This document shows, piece by piece, positions 1 through 32,000 of a stretch of 32,000 nucleotides of DNA; the first letter of the stretch is position 1, and each line of letters starts with the position of its first letter. The stretch is from Nostoc sp. LEGE 12450. GTDB taxonomy: Bacteria > Cyanobacteriota > Cyanobacteriia > Cyanobacteriales > Nostocaceae. Below the pieces are notes generated by a model, which searched no databases, was not told where the DNA came from, and saw only the letters and a list, made by a program, of their open reading frames with translations. The stretch spans positions 1-32,000 of the forward strand of contig NZ_JADEXU010000074.1 of the NCBI RefSeq assembly GCF_015206895.1. Direction: 5' to 3'. The translations under genes were made by a program, and so were the position numbers.

Positions 1-336
1 TTGACTCATCCTGAATCTCCCTAGCAGCAGCCAGAGCCTCGCTTAACAACTCTGGTGGCAATTTATCAGCCAAACTACTTAGGGCTTCGGCGCGACTTGA
101 CTCATCCTGAATCTCCCTAGCAGCAGCCAGAGCCTCGCTTAACAACTCTGGTGGCAATTTATCAGCCAAACTACTTAGGGCTTCGGCGCGACTTGACTCA
201 TCCTGAATCTCCCTAGCAGCAGCTAGTGCCTCGCTGAACAAATCAGGCAATTTATCAGCCAAACGATTTAGGGCTAAGGCGCGATAATACTTATCCTGAA
301 TCTCCCTAGCAGCAGCCAGTGCTTTTGAGAGTCCTA
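1..336. repeat. 96-nt tandem coding repeats (32-aa units) in the sensor domain of NLR-like locus B
   Basis: Positions 1-96 and 97-192 appear identical base for base. 193-288 is a diverged copy, and a fourth degenerate copy follows. The period is a multiple of 3 and in frame with the minus-strand ORF. Confidence 0.9.
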
Positions 337-1957
337 GTTGTTTTAGGTTTGGTGGCAGGTGATTGACTAGCTCTGTAAGCAAGTGTGCTTTATTTTGTGG
401 ATTCGAGCTTTGTAGCACGTAAGCTAGTCCTTGCTCAGGAGTCCAGACACTTTTTTGAACTAACGCAATCAACAGTTCTACTGGTAAATTAGCTGCCAGA
501 CTATTAAGGGATGCAATAATCAAAGCATAGCGACACTGTAAGCCAATAACTTGAGGCAGGGTTGTAAGAGTCCAAGAGCCTTCTGCCAATTGCCAAGCAC
601 GAGCAACATCAGTTACAAAGTTGGCAGTTTGTCCCAAGCGATCGCACGCTTTATACCAACCATTACCTCCTGTTTTTGACTCTTCACGCAATAAGGAGTG
701 AATCTCTTCTACTTGTTCAGCCTTTTCCAAATGCCAGACTAGACGTTGGTGGATATAACCGTCATTAGGGAGGGTATGCCAGAGATTTTTATCGGTTAAT
801 TTTTGGTACTTCTCTAAGAATTTGGTATGAGCTTGAGGCAGAGTTATACCTAATCCTGGTAGATTACCAAAGCGCTTCGGGTTTAGTGGAGCAGTTAACA
901 AATTACATGCAAGGTCATGAAATAAGTCATGTAAACGATAGGTTGGTGTTCCATCTATTAAAGGGACACCAGACAATAACAGTGCTTTAGAGTGCAAGTA
1001 GCCCAACTCATCTGCTGCATCCCGCTCATGATCCATATCCCACAGCATTACAGTCATTTGCTGAGTAATAGTTACATCCTCGGGTAATATTCCCAGCCAG
1101 ATGAAATTTTCTCGCGTAACGGGAGCTAATCGCTGGACACTCAAATTTAATGATGCAGTTAAACTGAGTTTTTTTAAGCTTGCTTCATCCGCCGCATCTC
1201 TAGCTGATTTATTATCTAATGTTTTTAAGCGGGCTACCTCTTGCTGCATATCCTGCACAAGAACTGTCCAAGGAGTACCATCACCAACTTGGGCAGCGGC
1301 TAGTTCCAATGCCAAAGGCAAGTAACCAAGCTCTCTTGCTAAAGCTTCTGCCGACTGAGTTTCTGTGTCAGTGAGGTCACGTCCTAATTTCTTAGTCAGC
1401 AGTTCCATCGCTTGGGATGGCTGCATCACATCCAGAGAATACGAGATGGCTCCGAGAACTTGGGCGATTCCTGCTTCGCGTGTTGTTACCAAAACTTGAC
1501 AACGCGCTCCACCAACATTAAATGCTTGTGCATCCTTTGTATCCCAAGCATCGTCTACTACTACCAGCACAGCTTTGTCATACAGCAGTGTACGCAGTTG
1601 ATTGGAAGCACCTTCTACGCTAGTAGCTTTAAAGTTGTTGTCCCCTAATACCTGTACCCAATCACTAAGCAGGGATAGAAGATGAGGCTGCTGACCTAAT
1701 GTTGCCCAGAGAATCCCATCACAAAAATGAGCTTGCACCTCTTGATCGTGCGCTAAAGCCATTGCGAGGGTTGATTTCCCAACAGAACCCAAGCCGTGAA
1801 TGGCAGTCACAACCAAAGTACGGACATCATTTGACTGTGCAAGCAGCCGAGTTTTTAAGTCTTGGCTATATTCGGGACGGTCAACGTAATAACTTGGCAG
1901 TGGTGGTGCTTGGAAAGGTTTTTTTAACTTTACCCATTCCCCAACGGGCGGCTGTAG
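1..1957 (-). CDS. NB-ARC (STAND) NTPase with C-terminal 32-aa HEAT/ARM-like repeats (NLR-like locus B body). The 3' end runs off the left edge, and the 5' end abuts the in-frame TGA at 1958-1960.
   Basis: I translated the minus strand by hand in the frame of the 1958-1960 stop. It is open for all ~652 codons down to position 2. It is absent from the ORF track because it has no stop in the window and no early start. Motifs: YVDRPEYSQDLKTRLL (pre-P-loop), Walker A GLGSVGKST, Walker B VLVVVDDAWD, VLVTTRE, and GYLPLALE (GLPL-type). The C-terminus is repeats of SRAEALSSLADKLPPELLSEALAAAREIQDES. The first canonical in-frame start after the TGA is TTG 1816 or GTG 1810, only ~8-10 codons before the P-loop. 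Confidence 0.8.
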
Positions 1958-2389
1958 TCAGGTGTTGTTAAATGTAATATTGTGACCACTGCCACCCTGA
2001 ATTACTGGCGCATTGGTGTTGTTAGCATTATTCTGTTGTCCTTCTCCACCATAGACATTCTGAAGATTTTGACCTTGAATCTGACCAATATTTATTTCTT
2101 GCTGAATCTCATGAGCCAGTTTCTGTATCTCTTGGGCAAAATTCGGGTCAGATTTCATCACTGGCTGTAAGTAAGCAGCAAGTTTTTCTAAATCTGGCTT
2201 AGACCCTTTTTCTGCTGAAGCAAACGCTGCTTCAGCCTCTTGGTTTCCATGAATCTTGTTCCAAATCTTGTCACGCAGCACTTTTATTTTGGCAAGAGTT
2301 GCTTCTGTGAATTTCTCAATTGTTTTCTCAAAAGCTTTAGTGAAAGCAAGAGTTGCGATTACACCAGCAGTAAGCGGTTCCATGTACAA
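1958..2389 (-). CDS. Small helical protein (143 aa) with an N-terminal hydrophobic helix (MYMEPLTAGVIATLAFTKAF) and a G/N/Q-rich tail. Candidate HeLo/Bell-like or effector-associated N-terminal module of NLR-like locus B (terminated form).
   Basis: ORF track. It is a paralog of 11300-11773, sharing the MEPLTAG start, a DP(N/E) helix and a GGE/GSG-NI tail. It ends at a TGA that is in frame with the downstream NB-ARC ORF. Confidence 0.75.
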   Translation of the reverse strand: MYMEPLTAGVIATLAFTKAFEKTIEKFTEATLAKIKVLRDKIWNKIHGNQEAEAAFASAEKGSKPDLEKLAAYLQPVMKSDPNFAQEIQKLAHEIQQEINIGQIQGQNLQNVYGGEGQQNNANNTNAPVIQGGSGHNITFNNT

Positions 2390-2738
2390 CCTTCTAAGCG
2401 CAGGATTCTATCTATTTATTACCACACTTTCTCTGTTTTCAATTCCGCACTACACGATTGGGCTATTACGTGGAATACAAGCCTCAAAGTCTCTCGATTC
2501 ATTGATGTCTCCAATGCAATCGCCTGCCTAAGAGAAAAAGCCAATGTCGAGGAGAAGTAACGTGGTCAGTGGGAAAACAAAGAAAATTTAAATAACTAGA
2601 AGAAACGTTTTTCCTAACCCAGGTAAAGAGAAATAGACGTTTGTAGTATTTTTTACAAATTTGGATTTAATTATTTTTACGATATAAAATTAGCCAAACC
2701 CTAAATTATAACTTTAATTATCCAATTCAATATTTACT

Positions 2739-3086
2739 ATGAATGCCGCTACAATCATAAACTATACTTTGGCAAAATATAAATCAAATCCTATTGATGA
2801 ATACTATTTAACTATAGAAGATGCAATGCAAAGATATCAGGCTAATCCTCCTGACGAGGTTAGTATCAATATGAAAGATACAAACTATATATCTAAACAT
2901 GAAAATCTGAGAATATATAAAACTTATCCTTTCGAGAAAGATAGAGCAATCACTTTAGAGGATTTATTATATAAATTCTTTAGGTGTCCTAATAACATAA
3001 CTTCTGAGAATATGAAACAAGCATTAAAAAAATATAAAGATGAATCTGTAAGCACTCCTAATATCATAGAGACATTTGATATCTAA
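2739..3086 (+). CDS. Hypothetical protein (115 aa) in an AT-rich patch
   Basis: ORF only. I recognise no motif. It lies in a low-GC intergenic-like stretch (about 2560-3490). Confidence 0.35.
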   Translation: MNAATIINYTLAKYKSNPIDEYYLTIEDAMQRYQANPPDEVSINMKDTNYISKHENLRIYKTYPFEKDRAITLEDLLYKFFRCPNNITSENMKQALKKYKDESVSTPNIIETFDI

Positions 3087-3493
3087 TAATTAGTAAATGG
3101 GTTTATATGGGACTAACTGAGTAGTGCAGACAAAAAGTGGAAACTGAACCCCCGCAAATTTTTCAGCTATTGCATTCTCCCTTGAATATCAGGAAATAGG
3201 AGTTATGGCAACATCTCTAAGTAATGGGCTAACAAAGAATATTTAGGTTCTTCATTACTTGTTATGCTAAAAATATCTATAAATTAGCTCATATCCCTTA
3301 CTGGGCAAGAAATACAGCTTTTAATCTTGACGTTTGAGTTTTTGAGATAAAATCTAGGTTCTAACTGCCTGAAACCCTTGATTTTAAAGCGAAATCCCTA
3401 ACTTTAGTTTGAAAAACACCTACGGAGGAGCCAATATTTATCCCAGTAATTAACTTTAGTTTATCCCTGCCTTGAAACCTTATTTCTTACAAC

Positions 3494-5161
3494 CTACTTA
3501 TATTCTGCAAACCATTCACACTGATTGCACCGCCATTTTAGCGCCTCTTTTTTAGGCAGATAAGATGAAAATTTAGGCAATTGCAAATATTTACTATCAA
3601 TTTCGCTATAGGAAGTACGCCGCAAACTAGGAGCAAGGTGTACCTGCATTGTCTCAGGGTTAATAGCAATTAGATTAAGGTCAAATAGTGTATGTATATC
3701 TGCCCGTAGGAGCAATCCATTTGAGGGGTGATTATTTTCAGTCTCAGTATAAGGAATGATGTGGGCAGCTTCCAAGGCTTCTTGTGCATCACATCCGGTG
3801 ATAGCACAGCGATAATTGTAGGCTTCGAGCAAACTTTGACGAAACTGAGGTTGTCCTTGCCGTCGAGCAATAGATATAGTGATTCGCTCTCTAGCTTGCT
3901 TTATACTTTTTGGATTGAAAAACCCGTCAGCCTCAATAACCGCAGTAAGCTCATTTATCTCTGCTAATTGATTGTGGTCAATCTTTTCTGAAATTCTCTG
4001 AATGTTTTGTTTATTAGTGTCTTCAACACGGTTATTTAAAATCGGTGGGTTAGCAGCAGACTTGTTTGTAGTTTCTACTTCTGTTGAGCTATCATTAACA
4101 GTTTCAGGGATTTCCTGAATGTCCTCAAGAATTGCATCTTTATCAGTAACATTGAAAGACTGGATGAGGTTCAGTGACTGCTGATAATATTCAACCCATC
4201 CACCTTGCTGATAAAGAGCAGCAGCTTTCTCTAAATCCTCAATGGCTCCTAGTTTATCACCTAATTGATAGCGGGCAAGACCACGGTATTCGTATACGTC
4301 AGGATATTTATCAGCAATCTTAATCGCATGGTTGTAATCTTCAATAGCTCTTTGATAATTTCTCAATTCATTGTAAGCATTGCCTCGGTTAATATAGTCA
4401 ACAGCATTGTTATAATCATTTTTATAAAAAGAAATTTCTTTACTGTAATCCTCAATCGCTCCCTCATAATCTCCCAGATTATAGCGAGCATTTCCGCGAT
4501 TGTTGTAGGTTGAGCAGTATCTAATCCGACTAGGATCTTTTTGAATTGCTGTGTTGTAATCCTTAATGGCTCCTTGATAATCTCCTAAATTAGCGCGTGC
4601 ATAGCCAAGGTCACTGTATAACTCAGCCCAATTGTAATAACCACAAAAATTACTAGGTGTTAGCTGAATTGCCTGTTCGTAATCCTTAATAGCCCCCTCA
4701 TAATCTCCCAATTCACTACGGGCTTGACCCCGTTGATAGTAAGCAGAGGGATAGTCAGGGTCAAGCTGAATTGACCTATCAGCATCTTCAAATGCTCCTT
4801 GGTAATTGCTCTGCTGGTAGTGCAATTCTGCTCGTAAATAATATGCAGAAGCATAGTTTGGATCTAGCTCAATCGCCTTGTTGTAATCCTCTATTGCTCC
4901 TTTATAATTTCTCAAGTTTCTGCGTTCCTGACCTCGCATACAATAAGCACTATCATCATTTGGATTTATGCAAATTGCTTGAGTATAATCCTCTATTGCT
5001 CCTTGATAGTCCCTTAGTAAATTACGAACGCTAGCTCGTTCTTTATAAGCATTAGCATCATTTCTATTTACCCGGATTTCTCTAGTCCAATATGTAAAAT
5101 CGCATTGTAATCTATTTTCATGACTCAAATCGTTTGGCAAAGCTTGATTATAATCTTCCAT
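3494..5161 (-). CDS. TPR-repeat protein fused to a C-terminal HNH endonuclease (HNH_2-like) domain
   Basis: The N-terminal ~330 aa are 34-aa TPR units (YQGAIEDYxxAIxLDPxxAxAYxxRG pattern). The C-terminus reads RRQGQPQFRQSLLEAYNYRCAITGCDAQEALEAAHIIPY...NGLLLRADIHTLFDLNLIAI, which is typical of the HNH_2 restriction-endonuclease-like family. Confidence 0.85.
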   Translation of the reverse strand: MEDYNQALPNDLSHENRLQCDFTYWTREIRVNRNDANAYKERASVRNLLRDYQGAIEDYTQAICINPNDDSAYCMRGQERRNLRNYKGAIEDYNKAIELDPNYASAYYLRAELHYQQSNYQGAFEDADRSIQLDPDYPSAYYQRGQARSELGDYEGAIKDYEQAIQLTPSNFCGYYNWAELYSDLGYARANLGDYQGAIKDYNTAIQKDPSRIRYCSTYNNRGNARYNLGDYEGAIEDYSKEISFYKNDYNNAVDYINRGNAYNELRNYQRAIEDYNHAIKIADKYPDVYEYRGLARYQLGDKLGAIEDLEKAAALYQQGGWVEYYQQSLNLIQSFNVTDKDAILEDIQEIPETVNDSSTEVETTNKSAANPPILNNRVEDTNKQNIQRISEKIDHNQLAEINELTAVIEADGFFNPKSIKQARERITISIARRQGQPQFRQSLLEAYNYRCAITGCDAQEALEAAHIIPYTETENNHPSNGLLLRADIHTLFDLNLIAINPETMQVHLAPSLRRTSYSEIDSKYLQLPKFSSYLPKKEALKWRCNQCEWFAEYK

Positions 5162-5311
5162 ATTTCTTTAAAAGCGAAGTTTTAAGATGTTATTTAAAAT
5201 GGCTTTTTCAACAAAATGCAAATCTGTTGTTTGAGCTTAACAATCGCATCCACAGTAGTAACTGGGCTGTGGTGTATGGGACGGTCTATCCATAGGATTC
5301 CCACAATCCAA

Positions 5312-5438
5312 GCAACTCTTAACAAATAGGCGGCGAAGCGGAGTGTCTGCCGCTGCCTGCAACAATCTGGGTAGCTCAACGAGTGGATTTGTGGCAGTGG
5401 CAGACACCGACTATTTGAGCGAAGCGGTTAAGAGTTGC
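5312..5438. repeat. Long imperfect inverted repeat (cruciform or ssDNA/RNA stem) carrying two GCGAAGC mini-hairpin motifs
   Basis: The outer arms 5312-5323 (gcaactcttaac) and 5427-5438 (gttaagagttgc) are perfect over 12 bp. The inner arms 5343-5357 and 5393-5407 match 14/15, with one G-T pair. aaatag (5324-5329) pairs with ctattt (5411-5416). GCGAAGC occurs at 5333-5339 and 5419-5425 in the two bulges. Confidence 0.7.
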
Positions 5439-5446
5439 GCCATCAG

Positions 5447-8236
5447 CTAGAGAGACATCCCTTTACCCTGTCTTCTTTCTTGTCGAAGAGCCTCTTCTCT
5501 TATTTCTTGCAATACACGCTCTGCTTTTTGCCAAAGCTGAATATCTTCTCTTTCTACTGACCCAATAGAAATCGGGGAATACTCAAGCTCACCTGACTGG
5601 TTTCGGTTGACTGCCACTCGAAAAATCTCACCTCGTTCATCATGGGTAAAGACCAGTTCTCTCCCCTGTTTCTCCAGAGTGGCACGTTTGAATCTAAGGC
5701 TATTTGAGCCAGTTTCTCTTAATTGCCAGTTGATTAATTCAACAGCAATAGGCACAGCCATCGCTAAGAATTCCGATTCTTTATGCTGCTTTTCATCGAG
5801 TGACTGTTCTGGTTCTGACTTTTGAGTTGCCAGTTGATTGCTAGCGATAAGTACTAATTCTCTGGCTTCATCTTGTGTCCATCCGGCTGGACTGGCAAAG
5901 ATAATTTCTTCAACATCTTGGGGTGACTTATTATCTAATAGCGCCCGTATAGCAATTTCTTTATCTCGGTCAGTCACTAATAAGTTTTGCAAGTCTGCGC
6001 TGTAATACTGATATAACTCGGCTGAAAGATTATCTTTTAACTTTGGTTCATCTGTGGTTATAGTTGGAGTTTGATTAAGAGCAATTGCGTCTACTGTTGT
6101 TTGCGATCTATGCAGTTGCTCCAAATAAACAATCGCTGCTTCCAGGTCGTCGAATATGGTTCTTCCGGCTGATAGCTGCTGCTGATTTTGAGAAAGTTGT
6201 TGTGTTAATTCTAATACTGTTTGGGTTAAAGCAGACTCGATAGCTGATTGCTCAATATAATCAAAGATTGATGAAATAGCTTTGTTTTCTGCGTGAGATT
6301 GCAACTCAGCCGTAACTGCTTCATCAAAGTCACTGAATGTAGTTTTAGCTGCAACTAGTTGTTGATGATATTGAGAAACTTGCTCTGTTAACCCTAATAC
6401 TGCTTGGCTTAAAGCTGACTCGATAGCTGATTGCTCAATATAATCAAAGATTGATGAAATGGCTTTCTGATCTGCATGGGATTGCAACTCAGCCGTCAAT
6501 GCTTCATCAAAGTCATTGAATGTAGTTTTATCTTTAACTAGTTGCTCTTTGTATTGAGACAGTTGCTCTGTTAATCCTAATACTGTTTCAGTTAAAGCTG
6601 ACTCGATAGTTGATTGCTCAATATAATCAAAGATTGATAAAATAGCTCTCTTCTCTGCATGAGATTGTAACTCAGCCGTCAATGCTGTTTCAAAGTCATT
6701 GAATGTAGTTTTCGCTTCAAGTAGCTGCTGATGATATTGAGAAACTTGCTGTGTTAATCCTAATACTGCTTGGCTTAAAGCTGACTCGATAGCTGATTGC
6801 TCAATATAATCAAAGATTGATAAAATGGCTTTCTGATCTGCATGGGATTGCAACTCAGCCGTAAATGCTTCATCAAAGTCATTGAATGTAGTTTTATCTT
6901 TAACTAGTTGCTGCCGATATTGAGATAGTTGCTCTGTTAATCTTAATACTGTTTCAGTTAAAGCTGACTCGATAGCTGATTGCTCAATATAATCAGAGAT
7001 TGACAAAATTGCTTTCTTCTCTGCGTGGGATTGCAACTCAGCCGTAAATGCTTCATCAAAGTCATTGAATGCAGTTTTAGCTCGAAAGAGTTGTTGCCGA
7101 TAAATAGATAGTTGTTCTGTTAATTGTGGCAACGTTTCAGCCAAGGCATCATCAACTACTGACTGTTCAATAAAGTCAGAGATTGCATCCACTGCTCTTT
7201 GTGATGATAGTCGTTGCTCTTTATTAACAATCGCGGCTCCCAGGTCGTCAAATGCGGTTTTTTCTGCTTCTTGCTGCTGCTGATACGCGGACAGTTGTTC
7301 TGTTAATTGTGGTAAAGTTTCAACCAAGGCATCATCAACTACTGACTGTTCGATAAAGTCAGCGATTATATTTATAAATCTTTGGCTCTCCACTGCTTGC
7401 TCTTTAGGATTCTTCAACAGATTCTCAATAAGCTCATCATCCCGTTGGGGCTGGTAGTCAATCCCCTTATGTTTTTGTAAACCTGGGAATGTGTAGGCAG
7501 GCCCCAAAGATGTGCCGCTAAATTTCTGGTCATTCCAAGAGTACGAAATGCCCTTACTTTTACCGTTGCGTGTTAAGCCATGACGAACTTCTACACCTTG
7601 TAGTTGCAACCGCTCAACCAGTTGGGGCATAGTTAGTTTATCTATTGTGGCGCGGTCGATTAGTTCCTGGAGTTGTTGCTTAATAGGGCGTTCTTGTGGT
7701 GTAAGGCGCTCACCATTGATATATTCAGAGTGTTCTCTTTCTAGCCGTTTTTGTTGTCCAATACTGGGATTACGCGATAATTTCTCATGACTGCTCTGGG
7801 TTTGTTGTAAACCATAATCTCGTTCTAGCTGCCGAATAATGGTTTCGCTACGCTTGTAATCCCAGCTATCATGTACAATCTTCCCGTTATCTAACCGAAT
7901 GCGGCTGGCGCAGATATGGATATGGTCATGCTCTGTGTTGCTATGTCTGTAAACAACGTACTGGTTACTGTCAAAGCCCATCTCTTCGAGATAGCGGTTA
8001 GCAAGTTCGTTCCAGGTTGGTTCGTCTAGTCGCTCGTTGTCTGGTAGTGATAATGATGCGTGATACACTACACGGTCAGCTTCTGGGTTTAGTTGTCGGG
8101 AAATTTTGAATTCTCTGGCCAGGGCACGGGCGTTATTGCCGCCCATATTGCCACCAATGAGTTTGGCATCTTTCTGAGACTCCAAATAATTCAGCAGTCC
8201 GCGAAACCCTCGCCCTTTAGTCTGGTTGCCAATCAT
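5447..8236 (-). CDS. Mobilisation relaxase (MobA/VirD2-type N-terminal domain) with a long internal 61-aa tandem-repeat region
   Basis: The N-terminus reads GRGFRGLLNYLE..., then VVYHASLSLP, then the histidine triad HSNTEHDHIHICASRI (HxDxxxHxH type). It overlaps the upstream MobC-like gene by 20 nt. Confidence 0.9.
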   Translation of the reverse strand: MIGNQTKGRGFRGLLNYLESQKDAKLIGGNMGGNNARALAREFKISRQLNPEADRVVYHASLSLPDNERLDEPTWNELANRYLEEMGFDSNQYVVYRHSNTEHDHIHICASRIRLDNGKIVHDSWDYKRSETIIRQLERDYGLQQTQSSHEKLSRNPSIGQQKRLEREHSEYINGERLTPQERPIKQQLQELIDRATIDKLTMPQLVERLQLQGVEVRHGLTRNGKSKGISYSWNDQKFSGTSLGPAYTFPGLQKHKGIDYQPQRDDELIENLLKNPKEQAVESQRFINIIADFIEQSVVDDALVETLPQLTEQLSAYQQQQEAEKTAFDDLGAAIVNKEQRLSSQRAVDAISDFIEQSVVDDALAETLPQLTEQLSIYRQQLFRAKTAFNDFDEAFTAELQSHAEKKAILSISDYIEQSAIESALTETVLRLTEQLSQYRQQLVKDKTTFNDFDEAFTAELQSHADQKAILSIFDYIEQSAIESALSQAVLGLTQQVSQYHQQLLEAKTTFNDFETALTAELQSHAEKRAILSIFDYIEQSTIESALTETVLGLTEQLSQYKEQLVKDKTTFNDFDEALTAELQSHADQKAISSIFDYIEQSAIESALSQAVLGLTEQVSQYHQQLVAAKTTFSDFDEAVTAELQSHAENKAISSIFDYIEQSAIESALTQTVLELTQQLSQNQQQLSAGRTIFDDLEAAIVYLEQLHRSQTTVDAIALNQTPTITTDEPKLKDNLSAELYQYYSADLQNLLVTDRDKEIAIRALLDNKSPQDVEEIIFASPAGWTQDEARELVLIASNQLATQKSEPEQSLDEKQHKESEFLAMAVPIAVELINWQLRETGSNSLRFKRATLEKQGRELVFTHDERGEIFRVAVNRNQSGELEYSPISIGSVEREDIQLWQKAERVLQEIREEALRQERRQGKGMSL
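6104..7385. repeat. Seven 183-nt (61-aa) tandem repeats inside the relaxase gene
   Basis: The anchor gattgctcaatataatc recurs at 6246, 6429, 6612, 6795 and 6978, with diverged copies at 7161 and 7344. The period is exactly 183. The protein units resemble AILSIFDYIEQSAIESALTETVLGLTEQLSQYRQQLVKDKTTFNDFDEAFTAELQSHADQK, with two alternating subtypes. Confidence 0.9.
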
Positions 8237-8729
8237 CTGTTTCCTCGTCCGATTCTTCGATGAAGGTATTGGCTATTTCCCGTTGGCAGTGTCGTAGCAG
8301 TTCTAGTAACTCTTGTAGAAGTTCTGGTGATGCTGGCGGTGGCAACTGCATTTTAATGGCGGTATTGGTGGCTTTGGCCAGTTGGTTGATGTTGTTGCCG
8401 ATGCGCGACAGTTCCAGGTATGTGTCTAGTGTAACTCTGCCCAGTCGCGGCGGTGGTGGTGGGATTGGTCGCAGTAACATACATCGTCTTGTCAATTCTC
8501 CCAAGCTCAAGCCCGTATCTTCTGCTTTAGAGCGAATCATCTCATATTCAATCGGGCTGAATCGCGCTTGCAACATTTTGGTGCGGACGAGTGACTGAGA
8601 AGAAGCTTTGGGCATAAGTAAAACTTGAGTTGATGCAGTTTTTGAGGGGGTTTCCAAAGTGGGGATACTTCCCCCTTTGGCAAGCCTGCCGAGTCGAGCT
8701 TTAGCGAGACAGCACGCAGTGCTAGGCAT
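8217..8729 (-). CDS. mobC: MobC-family relaxosome accessory protein. The true start is possibly ATG 8615 or 8576 rather than 8729.
   Basis: The sequence RFSPIEYEMIRSKAEDTGLSLGELTRRCML...YLELSRIGNNINQLAKATN matches the MobC pattern (RHH-like N-terminus plus GNNLNQ). It is translationally overlapped with the relaxase. The 5' 38 codons contain a strong hairpin and may be non-coding. Confidence 0.8.
   Translation of the reverse strand: MPSTACCLAKARLGRLAKGGSIPTLETPSKTASTQVLLMPKASSQSLVRTKMLQARFSPIEYEMIRSKAEDTGLSLGELTRRCMLLRPIPPPPPRLGRVTLDTYLELSRIGNNINQLAKATNTAIKMQLPPPASPELLQELLELLRHCQREIANTFIEESDEETDDWQPD
8654..8680. promoter_or_regulatory. Candidate oriT-type inverted repeat upstream of (or in the 5' extension of) mobC
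   Basis: ccaaagtgggga (8654-8665), tact, tccccctttgg (8670-8680). This gives an 11-bp stem with one bulged T and a 4-nt loop. The location is typical for an oriT IR, but I recognised no nic consensus. Confidence 0.3.
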
Positions 8730-9053
8730 GGCTTGCTCTGAACCAGTTTTTGGGGGAGGCAGAAGGACTAGGGGTACAACCCACTAGGGGACAAAGCGCG
8801 TAATCTCTGGATACCACAACCATGATATTACTAAGGAGTTAATGTAAATTACACTGTGTCAATTATTCGTGATAAGTCTGTGATTTATATTTGATTAACT
8901 GTTCGTGAGTTATCTTACACGCTATGAGTAATCAATGTTCAACCAATTACGTTAATATCTATTGCTGTTTCTTAACCAATTGTTGCATTGATAATTACCT
9001 GTCTTTAGATAGATGCTGCATATTCAAGTAAAGTTTTAAACATAAACATTAGT

Positions 9054-9596
9054 TTGATTTTTACTCTTGTGGCTAAAGACAATATTCCTAAGTCGAAGAT
9101 TCCAGACGCTCTTGATGCTCTACGCGCTTTGGGTGCTAAAGAATTAGATGATATCCCAGCACGAGCAGCTATTAAAAAGATGCGCCGTCAAATTGAGCGG
9201 GTGCTTCGTCTCGGATATAGCTACGAGGAAGTGTCTAAAACTTTAGCCCCTTTGGATATCAACATCAGCCCTGAACGTATCCGTTATTTACTTAACGATA
9301 TTCGTCGGTCTACACGCAAAAAGTCAGTTACTACTCCAAGTCTTGAGAATACTAGTACACCAGTTATTGATGAGCCGGCAGTTAGTGAGGATTCGACTTC
9401 TGAGCAAAGCACTAATCAGTCTGTTCAAAAATCAGAACCAGAATCAAAACCAGAATCAAAACCAGCTTCTTCAAAATCAACAACTACTAAAACTCCTAAA
9501 ACGGCTAAAAAGACCTCTGATGCTAAGGCTCTAGAGAATCAAAATTCCTCTCGCCTTGCTTTTGTGCCTGAAATAATAAACGACGAGGATTTGTAG
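9054..9596 (+). CDS. Hypothetical protein, possibly a DNA-binding partner of the ParA-like ATPase. It has a low-complexity K/S/T/P/E tail.
   Basis: TTG-start ORF immediately followed by the ParA-like gene (TAG then ATG). The segment IPARAAIKKMRRQIERVLRLGYSYEEVSKTLA looks HTH-like. The tail reads KSEPESKPESKPASSKSTTTKTPKTAKK. The start codon is uncertain. Confidence 0.55.
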   Translation: MIFTLVAKDNIPKSKIPDALDALRALGAKELDDIPARAAIKKMRRQIERVLRLGYSYEEVSKTLAPLDINISPERIRYLLNDIRRSTRKKSVTTPSLENTSTPVIDEPAVSEDSTSEQSTNQSVQKSEPESKPESKPASSKSTTTKTPKTAKKTSDAKALENQNSSRLAFVPEIINDEDL

Positions 9597-10376
9597 ATGG
9601 TAGTCAAACCTAAACAATCGGATGACCAAGTTCAGGAACAAAAGGCAACTGAACAGCCAAAAAATCTTGGGCGCTTGGTGTTGGTGACTGGTGATAAGGG
9701 CGGGACTGGTAAAAGTGTCATGGCTAGAATCCTACTCGACATTTACCGCCACAGAAATATTAACTGCATCGCTTACGAGTGTGACCAGTCTAATCCTCAG
9801 CTTTATCGTCATTACAACAAAGTCGCTCCTGGCGTGCAAACGCTCAAACTAAATCAGCGCGGTGGTGCTGATGCTTTGCAGGATGATTTAAAACGTTTAT
9901 CTCCTCAAGTTTCCCTTGTGGATCTGCCTGCTGGGGCTGCTGAGTATTTTGAGTCAGTCGCTAAGGATATTTTTCTGTTTCAAAATGCCCAGCGTTTGGG
10001 TTATCGCATCACTATGGTGTCGGTGCTGGGTCGGGTTAAAGATAGTCTGTTGCAGTTAAAACGGCTGGTGGATTTCTGCGGCGACAAAGTTGATTATGTA
10101 GTTGTGAAAAATCTTTACTGGGGTGATGAACACAAGTTTACTCGCTACAACAATTCTAAGATGAAGCAGGCTGTAGAAGCATTGGGGGCAATTGAACTGT
10201 TATTGCCTGAGTTGTATGACGATATTTTTGACCTCGTTGACTCCAAGGATCTAACATTCAGGGAGGCGTTAGAGCATGAGGATTTTAGTTTGAGTAATCA
10301 ATCGAGAGTTTATGGCTGGATTGATGCGGTTGAGACTGAGTTTTCTAAGGCGGCTGTACAGTTGGGGTTAGAGTAA
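9597..10376 (+). CDS. parA: ParA/MinD/VirC1-family deviant Walker-A ATPase
   Basis: LVLVTGDKGGTGKSVMA matches the KGGxGKS deviant Walker A. The size (259 aa) and plasmid context fit. Confidence 0.85.
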   Translation: MVVKPKQSDDQVQEQKATEQPKNLGRLVLVTGDKGGTGKSVMARILLDIYRHRNINCIAYECDQSNPQLYRHYNKVAPGVQTLKLNQRGGADALQDDLKRLSPQVSLVDLPAGAAEYFESVAKDIFLFQNAQRLGYRITMVSVLGRVKDSLLQLKRLVDFCGDKVDYVVVKNLYWGDEHKFTRYNNSKMKQAVEALGAIELLLPELYDDIFDLVDSKDLTFREALEHEDFSLSNQSRVYGWIDAVETEFSKAAVQLGLE

Positions 10377-11110
10377 TGGCTGTAAGTAATGGTAATGGCA
10401 ATGGTACGGTATCTCATTTAGATAGGTTGCTGTCAGAAAAGCCACCGGAATTTCAAGCGAAAGTGTTGCGGTTTGCTTTAGATTCTGGAATGAAACAAGA
10501 TGACCCAGCATTTCGACTGGTGCAGTACATTGGATATTTGGCGCAACTAACAGAAACTGCTCCGAATGATTGGAAGTTATTATTTGAAAATTTACAAGAT
10601 GAGTTAAACCAATGGAGTCAACTGACGGCGGAGCAATTGAAGGTTCAAGCCGACCACACGGAGAACATCAAAAATCTGGCGACCAGCTGCAATCAGCTAG
10701 GGACAGCCTTGAGCGCATTAAATCTAACATCTCAGCAACAACTCAAGCAATTGACGAGCTTAACCAAACTCTCCGAGAATTTGAACAATATCTCCCCCAG
10801 GCAACCAGAGACATTGAGCAAACCGTTGCAAGAACAATTGAACGAGATTCAGACGGGAATATCTCTATTGAACCAAAAAGACGTGGAATCAGTCGTTAAA
10901 GGTTGGACTAGAGCTATTAGAATCTGGCTTGTCTCTCCGATCTCATTTTTTATTCTGTTTTGGTTTTATTCACACATGACCCCAATCCCTACTCCTATTG
11001 AAACTACTGAGTCTCTACAGAAGATTTTGCAGAATACTGATTGGAGTAATGCCAAGCTTCAACGGGTTGAGAAAAAGTTGGGGACAGATCCAAACCGAAG
11101 ACGACGATAA
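10376..11110 (+). CDS. Hypothetical coiled-coil protein with a C-terminal transmembrane segment
   Basis: Its ATG overlaps the parA stop (TAATG). It has a Q/L-rich coiled-coil region and a hydrophobic stretch, IWLVSPISFFILFWFY. Confidence 0.7.
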   Translation: MAVSNGNGNGTVSHLDRLLSEKPPEFQAKVLRFALDSGMKQDDPAFRLVQYIGYLAQLTETAPNDWKLLFENLQDELNQWSQLTAEQLKVQADHTENIKNLATSCNQLGTALSALNLTSQQQLKQLTSLTKLSENLNNISPRQPETLSKPLQEQLNEIQTGISLLNQKDVESVVKGWTRAIRIWLVSPISFFILFWFYSHMTPIPTPIETTESLQKILQNTDWSNAKLQRVEKKLGTDPNRRRR

Positions 11111-11299
11111 AATTTGCTGTTGAAAACGCAATTTAAAAAAACTGGTCTGCATTACACGTTTTAGCCCAAACGTTGAATGCTGCATGAACTATGAGCCTAA
11201 AAAATAAGCTAACTAGAGATTTCTTCCATTAATTGCGTAATTTAGAACAAAAACCATGTACTAATAGTAGAATAAAACGTTAACCTTACGAGGTAGTAA

Positions 11300-11773
11300 A
11301 TGGAGCCATTAACTGCTGGTACGTTGATGCTTGCTTTCGTAGGAAGTAAACTCATTGATTGGTCAATTGGCAAAGCTTTTGATGCAGCTTATGACACAGC
11401 CAAGCAAGTTCTGGCAAAGAAATCTCCTGAAACGGCAGAGGCTTTAGCAGCCGCAGCAGAACAAGCTTCATTACCCGCCGCAGAGCGAAAAAATATTGGT
11501 GTTGCTGTTTTGGTAGATAAAGTAGAAAAAGTAGCGCAGGCAGATCCGGAGATTAAAGATGCAGTGGAAGCGTTAGGAAATCAAGCCTACGCCTCTGCAC
11601 AAGATAATCCTGCTCTGGCAAAGGCTATTCAAGAGTTAACACAAACCATTAAAGCTCAAAAACCACCCAGCCAGAACCCAGCCAAAATAGCGGAAACAAT
11701 CGGAATTAACGAACAGAATATTTCAGGTGGTGAGGTTGTTCAGCATTTTGGTTCAGGTAATATCCAAATTTGA
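11300..11773 (+). CDS. Small helical protein (157 aa) with an N-terminal hydrophobic helix (MEPLTAGTLMLAFVGSKLI) and a G/N/Q-rich tail. Candidate HeLo/Bell-like N-terminal module of NLR-like locus A (terminated form).
   Basis: ORF track. GAGGTAG lies 4 nt upstream of the ATG. It is a paralog of 1958-2389. It ends at TGA 11771-11773, in frame with the NB-ARC-TPR ORF. Confidence 0.75.
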   Translation: MEPLTAGTLMLAFVGSKLIDWSIGKAFDAAYDTAKQVLAKKSPETAEALAAAAEQASLPAAERKNIGVAVLVDKVEKVAQADPEIKDAVEALGNQAYASAQDNPALAKAIQELTQTIKAQKPPSQNPAKIAETIGINEQNISGGEVVQHFGSGNIQI

Positions 11774-14023
11774 CTACAGTCGCCCGAACGGGAACGGGTA
11801 AAGTTAAATCCCCCACAAAATATTCCTCCTAGTAGCACAGATAAATTTGTCGGACGAGAAAGAGAATTAGAACGCCTCCAACAACAGTTACAATCCAATC
11901 ATGCGGTGGTAATTGCTGCTGTGGAAGGGATGGGGGGAGTTGGTAAAACCGAATTAGCAATCCAATATTCACTACTAAATTTGCAGTTGCACAGCTACCC
12001 TGGCGGTATCTGCTGGTTAAGAGCTAGAGAGTCAGATATTGGGTTACAAATATTACAATTTGCTACAATAGACTTGGGTAAAAAGCCGCCAGAAGATTTG
12101 GAGTTACTAGAACGAGTACGTTGGTGCTGGCAACATTGGCGGCAGGGGAATACGCTAATAGTCCTTGATGATGTTAATAGTTACAGTCACATTGAACCGT
12201 ATCTACCACCCCAACCATCTCAATTTCAGGTACTAATTACTACACGCCTAAAGCTAGATTTACTTAGTTCTCTGTTTTTGAAAGTTTTATCAGAAACAGA
12301 CGCACTCTTGTTACTAGCTCAATCAATTGGAGAAGCAAAGCAAAACCAAGAATTAGCACAAGCCCAAGAAATTTGTCAGCGTTTAGGCTATTTGCCCTTA
12401 GCTTTGCAATTAGTCGGTAGGTATGTAAAGAGACACAAGATATCATTAGCTGAAATACTGCGACGCTTAGAGGAAAAAGGATTAGCTCATCCTTCGTTAG
12501 TTGTGAAAGAAAATGACCCCACTTGGAATTCAAATGTCAAACTTGGAGTAGCGGCGGCTTTTGAATTAAGTTGGGAACAATTAAGTAATGATGCTCAACA
12601 GTTAGGTTGTTTAGTAAGCTTATTTGCTTTAGCTCCGATTCCTTGGTCGTTGGTGAAACGTGCCGCTCCAGAGGAAGACCAAGAAGAATTAGAAGATGCC
12701 AGAGTTGAATTAGAAAATTTGCATTTGCTACAAGGTGAAAAAACTTATGAATTACATCAGCTAATTCGTGAATTTCTGAGAGACAAGCAAAAAAACTTAG
12801 CTACTGCGTCAGAGCAAAAGTCTCATTTCTGCCAAACAATGGTAGAAGTGGCAAAGGAAATTCCCTCTTCACCTACTCAAAAATTCATTAGTTCAGTCAA
12901 AGATGATATGCCACATTTAGCAGAGGTGGGACAAAATTTGATTGATGCAGTCACTGATGAAAACTTAATTTGGGTTTTTTATGGCTTAGATAGATTTTAC
13001 TCTGGACAGGGTTTATATACTCTAGCAGAACCTTGGGATGAGCTATGTGTATCAGTAGTAAAACATCGCTTGGGAGAAGAACATCCCAATGTCGCTACCA
13101 GTTACAACAACCTGGCTTTACTCTACTATTCCCAAGGGCGGTACAGCAAAGCCGAACCACTGTATCTAAAAGCTTTGGAACTCAGGCAACGGCTGTTGGG
13201 AGAAGAACATCCCGATGTCGCCACCAGTTACAACAACCTGGCTGTACTCTACCATTCCCAAAGACAGTACAGCAAAGCCGAACCACTGTATCTAAAAGCT
13301 TTGGAACTTTGGCAACGGCTGTTGGGAGAAGAACATCCCGATGTCGCTATTAGTTACAACAACCTGGGTGGGCTTTACCATTCCCAAAGACAATACAGCA
13401 AAGCCGAACCACTGTATCTAAAAGCTTTGGAACTTTGGCAACGGCTGCTGGGAGAAGAACATCCCGATGTCGCCACTAGTTACCACAACCTGGCTTTACT
13501 CTACTATTCCCAAGGACAGTACAGCAAAGCCGAACCACTGTATCTAAAAGCTTTGGAACTCAGGCAACGACTGCTGGGAGAAGAAAATCGCAATGTCGCT
13601 ACCAGTTACAACAACCTGGCTTTACTCTACTATTCCCAAGGACAGTACAACAAAGCCAAACCATTGTATCTAAAAGCTTTATTACTCAGGCAGCGGCTGC
13701 TGGGAGAAGAACATCCTGATATCGCTACCAGTTACCACAACCTGGCTTTACTCTACTATTCCCAAGGACAGTACAACAAAGCCAAACCATTGTATCTAAA
13801 AGCTTTATTACTCAGGCAGCGGCTGCTGGGAGAAGAACATCCTGATGTCGCCACCAGTTACCACAACCTGGCTTTACTCTACTATTCCCAAGGACAGTAC
13901 AGCGAAGCCGAACCACTGTATCTAAAAGCTTTGAAAATTGCTGAACTTAGCTTAGGGGTAAATCATCCCAGCACAGCCACTATCCGTAAAAATCGGAAAT
14001 ACTTGTGCAATAATTGCCTTTAA
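11774..14023 (+). CDS. NB-ARC (STAND) NTPase with a TPR sensor (NLR-like locus A body). The ORF track starts it at GTG 11906, but the conserved domain begins right after the TGA.
   Basis: Codons 11774-11905 are open, in frame and have no ATG/GTG/TTG. They encode LQSPERERVKLNPPQNIPPSSTDKFVGRERELERLQQQLQSNHA. Downstream motifs are GMGGVGKTELA (P-loop), LIVLDDV (Walker B), VLITTR and GYLPLALQ (GLPL). Seven 42-aa TPR units follow. Confidence 0.85.
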   Translation, partial: LQSPERERVKLNPPQNIPPSSTDKFVGRERELERLQQQLQSNHAVVIAAVEGMGGVGKTELAIQYSLLNLQLHSYPGGICWLRARESDIGLQILQFATIDLGKKPPEDLELLERVRWCWQHWRQGNTLIVLDDVNSYSHIEPYLPPQPSQFQVLITTRLKLDLLSSLFLKVLSETDALLLLAQSIGEAKQNQELAQAQEICQRLGYLPLALQLVGRYVKRHKISLAEILRRLEEKGLAHPSLVVKENDPTWNSNVKLGVAAAFELSWEQLSNDAQQLGCLVSLFALAPIPWSLVKRAAPEEDQEELEDARVELENLHLLQGEKTYELHQLIREFLRDKQKNLATASEQKSHFCQTMVEVAKEIPSSPTQKFISSVKDDMPHLAEVGQNLIDAVTDENLIWVFYGLDRFYSGQGLYTLAEPWDELCVSVVKHRLGEEHPNVATSYNNLALLYYSQGRYSKAEPLYLKALELRQRLLGEEHPDVATSYNNLAVLYHSQRQYSKAEPLYLKALELWQRLLGEEHPDVAISYNNLGGLYHSQRQYSKAEPLYLKALELWQRLLGEEHPDVATSYHNLALLYYSQGQYSKAEPLYLKALELRQRLLGEENRNVATSYNNLALLYYSQGQYNKAKPLYLKALLLRQRLLGEEHPDIATSYHNLALLYYSQGQYNKAKPLYLKALLLRQRLLGEEHPDVATSYHNLALLYYSQGQYSEAEPLYLKALKIAELSLGVNHPSTATIRKNRKYLCNNCL
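13070..13951. repeat. Seven 126-nt (42-aa) tandem TPR-coding repeats with very high nucleotide identity
   Basis: The unit start ttgggagaagaacatcc recurs at 13070, 13196, 13322, 13448, 13574, 13700 and 13826. Two consecutive units (about 13604-13860) are nearly identical over more than 110 nt. The protein unit is LGEEHPDVATSYNNLALLYYSQGQYSKAEPLYLKALELRQRL. Confidence 0.9.
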
Positions 14024-14159
14024 AGCTAGTGTAAGAGAGCGATTTTTTGCGGAGAAGATAGGTGACAATTAAGCTGGGATTTTAAGCGTTAATCATCCCA
14101 AAACCTTGAAACTTTGTAGACGCAAGTTTGGTGTAACGAACAGTGTGCTGAATATTGTT

Positions 14160-16355
14160 ATGGCTTCTCGTAGTAATCCACTTCGTGTCAACTTAGTTTT
14201 TGCAAACCTGATTCGTGGCAATCTAGGTGGTGCCTTTCGGATTCTTAAAAATTTGATTCGTGCCAATCTGATCTATGCCGATCTGCACCAAACCAACCTC
14301 AGCAGTGCTAACCTCAGCAGTGCCAACCTCAGCAGTGCCAACCTCAGCAGTGCCAACCTCAGCAATGCCAACCTCAGCAGTGCTAACCTCAGCAGTGCCA
14401 ACCTCAGTAGTGCCGACCTCAGTAGTGCCGACCTCAGTAGTGCCGACCTCAGTAGTGCCAACCTCAAGAATGCTAACCTCAAGAATGCTAACCTCAAGAA
14501 TGCTAACCTCAGTAGTGCCTATCTCTATGGTGTAATTTTCAACAAAAACACACAGATTGCTGTTAAATGGCGTTTGGTTTGGAAAATTGTTAATCAGGGA
14601 GTCAAAGATGGAGATTTAAGTAATACAGACCTCAGTGGTGTCAACCTCAGTGGTGTCAACCTAAGTGGTGTCAACCTAAGTAGTGCCAACCTCAGCGGTA
14701 CCAACCTCAGTGGTGTCAAGCTTTACCGTGCCAACCTCAATAGTGCCAACCTCAATAGTGCCAACCTCAATAGTGCCAACCTCAGTAGTGCCAACCTCAG
14801 TAGTGCCAACCTCAGCAGTGCCAACCTCAGCAGTGCCAACCTCAGTAGTGCCGACCTCAGTAGTGCCGACCTCAAGAATGCTAACCTCAAGAATGCTAAC
14901 CTCAAGAATGCTAACCTCAAGAATGCTAACCTCAGTAGTGCCTATCTCTATGGTGTAATTTTCAACAAAAATACACAGATTGCTGTTAAATGGCGTTTGG
15001 TTTGGGAAATTGTTAATCAGGAAGTCAAAGATCGAGATTTAAGTAATACAGACCTCAGTGGTGTCAACCTCAGTGGTGTCAACCTCAGTGGTATCAACCT
15101 CAGCGGTACCAACCTCAGCGGTACCAACCTCAGTGGTGTCAACCTTTACCGTGCCAACCTCAATAGTACCAATCTCAGTAGTGCCAACCTCAGCGGTACC
15201 AACCTCAGTAGTGCCAACCTCAGTAGTGCCAATCTCAGCAGTGCCAACCTCAGTATTGTCAACCTTCAGGATACTGATCTTTCAGGTGCTGATCTCCGCG
15301 ATGCTTATCTTTCAGGTACTGACCTCCATCGTGCCAACCTCAGCAGAGCCAACCTCAGCAATGCCAACCTTCGCGATGCCAACCTTCGCGATGCCAACCT
15401 TCGCGATGCCAACCTCAGAACTACTGACCTCGGTAGTGCCTATCTGTATGGTGTAATTTTTAACGAAAAGACACAAATTGGTAGCAAATGGCGTTTGGTT
15501 TGGGAGATTGTTAATCAGGGAGCCAAAGGTCGAGATTTAAGTAATGCCGACCTCAGCAGTTCCAACCTCAGCAGTTCCAACTTCCGCGATGCCAATCTCA
15601 GCAGTGCTAACCTCAACGGTGCTAACCTCCGCAGTGCCGACCTTCGCGGTGCCGACCTCCGCGGTGCCGACCTCCGCGGTGCTAAACTTTACGGTGTAAT
15701 TTTTAACGAAAAGACGCAAATTGGTAGCAAATGGCATTTGGTTTGGGAGATTGTTAATCAGGGAGCCAAAGGTCAAGATTTAAGTAATGTCGACCTCAGC
15801 GGTGCAGACCTCAGCGGTGCAGACCTCAGCGGTGCAGACCTCAGCGGTGCTAACCTCAGCGGTGCTAATCTCAGCGGTGCTAATCTCGGCGGTACTAATC
15901 TTAGTGATGCCGACCTCCGCAGTGCTAACCTCAGCGGTGCCTATCTTTACAGTGCTAACCTCAGCGGTGCCGACCTCAGAGGTGCCTATCTCTATGGTGT
16001 AATTTTTAACGAAAAGACGCAAATTGGTAGCAAATGGCATTTGGTTTGGGAGATTGTTAATCAGGGAGCCGAAGGTCGAGATTTAAGTAATGTCGACCTC
16101 AGCGGTGCAGACCTCAGCGGTGCTAACCTCAGCGGTGCAGACCTCAGCGGTGCAGACCTCAGCGGTGCTAACCTCAACGGTGCCAACCTCAACGGTGCCA
16201 ACCTCAAGAATGCTAACCTCAATGGTGCTTATATTTACAGTGCCAACCTCAACGGTGCCAACCTCAACGGTGCCAACCTCAAGAATGCTAATCTTGAAAA
16301 CACCTTATTTGATAGCAGTATAGGACTTAGAGATCGCATGAAGCATAACTTTTGA
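14160..16355 (+). CDS. Multi-module pentapeptide-repeat protein (six A(D/N)LSx blocks separated by five conserved linkers). The ORF is open from TTG 14106.
   Basis: Long runs of [15 protein letters not shown] pentapeptides. The linker AYLYGVIFN(K/E)xTQIxxKW(R/H)[17 protein letters not shown] recurs at about 14519, 14941, 15440, 15686 and 15983. ATG 14160 gives MASRSNPL... Confidence 0.85.
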
Positions 16356-16537
16356 AGTTGTTCTACGTGTAATAGCTGGCGAAAACGCTATTAAAAACTT
16401 CGACTACGCAACAGCGATGCCCAGCATTGGCTCTCAAAAGGCTTTAAAGGTGAGGCTTTCAAGATGAAAGTAAGAAATGGCTTCACTCGTATTTCTTAAT
16501 CAGCATGGTTCAAGTAACGTTTCTCTGACGATGCTTT

Positions 16538-17926
16538 TTAATCCCAGTCAGTTTGTGCTGACTGCGGTCGCACCATGTTCTTAAATTTTGTTAAGTGTGC
16601 ATCAAACAGTAGTTGGATTGTGCATGTGGCCCCATCGCGGTTTTTAGCAAGGATAATCTCTGCAATTCCTTTCTCTTGCGTATTAGTATCGTAATATTCG
16701 TCACGATACAACATAATTACTTTGTCCGCGTCCTGCTCAATCCCGCCACTGTCACGTAAATCCGAGAGCATGGGGCGTTTGTTATTACGGTTTTCTACCG
16801 CTCTTGATAGTTGCGATAAACACATAACAGGGGTCTGTAACTTCATCGCTAAACGCTTGAGTCCGCGTGTGAGCTTTTCTATCTCATTGTTTCTGTTGCC
16901 CCCGCCGTTACCATCCATCAGTTGCAGATAATCCACAACGATTAACCCCAAATCACGGCGCTCTTGTGCCATGATTTTACGGCATTCAGATTCTATATAG
17001 CTCAGTGATGGGTCTGGGCGGTCATCAAGGTAAACAGGTAGCTCTGATAGTGTGCCGATGCCCTGTGATAGTGGTTCCCATTGTTTGTTAGAGATGCGCC
17101 CAGTTTTCAAATAGCCGCTTTCTATGCCTGCCTCACCTGAAAGCGCACGCATGGCAATCTGTAGCTTTGACATTTCCAGACTGAACACGACAACCGGAAA
17201 CTGATAAGCTTGGGCTAGATGAAAAGCTATCTGAGCCGCAAACGCTGATTTCCCCATCGCCGGACGACCCGCAACGATAACTAAATCATTGCGGTTAAAC
17301 CCGCAAGTCATTGCATCAAGATCATAAAAGCCCGTGGGAATCCCAGGTAATACTTTACCTTGGCTGCGGTCTTCAATATCCTGAAACAGATTAATCACCA
17401 CTTCGGAAATGTGGCTGGCCCCCGCAGTGTCAGATGATCGCTGCAACTCATAGATAAAGTCCTGTAATTGTGAGAAGGCTTCCTCTAAGGGCGTTTCTTC
17501 ATTGGATTTGTGCTGCAATTCGATTGCAAGGTTTCCCAGTCTACCTAGTTCCCGGCGCTTCCATTTTTCCACAACTAGACCTGCCAGCGCATCAATGTTA
17601 ACTGCTGATACTGTTCTGTCAACCAGCGATGCTAACTTGTTTCGACCGCCGATAATTTCTAACAAACTATTATCAGCTAAATAATTCGTGATCATCAACA
17701 AGTCTGTGGGCAATTCTTGAGCATTAAGTCGAAGGGCTGCGTTGTAGATCCGACCATGAGCGCTGATATAGAAGTGATGCGGCTTCAAAATGTCGCGGAC
17801 ACGTTCTATGGCTGCTGGGTCAAGCAAGATGCCCCCAAGTATCGCCTCTTCAGATTCAATGCTCTGTGGTGGTAGCTTATTGGCTGTGGTGGCAAAAGGA
17901 ATTACGTTGTCGTCACTGGCGTACAT
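16538..17926 (-). CDS. dnaB: Replicative DNA helicase DnaB
   Basis: The N-terminus has PPQSIESEEAILGGILLDP. Walker A is GRPAMGKSAFA. Also present are LIVVDYLQLM, CLSQLSRAVE and RDSGGIEQDADKV, all canonical DnaB motifs. Confidence 0.95.
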   Translation of the reverse strand: MYASDDNVIPFATTANKLPPQSIESEEAILGGILLDPAAIERVRDILKPHHFYISAHGRIYNAALRLNAQELPTDLLMITNYLADNSLLEIIGGRNKLASLVDRTVSAVNIDALAGLVVEKWKRRELGRLGNLAIELQHKSNEETPLEEAFSQLQDFIYELQRSSDTAGASHISEVVINLFQDIEDRSQGKVLPGIPTGFYDLDAMTCGFNRNDLVIVAGRPAMGKSAFAAQIAFHLAQAYQFPVVVFSLEMSKLQIAMRALSGEAGIESGYLKTGRISNKQWEPLSQGIGTLSELPVYLDDRPDPSLSYIESECRKIMAQERRDLGLIVVDYLQLMDGNGGGNRNNEIEKLTRGLKRLAMKLQTPVMCLSQLSRAVENRNNKRPMLSDLRDSGGIEQDADKVIMLYRDEYYDTNTQEKGIAEIILAKNRDGATCTIQLLFDAHLTKFKNMVRPQSAQTDWD

Positions 17927-17999
17927 ATTAATCTCTGATTTCGATTAGGTCTAAATTTTTACAGTCAGATACCCAAAACCCTGAAGAGAAGGGGCTTGG

Positions 18000-19094
18000 T
18001 CAATTAGGAATATCTACAAATCTTTCAGGAAACTTGGCGCTTGCCCATTCGTACCATTTGGCAGATACTTTATGCTTGCAAAACTTAGATAGTCCCTCTG
18101 ACTGGAGCATACTGTAGTAGTGATCGTGCATCCGCGCCTCCCATCTGGGAAAATCATACTTCTTGCGCTGTTTCTCTACTTCTACGGGGTCATTAGCAAA
18201 GTTGTTAATTTTGCGCTCTAATATCCTACAACCCACTTTCCATTGCTCAAATAAGCAAAATATCTCTGTACTACCTTCATCTTTTTTAGAAAGCACTGTA
18301 GTCACGTATGGGGCAACGTTGTTAATGTCTTTGCCCTGCGATCGCTGATAGGTCTGATAGTAAAGCAGAAAATCCACTTCTTTAACTGGGTCATCACTGA
18401 AAACCAAGATTTGAGAATGATTCTCACGCGCCGCGCCGGAATTTAGATCCTCATGAGTGGATTTCTCGTTAGTTGCAGAGACTTTCTCAAAGTTAACAGC
18501 GTAGTGATTATCTGGAAGTGCTTTTTCTTGGTCAATTTCTTTGTTCCTCTTTTCCTCTTTTTTTTTCCCTCCATCGCTCTTAGAGGGATTGACTTTATTA
18601 GAGGTATTTAAGAGGGAATTACTTTCTAGCTCTGTCAGACCTACCCCCCTAGCTCTGTCAGACCTACCCCCTAGCTCTGTCAGACCTACCCCCCCGTTCT
18701 GAGAGACCTGGGTAAGGGTAGGTCTGTGTGAGCTATCCGTACAAAACTCTTTAATAATCGGTATAGGGTTTGACCAATTGCGTCTAGGCGCAACACGATA
18801 AATGCAAGTTGTACCGGGGCGAGACTCTTTGATAATCAAGCCATGTGTCGTTAAAGTCTTTAGCGATCGCTTGACCTGCGCTTCCGACATCCGACAACCT
18901 GCCGCCATGTTCTTATTGCTTTCAAAGGCTTCTCCCTTACCAGCACGTCTTACGATTCGGCTATATATACGAAATGAATATGGATCAAGCCCAAAATCGT
19001 CTAATTCTTTGTGGACAAAAATAAAATTAAAATCATCTCTGTCGTCATGTGCTACATAGCCATGCGCTTGTTCTACATTTCGAGAGTTCATCAT
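18000..19094 (-). CDS. Putative plasmid replication initiator (N-terminal winged-helix DNA-binding domain), directly upstream of dnaB
   Basis: The wHTH-like segment is YSFRIYSRIVRRAGKGEAFESNKNMAAGCRMSEAQVKRSLKTLTTHGLIIKE. Iteron-like repeats sit inside the gene, and it is co-oriented with dnaB at a 73-nt gap. The function is inferred from context. Confidence 0.7.
   Translation of the reverse strand: MMNSRNVEQAHGYVAHDDRDDFNFIFVHKELDDFGLDPYSFRIYSRIVRRAGKGEAFESNKNMAAGCRMSEAQVKRSLKTLTTHGLIIKESRPGTTCIYRVAPRRNWSNPIPIIKEFCTDSSHRPTLTQVSQNGGVGLTELGGRSDRARGVGLTELESNSLLNTSNKVNPSKSDGGKKKEEKRNKEIDQEKALPDNHYAVNFEKVSATNEKSTHEDLNSGAARENHSQILVFSDDPVKEVDFLLYYQTYQRSQGKDINNVAPYVTTVLSKKDEGSTEIFCLFEQWKVGCRILERKINNFANDPVEVEKQRKKYDFPRWEARMHDHYYSMLQSEGLSKFCKHKVSAKWYEWASAKFPERFVDIPN
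18627..18726. repeat. Iteron-like repeats: three direct 22-nt copies plus one partial inverted copy
   Basis: tagctctgtcagacctaccccc occurs at 18627, 18650 and 18672 (spacing 23 and 22 nt). gggtaggtctg at 18716-18726 is the reverse complement of the core cagacctaccc. Because the period is not a multiple of 3, the copies translate in different frames (GVGLTEL / GGRSDRA / RGVGLTELES). Confidence 0.75.
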
Positions 19095-19242
19095 GTTACA
19101 TTCCGAAGTATTTGTAATATTTCGGATAACTCCCTTGCAACGCGAACGCAGAACTGCTTATCATAGAGTCAGCGATCGCGGTTCCGAAAAGTCCTACCAC
19201 AGACAATTTCGTTTCGGAGTTACCGCTTGTGTACAGCCAAAT

Positions 19243-19288
19243 AATCAAGAAACCCGCTTAGATTCCCGTCCGAGCGGGTTTCTTGATT
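19243..19288. other. Perfect 15-bp stem-loop upstream of the rep-like gene
   Basis: aatcaagaaacccgc (19243-19257) and gcgggtttcttgatt (19274-19288), with a 16-nt loop. Confidence 0.6.
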
Positions 19289-19463
19289 GGAACACGGGGC
19301 AAACATTTGGCTAACTGTCTGCCCTTTGGCTCTCTCATATCCTTGCCCTGTGGCTTTTGGATATTACACCCAGTTTCACGCCTTACTGGGACGGCGTTTT
19401 TGCCTATCCAGGCTCCATTGCTCTCCCGCTTCAGTCTCCACATCCGCAAGTTCGCATAATCAA

Positions 19464-19497
19464 CCCCGTAGGCGGGGCAACTGTATATATATATATT
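19464..19497. other. Short GC hairpin followed by a (TA)6 run, a candidate DNA-unwinding element of the origin region
   Basis: ccccgtaggcgggg is followed by tatatatatatat (19484-19496). It lies in the 466-nt non-coding gap between the rep-like gene and the XRE gene. Confidence 0.3.
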
Positions 19498-19560
19498 GTT
19501 TTAAGCGCTCGTCTATATCGTTTAGCCGCTCTGTTATGTCCTGTGGCTGGTCGGTGTTGA

Positions 19561-19797
19561 TCATTTATCCTCCTTGTCTTCTTTAATTTCTTCTGGTGGA
19601 ACCCAGTAAATTAACTCGCTGGGCTGGACACGGTAAAAATCGCAGATTTTGTTTAAAGCTGTAACTTGTGGTATCCAATCAGGATTATCGTATAAGTTGT
19701 AAGCGGTACTGGGTGCTATGCCCGTATCTTTTTGAAAGCGATAGCGAGTAATCCCCAAACCGTCTACAAATTTCTTGACTTGGTTCCTTATAGGCAT
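19561..19797 (-). CDS. XRE/Cro-type helix-turn-helix transcriptional regulator (78 aa)
   Basis: The sequence VKKFVDGLGITRYRFQKDTGIAPSTAYNLYDNP...LNKICDFYRVQPSELI fits a classic Cro/CI HTH. It is divergent from the 19991-25261 operon. Confidence 0.85.
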   Translation of the reverse strand: MPIRNQVKKFVDGLGITRYRFQKDTGIAPSTAYNLYDNPDWIPQVTALNKICDFYRVQPSELIYWVPPEEIKEDKEDK

Positions 19798-19876
19798 TCA
19801 GTAACAATAAACGGTTATCAATACAACCATTTATCATTGCTAATTTCCAACCGTTAGTAAATGCCAATCGATTTAT

Positions 19877-19918
19877 ATTAATGAGCGCTTGACATTAATG
19901 AGCGGTTGTAGTTAATAT
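19877..19918 (+). promoter_or_regulatory. Candidate sigma-70-type promoter with two direct operator-like repeats
   Basis: TTGACA lies at 19889-19894, and after an 18-nt spacer TAATAT lies at 19913-19918. attaatgagcg is repeated at 19877-19887 and 19894-19904. A 9-bp hairpin gtgtccggg/cccggacac follows at 19923-19958. Confidence 0.45.
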
Positions 19919-20053
19919 CATAGTGTCCGGGTTATCGATACGTCAATAGCCCGGACACAGTTATCTAGCTATAAACACAGATTATCTGTATTGCGTCCGC
20001 TCTATATCTGCGGTCGTGGTAATTGTGCGTGGGAGCATCACAAGCGAGGATTC

Positions 20054-20623
20054 ATGCATATCAATTTACGCAATTTAGAAGCAATCAACGAACTACCCCT
20101 TCAGAGAACAATGCTTAATCAAAATCAATTACGAAGGTTAGAAGCAATAGATCGCTGGCTCATAGAAATCCGAGATTCGGAGGAATTCAAACAACTAGAA
20201 TACTCCCCAGATGTGATGCTAGGGGATGCAATACAAGCAGTGGGCGAACTACTTGACGAACACGATCATTGTGATTCCAAGCCCTTGAATTTTACTAATT
20301 CAGAGTGGCATTCATATCTAGAACAAAAGCCAGTAATGCACATTCGCCGCGTGAAGACTTGGCGTGAAAAGATTAACTCATTCATACTCGATGCAGCATC
20401 AGAAGTAGCAATTCTGAGCTTGGTAACTACTAGTTTTATGGTTGTTGGTACTATCTTTTGTCACGGCGTTGACCGCATTGAAGAAAGTAGAGGCGAGGAA
20501 TATGAACCCACATGGATCTACAACGCCAAGATTTTTGAAGGAAGCGCCATCGCCTCTATCGCCGTCTTCCTGGGTGCAAGCTTAACAGGCGCGTGTGTCG
20601 CGGGAGATAAAAATGATGATTGA
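20054..20623 (+). CDS. Hypothetical protein with two C-terminal transmembrane helices (ORF open from TTG 19991)
   Basis: ATG 20054 is preceded by GAGGA. Hydrophobic stretches: VAILSLVTTSFMVVGTIF and AIASIAVFLGASLTGACV. Confidence 0.6.
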   Translation: MHINLRNLEAINELPLQRTMLNQNQLRRLEAIDRWLIEIRDSEEFKQLEYSPDVMLGDAIQAVGELLDEHDHCDSKPLNFTNSEWHSYLEQKPVMHIRRVKTWREKINSFILDAASEVAILSLVTTSFMVVGTIFCHGVDRIEESRGEEYEPTWIYNAKIFEGSAIASIAVFLGASLTGACVAGDKNDD

Positions 20624-20885
20624 TAAAGAGCTTGTAGGATGCGTCACGCTATTGAGCCAGAGCAAAACTTACTTCATTGATGGAACGCTGTACAGATATT
20701 TAACAAGCAGTGACAGTATCAACCACACACAATATTATTTCCGTCCTTTACCGCGTCAGTCTAAGAGTGCTGACTTAAAGCTCAATCGTGACAAAGTACT
20801 AAGGCGCTGCTACGAAGTGCCGAGCTTATATAAACAGCACACAGCAGAGATAACGAAGAACTCAATACAGTTGAGTTTGTTCTAA
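20613..20885 (+). CDS. Hypothetical small protein
   Basis: ATG 20613 is preceded by GGGAGA. It overlaps the previous stop by 11 nt. I recognise no motif. Confidence 0.5.
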   Translation: MMIDKELVGCVTLLSQSKTYFIDGTLYRYLTSSDSINHTQYYFRPLPRQSKSADLKLNRDKVLRRCYEVPSLYKQHTAEITKNSIQLSLF

Positions 20886-21212
20886 CCATTGGTAACAGAT
20901 ACTACCGCGCATCGTGGACAAAGGCTTTGACACAAGCGCGTCAACTAGTCCAAAAGGGGCGCTTTTACCGGGGTAAAAGGAATTTTGTCAATATATCAGA
21001 AACTCTGGCAAGCCTTGTTATTGCGTGATTATAGCCGACGAAAAAAAGACAAAGGCAATTTTTCAGAGTTATTTTTCAGGGTTATTGATAGGTTTCAGCT
21101 AGCGGGTCGTATCAAATACCCCTTTTCAGCTAATTACATACATCAAATACCTTGGATGCATTCGGAATACGCATCGATTTTATACACACCTAAGTAATAC
21201 TTTGGGGGTAAT

Positions 21213-21722
21213 GTGGCAACGAAACAGTATATCGCTAAGTATCATCAGCTAAAACAAATTTACGAGCGTGAGTTAGGAAAAGAGATTGCTGATATCACTT
21301 GGTATCGAGTGGTGGCTACTTTGAAACAGCATTTTAATTTCAACGTGCTGGGTAGCGACGCGAATAAGATAGTTGAGACATTCGCCGGATTTAAACGGCG
21401 CTACGGCAGCTTTACAGGTCGGGGTGAGGGGTTTAGTGAACGCTGGCAAGCATTCAGACATTTCTATGAAATGGATGCTCAATATCAGGGTGGAGAGTTC
21501 TTAAAGCTTCTTGCAGAGCATCTAAAAATCAACCTTGACGATGTACCACGCAGCACTCGTTACTACTGGTTTGAGAAAGCCGGGCTATCTTTCAGCGCTG
21601 AAAATATTTACCACTGCAAGGATTTAGCCCTTGTTGCGTTTATTGCTGCTAAATGGGCAATCAACAGACGACCGCAACCGATAAAATCCGCAACGATCTC
21701 AGTTTTAACACTAGCCCTTTAA
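21213..21722 (+). CDS. Hypothetical protein (169 aa)
   Basis: GTG start preceded by GGGGG. I recognise no motif. Confidence 0.55.
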   Translation: MATKQYIAKYHQLKQIYERELGKEIADITWYRVVATLKQHFNFNVLGSDANKIVETFAGFKRRYGSFTGRGEGFSERWQAFRHFYEMDAQYQGGEFLKLLAEHLKINLDDVPRSTRYYWFEKAGLSFSAENIYHCKDLALVAFIAAKWAINRRPQPIKSATISVLTLAL

Positions 21723-21734
21723 GGAGCAATCATC

Positions 21735-22385
21735 ATGTCTGACAAGTTTACTAACAATGTCCGCGCTCGTTTGTACAAACAGGGTTATCAAGGATTTACC
21801 AAAGACGATTACACAACAGCAGCGATCGCTGTAGAGTGCGATGACCTTGACAATCCCACCAAAGAGCAATTGAGCCAAGCCGTTGACTATCTCAAAGTCA
21901 AATCGACAAGCCAATTATCTGTAACTGATGAACCCGTTGAAGAAACCTTTCTTGTAGGCGTAGAAGATGCACAGCCTGAAGTTGAATCTAATCAGCTTAC
22001 AGTTGCCGAACCAGAAAATCAGATTGTGCTGACAGACCTTGAAAAGCAATCCCTCGTTGCAGATATTGCACAGGGAGCGGGAATTGAACTAAAAGCGGCG
22101 GATGTGAAACAGATTACAGTGTCCATTGCTTCCACCTTCGCATCTAGAAAGGAGTTGAACGAGGCGATTTTTAACGCCCTCGTCCACTTTGCAAGGGAAT
22201 TTAAGAATCAAGAAGTATCCAAAATCCGACGCAAAGCCGACGAAATCAGGCAGACACTCGCAGAAATGGATGATGTTGCAGGCAGTGAACTGACCCAGAT
22301 TAAACAGGCGATGGAGGCCACCGCCCTGGACTACAAAAGCCAGTTTGCAGACCTCGCGTTATCTTTCGCCGGAATCATCGATTAA
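21735..22385 (+). CDS. Hypothetical acidic protein (216 aa)
   Basis: The ATG follows AAGGAG (21720-21725). The composition is E/D/Q-rich. Confidence 0.7.
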   Translation: MSDKFTNNVRARLYKQGYQGFTKDDYTTAAIAVECDDLDNPTKEQLSQAVDYLKVKSTSQLSVTDEPVEETFLVGVEDAQPEVESNQLTVAEPENQIVLTDLEKQSLVADIAQGAGIELKAADVKQITVSIASTFASRKELNEAIFNALVHFAREFKNQEVSKIRRKADEIRQTLAEMDDVAGSELTQIKQAMEATALDYKSQFADLALSFAGIID

Positions 22386-22513
22386 GCCCGGAGGCAAGCT
22401 CACTTACAAACATCTGTTAATTGGGCTTGTGGGGATACCGTTGCTCATTGCACTGCTGGCCCCCCTCTCTCAATGGTTTATCAAAGAATGTTGCACATAC
22501 AGGAGTCAAAAAC

Positions 22514-23161
22514 GTGAAGCATATCAAGAATATCGTTGGTAAGCACGGTAAAAAGCTGAAGGCAAGGGCTGAGAAATTAGGCGTTGCAGACAGCTTAATC
22601 ATGGGTTGCATCAATGGCGACGATGCAGCGCTGACCAAAGTAGGGGAAATGGGTAACGAGGGTGAGCGCATCTTAACCATCATGCCCTACATCACAGATA
22701 ATCTATCCGCGTTTATCAAAGGTACTGAGGAATATAACAAAGGACTTGCAGAGATTTACAAGCAAGCTGGTGCGTCTGGTATTGCTCTCGACAAAGCTAA
22801 TGCCGATTTAACGATCGCAAATTTAAAGTACGGTCATGAGCGCTCAGAAATCGGATTGAAGCTGGCCAGCGACCGCACACTAGAGAATCAGCGCTACAGA
22901 GAAAGCATCGACCTAGTTAAGCTCAAGGCTTACATCGACTATCACATGAGTAAGGTTGACCATCTAGCGGCTGCTAAATCGCAGTTAGCCCGACCTGTAA
23001 AGGCACAGTTAGACGCTGACAGAACTTATGAGATGGAGAAAGCCAAACACCTTCTAACCTATGGTGAAAGCTCAGACCTTGATTTAGTGCCTCGTAAGTC
23101 ATTTACAACTAACAAATTAGTGCAAGCGTTCCGTACTGCTGTTTCTACGATTTTCGAGTAA
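22514..23161 (+). CDS. Hypothetical protein (ORF open from 22421; preferred start GTG 22514)
   Basis: AGGAG at 22501-22505 lies 8 nt upstream of GTG 22514. The sequence looks helical or coiled-coil. Confidence 0.6.
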   Translation: MKHIKNIVGKHGKKLKARAEKLGVADSLIMGCINGDDAALTKVGEMGNEGERILTIMPYITDNLSAFIKGTEEYNKGLAEIYKQAGASGIALDKANADLTIANLKYGHERSEIGLKLASDRTLENQRYRESIDLVKLKAYIDYHMSKVDHLAAAKSQLARPVKAQLDADRTYEMEKAKHLLTYGESSDLDLVPRKSFTTNKLVQAFRTAVSTIFE

Positions 23162-23216
23162 TCAGCATAGTTAAATCCCCTACCAAGTAAGCACTCAGTA
23201 GGGGAAATCAAAGTTA

Positions 23217-23810
23217 GTGATGACAACAATGTTAGATGAACTTGACACCGAATTGCAAGACGGGGACACTGAACAATCACGCTTCTATCAAGACTTTCCT
23301 GATACTGCGTTTACCCAGGATGAACAAGAAGCTATTAAAAGATTCAAGTCCAAGGAAATTGAAAAACTTAATCGTAGTCGCGCTGTCTTGAAAGGCATTG
23401 AATCCTGCGGCTGGGGTGTTACTTCCTATTGCTTGGCTAAGTATTTAGTAATAGCTACAGGCTCGGCGGGGCTAATGCCTGCGGTCGCTATTGTGTTAGG
23501 AATTAATCAAATAGTCAATCGTGATTTGTTGGAGTTCACCGTAAACAAGTCTCCTGAAGGATGGGTTTTTACGGACATGGACAAGGCAATTAAATTTCTC
23601 TTTCAAACAATATTCGGATGCTTTATTTTGTGGACTGCCATCGGTGATTTCTACACCACAATGCAGAACTCACACAAGACTTACGACAACATCAAAGCGA
23701 CTGTAGAAGATTTTAACCGTCTGCCAGAATCAGACAAAACTATCGTGTTTGTGGTGGGTGCATTAGTGGCAGGTGGTGTTGTTTACGGCATCCACAAATC
23801 CAAGTCATGA
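23217..23810 (+). CDS. Hypothetical integral membrane protein (197 aa)
   Basis: It has several hydrophobic helices (VTSYCLAKYLVIATGSAGLMPAVAIVLGI, FGCFILWTAIGDF, IVFVVGALVAGGVVYGI). Its stop overlaps the next start (ATGA). Confidence 0.7.
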   Translation: MMTTMLDELDTELQDGDTEQSRFYQDFPDTAFTQDEQEAIKRFKSKEIEKLNRSRAVLKGIESCGWGVTSYCLAKYLVIATGSAGLMPAVAIVLGINQIVNRDLLEFTVNKSPEGWVFTDMDKAIKFLFQTIFGCFILWTAIGDFYTTMQNSHKTYDNIKATVEDFNRLPESDKTIVFVVGALVAGGVVYGIHKSKS

Positions 23811-25261
23811 AAGCTCAATCCCTACTAAAAGTTGGTGCTATCACAGCTTTACTTTTAGGGCTGGCGAGTGCTTATTACTACGGGCAGACACCGCACCCTT
23901 ATCAGTTTACTGAAGTGCGATTTTGTCCGGTAACAGCTAATAAACGCACAATTAAGCATTATAAATTACCTGCAAAATCACAATCGGCACTTGATAATAA
24001 ATACTGCCGTTTCAAGTACAGATTGCTCACAGAAGTATGGAAGTCACGACAGTTTAATGATGTTGTGTCTCTCCCTGATGGTGCTTTCATTACGTCAGAT
24101 TTGGCTCCATCGTCCAATCCTAGCCTGTGGTTATTAGTCGCACCCGCTTTTGTTTGGATGGGTTATTACTGCTGGGCTGCCAAAGATGAGATTGATAACG
24201 AGTCAAGTTTTCAACGTTTGGAGTCCTTCAAAACATCCATCAAGCGCCAAGGTTTAATTACTAGGACTGAGCGCGATTTGCAGTCATACGAATCAGGACG
24301 GATATCAGACAAGCATAAGAAGGACATCGACAGACGCGCTGATAATTTGTTAGTCCAAGAACGATATATCTCCTTAGAGGAATTGCAGCAACAGTACCAG
24401 CGTCAATCAGAGCTTGAAGATTTACAGTTTGATAATACTAAAAAACAGTTCGCTGTCGCTGACTCCGTAGCTGACAAATCCATTGCTGAAAATAGAAGAG
24501 ATAAGCGCAAGGCGGACGCAGAAAACATCAATCCCAGTAGTGAAGCATCTCAGGCTCCACAAGGCACGAGCGCCCAAGAATTAGTTCAACTTTTGAAAAA
24601 TCATGAGGGTGGCTGGCTATGGGATGTCATCGAATCAACAAAACCAGTTTGGGTGTTGGGAGGCCAAGGTAGTGGTAAAAGCAGTTTTGCTGCATCAATT
24701 GTTATGTGTAGGAAGGTGATTTTTGATTGGAATATTACATCAATCGTTGATGCTCATGGACATAAGAACAGAGCTAAATCTTGGAAGTTGTTGATACCTT
24801 TAGAGCCAGAATTAATCGGCGAACGCAACGATTATTTAGCTATTGGTGAGGCAATGAATGAAGCTGTTCAACGTTGGAGTGACCGCACAGAAAACGACAG
24901 ACCCATTCAAACACTTTGGGATGAATTAACACAACTTTCTCTGCAAGATGATTGTAAAGAATCAGTCAAAAAATTTGTGAGACATTCACTTACTGACGTT
25001 CGCAAGGCTGCCGAATATCTAGTTTGTATTTCTCATGCTTTTACTAATGCCGCCAGTGGCAATGCTGAGGGTTTTAATGATTTAAGGCAAAGCGAAACTA
25101 TCCAAATCAAGCGCAAGTCAAAGAACGGTCGCGTACCTCTAAACCATGCTGAAATTAGTGGTCTTTATGATGACGACGGAAATCTGATTGAATCGAAGCG
25201 CGTCACAGTTCCAGACTGGTTTTATCCTGATAGCTTGCTCAGATTTCTTAGCGGTCGTTAG
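23807..25261 (+). CDS. Membrane-anchored P-loop NTPase (484 aa), a possible DNA-transfer or assembly ATPase
   Basis: N-terminal TM helix (VGAITALLLGLASAYYY) and a second helix (LWLLVAPAFVWMGYYCW). A charged coiled-coil follows. Walker A is VLGGQGSGKSSFA, and the Walker-B-like motif is IQTLWDELTQ. Confidence 0.8.
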   Translation: MKAQSLLKVGAITALLLGLASAYYYGQTPHPYQFTEVRFCPVTANKRTIKHYKLPAKSQSALDNKYCRFKYRLLTEVWKSRQFNDVVSLPDGAFITSDLAPSSNPSLWLLVAPAFVWMGYYCWAAKDEIDNESSFQRLESFKTSIKRQGLITRTERDLQSYESGRISDKHKKDIDRRADNLLVQERYISLEELQQQYQRQSELEDLQFDNTKKQFAVADSVADKSIAENRRDKRKADAENINPSSEASQAPQGTSAQELVQLLKNHEGGWLWDVIESTKPVWVLGGQGSGKSSFAASIVMCRKVIFDWNITSIVDAHGHKNRAKSWKLLIPLEPELIGERNDYLAIGEAMNEAVQRWSDRTENDRPIQTLWDELTQLSLQDDCKESVKKFVRHSLTDVRKAAEYLVCISHAFTNAASGNAEGFNDLRQSETIQIKRKSKNGRVPLNHAEISGLYDDDGNLIESKRVTVPDWFYPDSLLRFLSGR

Positions 25262-25338
25262 AGAAATATTTATCGTCAGTCACAAAACCTGAAAACTTTG
25301 TCGATTAGTCGATTAAAAATAGTGAGGGATTTACATTT

Positions 25339-25545
25339 ATGCACCCAATAGAATTTAAGAAAAAGTGGCAATTAACTTACAACGAGCTAGCACTCGTCTT
25401 AGGTTACGAAAATGATTTCACTGTCCGTTGTTGGGGGATAAATGGAGGACACAGGCGCAACCCTCAAAAAGTTGTTTATGTCGCTTGTCACCTTCTAGAT
25501 GAAAAATGGTCATCTGAGGGGAAACAAATAGATTCTTACCTTTGA
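25339..25545 (+). CDS. Small hypothetical protein (68 aa), copy 1 of a tandem pair
   Basis: The protein begins MHPIEFKKKWQLTYNELALVLGY... It is ~75% identical to the adjacent copy. Confidence 0.7.
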   Translation: MHPIEFKKKWQLTYNELALVLGYENDFTVRCWGINGGHRRNPQKVVYVACHLLDEKWSSEGKQIDSYL

Positions 25546-25596
25546 TAATTTATATCCGCGTGTCTGCTAATTAATTACTTGAAATAGGTGAATACT

Positions 25597-25803
25597 ATGC
25601 ACCCAATAGAATTTAAGAAAAAATGGCAGTTAACTTACGACGAGCTTGCACTTGTTTTAGGTTATCAAGGTGATTATACCGTCCGTTCCTGGGGTACAAA
25701 TGGAAGACACAAGCGCAATCCTCAAAATGTTGTTTATGTCGCTTGTCGCCTTCTAGATGAGAAGTGGTCAACTCAGGGGAAACTTGTGGATTCTTATCTT
25801 TGA
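25597..25803 (+). CDS. Small hypothetical protein (68 aa from ATG 25597; ORF open from GTG 25588), copy 2 of a tandem pair
   Basis: The protein begins MHPIEFKKKWQLTYDELALVLGY... AGGTGA lies upstream. The start was chosen by analogy with copy 1. Confidence 0.7.
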   Translation: MHPIEFKKKWQLTYDELALVLGYQGDYTVRSWGTNGRHKRNPQNVVYVACRLLDEKWSTQGKLVDSYL

Positions 25804-25854
25804 CTATACTTTTTTAAACTAGGATTATTCACCCCTTCAGCAATTATTTATTAA

Positions 25855-25923
25855 GCGGGTGCTTGACCGGAAGAGGCAAACGAGCCACGCAGTGGCGATG
25901 TGCGTCTGAGGTCAAGCACCTGC
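25855..25923. other. GC-rich long stem-loop (14-bp stem with one mismatch, and an internally structured 41-nt loop)
   Basis: gcgggtgcttgacc (25855-25868) pairs with ggtcaagcacctgc (25910-25923). An inner hairpin gccacgcagtggc lies at 25884-25896. Confidence 0.6.
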
Positions 25924-25974
25924 AACTTATTTAATCCGTCAATCTCTTGAGCCAAGGAAGTAACATAATTAAAG

Positions 25975-26250
25975 ATGAGAAATTATGGAAGCGAACAGGC
26001 CATGATTACTAAAGAAGAAATTACCATCAAAGTCCCCTCCTTGGTAGCAGAGGCATACCGCAATGCCACTGAAGAAGAACGGGAACAATTGCAACTTAAG
26101 ATTGCGGCAATTATGCAGTCTCAATTTACAACTCCAAGACTTGAGGCGATTGCACGTTTAAGAAATACGATGGATAAAGCTAGCCTTGAAGCACAAGAGC
26201 GAGGATTAACGCCTGAAATCTTAGAATCGATTTTGAATGATGACGAATAA
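25975..26250 (+). CDS. Putative antitoxin of the PIN toxin-antitoxin pair
   Basis: Small acidic ORF overlapping the PIN gene by 14 nt. This is the classic type II TA layout. Confidence 0.7.
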   Translation: MRNYGSEQAMITKEEITIKVPSLVAEAYRNATEEEREQLQLKIAAIMQSQFTTPRLEAIARLRNTMDKASLEAQERGLTPEILESILNDDE

Positions 26251-26653
26251 TCGACGGTTCGTATTTGATACGAATGTGCTGATTAGTGCATTTTTGTTTA
26301 GTCAAAGCAAGCCACGTCAGGCATTAGATCAAGCTACTGTTATTGGCGTTATCGTATTATCAAGTTCTGTGTTATCGGAATTAGAAGAGGTTTTATATCG
26401 TCCCAAATTTGATAGATATCTCACCAAAGAAAGGCGGCAAGAATTTCTAGAAGATTTAACAGAAAACGCTCAGTTTATTGACGTGACTGAGCAGATTAAT
26501 GAATGCCGAGATCCCAAAGATAACAAATATTTGGAATTAGCACTCAGTGGTCAAGCAGAGTGTATTGTTACCGGAGATGATGATTTGCTGGTGCTAAACC
26601 CCTGGAGGGGCATTGAGATTCTGACTGTTCAAGAATTTTTGGCAAAGAACTAG
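26237..26653 (+). CDS. PIN-domain toxin (PIN_3-like family)
   Basis: The sequence has RFVFDTNVLISAFL..., ECRDPKDNKYLELAL and CIVTGDDDLL, with conserved acidic residues in PIN spacing. Confidence 0.9.
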   Translation: MMTNNRRFVFDTNVLISAFLFSQSKPRQALDQATVIGVIVLSSSVLSELEEVLYRPKFDRYLTKERRQEFLEDLTENAQFIDVTEQINECRDPKDNKYLELALSGQAECIVTGDDDLLVLNPWRGIEILTVQEFLAKN

Positions 26654-26817
26654 GATGAATTACCCTACACCCGACAGCCCGATTCTGTTAAGGAAAGTTA
26701 TTTATGGTTTCTCATTCCAACTTCTACGGAACCAAGCTTTCACCCCAGGACGCAACTGATATCAGTATTGATATCGCCGGGTGTCTGACCACTATATATA
26801 AGCCAGCTTTATCAATC

Positions 26818-26838
26818 GCTCTCTGTAGAGAGTTTTTT
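26818..26838 (+). terminator. Weak candidate intrinsic terminator after the TA operon
   Basis: The stem ctctc/gagag has a tgta loop and is followed by tttttt (26833-26838). The stem is short and low in GC. Confidence 0.3.
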
Positions 26839-26969
26839 GGCACTTGAAAGATAAGTAATGCTTAACTGAGGTAACTTGTGGGGTGGATGTTCACGAAAGC
26901 ATCAGGGTTTGGGAGAATGGGAAGTGTCCATATTTCGACGCGTACACCGGACACTACCAGCGAGAATAA

Positions 26970-27572
26970 ATGAGACCGCCACCCCCAACTCGTCTACCTA
27001 ACAAGCATTATAGGTCTAGAGAATACCTTACACCAAGCGAGGTGCGAAGTCTTCTTGATGCCGCACTAGAACGCAAAGCTCGTTATTCTCACCGTGATTA
27101 TACACTGATGCTGATGATGTTTCGCCACGGCTTGCGGGTGGGGGAAGCTGTAGGGGCTAAGTGCGGTTTAAGGTGGGATGCAGTGATGTGGGGCGAACGT
27201 CAGATTTTCATCACCAGGGAAAAGGGCAGTGACTCTGGGGTGCATCCCTTGAGAGAGGATGAATTAGTTTTGCTCAAAGAACTCAGAGAGATGTTGCCCG
27301 ATAGCAAATATATTTTCGTTTCCGAGCGCGGTGAGGTGATGTCTACTGATGCAGTGCGAAAGCTGCTTGGGCGGCTGGCGGCGCAGGCTGGGCTTGATAT
27401 CAAAGTTCACTGTCACATGATGCGCCATGCTTGCGGTTACTATCTGGTGAATCAGGGTTACAACACCAGAGAAATCCAGGACTTTTTGGGACACCGTGAT
27501 ATCAAACACACTGAAAAATATACCAAGCTGAACGCTCGACGCTTCCTTAATTTTGATTGGGGTGATTTATGA
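26970..27572 (+). CDS. Small tyrosine recombinase of the FimB/FimE type (200 aa)
   Basis: The sequence has YLTPSEVRSLLDAA, FRHGLRVGEA, HCHMMRHACGYYLVNQGYNTREIQDFLGHRDIKHTEKY and ARRF. The R..HxxR..H..Y catalytic pattern and the length match the FimB/E-like invertases. Confidence 0.9.
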   Translation: MRPPPPTRLPNKHYRSREYLTPSEVRSLLDAALERKARYSHRDYTLMLMMFRHGLRVGEAVGAKCGLRWDAVMWGERQIFITREKGSDSGVHPLREDELVLLKELREMLPDSKYIFVSERGEVMSTDAVRKLLGRLAAQAGLDIKVHCHMMRHACGYYLVNQGYNTREIQDFLGHRDIKHTEKYTKLNARRFLNFDWGDL

Positions 27573-30364
27573 CATTCTTATATTAGAGCGTTTTTGAGAT
27601 AATTTATTTTCACATATCTTTTGAAAATCTATAGGTAGAAAATAGATTTCTTAGAATAAGTTTAATTGTATACATTCTTTTGTACTTACTATTTCCTCTT
27701 CCTTTTCTAATGTTTCTAATATTTTACCTTTATGTTTACCAGGACGATTAGTAGGTATTATTAATATTGACTTTATTTCATGTTTTTCAATTATTCCTGC
27801 GAAGTAAAACCATGAAAGTAATCTACTAGTATAATGATCAAATTTATTCCTTGTAATGGGTCTTATATGTGTTGTAAATAATTCATTATATTCAGACGCT
27901 TTTGAGTTATCTTTATCTGGATATATTGTTTTTAACAAGTCTTTAAGCATCTGTCTGTTAAAATATGTTCCTGGGCAAATTATATGATTTTTAGGTTTAT
28001 TACTTCTGTTGACCTCTTTAATAATTAAATGTTCTTTTAATTGTTCTCCTAAATAATCTGCGATTTCATCGTTGTTTAGCTTTAATAAATCTTCTGCAAC
28101 TGAAAGTGAGTTACTTTTTGTATCATATTCAACCTGGAAGAAATGGCGTAAATCGCTAATAATGTTATCAATGATTCTAGATTTAGGATTATTCGATATC
28201 ATTTTAGACTTTATTAGTTTATTTATTAAATCTGATTTGGTTTTTTCTGTCTCCAACATACGAAATACTTCTAATATGAAGTAAACAGGACGTTTTGGTA
28301 TATAAGTTGTACTAAAATCTGGTAATTGAACTTCGTTAGTTAAAATATATTCACGCAAAATATCGGATGTAACTGTATAGTCAAAGCCTGATTGAATAAT
28401 TAATTTTTTTTCTATTAATATTTTTATTTCTTTTTCATAAATTCCAAATATATTGCTAGTTTCATAATGGGCTATCTTTTGGAGACATTCAAATTCTCTT
28501 GGGTGTAAATCTTTTAAATCATCTGCAAGCATATCAGTTACCAATTTACTAATTTGCTGATATTTTATTGGAAATTGGGAATCTGTTTGGTTCTTGGAAA
28601 ATCTAGTAAATAATTTTCTTAGTAACCAAGGGAAAGCATAACATTCCTCTAAAATCCATTCTTCTAATTGATTGAGTTTCTTCAATTCTTGGGATTTGTT
28701 TGGTTTTTGTTTTAAGTATTTTTTAAAAATGTAAATATAGTTTTTAGCATCTTTGGGTACAAATTCATCAATTGTAAATAATTCCATTTCCTCTCTTAGT
28801 TTTTCCCATCTATATCTTATATCTTCGTTTAAAACTAAAGATGCTGCTTTTGTCCAAGAAAAACCTAATACTAGATTTGCTTTTTCTAAACAAAGTTCGT
28901 GAATTAATGTTTCAAATAAATTAAAGGTCTTTTCGAGTCTTGGCTGCCGTAGTAAATGTTCAAAATGATCAAAAAAGACAACAATTACCTTATTATCGTC
29001 TCTTATTTTTTTTAATACTTCTTTGATTGATGATTGATTTAAAAATAATGAATTTTCTTTTATTTTTATTTCATCACATATATATGGAGGTAGTTCAATG
29101 AACCCTTTTTCAATTGCATTTGCAATAGCTATTTTAATTGCTATTGCTCCAAAATATTCAGTTTTTGCAAATTTTGCATCAACTTGTTTGATAAATACAT
29201 TGTTACTGTAAAATTCTTCACTTTCTGATTTTAATTTCAAAATTAAAGATGATTTACCTATGCCTGAATGTCCTTGAAAACAAATAATTCTTTTTGCAGT
29301 TTTATTATCTTTTACATTAGAAATAAAATTCCAGAAATCTTCCTTTTTTTCGTCTCTACCAACAAAATATTTAGGATTACATGCTGTATTATCAACATCA
29401 AAGTCTTCAGCAAAATTAACTGGTGAAATTATCTCGTTATCAGTATTTTTGTATAGTCCATCAAAAAAATATTTGTGTTTTATAACTGTTACTTTACTTA
29501 TGATACTGTTAAGTATTTCTTTTGTAATTTGCTTTGCTTCAATAATCAGGTTTGATTTTTTATAACTTGAATTTTTAAATATATATTGATATATTATCTT
29601 TGGAGATTGAACATTAAGCGAACTAGCACTTAAACATTTAGCGATAAGCATTTCCTTGATGTATTCAACTTGCTCAGTTGTTAAATTTTTAGTAATTAAA
29701 TACTTTGATAAATTACTAAATAAAACGGATTCTATATCGTCTAATCCAGATGTTTGTTGAATCTCTATTTTTTTTAATACTTGAATAATAGTTTTTTGTT
29801 GGTTATCTGCCCTTATTATATTTTTAGCTGCTATATTATCCAATAAAAAAATTAAATCTTTATCTATATTATCTATCTCATTTATATCAACCTTATGAGC
29901 TAAATTTAATAAATACTGCAAGTTACTGCCATTTTCTTGTTCGTCCCAAAAACCACAATTGGCAGCTATTATAAATTTTTCAAATTGGTTATCACTAAAA
30001 AATGAGTCATGGTTGATAAATCTTATTATTGTTTTAGTTATTTCCTTCTCATTAGCTTTAAATGGTTCTTTTTCTTTAGCTCTAGTTTTAACTTGAATAC
30101 CAATAAATTTTTTGTTAACTCGTTCTACTAAAATGTCTTCATGGTGTTCACAATATATGGAACTTATTTCGGTATCTTTTTCCAACAACGACAAAGATAG
30201 CTGTGCTGCATAAATAGCTTGATAGCGAAAACGTCTCTGTATATCGTCACCTGGATCTTTACTTATAAAATTCTCTGGTGTTATTGATTCATTCATAAGC
30301 TGATTTCCTTTATATTGATGTAAAAATTATTATTTCACAATTGTGTATAGTATTTGAATTTATC
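27573..30364. other. Compositionally distinct AT-rich islet (spot-counted lines give roughly 15-28% GC, versus ~40-58% in flanking lines)
   Basis: GC was counted by eye on several 60-nt lines inside (for example 28381, 29101, 29821) and outside (for example 27361). The shift is sharp at both gene boundaries. Confidence 0.6.
27651..30296 (-). CDS. 881-aa fusion: an N-terminal PD-(D/E)xK nuclease resembling the Cap4/DUF4297 dsDNA endonuclease domain, a central STAND/AAA-type P-loop NTPase, and a C-terminal helical region. Avs-like single-gene defence candidate.
   Basis: The N-terminus reads GDDIQRRFRYQAIYAAQLSLSLL...IYCEHHEDILVE...IGIQVKTR. The centre has YFVGRDEKKEDF, then Walker A CFQGHSGIGKSSL, then Walker B VIVVFFDHFEHL. 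AAGGAAA lies 8 nt upstream of the ATG. Confidence 0.8.
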   Translation of the reverse strand: MNESITPENFISKDPGDDIQRRFRYQAIYAAQLSLSLLEKDTEISSIYCEHHEDILVERVNKKFIGIQVKTRAKEKEPFKANEKEITKTIIRFINHDSFFSDNQFEKFIIAANCGFWDEQENGSNLQYLLNLAHKVDINEIDNIDKDLIFLLDNIAAKNIIRADNQQKTIIQVLKKIEIQQTSGLDDIESVLFSNLSKYLITKNLTTEQVEYIKEMLIAKCLSASSLNVQSPKIIYQYIFKNSSYKKSNLIIEAKQITKEILNSIISKVTVIKHKYFFDGLYKNTDNEIISPVNFAEDFDVDNTACNPKYFVGRDEKKEDFWNFISNVKDNKTAKRIICFQGHSGIGKSSLILKLKSESEEFYSNNVFIKQVDAKFAKTEYFGAIAIKIAIANAIEKGFIELPPYICDEIKIKENSLFLNQSSIKEVLKKIRDDNKVIVVFFDHFEHLLRQPRLEKTFNLFETLIHELCLEKANLVLGFSWTKAASLVLNEDIRYRWEKLREEMELFTIDEFVPKDAKNYIYIFKKYLKQKPNKSQELKKLNQLEEWILEECYAFPWLLRKLFTRFSKNQTDSQFPIKYQQISKLVTDMLADDLKDLHPREFECLQKIAHYETSNIFGIYEKEIKILIEKKLIIQSGFDYTVTSDILREYILTNEVQLPDFSTTYIPKRPVYFILEVFRMLETEKTKSDLINKLIKSKMISNNPKSRIIDNIISDLRHFFQVEYDTKSNSLSVAEDLLKLNNDEIADYLGEQLKEHLIIKEVNRSNKPKNHIICPGTYFNRQMLKDLLKTIYPDKDNSKASEYNELFTTHIRPITRNKFDHYTSRLLSWFYFAGIIEKHEIKSILIIPTNRPGKHKGKILETLEKEEEIVSTKECIQLNLF

Positions 30365-30664
30365 CTACTGTGTTATCCTTAATTTAATTGCTTTTAGCGG
30401 GGGCAAATTCTGCTCAACCACGCCCAAAACTCGATTTAAGTTTACTTTTAAATAATCGTGAATCAGTATATCTCTGAAACCAGCTACTTGCTGCCAAGGG
30501 ACATCGGGATAAGCTGCTCTGATTTCGGAAGACAACCGCTTTGTTGCTTCTCCAATAATTTCAAAATTTCTAATTACTGCATCCTGAATTATTGTGGTTT
30601 GCAAAAATGCCTCTTTACCATCCTGGGTATAAGGTGGATCTAGCGAAGCTGTCATCAGGGGCAA
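30365..30664 (-). CDS. hepT: HepT/DUF86-family HEPN RNase toxin homolog. It is N-terminally short and has no adjacent MNT antitoxin gene.
   Basis: The sequence has QDAVIRNFEIIGEATKRL, PWQQVAGFRDILIHDY (Rx4HxY motif intact) and NLPPLK. An in-frame stop at 30677-30679 prevents extension. No ORF lies upstream. Confidence 0.75.
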   Translation of the reverse strand: MPLMTASLDPPYTQDGKEAFLQTTIIQDAVIRNFEIIGEATKRLSSEIRAAYPDVPWQQVAGFRDILIHDYLKVNLNRVLGVVEQNLPPLKAIKLRITQ

Positions 30665-30680
30665 GATAGCTGGAAACTAT

Positions 30681-30734
30681 TGCTATATATGCGCTATAGC
30701 ATTTTTGCAAAGAGCGTTTAAAACGCTCTTTTTT
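30681..30734 (+). terminator. Two tandem plus-strand hairpin plus T-run elements (intrinsic-terminator-like)
   Basis: tgctata/tatagca (30681-30701) is followed by ttttt. aagagcg/cgctctt (30710-30730) is followed by tttt. No annotated plus-strand gene ends here. Confidence 0.4.
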
Positions 30735-31320
30735 ATTGTAAATTTTTCTTTCAAAACGGGAAGCACACAAAGAGGTGGCACTGACCACCCATCAACCCAC
30801 ATTATAATTCCCTCAAAAGTGTGATCGCGGCGGCGTTGTCGATGCTGTGATCTATGGTAGATGTCGGGATTTGGTAGTTAGACGACATTGAGGAAAGTGA
30901 GGCAGCAACCCCAAGAGACTAGAGACTAACGGCCCGGAGAAAGCAACAAGTATTAGATTAGCGATCTCACTAGCACTTGCATACATATTTAATAGGTTGA
31001 AAATACCGCCTCTAATTGTAAAGAATTATTACAAACGCGATAGTGTCCGATCATGCCATAGAAACTTATGTCTTAATACCTACCCTGATAAAAAATCGAC
31101 TCAGCAGATGCTTTAAAACTGAACTAGCTTCTTGAAAGTTGCTTTTTGATTTTTTCACTATTACGCTTTTCACTTTTGATTCTTTGCTGATTACTGTTAC
31201 AAAAATAATCAAAGGAGTCAAAGTCTTGCCTAGCAAGGCTTTTAAGCAATTGACAAAACTAAAAATCCCCTGATACGGTTGAAGTTACCACACACCAACT
31301 GAATATCAGAGGATTCGCCC

Positions 31321-31626
31321 GTGTTTGATTTGCACTCAAACACGAGCATTGATGCTTTCGGCTCTAGTTTATCGTTTTGTCCTGAGTCTGACCAGACCCC
31401 AGGCTCAATTTTGTATGCACAGTACATTTGCTGTGATAGAGATAACAGAGTTGATAAGCATGATGCCCGTGATTGTTCTTGCTTAAATGGGAGACGTTTA
31501 TTTTATGAAGCTTATGCAGCCGCAATAACCCCAGAAGATTGGCGACAGATGGATAGGGAAGATATATCTAACCTTGCTCTTCCAGGGGATGAGCCTCATC
31601 TTAAAGATGGACTTTGGAACGGATAA
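31321..31626 (+). CDS. Hypothetical ORF (weak)
   Basis: ORF only, with a GTG start embedded in a 9-bp perfect hairpin (31320-31344). I recognise no motif. Confidence 0.2.
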   Translation: MFDLHSNTSIDAFGSSLSFCPESDQTPGSILYAQYICCDRDNRVDKHDARDCSCLNGRRLFYEAYAAAITPEDWRQMDREDISNLALPGDEPHLKDGLWNG

Positions 31627-31993
31627 AGTCGGGGTATGGGAATTTCCTGTGTCACAATTGTCAGTTAACACAGGTGCGAACGCTCCTACCGCTACTCAGC
31701 AGGTACAGCCGGGGCAGGTAGGCGAGGGTAAAACAGTTAGGGCAGATGCAGTAAACATTACCCTACATAAAAGTAAAAAATCTGCAAAAAAATGGTATTG
31801 GGAATTTGAAAGCATAATGCTGAAAAAGACAAAAGTAATATTTAATGAAGCAGTAGTGACCAGGGAAAATATATGGATATATCAGTTTTATTACCAAAGC
31901 AAGTTTGGGAAGTTTGGGAAATTATGGAAAACAAAACCCTTAGTGGAGGTCAAGGCGAAGTCCATAAACTCAAACGTAAATCTGATGGAATAA
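31589..31993 (+). CDS. Hypothetical ORF (weak). It conflicts with the kinase-like ORF starting at 31873.
   Basis: ORF only, with alternative starts at 31574, 31589 and 31607. Confidence 0.25.
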   Translation: MSLILKMDFGTDKVGVWEFPVSQLSVNTGANAPTATQQVQPGQVGEGKTVRADAVNITLHKSKKSAKKWYWEFESIMLKKTKVIFNEAVVTRENIWIYQFYYQSKFGKFGKLWKTKPLVEVKAKSINSNVNLME

Positions 31994-32000
31994 TTGGATG
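31873..32000 (+). CDS. Partial ORF running off the window. Its N-terminus resembles a protein-kinase glycine-rich loop.
   Basis: ATG 31873 is preceded by AGGGA. My translation is MDISVLLPKQVWEVWEIMENKTLSGGQGEVHKLKRKSDGIIG. The segment L-S-G-G-Q-G-E-V-x-K resembles the kinase G-loop GxGxxGxV. It is not in the ORF track because there is no stop in the window. Confidence 0.35.
   Translation, partial: MDISVLLPKQVWEVWEIMENKTLSGGQGEVHKLKRKSDGIIG

What the first reader, a model, noticed from the sequence alone, without database searches (positions are those of the whole stretch)
1..2389. Second, diverged paralogous locus with the same architecture and the same in-frame TGA CTA CAG
On the minus strand, the 143-aa protein (1958-2389) ends at TGA 1958-1960. 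The same frame then stays open for ~652 codons to the window edge; I translated it by hand. The continuation reads LQPPVGEWVKLKKPFQAPPLPSYYVDRPEYSQDLKTRLLAQSNDVRTLVVTAIHGLGSVGKST, followed by Walker B, VLVTTRE, GYLPLALE and then 32-aa HEAT-like repeats. The first canonical in-frame start (TTG 1816 or GTG 1810) is only 8-10 codons before the P-loop. The two small proteins are only weakly similar and the sensors differ (HEAT-like versus TPR), yet both loci keep the stop at the same junction. An independent sequencing error or an independent pseudogenising mutation at the same site in two diverged paralogs is unlikely.
Basis: seen in the sequence. Interest (0 to 1): 0.85.

Follow-up and report, generated by a model that had tools for sequence, protein, structure and literature searches.

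The report
Leaky stop joins toxin and sensor
In many filamentous cyanobacteria, a small cell-death effector gene and its immune-sensor gene are really one reading frame interrupted by a conserved stop codon followed by a conserved RNA knot, which most likely lets a few ribosomes read through to make a fused sensor; this expression mode has not, to my knowledge, been described for bacterial immune genes.

Summary
On the minus strand, a 141-aa ORF (2383-1961) ends at TGA 1960-1958. The same frame then stays open for 652 codons to the window edge and encodes an NB-ARC NTPase plus 32-aa repeats. The first canonical start (codon 48) lies inside the NTPase domain.

Locus A (11300-14023, plus strand) has the same layout. 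The two loci share 33 of 38 nucleotides at the junction, although their proteins are only about 28-33% identical.

The layout recurs elsewhere:
- About 80 junctions from a genome scan and 23 from a protein-based metagenome sample show it.
- Each has a small 'MEP...' helical protein with a disordered G/N/Q-rich tail, a stop codon (TGA, once TAG, once TAA), an 8-nt spacer (mostly CUACAGYC) and a 5-bp hairpin.
- Most also show a second helix that would make an H-type pseudoknot, then an in-frame NB-ARC, NACHT or other partner with no conserved start codon.
- The hairpin is 99% paired and has compensatory changes.
- Codons 16-50 after the stop have pN/pS 0.26 in this frame only.
- Relatives with a separate NLR gene have their own ATG and their own copy of the amyloid-like motif. 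These loci have neither.

Best reading: programmed stop-codon readthrough makes abundant free effector and rare effector-sensor fusion. No experiment supports this yet, and I found no prior description.

The parts
1961..2383 (-). Small effector ORF of locus B (141 aa, MEPLTAG...). Residues 1-104 (2072-2383) are a helical domain; residues 105-141 (1961-2071) are a disordered G/N/Q-rich tail ending ...NAPVIQGGSGHNITFNNT.
   Evidence: sequence and translation. AlphaFold gives helices to about residue 110, block-mean pLDDT mostly 77-95 over residues 1-100, and below 50 from residue 105; 152 homologs, all 110-155 aa; the 'MEPIS' N-terminal motif is the hallmark of Bell/Hell domains; relatives form canonical paired-motif effector/NLR gene pairs.
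1958..1960 (-). In-frame TGA stop that ends the small ORF; the proposed readthrough site.
   Evidence: A stop is present at this position in all homologous loci examined. TGA ends ordinary genes elsewhere in the window, so the genetic code is standard.
1950..1957 (-). 8-nt spacer CUACAGCC between the stop and the hairpin.
   Evidence: CTACAG is invariant in the 82-sequence alignment, but the search pattern fixed it there. In the protein-derived sample it is CTR-VAG in most loci, and the spacer length is 8 nt in nearly all.
1932..1949 (-). Hairpin S1: 5' arm GCCCG (1949-1945), 8-nt loop UUGGGGAA (1944-1937), 3' arm UGGGU (1936-1932).
   Evidence: 99% of cells are paired over 82 sequences. Pair 28-43 is CG66/UA15/UG1; pair 30-41 is CG44/UG18/UA11/GC7. 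None of 500 shuffles reaches the observed values, and slid controls give 19-53% paired. RNAalifold independently predicts exactly this helix.
1912..1916 (-). Tentative 3' strand (UUUCC) of a second helix S2, pairing with loop GGGAA (1941-1937) to give an H-type pseudoknot. In locus B the connecting loop is longer than in the consensus.
   Evidence: the close relative L005 gives GGAGA/UUUCC at the same offset. In most other loci S2 is GGGA/UCCC 9 nt after S1, with compensatory variants (L127, L136, L051). For locus B itself this is inference.
1..1957 (-). Continuation of the same frame (652 codons, cut by the window edge). It comprises a linker (codons 1-34, 1856-1957), the NB-ARC domain (1292-1855; P-loop GLGSVGKST at 1769-1795), an APAF1_C-like helical domain (689-841) and 32-aa repeats (96-nt tandem array at 1-319).
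   Evidence: translation; Pfam NB-ARC 1.4e-22, APAF1_C 4.6e-6; tandem repeat. The first canonical start is at codon 48 (TTG 1816), inside the NB-ARC match; no promoter-like or terminator-like site lies between the two ORFs on this strand.
11300..11773 (+). Locus A small effector ORF (157 aa, MEPLTAG...; tail ...GGEVVQHFGSGNIQI) with its TGA at 11771-11773.
11774..11812 (+). Locus A junction element: spacer CUACAGUC (11774-11781); S1 GCCCG (11782-11786) with CGGGU (11795-11799); loop AACGGGAA (11787-11794); S2 loop GGGA (11790-11793) with UCCC (11809-11812).
11774..14023 (+). Locus A continuation in the same frame: NB-ARC plus TPR_10/TPR_12 sensor (749 codons, TAA at 14021-14023).
   Evidence: translation. 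NB-ARC 8.9e-16, TPR_12 1.9e-106.

Best explanation
Locus B, like locus A and about 100 related loci in filamentous cyanobacteria, is one translational unit with a programmed leaky stop.

Most ribosomes terminate at the stop. This releases a roughly 140-aa protein made of a helical Bell-like membrane-targeting domain and a short amyloid-type signalling tail. A minority of ribosomes decode the stop with a near-cognate tRNA and continue in frame. For UGA this is probably tRNA-Trp, which is an inference. The context would favour it: a C directly after the stop (UGA-C, CUA), and a 5-bp hairpin or H-type pseudoknot whose base sits 8 nt past the stop, at the ribosome's mRNA entrance. The product is an effector-tail-linker-NB-ARC-repeat fusion, that is, an NLR-like sensor that carries the same signalling tail.

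When the sensor detects its trigger and oligomerises, the clustered tails would nucleate the amyloid fold. That fold would then template the excess free effector, which kills the cell. The stop therefore sets the sensor:effector ratio, and one set of codons supplies the motif to both partners.

What is shown: the anatomy, conservation of the stop, RNA covariation, coding selection downstream, absence of a conserved start, and the contrast with two-gene relatives. What is inferred: that readthrough happens, its efficiency, the inserted amino acid, amyloid templating and cell killing.
For: 1. Anatomy in the window.

2. The stop is maintained. All 152 homologs of the small protein are 110-155 aa and none is fused. 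A profile of the first 50 post-stop residues found no protein containing them behind an upstream domain.

3. A genome scan with the stem positions left free gave 97 stretches. The roughly 80 cyanobacterial ones all have an MEP... ORF of 124-170 aa, then an open frame of hundreds of codons. In most, a P-loop sits 48-56 codons after the stop. Non-cyanobacterial chance hits have 2-16 open codons.

4. A sample picked by protein similarity only gave 23 loci with the stop + 8-nt spacer + hairpin layout: 21 TGA, 1 TAG, 1 TAA. All continue in frame into NB-ARC or NACHT.

5. RNA structure. S1 is 99% paired with three covarying pairs and beats 500 of 500 shuffles and all slid controls. RNAalifold finds the same helix. 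One covarying pair links a synonymous third position to a second codon position, which protein selection would not produce (my reading). S2 has same-register compensatory variants: CGGA/UCCG, CGGCA/UGCUG and an A-U pair in L051.

6. Synonymous sites are frozen in codons 1-15 (pS 0.11), as expected for an RNA element. Codons 16-50 show pS 0.40 and pN/pS 0.26 in frame 0, against 1.44 and 2.30 in the other frames.

7. No conserved start. The first canonical in-frame start sits at varying codons, and in several loci only inside the P-loop. Codon 21 is Leu spelled TTG23/TTA20/CTC/CTT/CTG, and codon 26 is GTG36/GTA8/GCG2. These are ordinary sense codons in a region already under protein selection. 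PGAP had to use ATT as the start for the Nostoc PCC 7120 copy.

8. Mutual exclusivity. Relatives with a genuine second gene (L124, L126, L133) have their own ATG and their own copy of the motif, for example DNAKGWQT..GTAYIGE against DNAKGWQT..STLYNAE. In L126 the motif lies upstream of the same ...IPQNLP linker. The stop-plus-pseudoknot loci have neither.

9. The layout matches published readthrough signals: UGA-CUA with a structure about 8 nt downstream, the MuLV pseudoknot with its 8-nt spacer, and leaky termination with C at +4 (PMC3542737, PMC7026636).
Against: - There is no direct evidence of a readthrough product. No proteomic, ribosome-profiling or reporter data were found.
- Single-sequence folding of the region is not better than shuffles (z from -1.3 to +1.4). 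The structure rests on covariation alone.
- The S2 pseudoknot has little variation in the large alignment, because the search pattern fixed the loop. It is supported by only a few lineages and is uncertain for locus B itself.
- All loci probably descend from one ancestral junction. 'Always in frame' is therefore not 100 independent observations.
- A rigid element with a fixed internal non-canonical initiation site would also keep the frame.
- One locus uses UAA, normally the least leaky stop.
- Pseudoknot-stimulated readthrough has, to my knowledge, not been demonstrated on bacterial ribosomes for a cellular gene.
- The Bell-domain assignment rests on the N-terminal motif, the helical prediction and the genomic context. 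No Pfam or PDB match was obtained.
Confidence: 0.62

Rival explanations
1. Two separate proteins. The stop is a full stop, and the sensor is started independently just downstream. This could be termination-reinitiation or initiation at a non-canonical codon (such as the ATT chosen by PGAP), with the hairpin or pseudoknot holding or positioning the ribosome. The frame relation to the stop would be a historical accident frozen by the rigid element.
For: All loci share one ancestral junction, so an in-frame layout had about a 1-in-3 prior chance. Codons 1-15 show no protein-level selection (pN/pS 1.19), so their translation is not demonstrated. PGAP annotates an ATT start at codon 22 in PCC 7120. 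A UAA variant exists.
Against: No candidate start codon is conserved: codon 17 or 21 varies among ATT/ATA/GTT/CTT or TTG/TTA/CTC. Lineages with a +1 insertion in the loop carry a -1 change a few bases later (L136-L138), and other indels are multiples of three (L108, L110). The frame is therefore kept across the element itself. A sensor made this way would lack any effector or signalling N-terminus, whereas true two-gene relatives carry their own motif and ATG. No such initiation mechanism is known in bacteria.
Confidence: 0.17
2. The conserved junction is mainly a DNA-level recombination site. It would be a shared 40-nt homology patch that lets effector/tail modules and sensor modules be shuffled between loci, and the stop and RNA pairing would be incidental.
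For: The junction is near-identical between loci whose flanks are only about 30% identical. One sensor linker class (LQSPERERVKLNPSTEIPQNLPLSG...) follows at least six different tail classes, and one tail class (NAPVIQGGSGHNITFN) precedes several linker classes. The element also precedes non-NLR partners, namely FGE-sulfatase and GUN4.
Against: Compensatory changes that preserve pairing indicate selection on a folded RNA, not on duplex DNA identity. This reading does not explain how the start-less sensor is expressed. It is compatible with the readthrough model as a side effect rather than an alternative.
Confidence: 0.1
3. Selenocysteine insertion: the UGA is decoded as Sec, directed by the downstream hairpin acting as a bacterial SECIS.
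For: A UGA followed immediately by a conserved hairpin is the bacterial SECIS layout.
Against: Sister loci use TAG (L135) or TAA (L137) with the same hairpin. No homolog has Cys or any sense codon at this position. The 5-bp stem is much shorter than known SECIS elements. There was no Rfam match and no tRNA gene in the window. A Sec residue in a disordered linker has no obvious role. From my own knowledge, Sec decoding is rare or absent in cyanobacteria; this was not tested here.
Confidence: 0.02
4. Artefact or decay: a sequencing or assembly error, or a pseudogenised fusion gene.
For: Some copies are clearly decaying. In L001 the first locus has a stop 8 codons later, L109 is frameshifted, and L121 is truncated.
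Against: The same stop is found in about 100 loci from independent isolates, MAGs and metagenomes, including finished genomes such as PCC 7120 and Rivularia PCC 7116. Downstream ORFs stay intact for up to 1432 codons. pN/pS is 0.07 in the P-loop region.
Confidence: 0.02

Closest known systems
Bell-domain / BASS amyloid-signalling effector-NLR gene pairs of filamentous bacteria (Dyrka et al. 2020, bioRxiv 10.1101/2020.01.06.895854) and fungal HET-S/NWD2
   Same: A small helical effector has a conserved N-terminal 'MEP..' helix and a short C-terminal G/N/Q-rich motif. It is encoded immediately upstream of, and collinear with, an NB-ARC/NACHT plus TPR-type sensor, and it occurs in Nostocales. Close relatives of the window protein (L124, L126, L133) are textbook pairs with the motif on both proteins.
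   Different: Here the sensor has no start codon and no motif of its own. Instead it is in frame with the effector behind a conserved stop and RNA structure. The published screens required a motif at the annotated N-terminus of the NLR, so they would not have detected these loci. Neither paper mentions stop codons or readthrough.
Gammaretrovirus (MuLV) gag-pol readthrough signal
   Same: An in-frame stop separates an abundant short product from a rare long fusion. An 8-nt spacer is followed by a compact H-type pseudoknot. Readthrough is about 5% (PMC3542737, PMC7026636).
   Different: The MuLV signal is eukaryotic and viral, uses UAG-G with a purine-rich spacer, and has a larger pseudoknot. 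Here the signal is bacterial, mostly UGA-C with spacer CUACAGYC, and has S1 of 5 bp and S2 of 4-5 bp. Function on 70S ribosomes is untested.
Type II viral readthrough motif (alphavirus, coltivirus, tobravirus): UGA-CUA or UGA-CGG plus a 3' stem-loop
   Same: Both have UGA followed by CUA and an RNA structure that begins about 8 nt after the stop (PMC3542737).
   Different: Those structures are extended stem-loops and act with eukaryotic eRF1. Here the structure is a short hairpin or pseudoknot that would act against bacterial RF2/RF1.
Coliphage Q-beta coat / A1 readthrough protein
   Same: UGA readthrough on bacterial ribosomes gives a minor C-terminally extended product (about 5%) alongside a major short one (PMC7026636).
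   Different: That case is a phage gene with no dedicated pseudoknot 8 nt downstream. It is not a family of cellular or plasmid immune genes.
All-in-one bacterial NLRs with an N-terminal Bell/'MEPIS' domain (Avs2/Avast2, bNACHT02/11/23)
   Same: The predicted readthrough product has the same order: N-terminal MEP.. helical domain, then a STAND NTPase, then repeats.
   Different: Those proteins are uninterrupted ORFs without a free effector form or an internal amyloid-type motif.

Membership tests
Bell-domain / BASS effector-NLR amyloid signalling pair | About 100-aa alpha-helical effector domain with a conserved hydrophobic N-terminal helix ('MEP..' motif) | tested here: met
   MEPLTAGVIATLAF... 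is at the N-terminus. AlphaFold predicts a helical bundle over residues 1-104 with mostly high confidence. The family alignment keeps M1, E2 and P3. There is no Pfam or PDB match to confirm it independently.
Bell-domain / BASS effector-NLR amyloid signalling pair | Short C-terminal motif able to form amyloid | not testable with these tools
   The tail at residues 105-141 is predicted disordered (pLDDT below 50). It is G/N/Q-rich and falls into several conserved classes across loci. Fibril formation needs an experiment.
Bell-domain / BASS effector-NLR amyloid signalling pair | The same motif repeated at the N-terminus of the adjacent NLR | tested here: not met
   There is no second motif copy after the stop. 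About 25-34 linker residues lead straight into NB-ARC. The requirement is met only if the stop is read through. True pairs in the same family do have the second copy.
Bell-domain / BASS effector-NLR amyloid signalling pair | Collinear and adjacent to an NB-ARC/NACHT protein with TPR/WD-type repeats | tested here: met
   NB-ARC is found in both window loci. NB-ARC or NACHT is found in the related loci.
Programmed stop-codon readthrough signal | In-frame stop between two regions that are both under coding selection in the same frame, with the stop conserved | tested here: met
Programmed stop-codon readthrough signal | Leaky local context (UGA, C at +4, CUA/CGG) | tested here: met
   TGA is used in 21 of 23 unbiased loci. 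CTA or CTG follows in 20 of 23. The context rules come from PMC7026636 and PMC3542737.
Programmed stop-codon readthrough signal | 3' RNA structure starting about 8 nt after the stop, supported by covariation | tested here: met
   The spacer is 8 nt. S1 is 99% paired with compensatory changes. The S2 pseudoknot is supported in a few lineages.
Programmed stop-codon readthrough signal | Demonstrated extended protein product | not testable with these tools
   No expression data were available, and literature searches were negative.
Bacterial selenoprotein gene (UGA plus SECIS) | UGA is obligatory, and Cys or Sec occupies that position in homologs | tested here: not met
   TAG and TAA variants exist (L135 and L137). 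No homolog has a sense codon there.
NB-ARC STAND NTPase (NLR-like sensor) | P-loop, Walker B and GLPL-type motifs, with a match to the NB-ARC profile above its threshold | tested here: met
   GLGSVGKST, VLVVVDDAWD and GYLPLALE are present. PF00931 scores 80.7 bits against a cut-off of 23.5.

The most novel reading that the evidence does not exclude
Filamentous cyanobacteria carry a compact, modular readthrough cassette of about 55 nt (stop, 8-nt spacer, H-type pseudoknot) that works on bacterial ribosomes. It turns a two-component amyloid-signalling immune system into a single gene. The same codons supply the prion-like motif to a rare sensor fusion and to an abundant free executioner, and translation itself sets their ratio. 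The cassette has been recombined between many effector tails and many sensors (NB-ARC, NACHT, FGE-sulfatase, GUN4). Readthrough efficiency might itself respond to translational stress during infection.
Probability: 0.5. Interest if true: 0.92.

Novelty: new variant of a known kind. Interest (0 to 1): 0.86.

Why it matters
- If confirmed, this would be, to my knowledge, the first widespread, structure-stimulated programmed stop-codon readthrough in bacterial cellular or plasmid genes. Until now this mechanism has essentially been known from viruses and eukaryotes.
- It would explain how at least the roughly 100 start-less NLR-like genes found here in Nostocales are expressed. Current annotation gives them arbitrary internal starts or non-canonical ones, such as ATT in Nostoc PCC 7120, or splits them from their effector.
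- It adds a third architecture for NLR signalling, between 'two genes with paired amyloid motifs' and 'all-in-one'. In this architecture sensor:effector stoichiometry is set translationally, and the two motif copies can never drift apart because they are the same codons.
- It provides a small, testable RNA element in a genetically tractable model organism (pCC7120gamma).
- It offers a possible tool for fixed-ratio co-expression in cyanobacteria.

Tried and rejected
- **Family and structure searches on the small proteins.** Pfam, NCBIfam and PADLOC found nothing significant. A Foldseek search of the AlphaFold model against the PDB gave no match with E below 1. The Bell assignment therefore rests on the motif, the helical prediction and the genomic context.
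- **RNA databases.** Rfam (gathering thresholds) and tRNA scans of the window found nothing.
- **Single-sequence folding.** Energies of the junction are not better than shuffles, so thermodynamics alone does not support the structure.
- **Outer helix.** An outer helix pairing the stop codon itself (UGACU with AGUYA) appears in some minimum-free-energy folds. It is not kept in the GTATCA or TAAATG subfamilies, and it would be melted when the stop is in the A site. I did not adopt it.
- **Search for natural fusions.** A profile search with the first 50 post-stop residues returned only one short protein that starts downstream of the element. This is uninformative about rare fusions because the query is short.
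- **Failed locus search.** The search for related loci with the broad 29-sequence alignment failed for lack of a conserved stretch. It was rerun with a narrower alignment.
- **Selenocysteine and altered genetic code.** Both were rejected. TAG and TAA variants exist, and TGA ends normal genes in the window.
- **A-to-I editing of the stop by TadA.** I considered this and dropped it by inspection. The stop is not in a tRNA-Arg-like loop and has no UACG context.
- **Third TGACTACAG.** By my own frame count, the copy at 18296-18304 is out of frame within the 18000-19094 ORF, so I treat it as chance.
Full report
**1. Observation**

The window's minus strand carries an ORF from ATG 2383 (MEPLTAG...) to TGA 1960-1958. 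CTA CAG follows, and the same frame stays open for 652 codons to base 1.

Pfam finds NB-ARC (E=1.4e-22, residues 35-222 after the stop) and an APAF1_C-like helical domain. The C-terminal 32-aa repeats are a 96-nt tandem array at 1-319; 'HEAT-like' has no family support.

The first canonical in-frame starts are TTG at codon 48 and GTG at codon 50. Both lie inside the NB-ARC match, only a few residues before the P-loop. No promoter-like or terminator-like site lies between the two ORFs on the minus strand.

Locus A (11300-11773, then 11774-14023, plus strand) has the same plan with a TPR sensor.

The two small proteins are barely alignable (33% over 45 aa). The NTPase regions are 28% identical. 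Yet 33 of 38 nt starting at the TGA are identical, including the synonymous positions. That pointed to a nucleotide-level element rather than a conserved peptide.

**2. Is it real, and is it general?**

Other genes in the window end normally in TGA, so the genetic code is standard.

A protein search with the small protein plus the first 55 post-stop residues found 152 homologs across Nostocales. All are stand-alone proteins of 110-155 aa, and none is fused.

DNA around five distinct homologs showed TGA each time. In three of the five lineages the same CTACAG-hairpin is followed by an in-frame NB-ARC gene: Rivularia PCC 7116, and the Anabaena/Nostoc PCC 7120 gamma plasmid. One Nostoc copy is decayed.

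I then scanned 185,579 species-representative genomes for TGACTACAG-N10-GRGAA-N5-AAAG, leaving the stem free. This returned 97 stretches.
- Every cyanobacterial hit (about 80 unique junctions) has an MEP... ORF of 124-170 aa ending at the TGA. The genera include Nostoc, Scytonema, Rivularia, Calothrix, Brasilonema, Aulosira, Kastovskya and Aerosakkonema.
- The same frame then stays open for hundreds of codons, and in most of them a P-loop sits 48-56 codons after the stop.
- The roughly 15 chance hits in unrelated bacteria have only 2-16 open codons. They serve as an internal negative control.

A second sample was chosen by protein similarity alone, from metagenomes, so it is unbiased with respect to the junction DNA.
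- 23 loci have the same layout.
- The stop is TGA in 21, TAG in one (L135) and TAA in one (L137).
- The next two codons are CTA or CTG followed by CAG, GAG or AAG in most.
- All continue in frame into NB-ARC or NACHT proteins.

**3. The RNA element**

In an 82-sequence alignment of the junction, a 5-bp helix S1 starts 8 nt after the stop and closes an 8-nt loop (NNNGGGAA).
- 99% of cells are paired.
- Pair 28-43 is C-G in 66 sequences and U-A in 15.
- Pair 30-41 is C-G in 44, U-G in 18, U-A in 11 and G-C in 7.
- Pair 31-40 also shows C-G and U-A variants.
- None of 500 shuffles reaches the observed values, and sliding the partner by 1-3 nt drops pairing to 19-53%.
- RNAalifold predicts exactly this helix, and only this helix.

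One covarying pair links the synonymous third position of a Pro/Ser codon to the second position of an Arg/Gln/Pro codon. Protein-level selection would not produce that correlation.

The loop's GGGA can pair with a nearly invariant UCCC 9 nt after S1, which would give an H-type pseudoknot. The scan pattern fixed the loop, so variation there is limited. Even so, the same register shows compensatory variants:
- A-U in L051;
- CGGA/UCCG in L127;
- CGGCA/UGCUG in L136;
- GGGAA/UUCCU in L128, L129 and L134.

I regard S1 as established, and S2 as likely in general but tentative for locus B, where the connecting loop is longer. Single-sequence folding energies are unremarkable, and no Rfam family matches.

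**4. Is the downstream frame translated from the stop onward?**

In 47 loci with the same linker length:
- Codons 16-50 after the stop have pS 0.40 and pN 0.11, so pN/pS is 0.26. The other two frames give 1.44 and 2.30.
- Third-position variability is 0.23, against 0.07 and 0.05 at positions 1 and 2.
- Codons 1-15 have pS of only 0.11. This is the signature of an overlapping RNA element.

The first canonical in-frame start falls at different codons in different loci (11, 19, 21, 26, 39, 45...). In several loci it falls only on the Met inside the P-loop.

Where a TTG or GTG is common it behaves as an ordinary sense codon:
- Codon 21 is Leu, spelled TTG 23, TTA 20, CTC, CTT and CTG.
- Codon 26 is Val, spelled GTG 36 and GTA 8, or Ala, spelled GCG 2.
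- Flanking codons show synonymous variation: Pro CCG/CCA and Gly GGG/GGA.

Translation therefore enters this region from upstream, where no start codon exists. NCBI's pipeline had to assign an ATT start to the Nostoc PCC 7120 copy.

Lineages with a one-base longer loop carry a one-base shorter connector a few bases on (L136-L138). Other length changes are multiples of three. The frame is thus kept across the element itself.

**5. What the parts are**

The small protein is predicted as a confident helical domain (residues 1-104) with a disordered tail (105-141).

Its N-terminal MEP.. helix is the hallmark of Bell/Hell membrane-targeting cell-death domains (bioRxiv 10.1101/2024.11.07.622273). 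Such domains with C-terminal amyloid signalling motifs (BASS) next to NLR genes are characteristic of Nostocales (bioRxiv 10.1101/2020.01.06.895854).

Direct database confirmation failed. There was no Pfam, NCBIfam or PADLOC hit and no significant PDB fold match.

The same protein family does contain textbook pairs. In L124, L126 and L133 the effector ends ...DNAKGWQTKV.GGTAY[IV]GE..., and the next gene has its own ATG and its own copy of that motif. In L126 the motif lies upstream of a ...TGIPQNLP linker that is homologous to the ...EIPQNLPLSG linker of the stop-type loci.

The two layouts are mutually exclusive. A locus has either its own start plus its own motif, or a stop plus pseudoknot with no start and no motif.

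**6. Mechanism**

The most economical reading is programmed stop-codon readthrough. Termination gives the free effector with its signalling tail. Occasional near-cognate decoding of the stop gives an effector-tail-NLR fusion. In the fusion the tail occupies the same position relative to the NTPase as the N-terminal motif of canonical NLRs.

Sensor oligomerisation would then nucleate the tail's amyloid fold and template the free effector pool.

The signal resembles published readthrough signals closely (PMC3542737 and PMC7026636):
- UGA with C at +4 and CUA;
- a structure beginning about 8 nt downstream;
- the compact MuLV pseudoknot with its 8-nt spacer.

Q-beta A1 shows that about 5% UGA readthrough is feasible on bacterial ribosomes.

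The readthrough event, its efficiency, the inserted residue, amyloid templating and killing are all inferences.

**7. Rivals**

- **Independent, non-canonical initiation or reinitiation within the element.** This cannot be excluded from sequence alone, because the loci share ancestry and codons 1-15 show no protein-level selection. But it lacks a conserved start, lacks a known mechanism, and would leave the sensor without any signalling N-terminus.
- **A purely DNA-level role as a recombination patch.** This does not explain the compensatory pairing. However, module exchange at the junction is evident: one linker class sits behind at least six tail classes, and the partners include FGE-sulfatase and GUN4 proteins. 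Exchange is probably a real by-product.
- **Selenocysteine.** The TAG and TAA variants and the absence of any Cys or other sense-codon homolog contradict it.
- **Error or pseudogene.** About 100 independent loci with intact, selected downstream ORFs refute it.

**8. Novelty**

Nine full-text literature searches found no mention of stop-codon readthrough in Bell/NLR loci. Targeted reading gave the same result: the two BASS/Bell papers, and a 2026 survey of conserved RNA structures in 202 cyanobacterial genomes. No paper described a readthrough pseudoknot in cyanobacteria.

The components (readthrough signals, Bell/BASS-NLR signalling) are known. Their combination appears undescribed: a structured readthrough signal in a large family of bacterial immune-type genes, producing a one-gene, two-product system. 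I rate it a new variant of known kinds and of high interest. Its main weakness is the absence of any expression data.

Noticed in passing
window 5447-11110 and 16538-19094: The window looks like a mobilisable cyanobacterial plasmid. It carries a MobA/VirD2 relaxase (5447-8236), NikA/MobC (8217-8729), a ParA-like ATPase (9597-10376), DUF6753 (10376-11110), a DnaB helicase (16538-17926) and a possible replication protein (18000-19094). Bases 1-1960 are 83% identical to plasmid pHT582-1 of Nostocales HT-58-2.
   Followed up: partly
window 27651-30664 (minus strand): A second kind of defence-type gene is present: a Cap4-like dsDNA endonuclease fused to a STAND NTPase (881 aa; weak LmuA hit in PADLOC). 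A HepT-like ribonuclease lies next to it at 30365-30664.
   Followed up: no
window 3494-5161 (minus) and 14106-16355 (plus): A TPR-HNH endonuclease protein lies just upstream of locus B. A 749-aa pentapeptide-repeat protein lies immediately downstream of locus A. Any relation to the NLR loci is unknown.
   Followed up: no
L020 2175-3329, L088, L098 6265-7365, L075: The same stop-spacer-pseudoknot junction also links MEP.. effector ORFs in frame to non-NLR partners. These are a transmembrane segment plus FGE-sulfatase domain (E=6e-52), an Ig-like plus GUN4 domain protein (E=2e-39), and a small membrane protein. The cassette is therefore not NLR-specific.
   Followed up: partly
L008 3909-5914, L009, L116: In a Trichocoleus-type variant, the effector ends in TGA and the frame stays open for 137-138 codons (..LDSFxxLIxWIxxKS..), with no recognisable hairpin. 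A 529-aa protein follows, with a sub-threshold SpoIIGA-like peptidase hit. Whether this is also read through is unknown.
   Followed up: partly
L010-L106 junctions: Effector tail classes and sensor linker classes are combined combinatorially across loci. The tail classes include NAPVIQGGSGHNITFN, GINIKGGTNTISGNTFNF, FQGVDNSPITINYNNHPPD, GNVGNVSNDNRNQTFNF, VFQGNTIIGGNF and QQVIIEQQHNTYN. This suggests recombination at the conserved junction. Some genomes carry several loci, and Scytonema hofmanni has two within 5 kb (L036).
   Followed up: partly
L145 (Nostoc sp. PCC 7120 pCC7120gamma 65522-70384): The model strain carries one of these loci. RefSeq annotates the NLR (WP_044520336.1) from an ATT codon 22 codons after the TGA. 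Similar arbitrary starts are likely in many annotated genomes.
   Followed up: yes
L001 3921-3960 and 5326-5400; L109: Decaying copies exist. In Nostoc sp. JL31 one junction is followed by a stop after 8 codons. A second effector 1 kb downstream has TGA CTAGAG with a weakened stem and an intact in-frame NB-ARC. L109 has a frameshift upstream of the junction.
   Followed up: partly
window 1948-1960 with 1924-1931; 11768-11775 with 11802-11809: Minimum-free-energy folds pair the stop codon region (UGACU) with the conserved AGUUA after the hairpin. The Y at the position opposite G of UGA is always U or C in most subfamilies. The pairing is not kept in other subfamilies, and its significance is unclear.
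   Followed up: partly

Follow-up and report, generated by a model that had tools for sequence, protein, structure and literature searches.

A conserved in-frame UGA and a covarying RNA hairpin join Bell-type effector and NLR-like sensor reading frames in cyanobacteria: a candidate programmed readthrough signal

Organization of the UGA junction

The window – the whole stretch of 32,000 nucleotides of Nostoc sp. LEGE 12450 DNA analysed here – carries on its plus strand two reading frames that lie in register and are split by a UGA codon:

11300-11770, plus strand: Bell-type effector ORF, 157 codons from ATG 11300, with a hydrophobic helix (MEPLTAG) at the N-terminus and a helical bundle
~11702-11770, plus strand: BASS-like C-terminal motif GINEQNISGGEVVQHFGSGNIQI, the tail of the 157-codon ORF
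11771-11773, plus strand: in-frame UGA, the proposed readthrough codon, in the context AUU UGA CUA C
11774-14023, plus strand: start-less sensor body, comprising a 14-codon structured linker, an NIP/FVGRE lead-in, NB-ARC, TPR_10/12 and TAA
~11858-12442, plus strand: NB-ARC, within the sensor body
~13091-13945, plus strand: TPR_10/12 repeats, within the sensor body
14021-14023, plus strand: TAA, end of the sensor body

Past TGA 11771-11773 this frame (frame 0) stays open for 749 sense codons up to TAA 14021-14023; the +1 frame is shut after 10 codons and the -1 frame after 20, and no terminator-like site was found between the two ORFs on this strand. The earliest in-frame ATG, GTG or TTG is GTG 11906, codon 45 after the TGA, and the P-loop (GMGGVGKT) begins at codon 52. 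Counted from the TGA, the Pfam match to NB-ARC (E = 8.9e-16) starts at translated residue 29, within the start-less linker and ahead of the first start codon, and matches to TPR_10 and TPR_12 lie downstream of it, at about E = 1e-107. The outline given in a preliminary description of this DNA (one frame split by TGA, 44 following codons with no ATG, GTG or TTG, an NB-ARC body lacking a start, and about 907 codons in total, i.e. 157 + 1 + 749 = 907) is thus borne out, and the profile search that it proposed recovered both domains.

The deposited proteins of this strain, P0121 (157 aa) and P0001 (733 aa), are 100% identical to the window. The first residues of P0001 correspond to codon 17 after the TGA, so it is apparently annotated from ATT 11822. 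The closest homologs of the sensor body (P0002-P0006, 76-81% identity) have their own ATG, an N-terminal BASS motif and an upstream Bell gene. PADLOC had no model for the N-terminal module of the window locus and returned only generic TPR matches for the body.

A second copy in the same window had been missed in the preliminary description:

1961-2383, minus strand: second Bell-type effector ORF, starting MEPLTAGVIATLAFTK and ending HNITFNNT
1913-1960, minus strand: second junction, with TGA 1960-1958, spacer CUACAGCC and hairpin GCCCG (1949-1945) / UUGGGGAA / UGGGU (1936-1932)
2-1957, minus strand: second start-less body, sharing the frame of the second Bell ORF, with a GLGSVGKS-type NB-ARC

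The second junction was outside the training set of our covariance model, which matches it at 47.6 bits (E = 5e-8), and it has a 7-bp helix between the loop and downstream sequence. Its body, of at least 652 codons, runs off the start of the window; NB-ARC is matched from residue 35 (E = 1.4e-22), with the first in-frame start at codon 48 and the P-loop at codon 55.

The upstream module resembles a Bell-type effector with a BASS tail

The window ORF opens with MEPLTAGTLMLAFVG, a hydrophobic helix of the MEP(I/L)x type, and AlphaFold predicts helices at residues 3-14, 25-41, 43-56, 68-81, 83-102 and 104-120 (pLDDT 63), followed by a low-confidence, unstructured tail at residues 121-157. This agrees with the helical N-terminal module noted previously, in which the Bell and BASS identities had gone unrecognized. 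An N-terminal 'MEPIS' sequence is a hallmark of Bell (bioRxiv 10.1101/2024.11.07.622273), and the family of the window protein (alignment A1) includes the upstream partners of canonical Bell-BASS/BASS-NLR gene pairs. The tail GINEQNISGGEVVQHFGSGNIQI fits a G/N/Q-rich BASS motif in position, length and composition, and the ENWQGINIKGG... tails of relatives match the N-terminus of the partner NLR. The N-terminal module gave no match in Pfam, and its model retrieved nothing below E = 1 from the PDB with Foldseek, leaving the Bell fold without structural confirmation. From family membership and motif content, we nonetheless identify the module as a Bell-type membrane effector with a putative C-terminal BASS amyloid signalling motif. 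We also considered the EACC1/EAD modules of Aravind, but EACC1 is a single-TM partner of caspases and belongs to a different family.

The junction recurs across cyanobacteria

The same layout is found in 32 distinct junctions from Nostocales, Acaryochloris and other cyanobacteria, including both window copies and one copy on pCC7120gamma of Nostoc PCC 7120. The stop is TGA in 32/32, the +4 nucleotide is C in 30/32, the next codon is CTA in 25/32 and the -1 nucleotide is T in 24/32; a sense codon at the TGA position, the first ground for refutation named in the preliminary description, occurs in none. The alignments are gapless, with 8 nt between UGA and hairpin in all members. Frame 0 is open for 99 to >1330 codons in nearly all junctions of this UGA class; this Bell family has two further classes, and there it shuts within at most 84 codons (at most 40, save for the short metagenome contig L060). 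Judged by this comparison, the recurrence of stop, frame and a 45-nt block 3' of the stop in 32 distinct junctions is far beyond chance.

Junctions are present in complete plasmid sequences and in metagenomes, and loci lie on plasmids and near transposases. A metagenome scan added only 13 further loci, two with a UGA junction, and a scan of viral contigs for the motif gave 0 matches. The block joins Bell modules to NB-ARC-TPR, a second NB-ARC type, NACHT-HEAT, NACHT, CHASE2 and GUN4 bodies; elsewhere the effector is an alpha/beta-hydrolase and the body, of NB-ARC type, is annotated as a TPR protein. On this sequence evidence the junction is portable across both effectors and bodies. P0270 is an uninterrupted Bell-GUN4 fusion.

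A long frame that is intact but for a single in-frame stop usually points to a sequencing error, or to a recent nonsense mutation in a pseudogene, but the comparative data refute such an origin, to which we attach practically no credence. TGA stands at the same place, together with the structured block, in 32 independent junctions from different cyanobacterial orders, and twice within the window alone. Homologs of the N-terminal module form 43 protein clusters, all of 132-166 aa; among the best 150 representatives of 1.84 billion proteins, 146 are of at most 174 aa, and the other four, which are longer, include no NLR fusion. Decay should leave uninterrupted fusions, and since neither an uninterrupted ortholog nor a Bell-NLR fusion was found in the 43 clusters or among the best 150 representatives, this reading is weakened further.

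A conserved, covarying RNA block follows the stop

The 45-nt block is about 80% identical among junctions, compared with 34-39% in its flanks, and codon positions 1, 2 and 3 are 75, 83 and 78% identical, the third being as conserved as the others. The high identity within the block, its loss in the flanks and the evenness across codon positions argue for constraint at the nucleic-acid level. In the window the block contains the following elements:

11774-11781, plus strand: spacer CUACAGUC, 8 nt, from the UGA to the hairpin
11782-11799, plus strand: hairpin S1, GCCCG (11782-11786), 8-nt loop AACGGGAA (11787-11794) and CGGGU (11795-11799)
11790-11812, plus strand: probable pseudoknot helix S2, loop GGGA (11790-11793) with UCCC (11809-11812)
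11800-11808, plus strand: A-rich connector AAAGUUAAA, bridged by S2

In S1 (5 bp), 99.3% of cells are paired across 29 sequences, three of the five pairs are changed on both sides (CG to UA, GC), and the helix is recovered de novo by RNAalifold. S2 (4 bp) is 85.3% paired, again with three pairs changed on both sides; its C-run also codes for a conserved Pro-Pro. Together S1 and S2 thus have six pairs with changes on both sides; shuffling gives 1.5 on average and reaches six in 0/500 shuffles. Compensation in S2 also occurs in shifted register (AGGAGG/CCUCCU in L070 and L071; 7-bp helices in win2, the second window copy, and in L045 and L064), and a GGAA/UUCC pairing can be read off the sequence of L073. 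Per-sequence shuffles of the 4-bp S2 were not significant, and the single-sequence fold of the window junction is unremarkable (z = -0.43). Pairing of the S1 loop with the downstream C-run, as an H-type pseudoknot, is likely on the covariation. Compensatory changes that maintain pairing point to selection on a folded single strand, beyond mere sequence identity. The leaky stop context had been recognized in the preliminary description, which missed the covarying hairpin and likely pseudoknot 8 nt past the UGA. An outer helix, AUUUGACU/AGUUAAAU, which would sequester the UGA in the single-sequence minimum free energy fold, is 79% paired with no double-sided changes and is left as unproven.

Two other accounts of the block were weighed. 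It could be mainly a site of recombination at the DNA or RNA level, a module-shuffling crossover for swapping Bell-BASS heads with the stop being incidental, as suggested by its joining of at least seven kinds of body and two of effector, the sharp drop in identity at both edges, and the plasmid and transposase surroundings. We regard this as decidedly unlikely as the main explanation: it does not account for compensatory changes that keep pairing, for the constant TGA-C, frame and 8-nt distance to the helix, or for start-less bodies that are intact over hundreds of codons. A role in recombination can, however, coexist with readthrough.

A hairpin after an in-frame UGA, with apical-loop G residues about 17 nt downstream, is also formally SECIS-like, but insertion of selenocysteine seems very improbable. 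The selenocysteine-decoding trait (SelA/SelB) was not detected in Cyanobacteria (PMC1794560), and the motif is present in Nostoc PCC 7120. Moreover, the UGA falls in an unstructured inter-domain linker and not at a redox site, no homolog of the family has Cys at its position, and pairing with a downstream C-run is foreign to SECIS elements. An Rfam scan of 11000-12300 with E up to 10 gave two chance-level matches only, and a search of the window for tRNAs or suppressor tRNAs found none.

Several sensor bodies lack both a start and a BASS motif

Bodies of the UGA class vary in type (NB-ARC-TPR, NACHT, CHASE2, GUN4), have no BASS of their own, often have no start codon ahead of the P-loop, and begin exactly at the post-BASS linker of their canonical relatives. 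In the window the UGA leads straight into linker and FVGRE. In L002, L037, L064, L065, L066 and L069 no canonical start comes before the P-loop; the first is at codon 103 versus a P-loop at 54 in L002, 84 versus 56 in L064 (PCC 7120), 57 versus 56 in L065 and L066, and 53 versus 52 in L037 and L069. To judge from their codons, the bodies of several loci are unable to start on their own. Elsewhere starts precede the first domain (TTG at codon 25 in L004; ATG at codon 22 in L007; GTG at codon 30 in L003, L005 and L067), and independent initiation is therefore possible in these five. The independent NB-ARC start that the preliminary description had raised for homologs is seen only in the different, ATGA-overlapping pair architecture, and is not general in the UGA class.

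These starts bear on whether two separate proteins are made, with termination always at the UGA, the body initiated at a non-canonical codon (such as the ATT of RefSeq) or by 70S reinitiation, and the hairpin serving as a coupling, occlusion or stability element. We judge this improbable but deserving of real weight. The canonical relatives are two translationally coupled polypeptides; 28/32 junctions are preceded by a start-like triplet (TTG, ATG or GTG) in an NTGA overlap; RefSeq apparently begins the body at an ATT, which is codon 17 in the window, in L065 and in L066 and codon 22 in L064; and some bodies have a GTG or TTG ahead of the first domain. But the -1 frame, to which the NTG triplet belongs, is shut after 20 codons, no near-cognate start is position-conserved across body types, and the Ile of the 'NIP' motif is an internal residue in homologs with their own ATG. 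In L002 and L064 the first canonical start comes only 28-49 codons past the P-loop. Separate synthesis also leaves unexplained the strict use of TGA (never TAA or TAG) and of frame 0, and a body made in this way, with no BASS, has no known route by which to signal Bell-BASS.

A model for programmed UGA readthrough

We consider it probable, from the comparative sequence data, that one transcription and translation unit yields two proteins through programmed UGA readthrough, which supports the reading put forward in the preliminary description. Most ribosomes would stop at UGA 11771 and release a free 157-aa effector, whose latent helical domain would target the membrane and whose C-terminal BASS would form amyloid; on a minority the UGA would be read by a near-cognate tRNA, with tRNA-Trp the likeliest. 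Readthrough would be favoured by the weak RF2 context UGA-C(UA) and by the compact GC-rich hairpin, probably an H-type pseudoknot, whose 8-nt spacing would place it at the mRNA entry channel with the UGA in the A site. The leakiness of UGA-C comes from the published E. coli hierarchy of termination tetranucleotides, here carried over to a cyanobacterial junction.

The readthrough product would be a 907-aa Bell-BASS-linker-NB-ARC-TPR protein, whose single BASS would occupy the place of the NLR's own N-terminal BASS in ordinary family members. This offers a functional rationale, since a canonical NLR starts with a copy of Bell's BASS and the UGA-class body has none; lacking both motif and start, the window sensor would acquire a BASS only if the UGA is read through. 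By analogy with Bell/BASS-NLR and HET-S/NWD2, ligand-driven oligomerisation of the rare sensor may nucleate its BASS amyloid fold, which would template the abundant free Bell-BASS and lead to membrane damage. One amyloid motif would be common to the abundant effector and the rare effector-sensor fusion. Translation itself would fix both the stoichiometry and the match of motifs, with a possible response to RF2 activity or translation stress.

We know of no structure-stimulated readthrough signal established in cellular bacterial genes other than SECIS and PYLIS, and the proposed readthrough would thus be without precedent. We lean, by a modest measure, towards a broader claim: that this is the first conserved signal of its kind beyond selenocysteine and pyrrolysine, a portable 45-nt cassette (UGA-CUA, 8 nt and a mini-pseudoknot) that welds amyloid-tailed Bell or alpha/beta-hydrolase effectors to interchangeable NB-ARC, NACHT, CHASE2 and GUN4 sensors. 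If readthrough is confirmed, the junction would supply a cis-element, defined and transplantable, that programmes bacterial ribosomes to read through UGA; to our knowledge there are essentially none outside selenocysteine and pyrrolysine. Readthrough would also be a new way to set the effector-to-sensor ratio in prokaryotic NLR immune systems, with an identical amyloid signalling motif guaranteed on sensor and effector, and would correct a systematic mis-annotation in which bodies are now started at ATT or inside or after the P-loop. Readthrough is directly testable, as one copy is on pCC7120gamma of the genetic model Nostoc/Anabaena PCC 7120.

Comparison with known systems

Bell-BASS/BASS-NLR gene pairs have been described in filamentous bacteria by Dyrka, Saupe and co-workers (bioRxiv 10.1101/2020.01.06.895854), and the Bab/Agp antiphage system in bioRxiv 10.1101/2024.11.07.622273. 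With the Bell/BASS-NLR pairs the UGA class shares an effector that has an N-terminal MEP-type hydrophobic helix, about 100-130 aa of helical domain and a G/N/Q-rich C-terminal motif, as well as filamentous cyanobacterial hosts. In both, the effector is followed directly and collinearly by an NB-ARC or NACHT protein that carries TPR or other repeats; the same Bell family (A1) makes canonical ATGA-overlapping pairs with matching motifs. In canonical pairs, however, the N-terminus of the NLR repeats the BASS of its Bell partner (also bioRxiv 10.1101/2020.01.06.895854), whereas the UGA-class NLR ORF has neither BASS nor start and lies in frame behind a UGA and an RNA structure; both products would share one BASS, and the Bell domain would be part of the sensor too. 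Stop codons, readthrough and frameshifting are mentioned in neither report. Our search of the literature on readthrough in cyanobacterial or NLR genes found no earlier description, in line with the preliminary description, which knew of no account of this expression logic for prokaryotic NLR-like proteins.

The predicted readthrough product has the architecture of all-in-one effector-NLRs – fungal HeLo/HELL-NLRs, and bacterial Avast2 and bNACHT with a Bell-like 'MEPIS' N-terminus – in combining a membrane-targeting helical domain, a NOD and repeats. In these, however, one uninterrupted ORF encodes the whole protein, a free pool of effector is lacking and no amyloid motif lies between the domains; confirmed readthrough would bridge the 'two-gene amyloid relay' and 'all-in-one' architectures of fungal and bacterial NLRs.

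Viral readthrough signals include the MuLV gag-pol UAG with a pseudoknot 8 nt downstream, the UGA-C and 3' stem-loop of alphaviruses and coltiviruses, and the A1 UGA of phage Q-beta, for which we know of no structural stimulator. Shared features are an in-frame stop between a short, abundant product and a rare, C-terminally extended one, a leaky UGA-C(UA), a covarying structure about 8 nt downstream, and a likely compact H-type pseudoknot with an A-rich connecting loop. The cyanobacterial element is much smaller than the MuLV pseudoknot, and resides in a cellular or plasmid bacterial gene read by 70S ribosomes with RF2 termination.

The junction also recalls the autoregulatory +1 frameshift site of prfB (RF2), CUU UGA CUA C: the NNU UGA CUA C context is nearly identical and exploits slow RF2 termination at UGA-C. 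Frameshifting of the prfB type was rejected, with the +1 frame ending after 10 codons at a conserved UAA inside CGGGUAAAG and the P-site codon being heterogeneous and not conserved as slippery (it can be CAC, ACC, AAC or ACT); a Shine-Dalgarno stimulator is missing upstream, and the productive frame is frame 0. Bypassing of the T4 gene 60 type (take-off AUU, landing AUU 11822) was set aside as well, the matching landing codon not being conserved in L002 and L003. A potential -1 frameshift heptamer, AAAUUUG, is in the wrong phase and is present in the window only.

A Bell-type effector and an NB-ARC-TPR body in one interrupted frame

Two units with this organization lie in the window, the second recovered with a covariance model:

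11300-14023, plus strand: Bell-TGA-body unit, ATG 11300 ... ATT TGA (11771-11773) CTA CAG ... TAA 14021-14023, from the sequence
1913-2383 and 2-1957, both minus strand: second Bell-UGA-hairpin-NB-ARC unit

Translated as one frame, 11300-14023 comprises 157 codons, one stop, and 749 more codons before the TAA at 14021-14023. The earliest in-frame ATG, GTG or TTG past the TGA is a GTG at codon 45 (11906), the P-loop GMGGVGKT begins at codon 52, and the Pfam NB-ARC match begins at residue 29 of the post-TGA translation, within the start-less stretch, with seven TPR_10/TPR_12 units following. A preliminary description of a helical N-terminal module separated by an in-frame UGA from a start-less NB-ARC-TPR part was borne out by translation, Pfam and the public record, with every feature found where it had been placed. 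The public record of Nostoc sp. LEGE 12450 is identical in sequence to the window; its 733-aa body protein begins with the residues encoded from the ATT at 11822, codon 17 past the TGA, and this ATT is therefore apparently the annotated start.

The upstream module begins MEPLTAG and is predicted to form a helix bundle at residues 3-120, ending in a G/N/Q-rich tail of low confidence. A 'MEPIS'-type N-terminus is a hallmark of the Bell domain, and a Bell-type protein has been shown to act in abortive infection (bioRxiv 10.1101/2024.11.07.622273). In the second unit the Bell ORF runs from 2383 to 1961 and is followed by a TGA at 1960-1958; its body is in frame, has an NB-ARC of a different type (GLGSVGKS), and is cut off by the start of the window.

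Three classes of junction in the module family

Homologs of the 157-aa module form 43 protein clusters, every one 132-166 aa long. A full HMMER pass over 1.84 billion representatives found 281 relatives; 146 of the best 150 are no longer than 174 aa, and none of the other four is an NLR fusion. We tabulated junctions downstream of the module in 47 genomic loci, 13 metagenomic loci, and several plasmid and contig loci (homologous loci carry L-numbers, proteins P-numbers), and the family falls into three classes.

Classes of junction downstream of the module
Class A: 32 distinct junctions, ...N TGA CTA CAG YC GCCCG-N8-CGGGT AAAGTYAAATCCCC...
Class B: ...AAA TGA with an ATGA overlap; the downstream NLR begins at the overlapping ATG, in a different frame
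Class C: stop TAA or TAG, then terminator-like repeats; without a partner gene

Nearly all class A junctions keep frame 0 open for 99 to over 1330 codons. In classes B and C it is shut within at most 84 codons, and within at most 40 apart from one 1-kb metagenome contig, L060. Class A is represented in Nostoc, Calothrix, Dendronalium, Microseira, Stenomitos and Floridaenema, as well as on three Acaryochloris plasmids and on pCC7120gamma of Nostoc PCC 7120, and on this comparison the interrupted gene is not an accident of the window sequence. A covariance model trained on 24 junctions and run over 497 kb of collected sequence matched such junctions only, including two new ones. At L046 (4397-4451) there is a decayed junction (TAA TAT TGA..., covariance model score 24.9 bits) whose frame is shut at once, probably a dead locus.

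In class B loci the Bell tail (...ENWQGINIKGGENTISNPTLNFGSK*) recurs where the overlapping NLR gene begins (MTNENWQGINIKGGETNINNP...), and the NLR continues after this BASS copy – the amyloid signalling motif – with SPPNIP...FVGRE...GMGGVGKT. These are the Bell-domain/BASS amyloid-signalling gene pairs described by Dyrka, Saupe and co-workers (bioRxiv 10.1101/2020.01.06.895854).

A conserved block and RNA structure follow the UGA

The stop codon is TGA in all 32 class A junctions, and is preceded by T in 24, followed by C in 30, and followed by the codon CTA in 25. The 45 nt from the TGA have a mean identity of 80% between loci, compared with 34-39% in the adjoining 45-nt windows on each side. 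Codon positions 1, 2 and 3 of this block are about equally conserved (75, 83 and 78% identity), which points to the nucleic acid, and not the peptide LQSPERERVKLNPP, as the target of selection.

RNAalifold applied to the alignment predicts one helix (S1), GCCCG/CGGGU with an 8-nt loop, starting 8 nt past the stop. Across 29 sequences S1 is 99.3% paired and three of its five pairs have changed on both sides, as in GUCCU/AGGAC (L035), GUCGG/CCGAC (L049) and ACCCG/CGGGU (L033). The loop purines GGGA are complementary to UCCC beyond an A-rich 9-nt connector, and this candidate pseudoknot helix (S2) is 85% paired, with double changes in three of four pairs. Register-shifted compensation is seen as AGGAGG/CCUCCU in L070 and L071, GGAA/UUCC in L073, and GGGGA/UCUCC in L063, and as 7-bp helices in L045, L064 and the second copy in the window. 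Taken as a whole, the structure has six pairs changed on both sides, compared with an average of 1.5 after shuffling; none of 500 shuffles reaches six, and the fraction paired halves when partners are shifted by one column. The 4-bp S2 is not significant in per-sequence shuffles, its C-run doubles as Pro-Pro codons, and the single-sequence folding energy of the junction is ordinary; given these results we regard the hairpin as established by the comparative data and the pseudoknot only as probable. One further, alternative helix would enclose the stop codon:

11768-11809: outer helix AUUUGACU/AGUUAAAU, 79% paired across loci

It shows no compensatory changes across loci, and could possibly sequester the UGA itself. 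No matching Rfam family was found for the junction.

Sensor bodies lack a start codon and a BASS

The closest relatives of the window's NB-ARC-TPR body (76-81% identity) start at an ATG of their own, carry a BASS (...NVQANGNITVGNITQIY...) at the N-terminus, and lie behind a Bell gene whose end is 4 nt upstream. The class A body has neither start codon nor BASS; a 14-codon structured linker leads exactly into the post-BASS segment 'NPPQNIP...FVGRE', so that readthrough would give a product with a Bell domain ahead of the normal BASS-NLR layout. Several loci, L002, L037, L064, L065, L066 and L069, have no canonical start before the P-loop. Four post-UGA bodies – window 11822, L064 (in RefSeq), L065 and L066 – are apparently annotated from ATT codons, and others from codons within or past conserved N-terminal motifs, which looks like a systematic artefact of the missing start codon.

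The junction joins Bell heads to NB-ARC-TPR, a second NB-ARC type, NACHT-HEAT, NACHT, CHASE2 and GUN4-like bodies. The GUN4 architecture is found both with the stop (Bell, UGA-hairpin and GUN4 at L032 4436-5521) and without it, in the uninterrupted 412-aa Bell-BASS-like-TM-GUN4 protein P0270, and such fusions are therefore viable as products. Heads vary as well:

L067 491-541 (Acaryochloris sp. Moss Beach pMB04): junction after an alpha/beta-hydrolase effector, found with the covariance model

At its C-terminus this effector has the BASS (...ISGGEVYQGENITINKTT*) of the local Bell proteins, and it is followed by an NB-ARC-type body annotated by RefSeq as a TPR protein; the cassette is thus not confined to Bell heads. 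Such modularity of heads and bodies fits a role for the block as a recombination or module-shuffling site, which may coexist with readthrough but leaves both the compensatory changes and the start-less bodies unaccounted for, and which we consider very unlikely.

Bodies of one subtype, in L003 (4011-6277), L005 and L035, all end at about 370 codons (367, 375 and 372), and L003 has a separate TPR ORF beyond this end, in a different frame; the early end may reflect a true split or some other unrecognised event.

Proposed decoding of the UGA

More than 25 loci have body frames that run uninterrupted for hundreds of codons, and the bodies must therefore be expressed. In the window sequence the +1 frame is shut after 10 codons and the -1 frame after 20, and the body types share no conserved near-cognate start. 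The main alternative is separate initiation or reinitiation of the body, with the hairpin as a coupling element; it would leave the body without a BASS and the strict conservation of TGA and frame unexplained, and seems unlikely. Decoding of the UGA in frame would be the sole route workable for all members. For RF2, UGA-C is reported as the weakest context in E. coli, and an 8-nt spacer would put a helix at the mRNA entry channel while the stop occupies the A site, the arrangement of the MuLV and alphavirus readthrough signals, which the junction resembles in its spacing from stop to helix. Because the bodies are start-less, the +1 and -1 frames are closed, and the junction resembles known stimulators, we propose programmed UGA readthrough. 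Selenocysteine insertion is unlikely, as the UGA sits in a linker and no homolog has Cys at its position. Sequencing error or a pseudogene is excluded by the comparative data.

Programmed readthrough would yield abundant Bell-BASS and rare Bell-BASS-NB-ARC-TPR. The rare fusion would oligomerise on ligand and then nucleate an amyloid fold that activates the free effector, post-translational steps that we infer from the Bell/BASS literature.

Full-text literature searches on readthrough in combination with cyanobacteria, NB-ARC and Anabaena brought up no account of this arrangement, and neither the Bell/BASS papers nor Aravind's conflict-system paper describes one via a stop codon, readthrough or frameshift. 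The Bell/BASS-NLR relay and structure-stimulated readthrough are already known; what appears to be new is that the two are combined, and that a signal of this kind occurs in cellular bacterial genes. The junction is of high interest because it is conserved, suggests a mechanism, and can be tested in a model cyanobacterium:

L064, record 65522-70384 (Nostoc PCC 7120 pCC7120gamma): junction copy in a model organism

Its Bell ORF (69968-70384) is 138 aa long, and the first canonical start in the body (65522-69904) is at codon 84, compared with codon 56 for the P-loop.

Plasmid context and other genes of the window

The plasmid backbone at 5447-11110 is syntenic with a metagenome contig (L069, 1-2808), both encoding a NikA/relaxase (minus strand), a 180-aa ORF, a ParA-like ATPase and a DUF6753 protein; the contig has its own Bell-UGA-hairpin-NB-ARC-TPR gene at the position matching the window's. 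Three further genes were noted:

27651-30296, minus strand: 881-aa protein with a Cap4-type dsDNA endonuclease domain and a STAND NTPase region
3494-5161, minus strand: 555-aa protein with TPR repeats and a C-terminal HNH endonuclease domain
14106-16355, plus strand: 749-aa pentapeptide-repeat protein, directly 3' of the NLR

The Cap4-type protein is another defence-type gene on the plasmid. The pentapeptide-repeat protein contains several large internal duplications, and its repeats give rise to long spurious ORFs in the other frames of 14106-16355.

Follow-up and report, generated by a model that had tools for sequence, protein, structure and literature searches.

Pseudoknot-driven stop-codon readthrough is textbook material for retroviruses. 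No bacterial cellular gene is known to us in which a pseudoknot stimulates readthrough, and the readthrough stop of phage Qbeta has, to our knowledge, no dedicated 3′ pseudoknot. As one review describes the Qbeta case, bacterial ribosomes read through the UGA between coat and A1 at a useful low level, thereby extending the protein (PMC7026636). Reviews find the mechanism by which pseudoknots promote readthrough “remarkably unclear” (PMC7026636).

In the known amyloid-signalling pairs, effector and receptor are encoded separately. The NLR of Bell/BASS pairs (Dyrka et al. 2020, 10.1101/2020.01.06.895854), of Bab/Agp (10.1101/2024.11.07.622273) and of HET-S/NWD2 is encoded apart from the effector, and its gene supplies both a start codon and an N-terminal copy of the motif. 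BASS motifs are ~25 aa long, rich in N, Q, G, V and I, and poor in K, P and L (Dyrka et al. 2020). The Bell domain of such effectors is an N-terminal helical domain of ~100 aa, marked by a hydrophobic first helix that is conserved and by a “MEPIS” region. The cyanobacterial loci described here share with Bell/BASS pairs the types of effector (Bell-like MEP proteins, alpha/beta-hydrolases and CHAT), the N/Q/G-rich effector tail, the adjacent NB-ARC/NACHT-TPR receptor, and the taxa in which they occur. Indeed, homologous Bell genes are found in both architectures, the two-gene pair and an arrangement in which a stop codon and a conserved sequence block join the two ORFs. Unlike the NLR of the classical pair, the NLR of these block loci has neither its own start codon nor its own motif. 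The Bell/BASS amyloid-signalling papers that we searched do not mention stop codons or readthrough, and searches for literature on readthrough together with cyanobacteria, NLRs or amyloid signalling, or on the block sequence, found nothing relevant. Hence, in the literature searched, there is no prior description of programmed stop-codon readthrough with a pseudoknot in bacterial cellular genes.

Two blocks in one window

The window analysed is a 32,000-nt stretch of the Nostoc sp. LEGE 12450 genome (contig NZ_JADEXU010000074.1, positions 1 to 32,000). It contains two 38-nt blocks, at 11771–11808 on the forward strand (locus A) and at 1923–1960 on the reverse strand (locus B). A sequence-only reading of this DNA had described them accurately: the sequences are as given there, with 33 of 38 positions identical (mismatches at positions 10, 17, 18, 19 and 25); the coding sequence upstream is far less alike than the block, with 21% identity between the upstream proteins; the block starts with a TGA that closes a short ORF at both loci (157 aa and 141 aa); the peptide it encodes, LQSPERERVKLNPP, is conserved; and both loci are NLR-like, as Pfam matches to NB-ARC domains downstream of the block confirm. 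The downstream flanks, too, are far less alike than the block, with 22% identity between the proteins. A degenerate 38-mer made from the pair matched the window twice, at the two known blocks, where 0 matches were expected (100 shuffles). The conserved element is 4 nt longer than the block first described, extending to 11812 at locus A; its end at locus B is 1915, loop 3 being longer there.

At locus A, the in-frame UGA that is the proposed recoding site (11771..11773, +), read from the sequence and its translation, is followed by an 8-nt spacer, CUACAGUC (11774..11781, +), in which the position table places the +4 C and a conserved CUR codon. A predicted H-type pseudoknot, assigned by covariation, comes next (11782..11812, +). 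Its first stem (S1) pairs 11782–11786 (GCCCG) with 11795–11799 (CGGGU), and its second (S2) pairs 11790–11793 (GGGA) with 11809–11812 (UCCC), leaving loops L1 (11787–11789), L2 (11794) and L3 (11800–11808, AAAGUUAAA) on the forward strand. At locus B, on the reverse strand, the in-frame UGA read from the sequence (1958..1960) is followed by the spacer CUACAGCC (1957–1950), and S1 can be read directly as 1949–1945 (GCCCG) paired with 1936–1932 (UGGGU). Spacer and variant pseudoknot together (1915..1957) match the covariance model with 43 bits (E=9e-7). The proposed S2 would pair 1942–1939 (GGGG) with 1918–1915 (CCUU) across an L3 of 13 nt; this shifted, weaker S2, which locus B and two relatives would need, is suggested by comparison of the long-L3 loci (window B, L007 and L097).

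What lies on either side of the block? Upstream at locus A is an ORF of 157 aa (11300..11770, +; ORF list and translation) with a Bell-like helical N-terminus (MEPLTAG) and a disordered C-terminal tail rich in N, Q, G and I (NEQNISGGEVVQHFGSGNIQI), the last ~30 residues of which (11681..11770, +) resemble an amyloid signalling motif in composition. The locus B counterpart (1961..2383, −; translation and alignment), 141 aa from an ATG at 2383, starts MEPLTAGVIATLAF and has a tail with two pseudo-repeats (QNLQNVYGGEGQQNNANNTNAPVIQGGSGHNITFNNT). The locus A protein has an exact match (100% identity) in a hypothetical protein of Nostoc sp. LEGE 12450, its homologue clusters all fall within 132–166 aa (43/43), and it matches no family in Pfam, which has no model for the Bell domain. 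Its AF2 model has six helices in residues 3–120 (pLDDT 65) and a tail, residues 121–157, with pLDDT <50. A Foldseek search of the PDB with this model of moderate confidence gave no significant match, and the effector profile had only non-significant matches among PDB sequences (the top one, RF2 at E=0.28, was treated as noise). Most upstream ORFs have an N-terminus of the form MEP(L/V)T..., and the upstream ORFs as a group are predicted to be short effectors, mostly Bell-like (“MEP...”) and some alpha/beta-hydrolase or CHAT. Across 109 homologues, the last 30 residues contain 15.7% N, 10.2% G, 10.3% I and 2.0% L, as against 3.9% N, 4.8% G and 10.0% L in the remainder of the protein. This tail composition has the bias of BASS motifs, and the N/Q/G-rich tails resemble amyloid signalling motifs.

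Downstream, the locus A NLR body (11774..14023, +) spans 749 codons in frame 0 with the UGA and combines NB-ARC (E=8.9e-16) with TPR (TPR_10/TPR_12, E ~1e-107). The locus B body (1..1957, −), also in frame 0, consists of NB-ARC (E=1.4e-22), an APAF1_C helical domain (E=4.6e-6) and C-terminal repeats, and runs off the window start. Across the loci, 95 of 102 downstream ORFs have NB-ARC and 3 have NACHT. No defence-system model in PADLOC was matched by the effectors or the NLRs. Roughly a dozen loci, in which the downstream ORF is short, may be decaying.

Conserved stop, shared frame and candidate pseudoknot

The block recurs well beyond this genome: a search matched at least 118 genome stretches, all cyanobacterial. 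The search pattern left the preceding codon free and fixed many block positions, so the sample is not an unbiased one. At 121 unique sites the preceding codon was TGA in 116 and TAG in four, with one chance match; neither TAA nor a sense codon occurred. All four TAG sites are in Moorena and precede the same block. More than 120 loci in several cyanobacterial orders have the stop at the same place. The +4 C is invariant in samples independent of the search pattern, and spacer positions that the pattern left free are conserved as well (A at position 8 in 116/120, G at position 9 in 105/120). The codon following the stop is CUA in ~70% of loci, and the codon before it varies (UUC, UUU, AUU, AAC, GAU and others). 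A C at +4 makes for weak termination at UGA in bacteria (PMC5289835). The site is thus a UGA or UAG, never a UAA, in a weak 3′ context that is conserved across homologues, as expected of a leaky stop. A viral origin of the block was rejected, with 0 matches in 2.9 million viral contigs. Rfam 15, searched with 11600–12000 of the window at E up to 10, returned no family and two noise matches at E ~5.

At both loci the TGA and the NB-ARC ORF share frame 0, and at neither is there an ATG, GTG or TTG between the TGA and the beta-strand preceding the P-loop; the first at locus A is a GTG at 11906, within that strand. Frame 0 continues past the stop at 123 of 123 stop-preceded sites, mostly for hundreds of codons. 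The spacing from the stop takes eight values for the FVGR motif and 18 for the P-loop, and both are in frame 0 every time. The position of the first in-frame ATG, GTG or TTG ranges from +5 to +103 codons. Ahead of FVGR, start-type codons swap freely with TTA, ATT, GTA and GCC, and none is conserved ahead of the NB-ARC domain in the loci compared. Pairwise differences at nt +45 to +104 distribute over the three codon positions as 5132/4625/10447, a coding pattern like that of the upstream ORFs (1276/1303/3108). Within the block they are not concentrated at third positions (18986/11275/16670). These loci have two same-frame ORFs separated by one stop, with no initiation codon for the second, the arrangement of the readthrough class. 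A hidden Shine–Dalgarno sequence and start within the block was rejected, there being no in-frame start-type codon there, and no promoter-like or terminator-like site was found on the sense strand between the ORFs.

A sample collected through the effector gives the same picture. A metagenome search with a 13-sequence Bell-protein subfamily found 12 loci without reference to the block. In eight of these, a TGA and the block are followed by an ORF in the same frame. Of the remaining four, three (L136, L137 and L139) are two-gene pairs, in which the downstream ORF begins with an ATG and carries, N-terminally, the tail motif of the upstream ORF. Similarly, the closest NB-ARC homologues that begin with a Met of their own have an N-terminal motif as well, and the block peptide occurs in 0 of 120. 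The block and the NLR's own start codon and motif are mutually exclusive.

Covariation across homologues supports an H-type pseudoknot beginning 8 nt past the stop, with S1 pairing positions 12–16 with 25–29 and S2 pairing 20–23 with 39–42. In all, 98.9% of cells are paired, compared with 54% at most in slid controls, and 38 cells are double-changed, compared with 9.1±2.3 in shuffles (0/500). Pair 13:28 is C-G in 79 loci, U-A in 26, U-G in 4 and C-A in 1 (Fisher p=6e-20); pair 20:42 is G-C in 84, G-U in 8, A-U in 7 and C-G in 4 (Fisher p ~1e-5), and position 42, which covaries with position 20, is a synonymous Pro site. At least four loci (L057, L090, L124 and L041) have independent compensatory double changes relative to near-identical relatives, and in L010 pair 15:26 is flipped to G-C. 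G-U wobbles are frequent (12:29 is G-U in 61/110, 15:26 is U-G in 30/110). These tests use positions that the search pattern left free or at which it allowed alternatives; the unbiased, protein-based sample is small, at eight loci. RNAalifold recovers S1 unaided. Single-sequence folding energy is no better than shuffles at either locus (z ~0), a measure that is uninformative for so small a structure, so the case for the pseudoknot is one of covariation. Stop-less degenerate relatives of the linker have lost S1. A fold of two consecutive hairpins was rejected: its covariation equals that of shuffles, and two of its pairs have 26 and 16 unpaired cells.

What the block may do

The sequence-only reading had offered three explanations for the block: a readthrough signal at the RNA level, a protein linker, or a recombination joint. 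The first is the best supported, by a stop that is conserved, a frame and coding constraint that continue across it, a downstream ORF that lacks a start, and a pseudoknot that covaries. We put the probability at roughly 0.7 that the pseudoknot stimulates UGA readthrough, so that one message yields an abundant effector-motif protein and a rare effector-motif-NLR fusion. The block would be the 5′ part of a programmed readthrough signal on an mRNA that encodes a short effector ORF with an amyloid-like tail (a cell-killing, membrane-targeting Bell-like module or, in some relatives, an alpha/beta-hydrolase or CHAT) and then, in the same frame, an NLR body (NB-ARC/NACHT plus repeats). Ribosomes would meet the UGA in the weakest bacterial context, UGA-C with a conserved CUR codon and a pyrimidine at −1, while a compact pseudoknot (5-bp S1, 4-bp S2 and an A-rich 9-nt L3) 8 nt downstream would sit at the mRNA entry channel. 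Most ribosomes would terminate and release free effector-motif protein. A few would decode the stop with a near-cognate tRNA (at UGA, probably tRNA-Trp), open the pseudoknot while reading LQSPERERVKLNPP, and go on into the NLR to produce the rare fusion. We infer the occurrence of readthrough, its level and the inserted amino acid. A single gene would supply the effector and the sensor of an amyloid signalling pair, the sensor at a fixed, low ratio to the effector and with the same motif. By analogy with HET-S/NWD2 and Bab/Agp, ligand-induced oligomerisation of the NLR may nucleate the motif fold, which may then template the free effector pool and lead to membrane damage; amyloid templating, and a function in cell death and defence, are predictions.

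Could the NLR instead be made by termination and reinitiation? The pseudoknot would then hold ribosomes after the UGA, allowing them to restart at or near the CUR codon, and the NLR would be a separate protein with neither effector nor motif. A stop directly abutting a restart codon would also keep the frame and the coding constraint. Yet CUA, two positions away from AUG and no near-cognate initiator, follows the stop in ~70% of loci; no ATG, GTG or TTG is conserved before NB-ARC; and the product would be a motif-less NLR, whereas own-start homologues always carry one. The strict avoidance of UAA is likewise expected of readthrough and not of reinitiation. Although coupled stop/start pairs are described as common in prokaryotes in one published account (PMC6728339), we consider reinitiation unlikely here. 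Use of the UGA for selenocysteine, with the downstream hairpin as a bacterial SECIS, has next to no probability. A hairpin shortly after a UGA does superficially resemble a bacterial SECIS, and 116 of 120 loci have UGA with a hairpin from 8 nt after the codon. However, four Moorena loci have UAG with the same block, covariation favours a pseudoknot that engages the hairpin loop, Rfam gives no match, selenocysteine in an inter-domain linker would have no catalytic rationale, and tRNAs with a UCA anticodon were absent from the 61 cyanobacteria covered by one survey (PMC6933170). A dedicated suppressor tRNA was rejected on the same survey (PMC6933170) and for want of any tRNA gene in the window. 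Stop-hopping was also rejected, the codon before the stop not being cognate with the CUR landing codon.

The two other explanations of the sequence-only reading hold in part. As a protein linker, the block shows coding constraint in frame 0, and readthrough would translate it, but its conservation tracks base pairing and not the peptide. That it is only an ordinary linker, or that the loci are recurrent NLR pseudogenes, with nucleotide similarity arising from codon choice, is very improbable. The conserved peptide would fit, as would a stop-less degenerate relative (…SESEPKKLNPP…) in a conventional NLR. Against this, amino-acid changes follow the pairing (P to S occurs with V to T, which retains pair 13:28), the synonymous Pro position covaries with position 20, in-block differences do not favour third positions, own-start NLR homologues lack the peptide, and more than 120 loci keep the same stop ahead of downstream ORFs that are mostly open for hundreds of codons. 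As a recombination joint, the block has stood up as an evolutionary pattern. In 29 locus pairs, upstream identity is ≥75% and downstream identity <35%, and 61 pairs show the reverse; pairwise identity contrasts were used here in place of single-linkage clustering, which at 40% identity merged nearly everything. For example, the locus A effector is 83% identical to one in Calothrix NIES-22 that lies ahead of a CHASE2 sensor, and in such module-swapped comparisons homology stops directly after the block. Sequence comparison thus supports the block as a module-swapping breakpoint between effector and sensor. That swapping effectors onto NLR bodies at the DNA level is its primary function is nevertheless quite improbable. 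A G-U wobble is an A-C mismatch on the complementary strand, so the many covarying G-U pairs show that the constraint acts on the single-stranded sense strand. Moreover, homologous recombination has no use for a pseudoknot, for a constant 8-nt gap between it and a conserved stop, or for in-frame continuity. The better reading is that the shuffling results from the conserved island and is not its purpose, with the island explaining why effectors and sensors are exchanged at one fixed joint.

If the readthrough reading is correct, its level might in addition be regulated, with the UGA and pseudoknot sensing disturbed termination during infection; this is improbable. The element would then be the first readthrough signal of bacterial cellular genes to depend on a pseudoknot. 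Possible triggers include phage suppressor tRNAs, stop-codon-recoded phages, and loss or inhibition of RF2. More readthrough would raise the dose of the fusion and could tip the amyloid switch to cell death.

Comparison with described systems

Murine leukaemia virus (MuLV) gag-pol, as treated in two published accounts (PMC7026636, PMC5009743), resembles these loci in having an in-frame stop, an abundant short product and a rare fusion with a fixed ratio as the presumed purpose, and a conserved 8-nt spacer followed by an H-type pseudoknot. The differences are that the MuLV stop is a UAG met by eukaryotic 80S ribosomes and eRF1, whereas the cyanobacterial one, a UGA and rarely a UAG, would be met by bacterial ribosomes and RF2; that the cyanobacterial pseudoknot, at 31 nt, is much smaller and has no sequence homology to that of MuLV; and that the element belongs to cellular or plasmid immune genes and not to a viral polyprotein. 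The alphavirus and Colorado tick fever virus sites described in one of these accounts, UGA-CUA with a 3′ stem-loop, share the leaky UGA-C context with the CUA and CUG found here (PMC7026636), but those cases are eukaryotic and involve no immune receptors, whereas the present ones would concern bacterial NLRs. Qbeta likewise involves no immune receptor. In dnaX −1 frameshifting, an mRNA structure 5–9 nt past the recoding site sets the product ratio, as is proposed here (PMC7026636). Unlike dnaX, the cyanobacterial loci have neither a slippery sequence nor a change of frame. Luteovirus frameshift pseudoknots and the preQ1-I riboswitch are of a similar size class with an A-rich loop 3, and the preQ1 family in Rfam, at E up to 10, does not match the element.

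All-in-one Bell-NLR fusions (Avast2/Avs2, bNACHT02/11/23) join a Bell-like domain to a STAND NTPase, as the predicted readthrough product would. They are plain single ORFs with no internal stop or amyloid-type motif, whereas here the free short form would be the major product. What would follow if readthrough occurs as proposed? More than 100 cyanobacterial NLR genes would now be annotated either as N-terminally truncated, with arbitrary starts, or as a “hypothetical protein” beside a “tetratricopeptide repeat protein”. Bacteria would have an RNA pseudoknot dedicated to programmed stop-codon readthrough in genes of their own, and the element would offer a compact, natural 42-nt signal for study on 70S ribosomes. 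Beside two-gene amyloid pairs and all-in-one fusions, these loci would represent a third NLR-effector architecture, in which one gene encodes a receptor and an excess of its effector, at a stoichiometry set by recoding.

A conserved block at a recurrent stop codon

The sequence-only reading described a 38-nt block that begins exactly at a TGA stop codon in two NLR-like loci, locus A (11771–11808, + strand) and locus B (1923–1960, − strand). Re-reading the sequence finds both 38-mers as described, identical at 33 of 38 positions. The flanks are indeed far more diverged: between the two loci, the upstream proteins are 21% identical and the downstream proteins 22%. Hence, the block stands out as an island of nucleotide conservation. 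A degenerate pattern built on the two 38-mers matches the window at these two places only, with 0 matches expected. At both loci the TGA shares frame 0 with the NB-ARC ORF downstream, and reading of the frame reveals no ATG, GTG or TTG from the TGA as far as the strand before the P-loop. The first candidate start in locus A is a GTG at 11906, within ...VVIAAVEGMGGVGKT, and locus B is alike. The sense strand between the ORFs has no promoter-like or terminator-like site at either window locus.

The same reading proposed a search of related genomes, and the junction does recur, both in plasmids and in at least 118 genome stretches. Specifically, BLAST against plasmids recovers it from Nostoc, Calothrix and Acaryochloris, including pCC7120gamma (NC_003267.1); at one plasmid junction the downstream protein is a CHASE2 sensor. 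In RefSeq/GenBank, these junctions are annotated as two proteins, a small “hypothetical protein” and, after it, an NB-ARC/TPR protein shortened at its N-terminus. The genome stretches come from a scan of one genome for each of 185,579 species, using the block pattern with the preceding codon unconstrained, for which we estimate ~4 chance matches from the information content of the pattern. Among the matches listed, all organism-named stretches are cyanobacterial, and the genera comprise many Nostocales together with Moorena, Symploca, Coleofasciculus, Kastovskya, Xenococcus and Acaryochloris. For the 121 unique sites among the matches listed, the codon directly 5′ of the block is TGA at 116, TAG at four, TAA at none, and a sense codon at a single, obvious chance match. 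The block has no match in 2.9 million viral contigs. The nucleotide before the stop (window 11770 and 1961, and related loci) is a pyrimidine in 119 of 122 cases (T 67, C 52, A 3, G 0), including all 21 last codons from four-fold degenerate boxes (TCT, ACT/ACC, CCT, GTY, GGT). This may be a recoding context, or may merely reflect the amino-acid preferences of the tail.

Covariation and the predicted pseudoknot

The sequence-only reading also suggested looking for RNA folding covariation, and an alignment of 110 distinct sites supports a predicted H-type pseudoknot downstream of the stop. Counting from the T of the TGA, stem S1 would pair positions 12–16 with 25–29 and stem S2 positions 20–23 with 39–42; loop L1 covers positions 17–19, L2 position 24, and L3 positions 30–38 (AAAGUUAAA). 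Under this model, 98.9% of cells hold standard pairs, whereas sliding the partners by 1–3 columns reduces pairing to ≤54%. Both-side changes occur in 38 cells versus 9.1±2.3 in shuffles (0/500), in a covariation sample limited by the many block positions that the search pattern preset. RNAalifold recovers S1 unaided. Single-sequence folding energies are unremarkable, and the structure is small. A rival fold of two consecutive hairpins was rejected, its covariation being no better than that of shuffles.

Two pairs carry much of the variation. Pair 13:28 is C-G at 79 sites, U-A at 26, U-G at four and C-A at one (Fisher p=6e-20), and when it changes, P becomes S and V becomes T in the peptide. 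Pair 20:42 is G-C at 84 sites, G-U at eight, A-U at seven and C-G at four; C20 accompanies all four G42 (p=2e-5), and U42 accompanies A20 in seven of nine cases (p=6e-6). A Pro codon has its synonymous third base at position 42. Phylogenetic inheritance fails to account for the covariation, because pairs change between close relatives and beyond the search pattern: three stretches (L057, L090 and L124) have A20:U42 versus G:C in relatives with 83–97% identical flanks, L041 has A21:U41 versus G:C in L018, and in L010, found by HMM outside the pattern, pair 15:26 is inverted to G-C. Differences within the block show no third-position concentration (18986/11275/16670 by codon position).

There are variants of the element. 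L3 is 13 nt long in locus B, L007 and L097, which would need a shifted S2. One site (L128, 2918) lacks 3 nt of loop 3 (GGGCAUUAAAUCCC) and has A at position 12, with the frame kept and both helices possible. The four TAG sites (L026, L055, L062 and L103) are all in Moorena. Each has CTG as the next codon and U13:A28 in S1, and at three of them the upstream effectors are longer (200–271 aa).

The ORFs on either side of the stop

What does the block connect? The upstream ORFs are typically 124–165 aa long with the N-terminus MEP(L/V)T..., and an MEP-type N-terminus is a reported signature of the cell-killing Bell domain. A few instead encode an alpha/beta-hydrolase (PGAP1-like) or CHAT, reported alternative effectors of bacterial amyloid signalling pairs. 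The final 30 residues of these proteins show strong enrichment of N, G, I and T, with L and K depleted, the same composition bias as in the published description of bacterial amyloid signalling (BASS) motifs. Modelling of the locus A effector with AF2 gives helices over residues 3–120 and a disordered tail, with no significant PDB neighbour, so the Bell fold is a candidate for this Bell-like protein. All 43 clusters of locus A effector homologues are 132–166 aa long, with no fusion among them. An effector profile (alignment A3) compared with PDB sequences had as its top match release factor 2, recorded because this factor reads UGA; the match (E=0.28–0.55, profile positions 71–155) is non-significant and very probably noise from helical, Q-rich sequence.

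Downstream of the stop, frame-0 ORFs extend for up to 1356 codons. NB-ARC is found in 95 of 102 and NACHT in three, with single cases of CHASE2, protein kinase, FGE-sulfatase and TPR(-only). Counted in codons from the stop, the FVGR motif occurs at eight distances and the P-loop at 18, in frame 0 throughout; therefore, all indels are multiples of three. Pairwise differences from nt +45 to +104 fall mostly at frame-0 third positions (5132/4625/10447 by codon position), a pattern like that of the upstream ORF (1276/1303/3108). No start codon is conserved before FVGR, TTG and GTG being swapped elsewhere with TTA, ATT, GTA and GCC. In Calothrix brevissima NIES-22 plasmid4 (AP018211.1, around 69,277; L001 4497–5800), a Bell-like effector with 83% identity to the locus A effector precedes the same stop and block, which lead in frame into a CHASE2 sensor. 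Acaryochloris sp. 'Moss Beach' pMB04 (L006, 494 and 3502) has two copies of the element 3 kb apart, one behind an alpha/beta-hydrolase gene and one behind a Bell-like gene, each followed by a TPR/NB-ARC ORF; the first was missed by the strict pattern and recovered only by covariance model and HMM.

A metagenome search with the Bell domain alone, a query independent of the block, returned 12 loci whose stop could be read. At eight of them, TGA and block lead into an in-frame ORF downstream. Of the remaining four, three are two-gene pairs of the classical kind, whose downstream, ATG-started ORF repeats the upstream tail motif N-terminally; in one of them, the tail ...GWQTKVEGGTAYVGEINFH precedes an ORF starting MADLIEQLSKFIAE.... 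This start matches homologues such as P0068, with AFQTLVEKGGIANLGVHLH near the N-terminus. In a 5.8-billion-protein database, an N-terminal motif of this kind is present in the closest NB-ARC homologues that have their own Met, and the block peptide occurs in none of the best 120. In degenerate, stop-less relatives of the linker (L050, and a second linker in L091), S1 is lost in both. Together, the two-gene pairs, the Met-started homologues and the degenerate linkers indicate that the stop, the pseudoknot and an NLR without its own start or motif co-occur. In L091 (− strand), the ORF after stop plus block has a second motif-like stretch and then the stop-less degenerate linker SPKQQLNPPNN, with no pseudoknot; in L050 (− strand, around 530), ...SESEPKKLNPPQNLPHSGVSKFVGR occurs in a conventional NLR that carries an N-terminal motif of its own. 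The two resemble intermediates between the two-gene and the proposed readthrough architectures.

The window itself looks like a small mobilisable plasmid with several defence genes. Its plasmid-like backbone (5447–11110, 16538–19094 and 26970–27572) encodes a MobA/VirD2 relaxase, NikA/MobC, a ParA-like ATPase, DUF6753, a DnaB helicase, an HTH protein and a tyrosine recombinase. An 881-aa protein (27651–30296, −) with an N-terminal Cap4-type dsDNA endonuclease domain and a STAND/AAA NTPase matches PADLOC LmuA (E=6.7e-11), a third, unrelated defence-type gene on the element. A TPR protein whose C-terminal domain is an HNH endonuclease is encoded at 3494–5161 (−), and a 749-aa pentapeptide-repeat protein (14106–16355, +) begins 83 nt past the NLR A stop. 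The C-terminal part of NLR B (1–330, −) consists of near-identical ~34-aa repeats (...AAAREIQDESSRAEALSSLADKLPPELLSEAL...), seen as repeated DNA at the window start.

Proposed readthrough, its rivals and known systems

The sequence-only reading left three explanations for the block: a readthrough signal, a protein linker, or a recombination joint. The first is favoured by a leaky stop, an 8-nt conserved spacer and a compact H-type pseudoknot, followed by an in-frame NLR without its own start. The first three features are like those of the MuLV gag-pol signal, which typifies the readthrough-signal class (PMC5009743, PMC7026636), and +4C is a weak UGA termination context in bacteria (PMC5289835). 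We propose that stop-codon readthrough yields both an effector and a fusion. The pseudoknot would sit at the mRNA entry of a ribosome holding the stop in its A site. The majority of ribosomes would terminate, giving a free effector-motif protein, and a few would read through, giving a predicted effector-motif-NLR fusion. By analogy with HET-S/NWD2 and Bab/Agp, from which this functional logic is taken, a rare receptor may share its motif with an abundant effector, and oligomers of the activated receptor could template the effector pool. The avoidance of UAA and occasional use of UAG favour near-cognate decoding over selenocysteine, which is further disfavoured because UCA-anticodon tRNAs are absent from 61 cyanobacteria (PMC6933170).

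A simple peptide linker is contradicted by the RNA pairing, since pair 13:28 switches the peptide and a synonymous Pro base covaries with position 20. The recombination joint is real as an evolutionary pattern. For example, 29 locus pairs have ≥75% identity upstream but <35% downstream, and 61 pairs show the reverse; the locus A effector is 83% identical to the Calothrix effector joined to CHASE2, and the locus B body shares 81% identity with the body of L002, whose tail is unrelated. However, recombination leaves the sense-strand G-U pairs, the pseudoknot and the stop unexplained. Reinitiation at the CUR codon, the first after the stop, would preserve the frame just as readthrough does, but we consider it unlikely: CUA is implausible as an initiator, and an NLR so made would be without any motif. 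Stop-hopping and pseudogenes are both contradicted.

How does the element relate to known systems? No Rfam family matches it. A literature search found no paper that brings up readthrough or stop codons in this context, and neither term occurs in the two key papers on amyloid signalling. Wide distribution, small size and direct testability make the element highly interesting. Whereas the NLR of published two-gene BASS pairs has its own motif and start, here it has neither. The proposed element would work like a retroviral readthrough signal set inside a bacterial Bell/BASS-NLR system. Pseudoknot-stimulated readthrough and NLR amyloid signalling are both known kinds, and the element is a variation on both.

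Follow-up and report, generated by a model that had tools for sequence, protein, structure and literature searches.

Two loci in a 32,000-nucleotide stretch of Nostoc sp. LEGE 12450 DNA (hereafter the window) share a layout in which a small open reading frame ends at a TGA that is in frame with a downstream NB-ARC ORF. This layout prompts two questions: (i) what the small proteins and their C-terminal tails are and (ii) how the NB-ARC frame behind the stop codon is translated. A sequence-only reading of the window had proposed that the small proteins are pore-forming modules with an amyloid-like signalling motif and that a readthrough product could, through its tail, template the free short protein. 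The features of both loci, referred to as A and B, are collected in Table 1.

Table 1. Coordinates of features at loci A and B, numbered by position in the window.
Feature	Position	Strand	Description or basis
Small ORF A	11300..11770	+	157 codons; Bell-type helical domain and C-terminal tail
Small ORF B	1961..2383	-	141 codons, ATG at 2383; second Bell-type subfamily and tail
MEPLTAG motif and hydrophobic helix 1, putative membrane-inserting helix	11300..11359	+	Alignment A1, AF2, literature motif
Tail A, NPAKIAETIGINEQNISGGEVVQHFGSGNIQI	11675..11770	+	BASS-like, unclassified; 32 aa; contains 11687-11770
Tail B, INIGQIQGQNLQNVYGGEGQQNNANNTNAPVIQGGSGHNITFNNT	1961..2095	-	BASS-like, unclassified; 44 aa
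In-frame UGA, locus A, proposed readthrough codon	11771..11773	+	Context UGA-CUA
In-frame UGA, locus B	1958..1960	-	Context UGA-CUA
Recoding cassette A	11774..11815	+	8-nt spacer, stem S1, putative pseudoknot stem S2
Cassette A, S1	11782-11786 pairing 11795-11799	+	
Cassette A, putative S2	11790-11793 pairing 11809-11812	+	
Recoding cassette B	1916..1957	-	S1 1949-1945 pairing 1936-1932 (GCCCG/UGGGU)
NLR ORF A	11774..14023	+	Continuous with small ORF through UGA; Pfam
NLR A domains	NB-ARC ~11858-12442; TPR_10/TPR_12 repeats ~13079-13945	+	Pfam
NLR ORF B	1..1957	-	In frame after UGA; runs off window
NLR B domains	NB-ARC ~1855-1292; APAF1_C helical domain ~841-689; 96-nt helical repeats 319-1	-	

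Both small ORFs begin with MEPLTAG and a hydrophobic helix, as the sequence-only reading had claimed. Within the window, a degenerate DNA pattern for this motif matches the two small-ORF starts only, against 0.04 matches expected. Hydrophobicity is high over residues 4-16, where Kyte-Doolittle means are 1.61 (A) and 1.39 (B), compared with -0.12 and -0.52 for the whole proteins, and M1, E2, P3, T5, G7, A8, and A10 are invariant or almost invariant in the family alignment (A1). Aligned directly, the two small proteins are only weakly similar (BLASTP E 0.001-0.004). When small protein B was left out of a family HMM, the HMM nonetheless recovered it (E = 2e-7) against a background of 3,796 ORFs, and residues 1-91 of B are 64% identical to a small protein encoded on pCC7120gamma of Nostoc PCC 7120. 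Small protein A has 43 homologues, all short (132-166 aa; 122-166 aa when the genome loci are counted in), and almost all of the 150 listed of 319 cluster representatives are <175 aa. It is 47% identical (E = 2e-29) to the small protein of another locus, L012, which corresponds to OYE01691.1/OYE01692.1, a BASS7 Bell/NLR pair in Table S2 of Dyrka et al. 2020.

Bell proteins are described as short (~120-140 aa); their globular domain, ~100 aa long and all-alpha, is predicted to be a helical bundle (Dyrka et al. 2020). Their N-terminal helix is hydrophobic and carries an acidic residue at position 2 or 3. Both small proteins show the homology, the short length, the acidic position 2, and the hydrophobic N-terminus. 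The all-helical bundle is seen in an AF2 model of small protein A that has moderate confidence (pLDDT 64.8); the bundle spans residues 3-120 (helices 3-14, 25-41, 43-56, 68-81, 83-102, and 104-120), and the tail (121-157) is disordered. Judged by sequence, small proteins A and B are members of the known Bell family, the domains of which are predicted to attack membranes and cause cell death, and MEPLTAG corresponds to 'MEPIS', the conserved N-terminal motif of Bell/HeLL/Avast2 (Ibarlosa et al. 2024, bioRxiv 10.1101/2024.11.07.622273).

The N-termini had originally been likened to both HeLo-type and Bell domains. The Bell half of this comparison stands, through homology to listed Bell proteins; the HeLo/HeLo-like half has no match in Pfam. 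Specifically, Pfam searches of both small proteins at E-values up to 1 gave no HeLo, HeLo-like, or SesA match, and scans of both against Pfam and NCBIfam returned only sub-threshold noise. Foldseek comparison of the moderate-confidence AF2 model with the PDB gave a best E of 2.5 and TM-scores that were all <0.3; Bell folds are reported to be variable in topology. A sequence profile search of the PDB retrieved designed coiled coils only, with no significant match. Membrane targeting and cell-death activity are known only for Bab and fungal relatives, and by analogy with these the Bell domain of the window proteins would be pore-forming, via helix 1.

The tails directly before the UGA are G/N/Q-rich at both loci, just where they had been placed. 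Positions 11687-11770 (+) translate to IAETIGINEQNISGGEVVQHFGSGNIQI, followed by TGA at 11771-11773, and positions 2095-1961 (-) translate to INIGQIQGQNLQNVYGGEGQQNNANNTNAPVIQGGSGHNITFNNT, followed by TGA at 1960-1958. G, N, and Q make up 38% of tail A and 59% of tail B, versus 12-14% of the helical parts; for K, P, and L the shares are 5-6% (A 6%, B 5%) and 24-25%, respectively. Published BASS motifs are ~20-30 aa long, lie at the extreme C-terminus of the effector, and are enriched in Q/N/G/V/I and depleted in K/P/L. Tails A and B fit this description in position and composition. In the AF2 model, tail A has pLDDT <50. The pattern said to be common to the tails, QN-x-x-GGE and then G-x-G-(x)-NI-x-I/F, is indeed present in both and recurs in Nostoc and Acaryochloris relatives. 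Tails of the A type also occur at loci L001, L002, L004, L037, L042, and L043. Moreover, N-I/L-S-G-G-E-V-Y/V-Q...G-x-G-x-I-x-I is kept between the Nostocales and Acaryochloris subfamilies, the helical domains of which are barely alignable.

Position, composition, and the motifs of sister loci support the proposal that the tails are of the BASS kind; matches to the BASS2, BASS5, BASS7, and BASS9 profiles do not. We made HMMs for these four classes only, from Table S2 sequences or NLR-side motifs. The BASS7 HMM gave E = 2.4 and 3.5 for the window tails (not significant), the BASS5 HMM gave E = 16-23 for tail A, and the BASS9 HMM did not match either tail. With the BASS2 HMM, tail B scored E = 0.11 and tail A had no match within E 50; sister tails of the A type had scores of ~12-16. 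Other loci with a TGA junction of the same type (described below) carry recognizable motifs. A BASS7 HMM made from NLR-side motifs only detects the tails of L039, L027, L033, and L035 (E 1e-8 to 1e-11), the BASS9 HMM detects the tail of the PCC 7120 locus (E = 6e-7), and the BASS5 HMM weakly matches the L032 and L029 tails.

At 23 canonical loci, the NLR that follows has an N-terminal repeat of the effector tail, and mean tail alignment scores are 86 for cognate versus 60 for non-cognate pairs. The window loci have no second tail copy after the UGA or elsewhere, and a protein database search turned up no NLR whose N-terminus carries a tail of the A type. A profile of tail plus junction returned three small-protein fragments, no NLR that begins with a copy, and no fusion through a sense codon, a negative that carries little weight given its mere 115 candidates. 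Because no such NLR copy was found, the templating role of tails A and B rests on analogy with sister loci. We also infer amyloid formation by these tails.

Turning to the second question, the frames behind the UGA have the signature of coding sequence. They continue for 650-1,300 codons with dN/dS of 0.28-0.35 (0.31 for NLR A versus L042; 0.28-0.35 for NLR B), indicating purifying selection. The TPR repeats of NLR A comprise 6.8 copies of a 126-nt unit at 91% identity, and the helical repeats of NLR B comprise 3.4 copies of the 96-nt unit at 92% identity. At the other loci with this junction, the downstream ORF encodes an NB-ARC, NACHT, or other protein, in frame 0; the modules found behind the junction, the window loci included, are NB-ARC-TPR, NB-ARC-helical repeat, NACHT, CHASE2, and GUN4-type. 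There is no conserved start codon. The first ATG, GTG, or TTG varies from +66 to +306 nt and often lies at or past Walker A; in NLR A, the first canonical start after the UGA is a GTG at 11906, six codons before Walker A. What follows the stop is an in-frame continuation with a coding signature and without a conserved start of its own, as expected for readthrough.

Some public annotations of the NLRs give ATT or ATC as start codons. A start overlapping the stop (ATGA-like) was considered for both loci and rejected: in locus A, a TTG at -1 opens a frame that closes after 20 codons, and locus B has a CTG.

About 30 loci in three cyanobacterial orders (the window pair and ~28 others) share a cassette at the junction. 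Its in-frame TGA is invariant, mostly as TGA-CTA, and is followed by 8 nt of spacer, by a hairpin of 5 bp (S1) at +12, and by a likely pseudoknot stem (S2). The stop is TGA in every cassette locus examined, position +4 is C in 25/29 listed, and +5 is T in all. A pattern search that used the structure only gave 22 matches, and all 22 have TGA 11 nt upstream. No uninterrupted Bell-NLR fusion, with a sense codon in place of the stop, occurs among the 43 homologues, the 150 listed of 319 representatives, or 41 genome loci that were retrieved by the N-terminal peptide alone. An alternative genetic code was rejected because TGA is the ordinary stop of 5/19 other long ORFs in the window.

Conservation of the cassette as RNA is seen in both its pairing and its codons. 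S1 is paired in 100% of cases, with compensatory changes at two pairs (C-G to U-A in four sequences and G-C to U-A in one), and RNAalifold predicts it independently. None of 500 shuffles equalled the observed covariation score, and the signal collapses in slid controls. S2 pairs in 95.5% of cases; its covariation is thin: alignment A5 has a single A-U and a single G-U, to which L043 and L044 add a variant with AGGAGG/CCUCCU in place of GGGA/UCCC. The 3' strand of S2 is displaced in locus B, where its position is uncertain, and in PCC 7120. Overall, the sequence comparison moderately supports a pseudoknot stem S2 in the cassette. Where amino acids are identical, codon sameness is 0.80 in the first 14 codons after the UGA, versus 0.40 further downstream. 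Minimum free energies of the cassettes are not better than those of shuffles (z -0.7 to +0.4) in single-sequence folding, in which pseudoknots are not modelled. An Rfam search of 11600-12000 at a permissive E-value returned nothing relevant, and a metagenome scan with the overly loose pattern CTACAGNCGCCCGNNNNGGA gave, among the 120 rows listed, only coincidental hits to GC-rich contigs and to a repeat of another kind. A literature search found no report of readthrough in Bell/NLR or bacterial defence genes. The cassette loci combine a conserved stop in a leaky 3' context with a structure at fixed spacing that shows covariation and synonymous constraint, again as expected for readthrough.

Potentially accounting for these features, we favor, with some reserve, a one-gene version of the Bell/BASS-NLR amyloid pair in which readthrough yields a rare sensor and an abundant effector with a common motif. 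Termination at the UGA would release abundant free effector of 141-157 aa, with a Bell-type helical domain and a disordered G/N/Q-rich tail; the MEPLTAG helix is its predicted membrane-inserting element. A minority of ribosomes may decode the UGA as sense, most likely as Trp via a near-cognate tRNA, aided by the weak UGA-C(U) context and by the compact hairpin or H-type pseudoknot 8 nt past the stop. These ribosomes would enter the NB-ARC/NACHT and repeat sensor and make a rare Bell-tail-NLR protein. If the sensor repeats detect a trigger, the NLR would oligomerise and bring the tails together, which could then fold into a cross-beta structure and serve as a template for the same tails on free effector. 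Templating would release helix 1, with membrane damage and cell death as in abortive infection or non-self responses. We infer readthrough at the UGA, the inserted amino acid, and the identity of the trigger.

Several other explanations must be weighed. A stop that is simply leaky could, together with the pseudoknot, do no more than lower expression of an all-in-one Bell-NLR protein without any amyloid; the tail would then be a flexible linker, and the free short protein, rather than being templated as an effector, would arise as a by-product or act as a regulator of the dominant-negative or decoy type. We consider this unlikely. The lack of a BASS profile match for the window tails, the lack of a second motif copy in the NLR, the predicted disorder of the tail, and the published direct Bell-NLR fusions are all in its favor. 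However, the tails do not drift freely as linkers would, given the motif kept across the Nostocales and Acaryochloris subfamilies, and their composition follows the BASS bias. Sister cassette loci have genuine paired-type BASS7 and BASS9 motifs at the same position, and a mere by-product would not stay the major translation product in ~30 loci. Less probable still are two genes without recoding, with the NLR translated by termination-reinitiation or from a non-canonical internal start and with the hairpin serving in coupling or mRNA stability. Canonical Bell/NLR pairs are often translationally coupled by an ATGA overlap, public annotations show separate genes, the GTG directly after the TGA of L179 would permit reinitiation, and CTG and ATA are among the post-stop codons of some loci. 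Yet the codon after the UGA is mostly CUA, which is not a start, and the first start is variable and often within or beyond the Walker A strand, so that translation from it would give a crippled NB-ARC. In addition, the downstream ORF is always in frame 0, which coupling by overlap does not need, and the 14 codons after the UGA are kept as protein and as RNA.

The remaining two alternatives are highly improbable. Decoding of the UGA as selenocysteine, with the hairpin as a bacterial SECIS element, is brought to mind by an in-frame UGA, a short spacer, and a conserved hairpin with G residues in its loop, superficially a loose version of the bacterial SECIS layout. But the linker that contains the UGA is variable, and neither a Cys nor a redox motif is found close to it; at the UGA position itself, Cys and all other sense codons are absent from the homologues, and the loop appears to be paired with downstream sequence. 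Surveyed cyanobacteria, which are of other species than those studied here, are classed as non-Sec-decoding, and a tRNA scan of the window found none encoded, neither a suppressor nor tRNA-Sec. Nonsense mutations or assembly errors in Bell-NLR genes, to which we give almost no weight, would explain why what seems to be one gene is interrupted by a lone stop in frame, and some loci are in fact degraded: L041 has a short continuation, L035 one of 99 codons, and L038 a TAA and a frameshift. Decay does not explain why the stop is TGA, never TAA or TAG, and keeps its position across three orders and ~30 loci, finished plasmids included. Nor does it fit the ultra-conserved flanking 45 nt or the intact downstream ORFs of 650-1,300 codons with dN/dS of ~0.3.

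The one-gene reading places the window loci close to the Bell/BASS-NLR pairs of Dyrka et al. (2020, bioRxiv 10.1101/2020.01.06.895854), from the same protein family (L012 is listed there) and likewise in cyanobacterial hosts. As in those pairs, a short helical effector with a hydrophobic N-terminal helix and an acidic position 2 ends in a G/N/Q/V/I-rich motif of ~25-45 aa, and a collinear NB-ARC/NACHT gene with TPR repeats lies directly downstream. The published pairs, however, are two ORFs with their own starts and carry the motif twice, at the effector C-terminus and the NLR N-terminus. Here the NLR has neither its own start nor a motif and stands in frame behind a conserved UGA and RNA structure; the window tails also fall outside the BASS2, 5, 7, and 9 profiles. 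Dyrka et al. 2020 do not mention stop codons or readthrough. The same authors report rarer N-terminal fusions, all-in-one Bell-NLR proteins with the order Bell, NOD, repeats that is expected of the readthrough product; these are without a stop codon and without need for an amyloid motif.

In the abortive-infection system Bab/Agp of E. coli, where membrane targeting and activation by amyloid have their experimental footing (Ibarlosa et al. 2024), there is likewise a small Bell-related effector with a 'MEPIS'-type N-terminal helix and a C-terminal amyloid motif in common with the adjacent sensor. It differs in that the Bab domain is shorter (~80 aa) and that two separate genes are involved, with no recoding. 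In the fungal systems HET-S/NWD2 and HELLP/PNT1, a cross-beta fold is nucleated by the terminal motif of the NLR once the latter has oligomerised. This fold templates the identical motif of the pore-forming HeLo/HeLL protein, the N-terminal helix of which inserts into the membrane. The logic proposed here is the same, but the fungal genes are separate, and the window proteins have no detectable sequence homology to Pfam HeLo, HeLo-like, or SesA. The motif also sits at the NLR N-terminus in fungi, whereas here it would be internal, between Bell and NB-ARC.

The nearest parallels for the junction are viral. UGACUA is the type II (alphavirus) motif, and the H-type pseudoknot of MoMLV gag-pol starts at +12 (review PMC13517186). 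The cassette resembles these signals in its UGA-CUA, its 8-nt spacer and +12 start, and its apparently compact H-type pseudoknot with an A-rich third loop, and would resemble them in giving a minor extended and a major short product. Unlike them, it is in a bacterial gene, read by the 70S ribosome with RF2, and its structure is much smaller (~31 nt, 5 bp + 4 bp). Pseudoknot-stimulated readthrough is established on eukaryotic, not bacterial, ribosomes. For the known bacterial example, coliphage Q-beta A1 (UGA-A), no structure requirement is reported ('n.c.'; PMC13517186).

The Bell family was already known; what appears to be new is the in-frame UGA and RNA structure that link Bell to NLR. It seems reasonably likely that this is a cellular gene family with a dedicated readthrough signal, in which an ORF with a single motif gives rise to both sensor and executioner and the cassette is a portable junction. 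The signal, with UGA-CUA and, after 8 nt of spacer, an H-type pseudoknot at +12, would have converged on those of retroviruses and alphaviruses. A single ORF with one motif copy would encode an immune sensor, Bell-BASS-NLR, as well as an executioner, Bell-BASS, an arrangement that would fix the sensor:effector stoichiometry and guarantee motif identity. The 45-nt cassette may serve as a portable junction for shuffling effector and sensor modules.

In bacteria, Bell/BASS-NLR pairs correspond to the amyloid cell-death signalling of fungi and animals. If the one-gene reading is correct, a whole subclass of them, to which a locus of the model strain Nostoc sp. PCC 7120 belongs, is mis-annotated as a 'hypothetical protein' and an N-terminally truncated NLR. 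Structure-stimulated programmed stop-codon readthrough, described so far mostly in eukaryotic viruses, would also gain a rare example among the cellular genes of bacteria. Because translation would give one and the same sequence for sensor and effector as far as the stop, the arrangement would be a simple answer to the need for matched amyloid motifs and a skewed stoichiometry of the two.

The sequence-only reading had placed G/N/Q-rich tails at the ends of two small ORFs, A and B, and both tails lie where it put them and translate as it reported (see table). They are indeed rich in G/N/Q (38% in A and 59% in B), and K/P/L make up 5-6% of their residues versus 24-25% of the remainder of the proteins. 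The MEPLTAG start and hydrophobic N-terminus that it described also occur in both proteins, the latter spanning residues 4-16; a degenerate MEPLTAG pattern has two matches in the window, the two ORF starts (0.04 expected). Pairwise likeness between proteins A and B is weak, and protein B matches an HMM of the protein A family that was built without it (E = 2e-7 among 3,796 background ORFs).

Features of the two loci and their surroundings
Feature	Position	Strand	Description
Small ORF A	11300-11773	+	157 codons, stop TGA
Tail A	11687-11770	+	IAETIGINEQNISGGEVVQHFGSGNIQI, C-terminal end of small ORF A
Cassette, locus A	11774-11815	+
NLR ORF A	locus A	+	NB-ARC and eight TPR_10/TPR_12 units
NLR A sensor repeats	13071-13933	+	126-nt TPR units, 6.8 copies, 91% DNA identity
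Pentapeptide-repeat protein	14106-16355	+	749 aa, A/S-N/D-L-S-x units; immediately downstream of NLR A
Small ORF B	ATG at 2383, TGA 1960-1958	-	141 codons
Tail B	2095-1961	-	INIGQIQGQNLQNVYGGEGQQNNANNTNAPVIQGGSGHNITFNNT, C-terminal end of small ORF B
Cassette, locus B	1916-1957	-
NLR ORF B	locus B, past window edge	-	NB-ARC, APAF1_C, helical repeats
NLR B sensor repeats	1-319	-	96-nt helical units, 3.4 copies, 92% DNA identity
TPR/HNH_2 protein	3494-5161	-	555 aa; N-terminal TPR repeats, C-terminal HNH_2 endonuclease domain
MobA/VirD2 relaxase	5447-8236	-
Repeat in relaxase gene	6173-7124		183-nt tandem repeat, 5.2 copies
NikA/MobC	8217-8729	-
180-aa ORF	between NikA/MobC and ParA-like ATPase genes
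ParA-like ATPase	9597-10376
DUF6753	10376-11110		directly upstream of locus A
881-aa protein	27651-30296	-	N-terminal Cap4-type dsDNA endonuclease, then STAND NTPase (weak nSTAND1/AAA_16 matches)

Both small proteins are very probably members of the published Bell family (predicted membrane-attacking cell-death domains), because a homologous pair, OYE01691.1/OYE01692.1, is a Bell/NLR pair with the amyloid-type signalling motif BASS7 in Table S2 of Dyrka et al. 2020 (bioRxiv 10.1101/2020.01.06.895854). Bell proteins are described as short and helical; their N-terminal helix is hydrophobic, and residue 2 or 3 is acidic. MEPLTAG is the conserved N-terminus named the 'MEPIS' motif by Ibarlosa et al. 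2024, who showed experimentally that the E. coli Bab domain executes abortive infection once amyloid-activated. A database search with protein A identified 43 homologues, all of 132-166 aa and all from filamentous cyanobacteria, and searching 1.8 billion cluster representatives with a profile identified 319 relatives; among the 150 of these that were listed, nearly all are <175 aa and full-length NLRs are absent. M1, E2, P3, T5, G7, A8, and A10 are near-invariant in the family alignment, followed by a helical central part and a tail that varies. The AlphaFold2 model of protein A (moderate confidence, pLDDT 64.8) has six helices within residues 3-120 and a disordered tail (121-157). Pfam and NCBIfam scans recognized no family in either small protein, and PDB fold and sequence searches gave no significant match. 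The proposed likeness to Bell holds through homology to the published pair, but sequence comparison did not connect the proteins with HeLo-type families of Pfam, so the HeLo/MLKL relationship rests on the literature.

Homologous loci sort into three architectures: canonical pairs, UGA-cassette loci (among them both window loci), and a few degraded loci. In the 23 canonical pairs tabulated, the small gene stops at TAA, TAG, or a TGA overlapping the next ATG (ATGA), and the next gene encodes an NB-ARC/TPR protein in which residues 1-25 repeat the small-protein tail. For example, a small protein with the tail ...ENWQGINIKGGENTISNPTLNFGSK is followed by the NLR start MTSENWQGINIKGGETNIHNPTINIGSS.... 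This repetition is the defining BASS arrangement; alignment scores of tail and NLR head average 86 for cognate and 60 for non-cognate combinations. The motifs of the canonical pairs are BASS7, and other loci have BASS5-like pairs (KIAETIGKIG...) or BASS9 (KGWQTKVEGGTAYI). In three Brasilonema and Scytonema loci, the second gene after the Bell/BASS7 protein encodes a 260-aa non-NLR protein without a Pfam match, which starts with a BASS7-like segment and later contains ...NLSTSGGEVVPF..., recalling the window A tail.

At both window loci the TGA of the small ORF is in frame with the NLR ORF. The first canonical start past the UGA of locus A is a GTG six codons ahead of the Walker A glycine, and a whole NB-ARC domain cannot be made from it. 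Within 38 nt past the stops, 33 positions are identical between A and B, and the flanking proteins are ~30% identical. This cassette (TGA CTACAGyCGCCCGAACGGGAACGGGTAAAGTyAAATCCCCC) was identified at ~30 loci on plasmids and chromosomes of Nostoc, Calothrix, Dendronalium, Iningainema, Microseira, and Acaryochloris, including pCC7120gamma of Nostoc sp. PCC 7120. At every one the codon is TGA and a long downstream ORF is in frame; no NLR start codon is conserved across them. Public annotations begin these NLRs at ATT, ATC, GTG, or TTG, at offsets of 0 to +306 nt. The non-canonical or implausible starts in public plasmid records (L165-L171, L178) include ATT at +48 and +63, ATC just upstream of Walker A, and TTG beyond it, and they reflect the lack of a start codon.

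The cassette consists of UGA-CUA, an 8-nt spacer, and a putative H-type pseudoknot whose third loop is A-rich. Across 22 cassettes aligned without gaps, the 5-bp stem S1 (GCCCG/CGGGU), which starts at +12, is paired in 100% of cells, with C-G to U-A changes in four sequences (Dendronalium, Acaryochloris), G-C to U-A in one, and further G-U, G-C, and A-U alternation. Putative stem S2, joining loop GGGA to UCCC nine nucleotides downstream, is paired in 95.5%, and two loci with longer loops have AGGAGG/CCUCCU instead. The observed covariation score is not reached in any of 500 shuffles, a one-column shift of the partners lowers pairing to 51-57%, and RNAalifold independently recovers S1; by folding energy alone the cassette does not stand out. 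Where amino acids are identical, 80% of sequence pairs also share the codon over the first 14 codons past the UGA, against 40% over the next 246 and 35% at the best-conserved columns. The cassette resembles type II readthrough signals in its UGA-CUA context and MoMLV in the pseudoknot position, +12. In metagenome contigs L172-L174, position +4 is A instead of C (TGA-ATA) and S1 is closed by a G-C pair; these loci are chromosomal and adjoin an aminotransferase gene. A separate variant, TGA-CTG, occurs at L176/L177, where a sister contig adjoins PsaF/PsaJ genes. The cassette system is therefore not confined to plasmids.

Recoding at the UGA is probable in our assessment. A pattern for the structure alone finds TGA 11 nt upstream in 22/22 matches, and post-UGA ORFs have dN/dS of 0.28-0.35. 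In the 41 loci fetched with the N-terminal peptide as the sole pattern, and so irrespective of the stop, a sense codon never occurs at this position. TGA is an ordinary stop elsewhere in the window, and its decoding here as selenocysteine is unlikely. Termination followed by reinitiation may operate instead of, or besides, readthrough in what may be a derived variant on an Acaryochloris marina S15 plasmid (L179), the only locus with GTG after the TGA (TGAGTG, 3418-3423), where RefSeq starts the NLR. In Floridaenema aerugineum (L004), a small protein of the window A type, with identical tail type, ends in TGA-CTG (4484-4490), and the reading frame continues, possibly by coincidence, into a NACHT-HEAT-TPR protein of >1,300 aa; this locus lacks the conserved cassette and has an ATG at +66.

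The suggested kinship of the tails to BASS stands in part. Bona fide BASS motifs directly precede the UGA in sister cassette loci, because an HMM built from NLR-side heads alone matches four cassette tails (L039, L027, L033, L035; E 1e-8 to 1e-11) and a BASS9 HMM matches that of the Nostoc PCC 7120 locus (E = 6e-7), the closest relative of window protein B. However, window tails A and B match none of our HMMs for BASS2, 5, 7, and 9, and are BASS-like but unclassified. They share N-[IL]-S-G-G-E-V-[YVF]-Q ... G-x-G-x-I-x-I with each other and with Acaryochloris proteins that diverge strongly in their helical domains, and this conservation argues against a mere linker. We consider amyloid templating by these two tails to have slightly better than even chances.

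Modules appear to be shuffled at the junction that the cassette marks. The locus B NLR shares 80% identity with the NLRs of L037 and L170, yet the small proteins upstream are only 31-38% identical. ORFs behind the cassette include NB-ARC-TPR, NB-ARC-helical repeat, NACHT (L043, L025), CHASE2 (L001), and CarboxypepD_reg+GUN4 (L024) types. Sensor repeats of both window NLRs are unusually uniform as DNA. Fungal NLRs have similar repeat uniformity, tied to repeat shuffling and diversification. The gene for the 881-aa protein seems to be the third NLR defence gene of the window, of an Avs-like kind, and the TPR/HNH_2 protein may likewise serve in defence or conflict. The 5447-11110 region is plasmid backbone, and a metagenome contig (L042) has identical backbone gene order ahead of its cassette locus. 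The DNA of the pentapeptide-repeat gene is highly repetitive: 15-nt units lie within higher-order repeats of 243-423 nt.

Overall, cassette loci have the parts of canonical pairs minus the NLR-side motif and start codon, as expected if readthrough supplies both. We lean towards a composite system in which termination at the UGA would yield a free Bell-tail effector and occasional readthrough a Bell-tail-NLR protein. Once activated, the long form would oligomerize and nucleate the tail fold, which would spread to the free effector and release helix 1 for membrane attack. The papers searched describe neither such a readthrough-coupled, single-motif architecture nor a cellular gene of bacteria with a structured readthrough signal. 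Bell/BASS-NLR signalling itself is already known; what would be new here is its proposed readthrough-coupled, single-motif version.

Follow-up and report, generated by a model that had tools for sequence, protein, structure and literature searches.

The product of an 881-codon gene on a Nostoc plasmid probably acts by itself as a conflict system of the NLR/Avs type, directed against phages or plasmids; we put the probability of this reading at about 0.6. Its distinctive features are a rare effector, a Cap4 nuclease derived from the LmuA protein of Lamassu, and a short winged-helix C-terminus, and it is not a new kind of system. Between these two parts lies a STAND-type NTPase.

The gene and its plasmid setting

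The gene was studied in a stretch of 32,000 nucleotides (hereafter the window), and a database search returned WP_193948003.1 (Nostoc sp. LEGE 12450) as 100% identical to its product. The gene and its immediate surroundings are as follows.

26970-27572, + strand: tyrosine recombinase, 200 aa (Phage_integrase, 1.4e-35)
27651..30296, - strand: whole gene, a single ATG-initiated ORF for the 881-aa Cap4-nuclease / STAND NTPase / winged-helix protein
30297..30364, - strand: AT-rich upstream region, 68 nt, with a ribosome-binding site and one promoter-like match
30365-30664, - strand: HepT-like ORF, 99 aa (1.2e-24)

The ribosome-binding site, AAGGA, lies 8 nt 5' of the ATG. The promoter-like match, at 30358-30329, does not exceed the chance expectation for the region in the scan upstream of the gene. 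The GC content of the gene is 0.265, compared with 0.426 in the remaining window, and its GC3 is 0.173, compared with 0.30-0.50 in the other long ORFs of the window; the base composition shifts sharply at both edges of the ORF. An open frame of 881 codons at 26% GC that aligns end to end with homologs, as it does with an Anabaena protein (54% identity, 97% coverage), is far beyond chance on sequence grounds. The original prediction of an AT-rich, apparently foreign gene between a tyrosine recombinase and a HepT remnant is borne out; its base composition and the sister plasmids both support a foreign origin. "Remnant" is a fair word for the HepT-like ORF because its N-terminus and its MNT partner are missing, although the R-x4-H-x-Y motif has been kept.

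The host replicon is a small mobilizable Nostoc plasmid with a relaxase, MobC/NikA, a ParA-like protein and DnaB, and further NLR-like genes are present on it. The gene occupies a variable cargo slot, alongside NB-ARC-TPR, TPR-HNH and toxin-antitoxin genes, with VapBC next to it; the content of the slot differs between sister plasmids, one of which carries NACHT and caspase genes. Nucleotide homology with the sister plasmid stops just before the recombinase. Whether the recombinase is part of the AT-rich islet was considered, and a simple account of that kind was rejected, as the sister plasmid has a recombinase of ~200 aa, 51% identical, in the corresponding place. No att-like direct or inverted repeats emerged around the islet beyond short AT-rich chance matches.

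Such a setting raises the question of who benefits from the gene. It could be selfish plasmid cargo, serving to exclude competing plasmids by destroying them or, as an addiction factor, to kill cells without the plasmid. The mobilizable replicon, the adjoining VapBC and HepT remnant, and a slot that varies between sister plasmids are all consistent with this, but most relatives of the gene are chromosomal and no antitoxin-like partner was found among 80 loci, and we regard the explanation as quite improbable. As the trigger-gated nuclease mechanism would be unchanged, it differs from the conflict-system reading in the beneficiary and not in the working of the protein. Across the 80 loci, no neighbor family recurs in more than 8, i.e., no conserved partner gene was detected; the relatives adjoin toxin-antitoxin, restriction-modification, Hma, PglZ, HEPN, integrase and resolvase genes. 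A 413-aa AAA_16 gene beside the Anabaena homolog was considered as a partner and proved to be unrelated.

Nuclease domain and NTPase core

The protein was divided into the following parts, all encoded on the - strand.

29487..30296: effector module, aa 1-270, predicted Cap4/DUF4297 PD-(D/E)xK dsDNA nuclease of the Lamassu LmuA type (PF14130, PADLOC LmuA model, LmuA identity)
30087..30149: predicted nuclease catalytic core, E50-HH-E53-D54 ... Q68-V-K70 (residue conservation)
29367..29486: linker, aa 271-310, conserved with homologs bearing other effectors (alignments A1 and A2)
28773..29366: predicted nucleotide-binding domain, aa 311-508 (invariant residues, sub-threshold profiles, model and fold matches)
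within 28773..29366: FVGRD, aa 311-315, and GFSW, aa 478-481 (motif positions)
29247-29273: Walker A, GHSGIGKSS, aa 342-350 (motif position)
28959-28988: Walker B, VIVVFFDHFE, aa 437-446 (motif position)
28596..28757: helical domain, aa 514-567 (three-helix bundle in the model, GxP-like motif)
28623-28637: GxP-like motif, AFPWL (family consensus QGFPWLLKKL)
28338..28553: winged-helix domain 1 of the STAND core, aa 582-653 (three helices and then a hairpin in the model)
27759..28286: putative sensor, aa 671-846, comprising WH2 (671-732) and WH3 (735-846) (models, core pLDDT >90)
27651..27758: low-confidence tail, aa 847-881, and stop codon (pLDDT <50)

The N-terminal domain is matched by PF14130 over aa 14-225 (E = 1.4e-21; 78.1 bits against a cutoff of 26.2), the whole 200-position Pfam model being covered, and by the LmuA model of PADLOC (6.7e-11). 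Its motifs are F23-R24-Y25-Q26, E50-H-H-E53-D54 and I67-Q68-V69-K70. Among 24 aligned Cap4 domains, including LmuA from Lamassu operons, E50, E53, D54, Q68 and K70 are invariant, and so are R22, R24, Y25, Q26, N113 and K255. The Cap4 domain of the 881-aa protein is an intact predicted dsDNA nuclease with conserved catalytic residues. Whether the query was the whole protein, the nuclease by itself or a profile of the module or of the nuclease, sequence searches of the PDB returned generic P-loop matches only.

The affinity of this domain to Lamassu is close. Residues 1-265 share 48-53% identity with the nearest cyanobacterial LmuA-like relatives and ~29-45% with more distant ones, two of the close relatives being located in three-gene Lamassu operons in which the partners are a protein of ~180 aa and a 648-aa AAA_23 protein. 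In the tree, the Cap4 domains joined to a STAND module form one clade nested within cyanobacterial LmuA (100% bootstrap), with the same catalytic residues. Beyond about aa 265-270 the 881-aa protein no longer resembles LmuA: in place of the C-terminal domain by which LmuA tetramerizes and binds LmuB/LmuC (PMC12663957), it has the STAND module. No LmuB/LmuC was found near the gene, and a scan of 20 window ORFs revealed no SMC/AAA_23-type domain. Compared with Lamassu, the STAND module has in the course of evolution taken the place of both the tetramerizing C-terminal domain of LmuA and the LmuB/LmuC sensor.

The assignment of aa 311-653 to a STAND-type NTPase, nearest to the nSTAND1 clade, is supported less directly, by homologs and by a structural model. 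The 881-aa protein itself falls below the curated Pfam threshold of every NTPase model: nSTAND1 (PF20703) gives 22.3-23.4 bits against a cutoff of 27.1, AAA_16 gives 21 bits against 32.6, and ATPase_2 is likewise sub-threshold. Because its own score is sub-threshold, membership of nSTAND1 rests on homology to members, with homologs P0012, P0013 and P0025 scoring 33-40 bits, above the threshold, and 20 of 30 family members matching nSTAND1 at E ≤ 1e-3. Residue conservation is consistent with the assignment: G313, R314, G347, K348, S349, S350, D443, F445 and F479 are invariant in the family alignments, of which G347, K348, S349 and D443 are so in 133 sequences, and both Walker motifs are intact in the 881-aa protein. 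In the helical domain, which has a weak profile match to the helical region of ADR1 NB-ARC, P556 is invariant in the full-length alignments A1 and A4 (20 and 133 sequences), while W557 and L558 are fully or almost fully conserved, according to the alignment; the Nostoc protein has A in place of G in the [G/A]FPWL motif. Winged-helix domain 1 shows a weak NarL-type HTH profile match and a conserved D645-I646 motif. The AlphaFold (AF2) model (pLDDT 83, pTM 0.70) displays the tripartite layout of nucleotide-binding domain, helical domain and winged helix, and with Foldseek its NTPase matches ORC/Cdc6, archaeal ATPase_2, ZAR1, Apaf-1, Avs4 and SAMD9 (E 3e-7 to 1e-4), with ORC/Cdc6 and not the NLRs at the top. 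A Cap4/DUF4297 nuclease followed by a STAND-type NTPase had been proposed from the motifs FRYQ, ExxED, IQVK, FVGRD, GHSGIGKSS and VVFFDHFE; all six are where they were said to be, and both domain calls stand, the second through homologs and model fold matches in spite of the protein's own score.

These residues also bear on whether the gene is still functional. An inactive or decaying horizontal acquisition could account for the strongly foreign composition and for the truncated HepT gene next to it, and the homolog is indeed split (ORFs of ~504 and ~459 aa) or partial in Anabaena sp. 90 and Dolichospermum. However, the Nostoc frame has stayed intact over its 881 codons in very AT-rich DNA, aligns over its full length, and retains every family-invariant catalytic and nucleotide-binding residue, which makes the absence of a current function very improbable.

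A shared module and its effectors

The module formed by the NTPase and the C-terminus is that of an existing family, which is rare but has a wide and patchy distribution over phyla (449 clusters at E ≤ 1e-30; about 450-650 clusters overall). When the N-termini of 157 members were grouped by local clustering, 151 were Mrr/HsdR-N-type nucleases, 5 were Cap4 and 1 was SMEK_N; in an independent genome sample, Mrr was present at 69 of 70 loci. Cap4 on this module was found only in a few Nostocales proteins. In proteins whose N-terminus is SMEK_N or HsdR_N, the shared module starts near aa 285 (alignments A1 and A2), and the junction was placed at the start of the linker because the linker is conserved with homologs carrying other effectors. 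In the tree of the module, the 881-aa protein groups with the SMEK_N- and HsdR_N-bearing proteins (92% bootstrap). Judging from the sequences, this is one conserved switch module with exchanged effectors, of which the Mrr nuclease is ancestral, and the trees indicate that a LmuA nuclease domain from cyanobacterial Lamassu was captured once and later replaced in sister lineages. The protein would thereby represent a natural effector exchange between two defense systems, a LmuA nuclease domain having been placed on a STAND switch and replaced again. The "distinct family" of the original prediction survives in part: the module itself has a known family, usually with Mrr, while the Cap4 effector is rare and the winged-helix C-terminus short.

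Among the nearest counterparts are the Mrr_cat-nSTAND1-wHTH proteins (e.g., P0013 of Aeromonas hydrophila), which are uncharacterized and annotated as "restriction endonuclease" or "AAA-associated domain-containing protein". Their homology to the 881-aa protein takes in the linker, the NTPase and the greater part of the C-terminus (23-36% identity, E down to 1e-66), and they share its invariant motifs, but their effector is an Mrr-type nuclease instead of Cap4, and most have an additional terminal domain of ~90-100 aa, in some cases AAA_assoc_C, which is missing from the cyanobacterial clade. Every family member checked is AT-rich relative to its host (0.36 vs. 0.62 in the Aeromonas member). 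No phage-encoded homologs of the family were found, a literature search found no experimental reports on it, and its protein accessions did not occur in the searchable papers.

The C-terminal ~235 aa (aa ~645-881) consist of winged-helix-like units, with no TPR or other repeats. About 450 aa of unassigned helical sequence had been noted here; ~235 aa indeed remain without assignment, whereas ~140 aa belong to the NTPase core as its helical and winged-helix subdomains. Pfam gave nothing for this region even at E ≤ 5 in four family members. Because Foldseek gave no significant match for the C-terminal model (best E 0.26), no specific fold family is claimed; the weak list consists mostly of wHTH DNA-binding domains. 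P659, Y665, N711, Y822 and W829 are conserved in the alignments, and the variability of the region is not notably above that of the NTPase.

Proposed mode of activation

The mapping of STAND/NLR-like immunity in bacteria has relied mainly on large proteins whose sensors are of the TPR type. Among these, Avs3 and Avs7 are antiviral STAND proteins with an N-terminal Cap4 nuclease, as reportedly described by Gao in 2022. The 881-aa protein resembles them in having, in a single gene, a Cap4 nuclease, a predicted STAND NTPase (NBD-HD-WHD) and a C-terminal region; effector, NTPase and putative sensor thus reside in one polypeptide, which is associated with defense islands and mobile elements. It differs in being roughly half their size, in an NTPase nearest to the nSTAND1 clade, in a LmuA-derived Cap4, and in ~235 aa of winged-helix-like units where Avs sensors are TPR-like and at least 400 aa long. 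Accordingly, the architecture fits the "compact Avs-like candidate" of the original prediction, but no Avs or bNACHT model of PADLOC 2.0 matched the protein or 9 relatives, PADLOC giving the LmuA match instead, and Avs chains in the PDB showed no sequence match to it. In the STAND survey of Lee et al. 2026, only sensors of at least 400 aa were clustered (PMC13581612); the gene stands for the short-sensor fraction omitted by surveys so restricted, and, being compact (881 aa), single and easily cloned, it is a candidate through which a new trigger class might be discovered.

By analogy with Avs3/Avs7, ligand-induced oligomerization would be expected to assemble Cap4 into an active nuclease; the Cap4 domains of SeAvs3 and SeAvs7 are activated by tetramerization (PMC13581612), and so is that of LmuA, whose C-terminal domain drives the assembly (PMC12663957). 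At rest, the protein would be a nucleotide-bound, autoinhibited monomer. An infection-derived ligand, which could be a phage protein, as in characterized Avs, or a nucleic acid, would bind the C-terminal winged-helix region and permit nucleotide exchange, followed by NTP-dependent oligomerization of the NTPase. The Cap4 domains would thereby be joined as a dimer or tetramer, the active form of the nuclease, and might then degrade cellular and invader dsDNA, so that phage or plasmid propagation is stopped. If the ligand is a phage protein, the gene would merely add one more Avs-type family.

A serious rival is direct DNA sensing, because translational coupling to DNA methyltransferases is seen in a minority of relatives. 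The protein would then be an NTP-dependent, restriction-like DNA sensor with a nuclease: the winged helices would bind foreign DNA without the host mark, or DNA carrying a phage modification, the ORC/Cdc6-like NTPase would assemble there and the nuclease would cut, which makes it a restriction factor instead of a protein-pattern receptor that kills the cell. At 3 of 80 loci, the family gene and a neighbor of one cluster, identified through the cluster's tested member as a ~1000-aa N6_N4 DNA methylase, overlap by 3-39 nt. At locus L013, the family gene is closely packed, in one orientation, with genes for a methylase, DUF1828, a ResIII helicase and a TnsA-like nuclease, and at L014 HmaB and HmaC lie immediately upstream of the family gene. 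Type IV restriction enzymes have as their catalytic domain Mrr_cat, the ancestral effector of the family; in relatives, the C-terminal winged-helix units are supplemented by HTH_IclR, TrmB and AAA_assoc_C domains; and the weak C-terminal fold matches include DNA-binding wHTH proteins and the recognition domains of FokI and N.BspD6I. The top fold matches of the NTPase to ORC/Cdc6, together with the methyltransferase-coupled relatives, fit a DNA-directed mechanism better than the recognition of a protein pattern.

On the other hand, methylase coupling is limited to a few per cent of loci. No DNA methyltransferase was found in the window or in the cyanobacterial loci examined, and one is present only in a minority of distant relatives; a Nostoc version without it would have to be modification-dependent (type IV-like) or sense DNA structure. 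The winged-helix units of the 881-aa protein are near neutral (net charge +2 and +1), the C-terminal fold matches are not significant, and the Cap4 nucleases studied so far are non-specific suicide DNases activated by oligomerization (PMC13581612, PMC12663957). We therefore consider restriction-like DNA sensing possible but rather unlikely. It is with similar reserve, and slightly more tentatively, that we suggest the winged-helix C-terminus to be a nucleic-acid sensor, through which STAND switches would recognize foreign DNA or RNA directly, with methylation providing self-protection in the methylase-coupled relatives. Those relatives offer a testable link between NLR-like switches and restriction-modification. 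Were such sensing true, the family would form a mechanistic bridge between NLR/Avs-type immunity and restriction-modification, and the Nostoc protein would be a variant in which the ancestral Mrr nuclease was swapped for a Lamassu Cap4 DNase.

A matching layout occurs in the BrxC and DUF499 ATPases of BREX and related restriction-modification-like systems, in which a STAND/ORC-Cdc6-type ATPase is followed by several wHTH domains (PMC12839542), and this, too, is in keeping with DNA sensing. BrxC and DUF499 differ from the 881-aa protein in that they show no detectable sequence homology to it, have no N-terminal DNase, and belong to multi-gene, methylase-containing systems. MADS and MANTIS, which were considered because of a weak mad8 match and DUF499 neighbors, were rejected: the mad8 match is marginal, and the MANTIS nuclease is an unrelated PLD-helicase. 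One relative of the gene lies directly after a DUF499 gene.

Domain architecture of the 881-aa protein

The protein encoded at 27651-30296 on the minus strand appears, from its sequence and from structural modelling, to be a compact NLR-like nuclease whose effector was captured from Lamassu and whose C-terminus is of winged-helix type. Its gene is a single unbroken ORF with an ATG start and an AAGGA ribosome-binding site 8 nt 5' of it, and the 881-aa product is WP_193948003.1 (100% identity), encoded on a 36.7-kb contig of Nostoc sp. LEGE 12450. The motifs named in the original prediction were all found where it had placed them in the translation:

aa 23-26, FRYQ
E50-HH-E53-D54, nuclease acidic cluster
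aa 67-70, IQVK
aa 311-315, FVGRD
aa 342-350, Walker A, GHSGIGKSS
aa 437-446, Walker B, VIVVFFDHFE

The proposed Cap4/DUF4297 nuclease was recognized by Pfam Cap4_nuclease (PF14130) at aa 14-225 (E=1.4e-21, 78 bits against a cutoff of 26.2). When the protein was aligned with 23 homologues, R22, R24, Y25, Q26, C49, E50, E53 and D54 were invariant, as were G66, Q68, K70, T71, N113 and K255. Because the catalytic residues are invariant across this alignment, the PD-(D/E)xK-type site, and with it the nuclease domain, is intact.

The Pfam scores of the NTPase all lie under the curated thresholds (nSTAND1, 22-23 bits against 27.1; AAA_16, 21-22 against 32.6), with ATPase_2 and NACHT as further sub-threshold matches. 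The STAND-type assignment made earlier is nevertheless supported by clear homologues that pass the nSTAND1 threshold (P0012, 38.5 bits; P0025, 40.2; and P0013, an Mrr_cat-nSTAND1-wHTH protein of Aeromonas hydrophila, 33.0), by matches to nSTAND1, a clade defined computationally (PMC8195603), in 20 of 30 family members, and by an AlphaFold2 model that covers aa 285-881 and is based on a 30-sequence alignment (mean pLDDT 83.2, pTM 0.70). In the modelled core, the nucleotide-binding domain has five strands, the helical domain has three helices and contains the family motif [G/A]FPWLL, and a winged helix completes the arrangement. Its best Foldseek matches are ORC4/ORC5/Cdc6 (E about 3e-7), and the archaeal ATPase_2 structures 2qen and 2fna, ZAR1, SAMD9, Avs4 and Apaf-1 were matched at E 1e-6 to 1e-4. 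The modelled fold falls in the AAA+/STAND neighbourhood, and the P-loop switch is intact, with a STAND architecture.

The original prediction left some 450 aa after the Walker motifs as unassigned helical sequence, a description that stands for about 235 aa, which are winged-helix-like; the rest belongs to the NTPase core. In the model the core is followed by two extra three-helix-plus-hairpin units (WH2, aa 671-732; WH3, aa 735-846) and a disordered tail. When aa 645-881 were modelled separately, a confident core was obtained (pLDDT >90 across roughly 100 residues), to which Foldseek found no structure significantly related (best E 0.26). Its weak matches are almost all winged-helix DNA-binding domains (Zur/Fur, PadR, IclR, cullin WHB, CapW and the FokI/N.BspD6I recognition domains); a Pfam scan of the region gave no match even at E<=5. 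The C-terminus is thus modelled as winged-helix-like. Conservation is fairly even (mean consensus fraction 0.46-0.49 in the NTPase core versus 0.39-0.41 in WH2 and WH3), and no hypervariable sensor region was detected by per-domain consensus fraction.

Family distribution and effector exchange

When 1.84 billion representatives were searched exhaustively with a profile built on aa 285-881, the shared module, 1152 proteins matched at E<=1e-3, of which 655 also passed E<=1e-10 and 449 passed E<=1e-30; most of them have about 900 aa, with an N-terminus of about 235 aa. Among 157 members, the N-terminal module is an Mrr_cat/HsdR-N-type restriction-endonuclease fold in 151, Cap4 in five, all Nostocales (Nostoc, Anabaena, Dolichospermum), and SMEK_N in one. 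An independent scan of species-representative genomes covered 185,579 species and identified at least 94 carriers, which are found in Cyanobacteria, Bacteroidota, Bacillota, Proteobacteria, Chloroflexota, Planctomycetota, Acidobacteriota, Verrucomicrobiota and some Archaea; the effector in its 70 scorable loci is Mrr in 69 and HsdR-N in one, and Cap4 in none. Many distant members extend further at the C-terminus by a domain of about 90-100 aa, identified in some as AAA_assoc_C; the cyanobacterial clade does not have it. No phage-encoded homologues of the family were found, nor any experimental work on it in a literature search.

Stand-alone Cap4 proteins of about 420 aa are most closely related to aa 1-265, with 48-53% identity in the closest cyanobacterial ones. 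One matches PADLOC LmuA, the Lamassu nuclease, over its full length (2e-27), and two others lie in classic three-gene Lamassu operons (nuclease, ~180-aa protein and 648-aa AAA_23/SMC-like ATPase). The similarity to LmuA ends at about aa 265-270, beyond which LmuA has its own C-terminal domain. In a neighbor-joining tree of Cap4 domains, the STAND-fused copies form one clade (100% bootstrap) within the cyanobacterial LmuA clade (100%). In the module tree, the cyanobacterial clade (100% support) is nested among Mrr-type members, and the window protein clusters with the proteins that bear SMEK_N and HsdR-N (92%; module identity 65% and 62%, respectively), apart from the other Cap4 proteins (57-59%). 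The simplest history suggested by these trees is that a Nostocales family member captured the nuclease domain from LmuA a single time and that this domain was later replaced in sister lineages. Effector exchange in the family is modular, and since Lamassu effectors include Cap4, Mrr and SMEK (PMC12663957), Lamassu and this family draw on a common effector pool.

Two other arrangements were observed among Cap4 relatives. In Anabaena sp. 90 and Dolichospermum (P0009 cluster) the Cap4-STAND homologue is annotated as partial proteins or as a pair of adjacent ORFs of about 504 and 459 aa (WP_041458099.1 and WP_041458098.1), which suggests frameshift or pseudogenization in some strains. In P0014, a metagenomic protein of 1411 aa, a Cap4 domain 37% identical to that of the window protein runs straight into a long array of TPRs, and no match to a P-loop NTPase family was found in the protein; this is a different coupling of the same effector to a sensor.

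The gene had been described as far more AT-rich than its flanks, and it does have 26.5% GC (GC3 17.3%) against 42.6% in the remaining window, where other long ORFs have a GC3 of 30-50%. Both of its halves are equally AT-rich, and the composition shifts at the ORF boundaries. Family members are AT-rich relative to their flanks in every host examined.

GC content of family members and of Lamassu LmuA genes, with that of their flanks
Anabaena family member: gene 0.27, flank 0.385
Sphaerospermopsis family member: gene 0.28, flank 0.39
Cronbergia family member: gene 0.27, flank 0.39
Aeromonas family member: gene 0.36, flank 0.62
Microcoleus Lamassu LmuA: gene 0.32, flank 0.42
Aphanothece Lamassu LmuA: gene 0.32, flank 0.44

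The neighbourhoods of homologues are not conserved, with housekeeping genes interspersed with VapBC, Uma2, a type ISP RM enzyme, HEPN, integrases and transposases. Unbiased clustering of 462 adjacent ORFs from 80 loci revealed no neighbour family in more than eight loci, and the family gene has no obligatory partner; the recurrent neighbours include tyrosine integrases (7), resolvases (4) and PglZ (3). The gene family is mobile and resides in conflict-gene neighbourhoods. At the Anabaena sphaerica locus (L001), a 413-aa AAA_16/NPHP3_N-type ATPase (12648-13889; FVGRD...GVPGSGKS) starts 11 nt past the stop codon of the homologue; no relation between it and the family is detectable, and the other loci lack it.

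Proposed activation and the DNA-sensing alternative

STAND proteins are autoinhibited monomers that oligomerize upon ligand binding to the sensor. Cap4 nucleases are activated by oligomerization: in SeAvs3 and SeAvs7 they act as tetramers scaffolded by the NTPase (PMC13581612), and LmuA acts as a tetramer formed via its own C-terminal domain once released from LmuBC (PMC12663957). Because the STAND module replaces this LmuA domain in the window protein, we propose, with a probability of about 0.6, that a trigger and NTP would cause the STAND module to oligomerize and so bring the Cap4 domains together as an active dsDNase; this would be non-specific and would either abort infection or destroy DNA that enters the cell. 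The protein would thereby work like Avs3 and Avs7, and the label "compact Avs-like" holds for the shared order of Cap4, STAND and putative sensor. It does not extend to membership in a named Avs family: the protein lacks TPRs, its putative sensor is <400 aa, and neither it nor nine relatives matched the PADLOC Avs and bNACHT models, all PADLOC matches being through effectors (LmuA for Cap4, Argonaute-associated REase for SMEK_N). A 2026 survey covered 589 STAND clades and clustered sensors only if they were 400 aa or more (PMC13581612).

The main alternative, which we regard as rather unlikely, is that the protein senses DNA directly in a restriction-like mode. Such a mode would suit the ancestral effector of the family, an Mrr (type IV) nuclease, the ORC/Cdc6 proteins as best fold matches of the NTPase, and the array of winged helices, a layout analogous to the ATPase-plus-wHTH arrangement of BrxC and DUF499 (PMC12839542); the winged-helix units of the window protein are, however, near neutral in charge, and the fold matches of the C-terminus are not significant. 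The tight coupling of a minority of relatives to methylases also favours this alternative; against it, few family members have a methylase nearby, and none of the cyanobacterial loci does. In 3/80 loci the family gene shares 3-39 nt with an ORF of one neighbour cluster; the member of this cluster that was tested is a ~1000-aa N6_N4 DNA methylase. Methylation-type clusters also surround two more relatives: at L013 (6101-14437) a methylase, the family gene, DUF1828, a ResIII helicase and a TnsA-like nuclease form a cluster, and at L014 (654-10808) HmaB and HmaC lie directly upstream of the family gene. The distant Mrr-type relatives with a tightly linked DNA methylase or adjacent HmaB/HmaC/PglZ (L013, L014, L061 223-3282, L055 6164-8188) hint that some of the family operates as a component of methylation-based systems. 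That the C-terminus senses nucleic acid is unlikely in our estimation; if true, it would connect STAND switches with restriction-modification.

Plasmid setting of the gene

The window belongs to a 32-38-kb mobilizable Nostoc plasmid family. Its best plasmid match is p057_L of Nostoc sp. C057 (61% coverage, 92.8% identity), whose backbone homology comprises window 5804-11155 and 16407-26918; the non-homologous segments are cargo.

3494-5161, minus, TPR-HNH, cargo
5447-8236, minus, MobA/VirD2 relaxase
8217-8729, minus, NikA/MobC
9597-10376, plus, ParA-like protein
10376-11110, plus, DUF6753
11906-14023, plus, NB-ARC-TPR, cargo
14106-16355, plus, 749-aa pentapeptide-repeat protein, cargo
16538-17926, minus, DnaB
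26970-27572, plus, tyrosine recombinase, 200 aa
27651-30296, minus, Cap4-STAND gene, cargo
30365-30664, minus, HepT-like ORF, 99 aa, TTG start

The cargo of p057_L includes a NACHT protein, an "ATP-binding protein", a caspase-family protein and a PIN protein. Conflict-type genes occupy at least three variable cargo slots of the window, and the equivalent slots of p057_L hold NACHT and caspase-family genes. Small Nostoc plasmids of this type look like shuttles for NLR-like genes.

The flanking genes are the anticipated tyrosine recombinase and HepT remnant. The HepT-like ORF, truncated and 68 nt upstream on the same strand, keeps the R-x4-H-x-Y motif and lacks the N-terminal helix; no MNT antitoxin partner was found. 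A perfect hairpin with a 10-bp stem (30709-30731) precedes it, within 30365-30790. The ~200-aa recombinase lacks an N-terminal core-binding domain. The p057_L homology ends at 26918, just short of it, and it occupies the same position in both plasmids (window 26918-27572; p057_L 13695-14352), the two proteins being 51% identical. It was therefore rejected as the integrase that delivered the gene and taken as the edge of the variable segment, where it may mark a recombination hotspot.

Some features elsewhere in the window were also observed. A second low-GC stretch (2000-3500; 0.31-0.35) with short ORFs only could either be non-coding or represent a further foreign insert. The 484-aa backbone protein at 23807-25261, with a Walker A-like GGQGSGKSS, is kept in p057_L and has no Pfam or PADLOC match. 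Two tandem paralogous small genes (25339-25545 and 25588-25803; 68 and 71 aa) start MHPIEFKKKWQLTY..., have no Pfam match and are kept as a pair in p057_L at 85-86% nucleotide identity. Within the relaxase gene (6188-7370), BLAST against p057_L gives a ladder of offset matches spaced by about 183 nt, which indicates a tandem repeat array of about 61-aa units in the C-terminal half of the relaxase.
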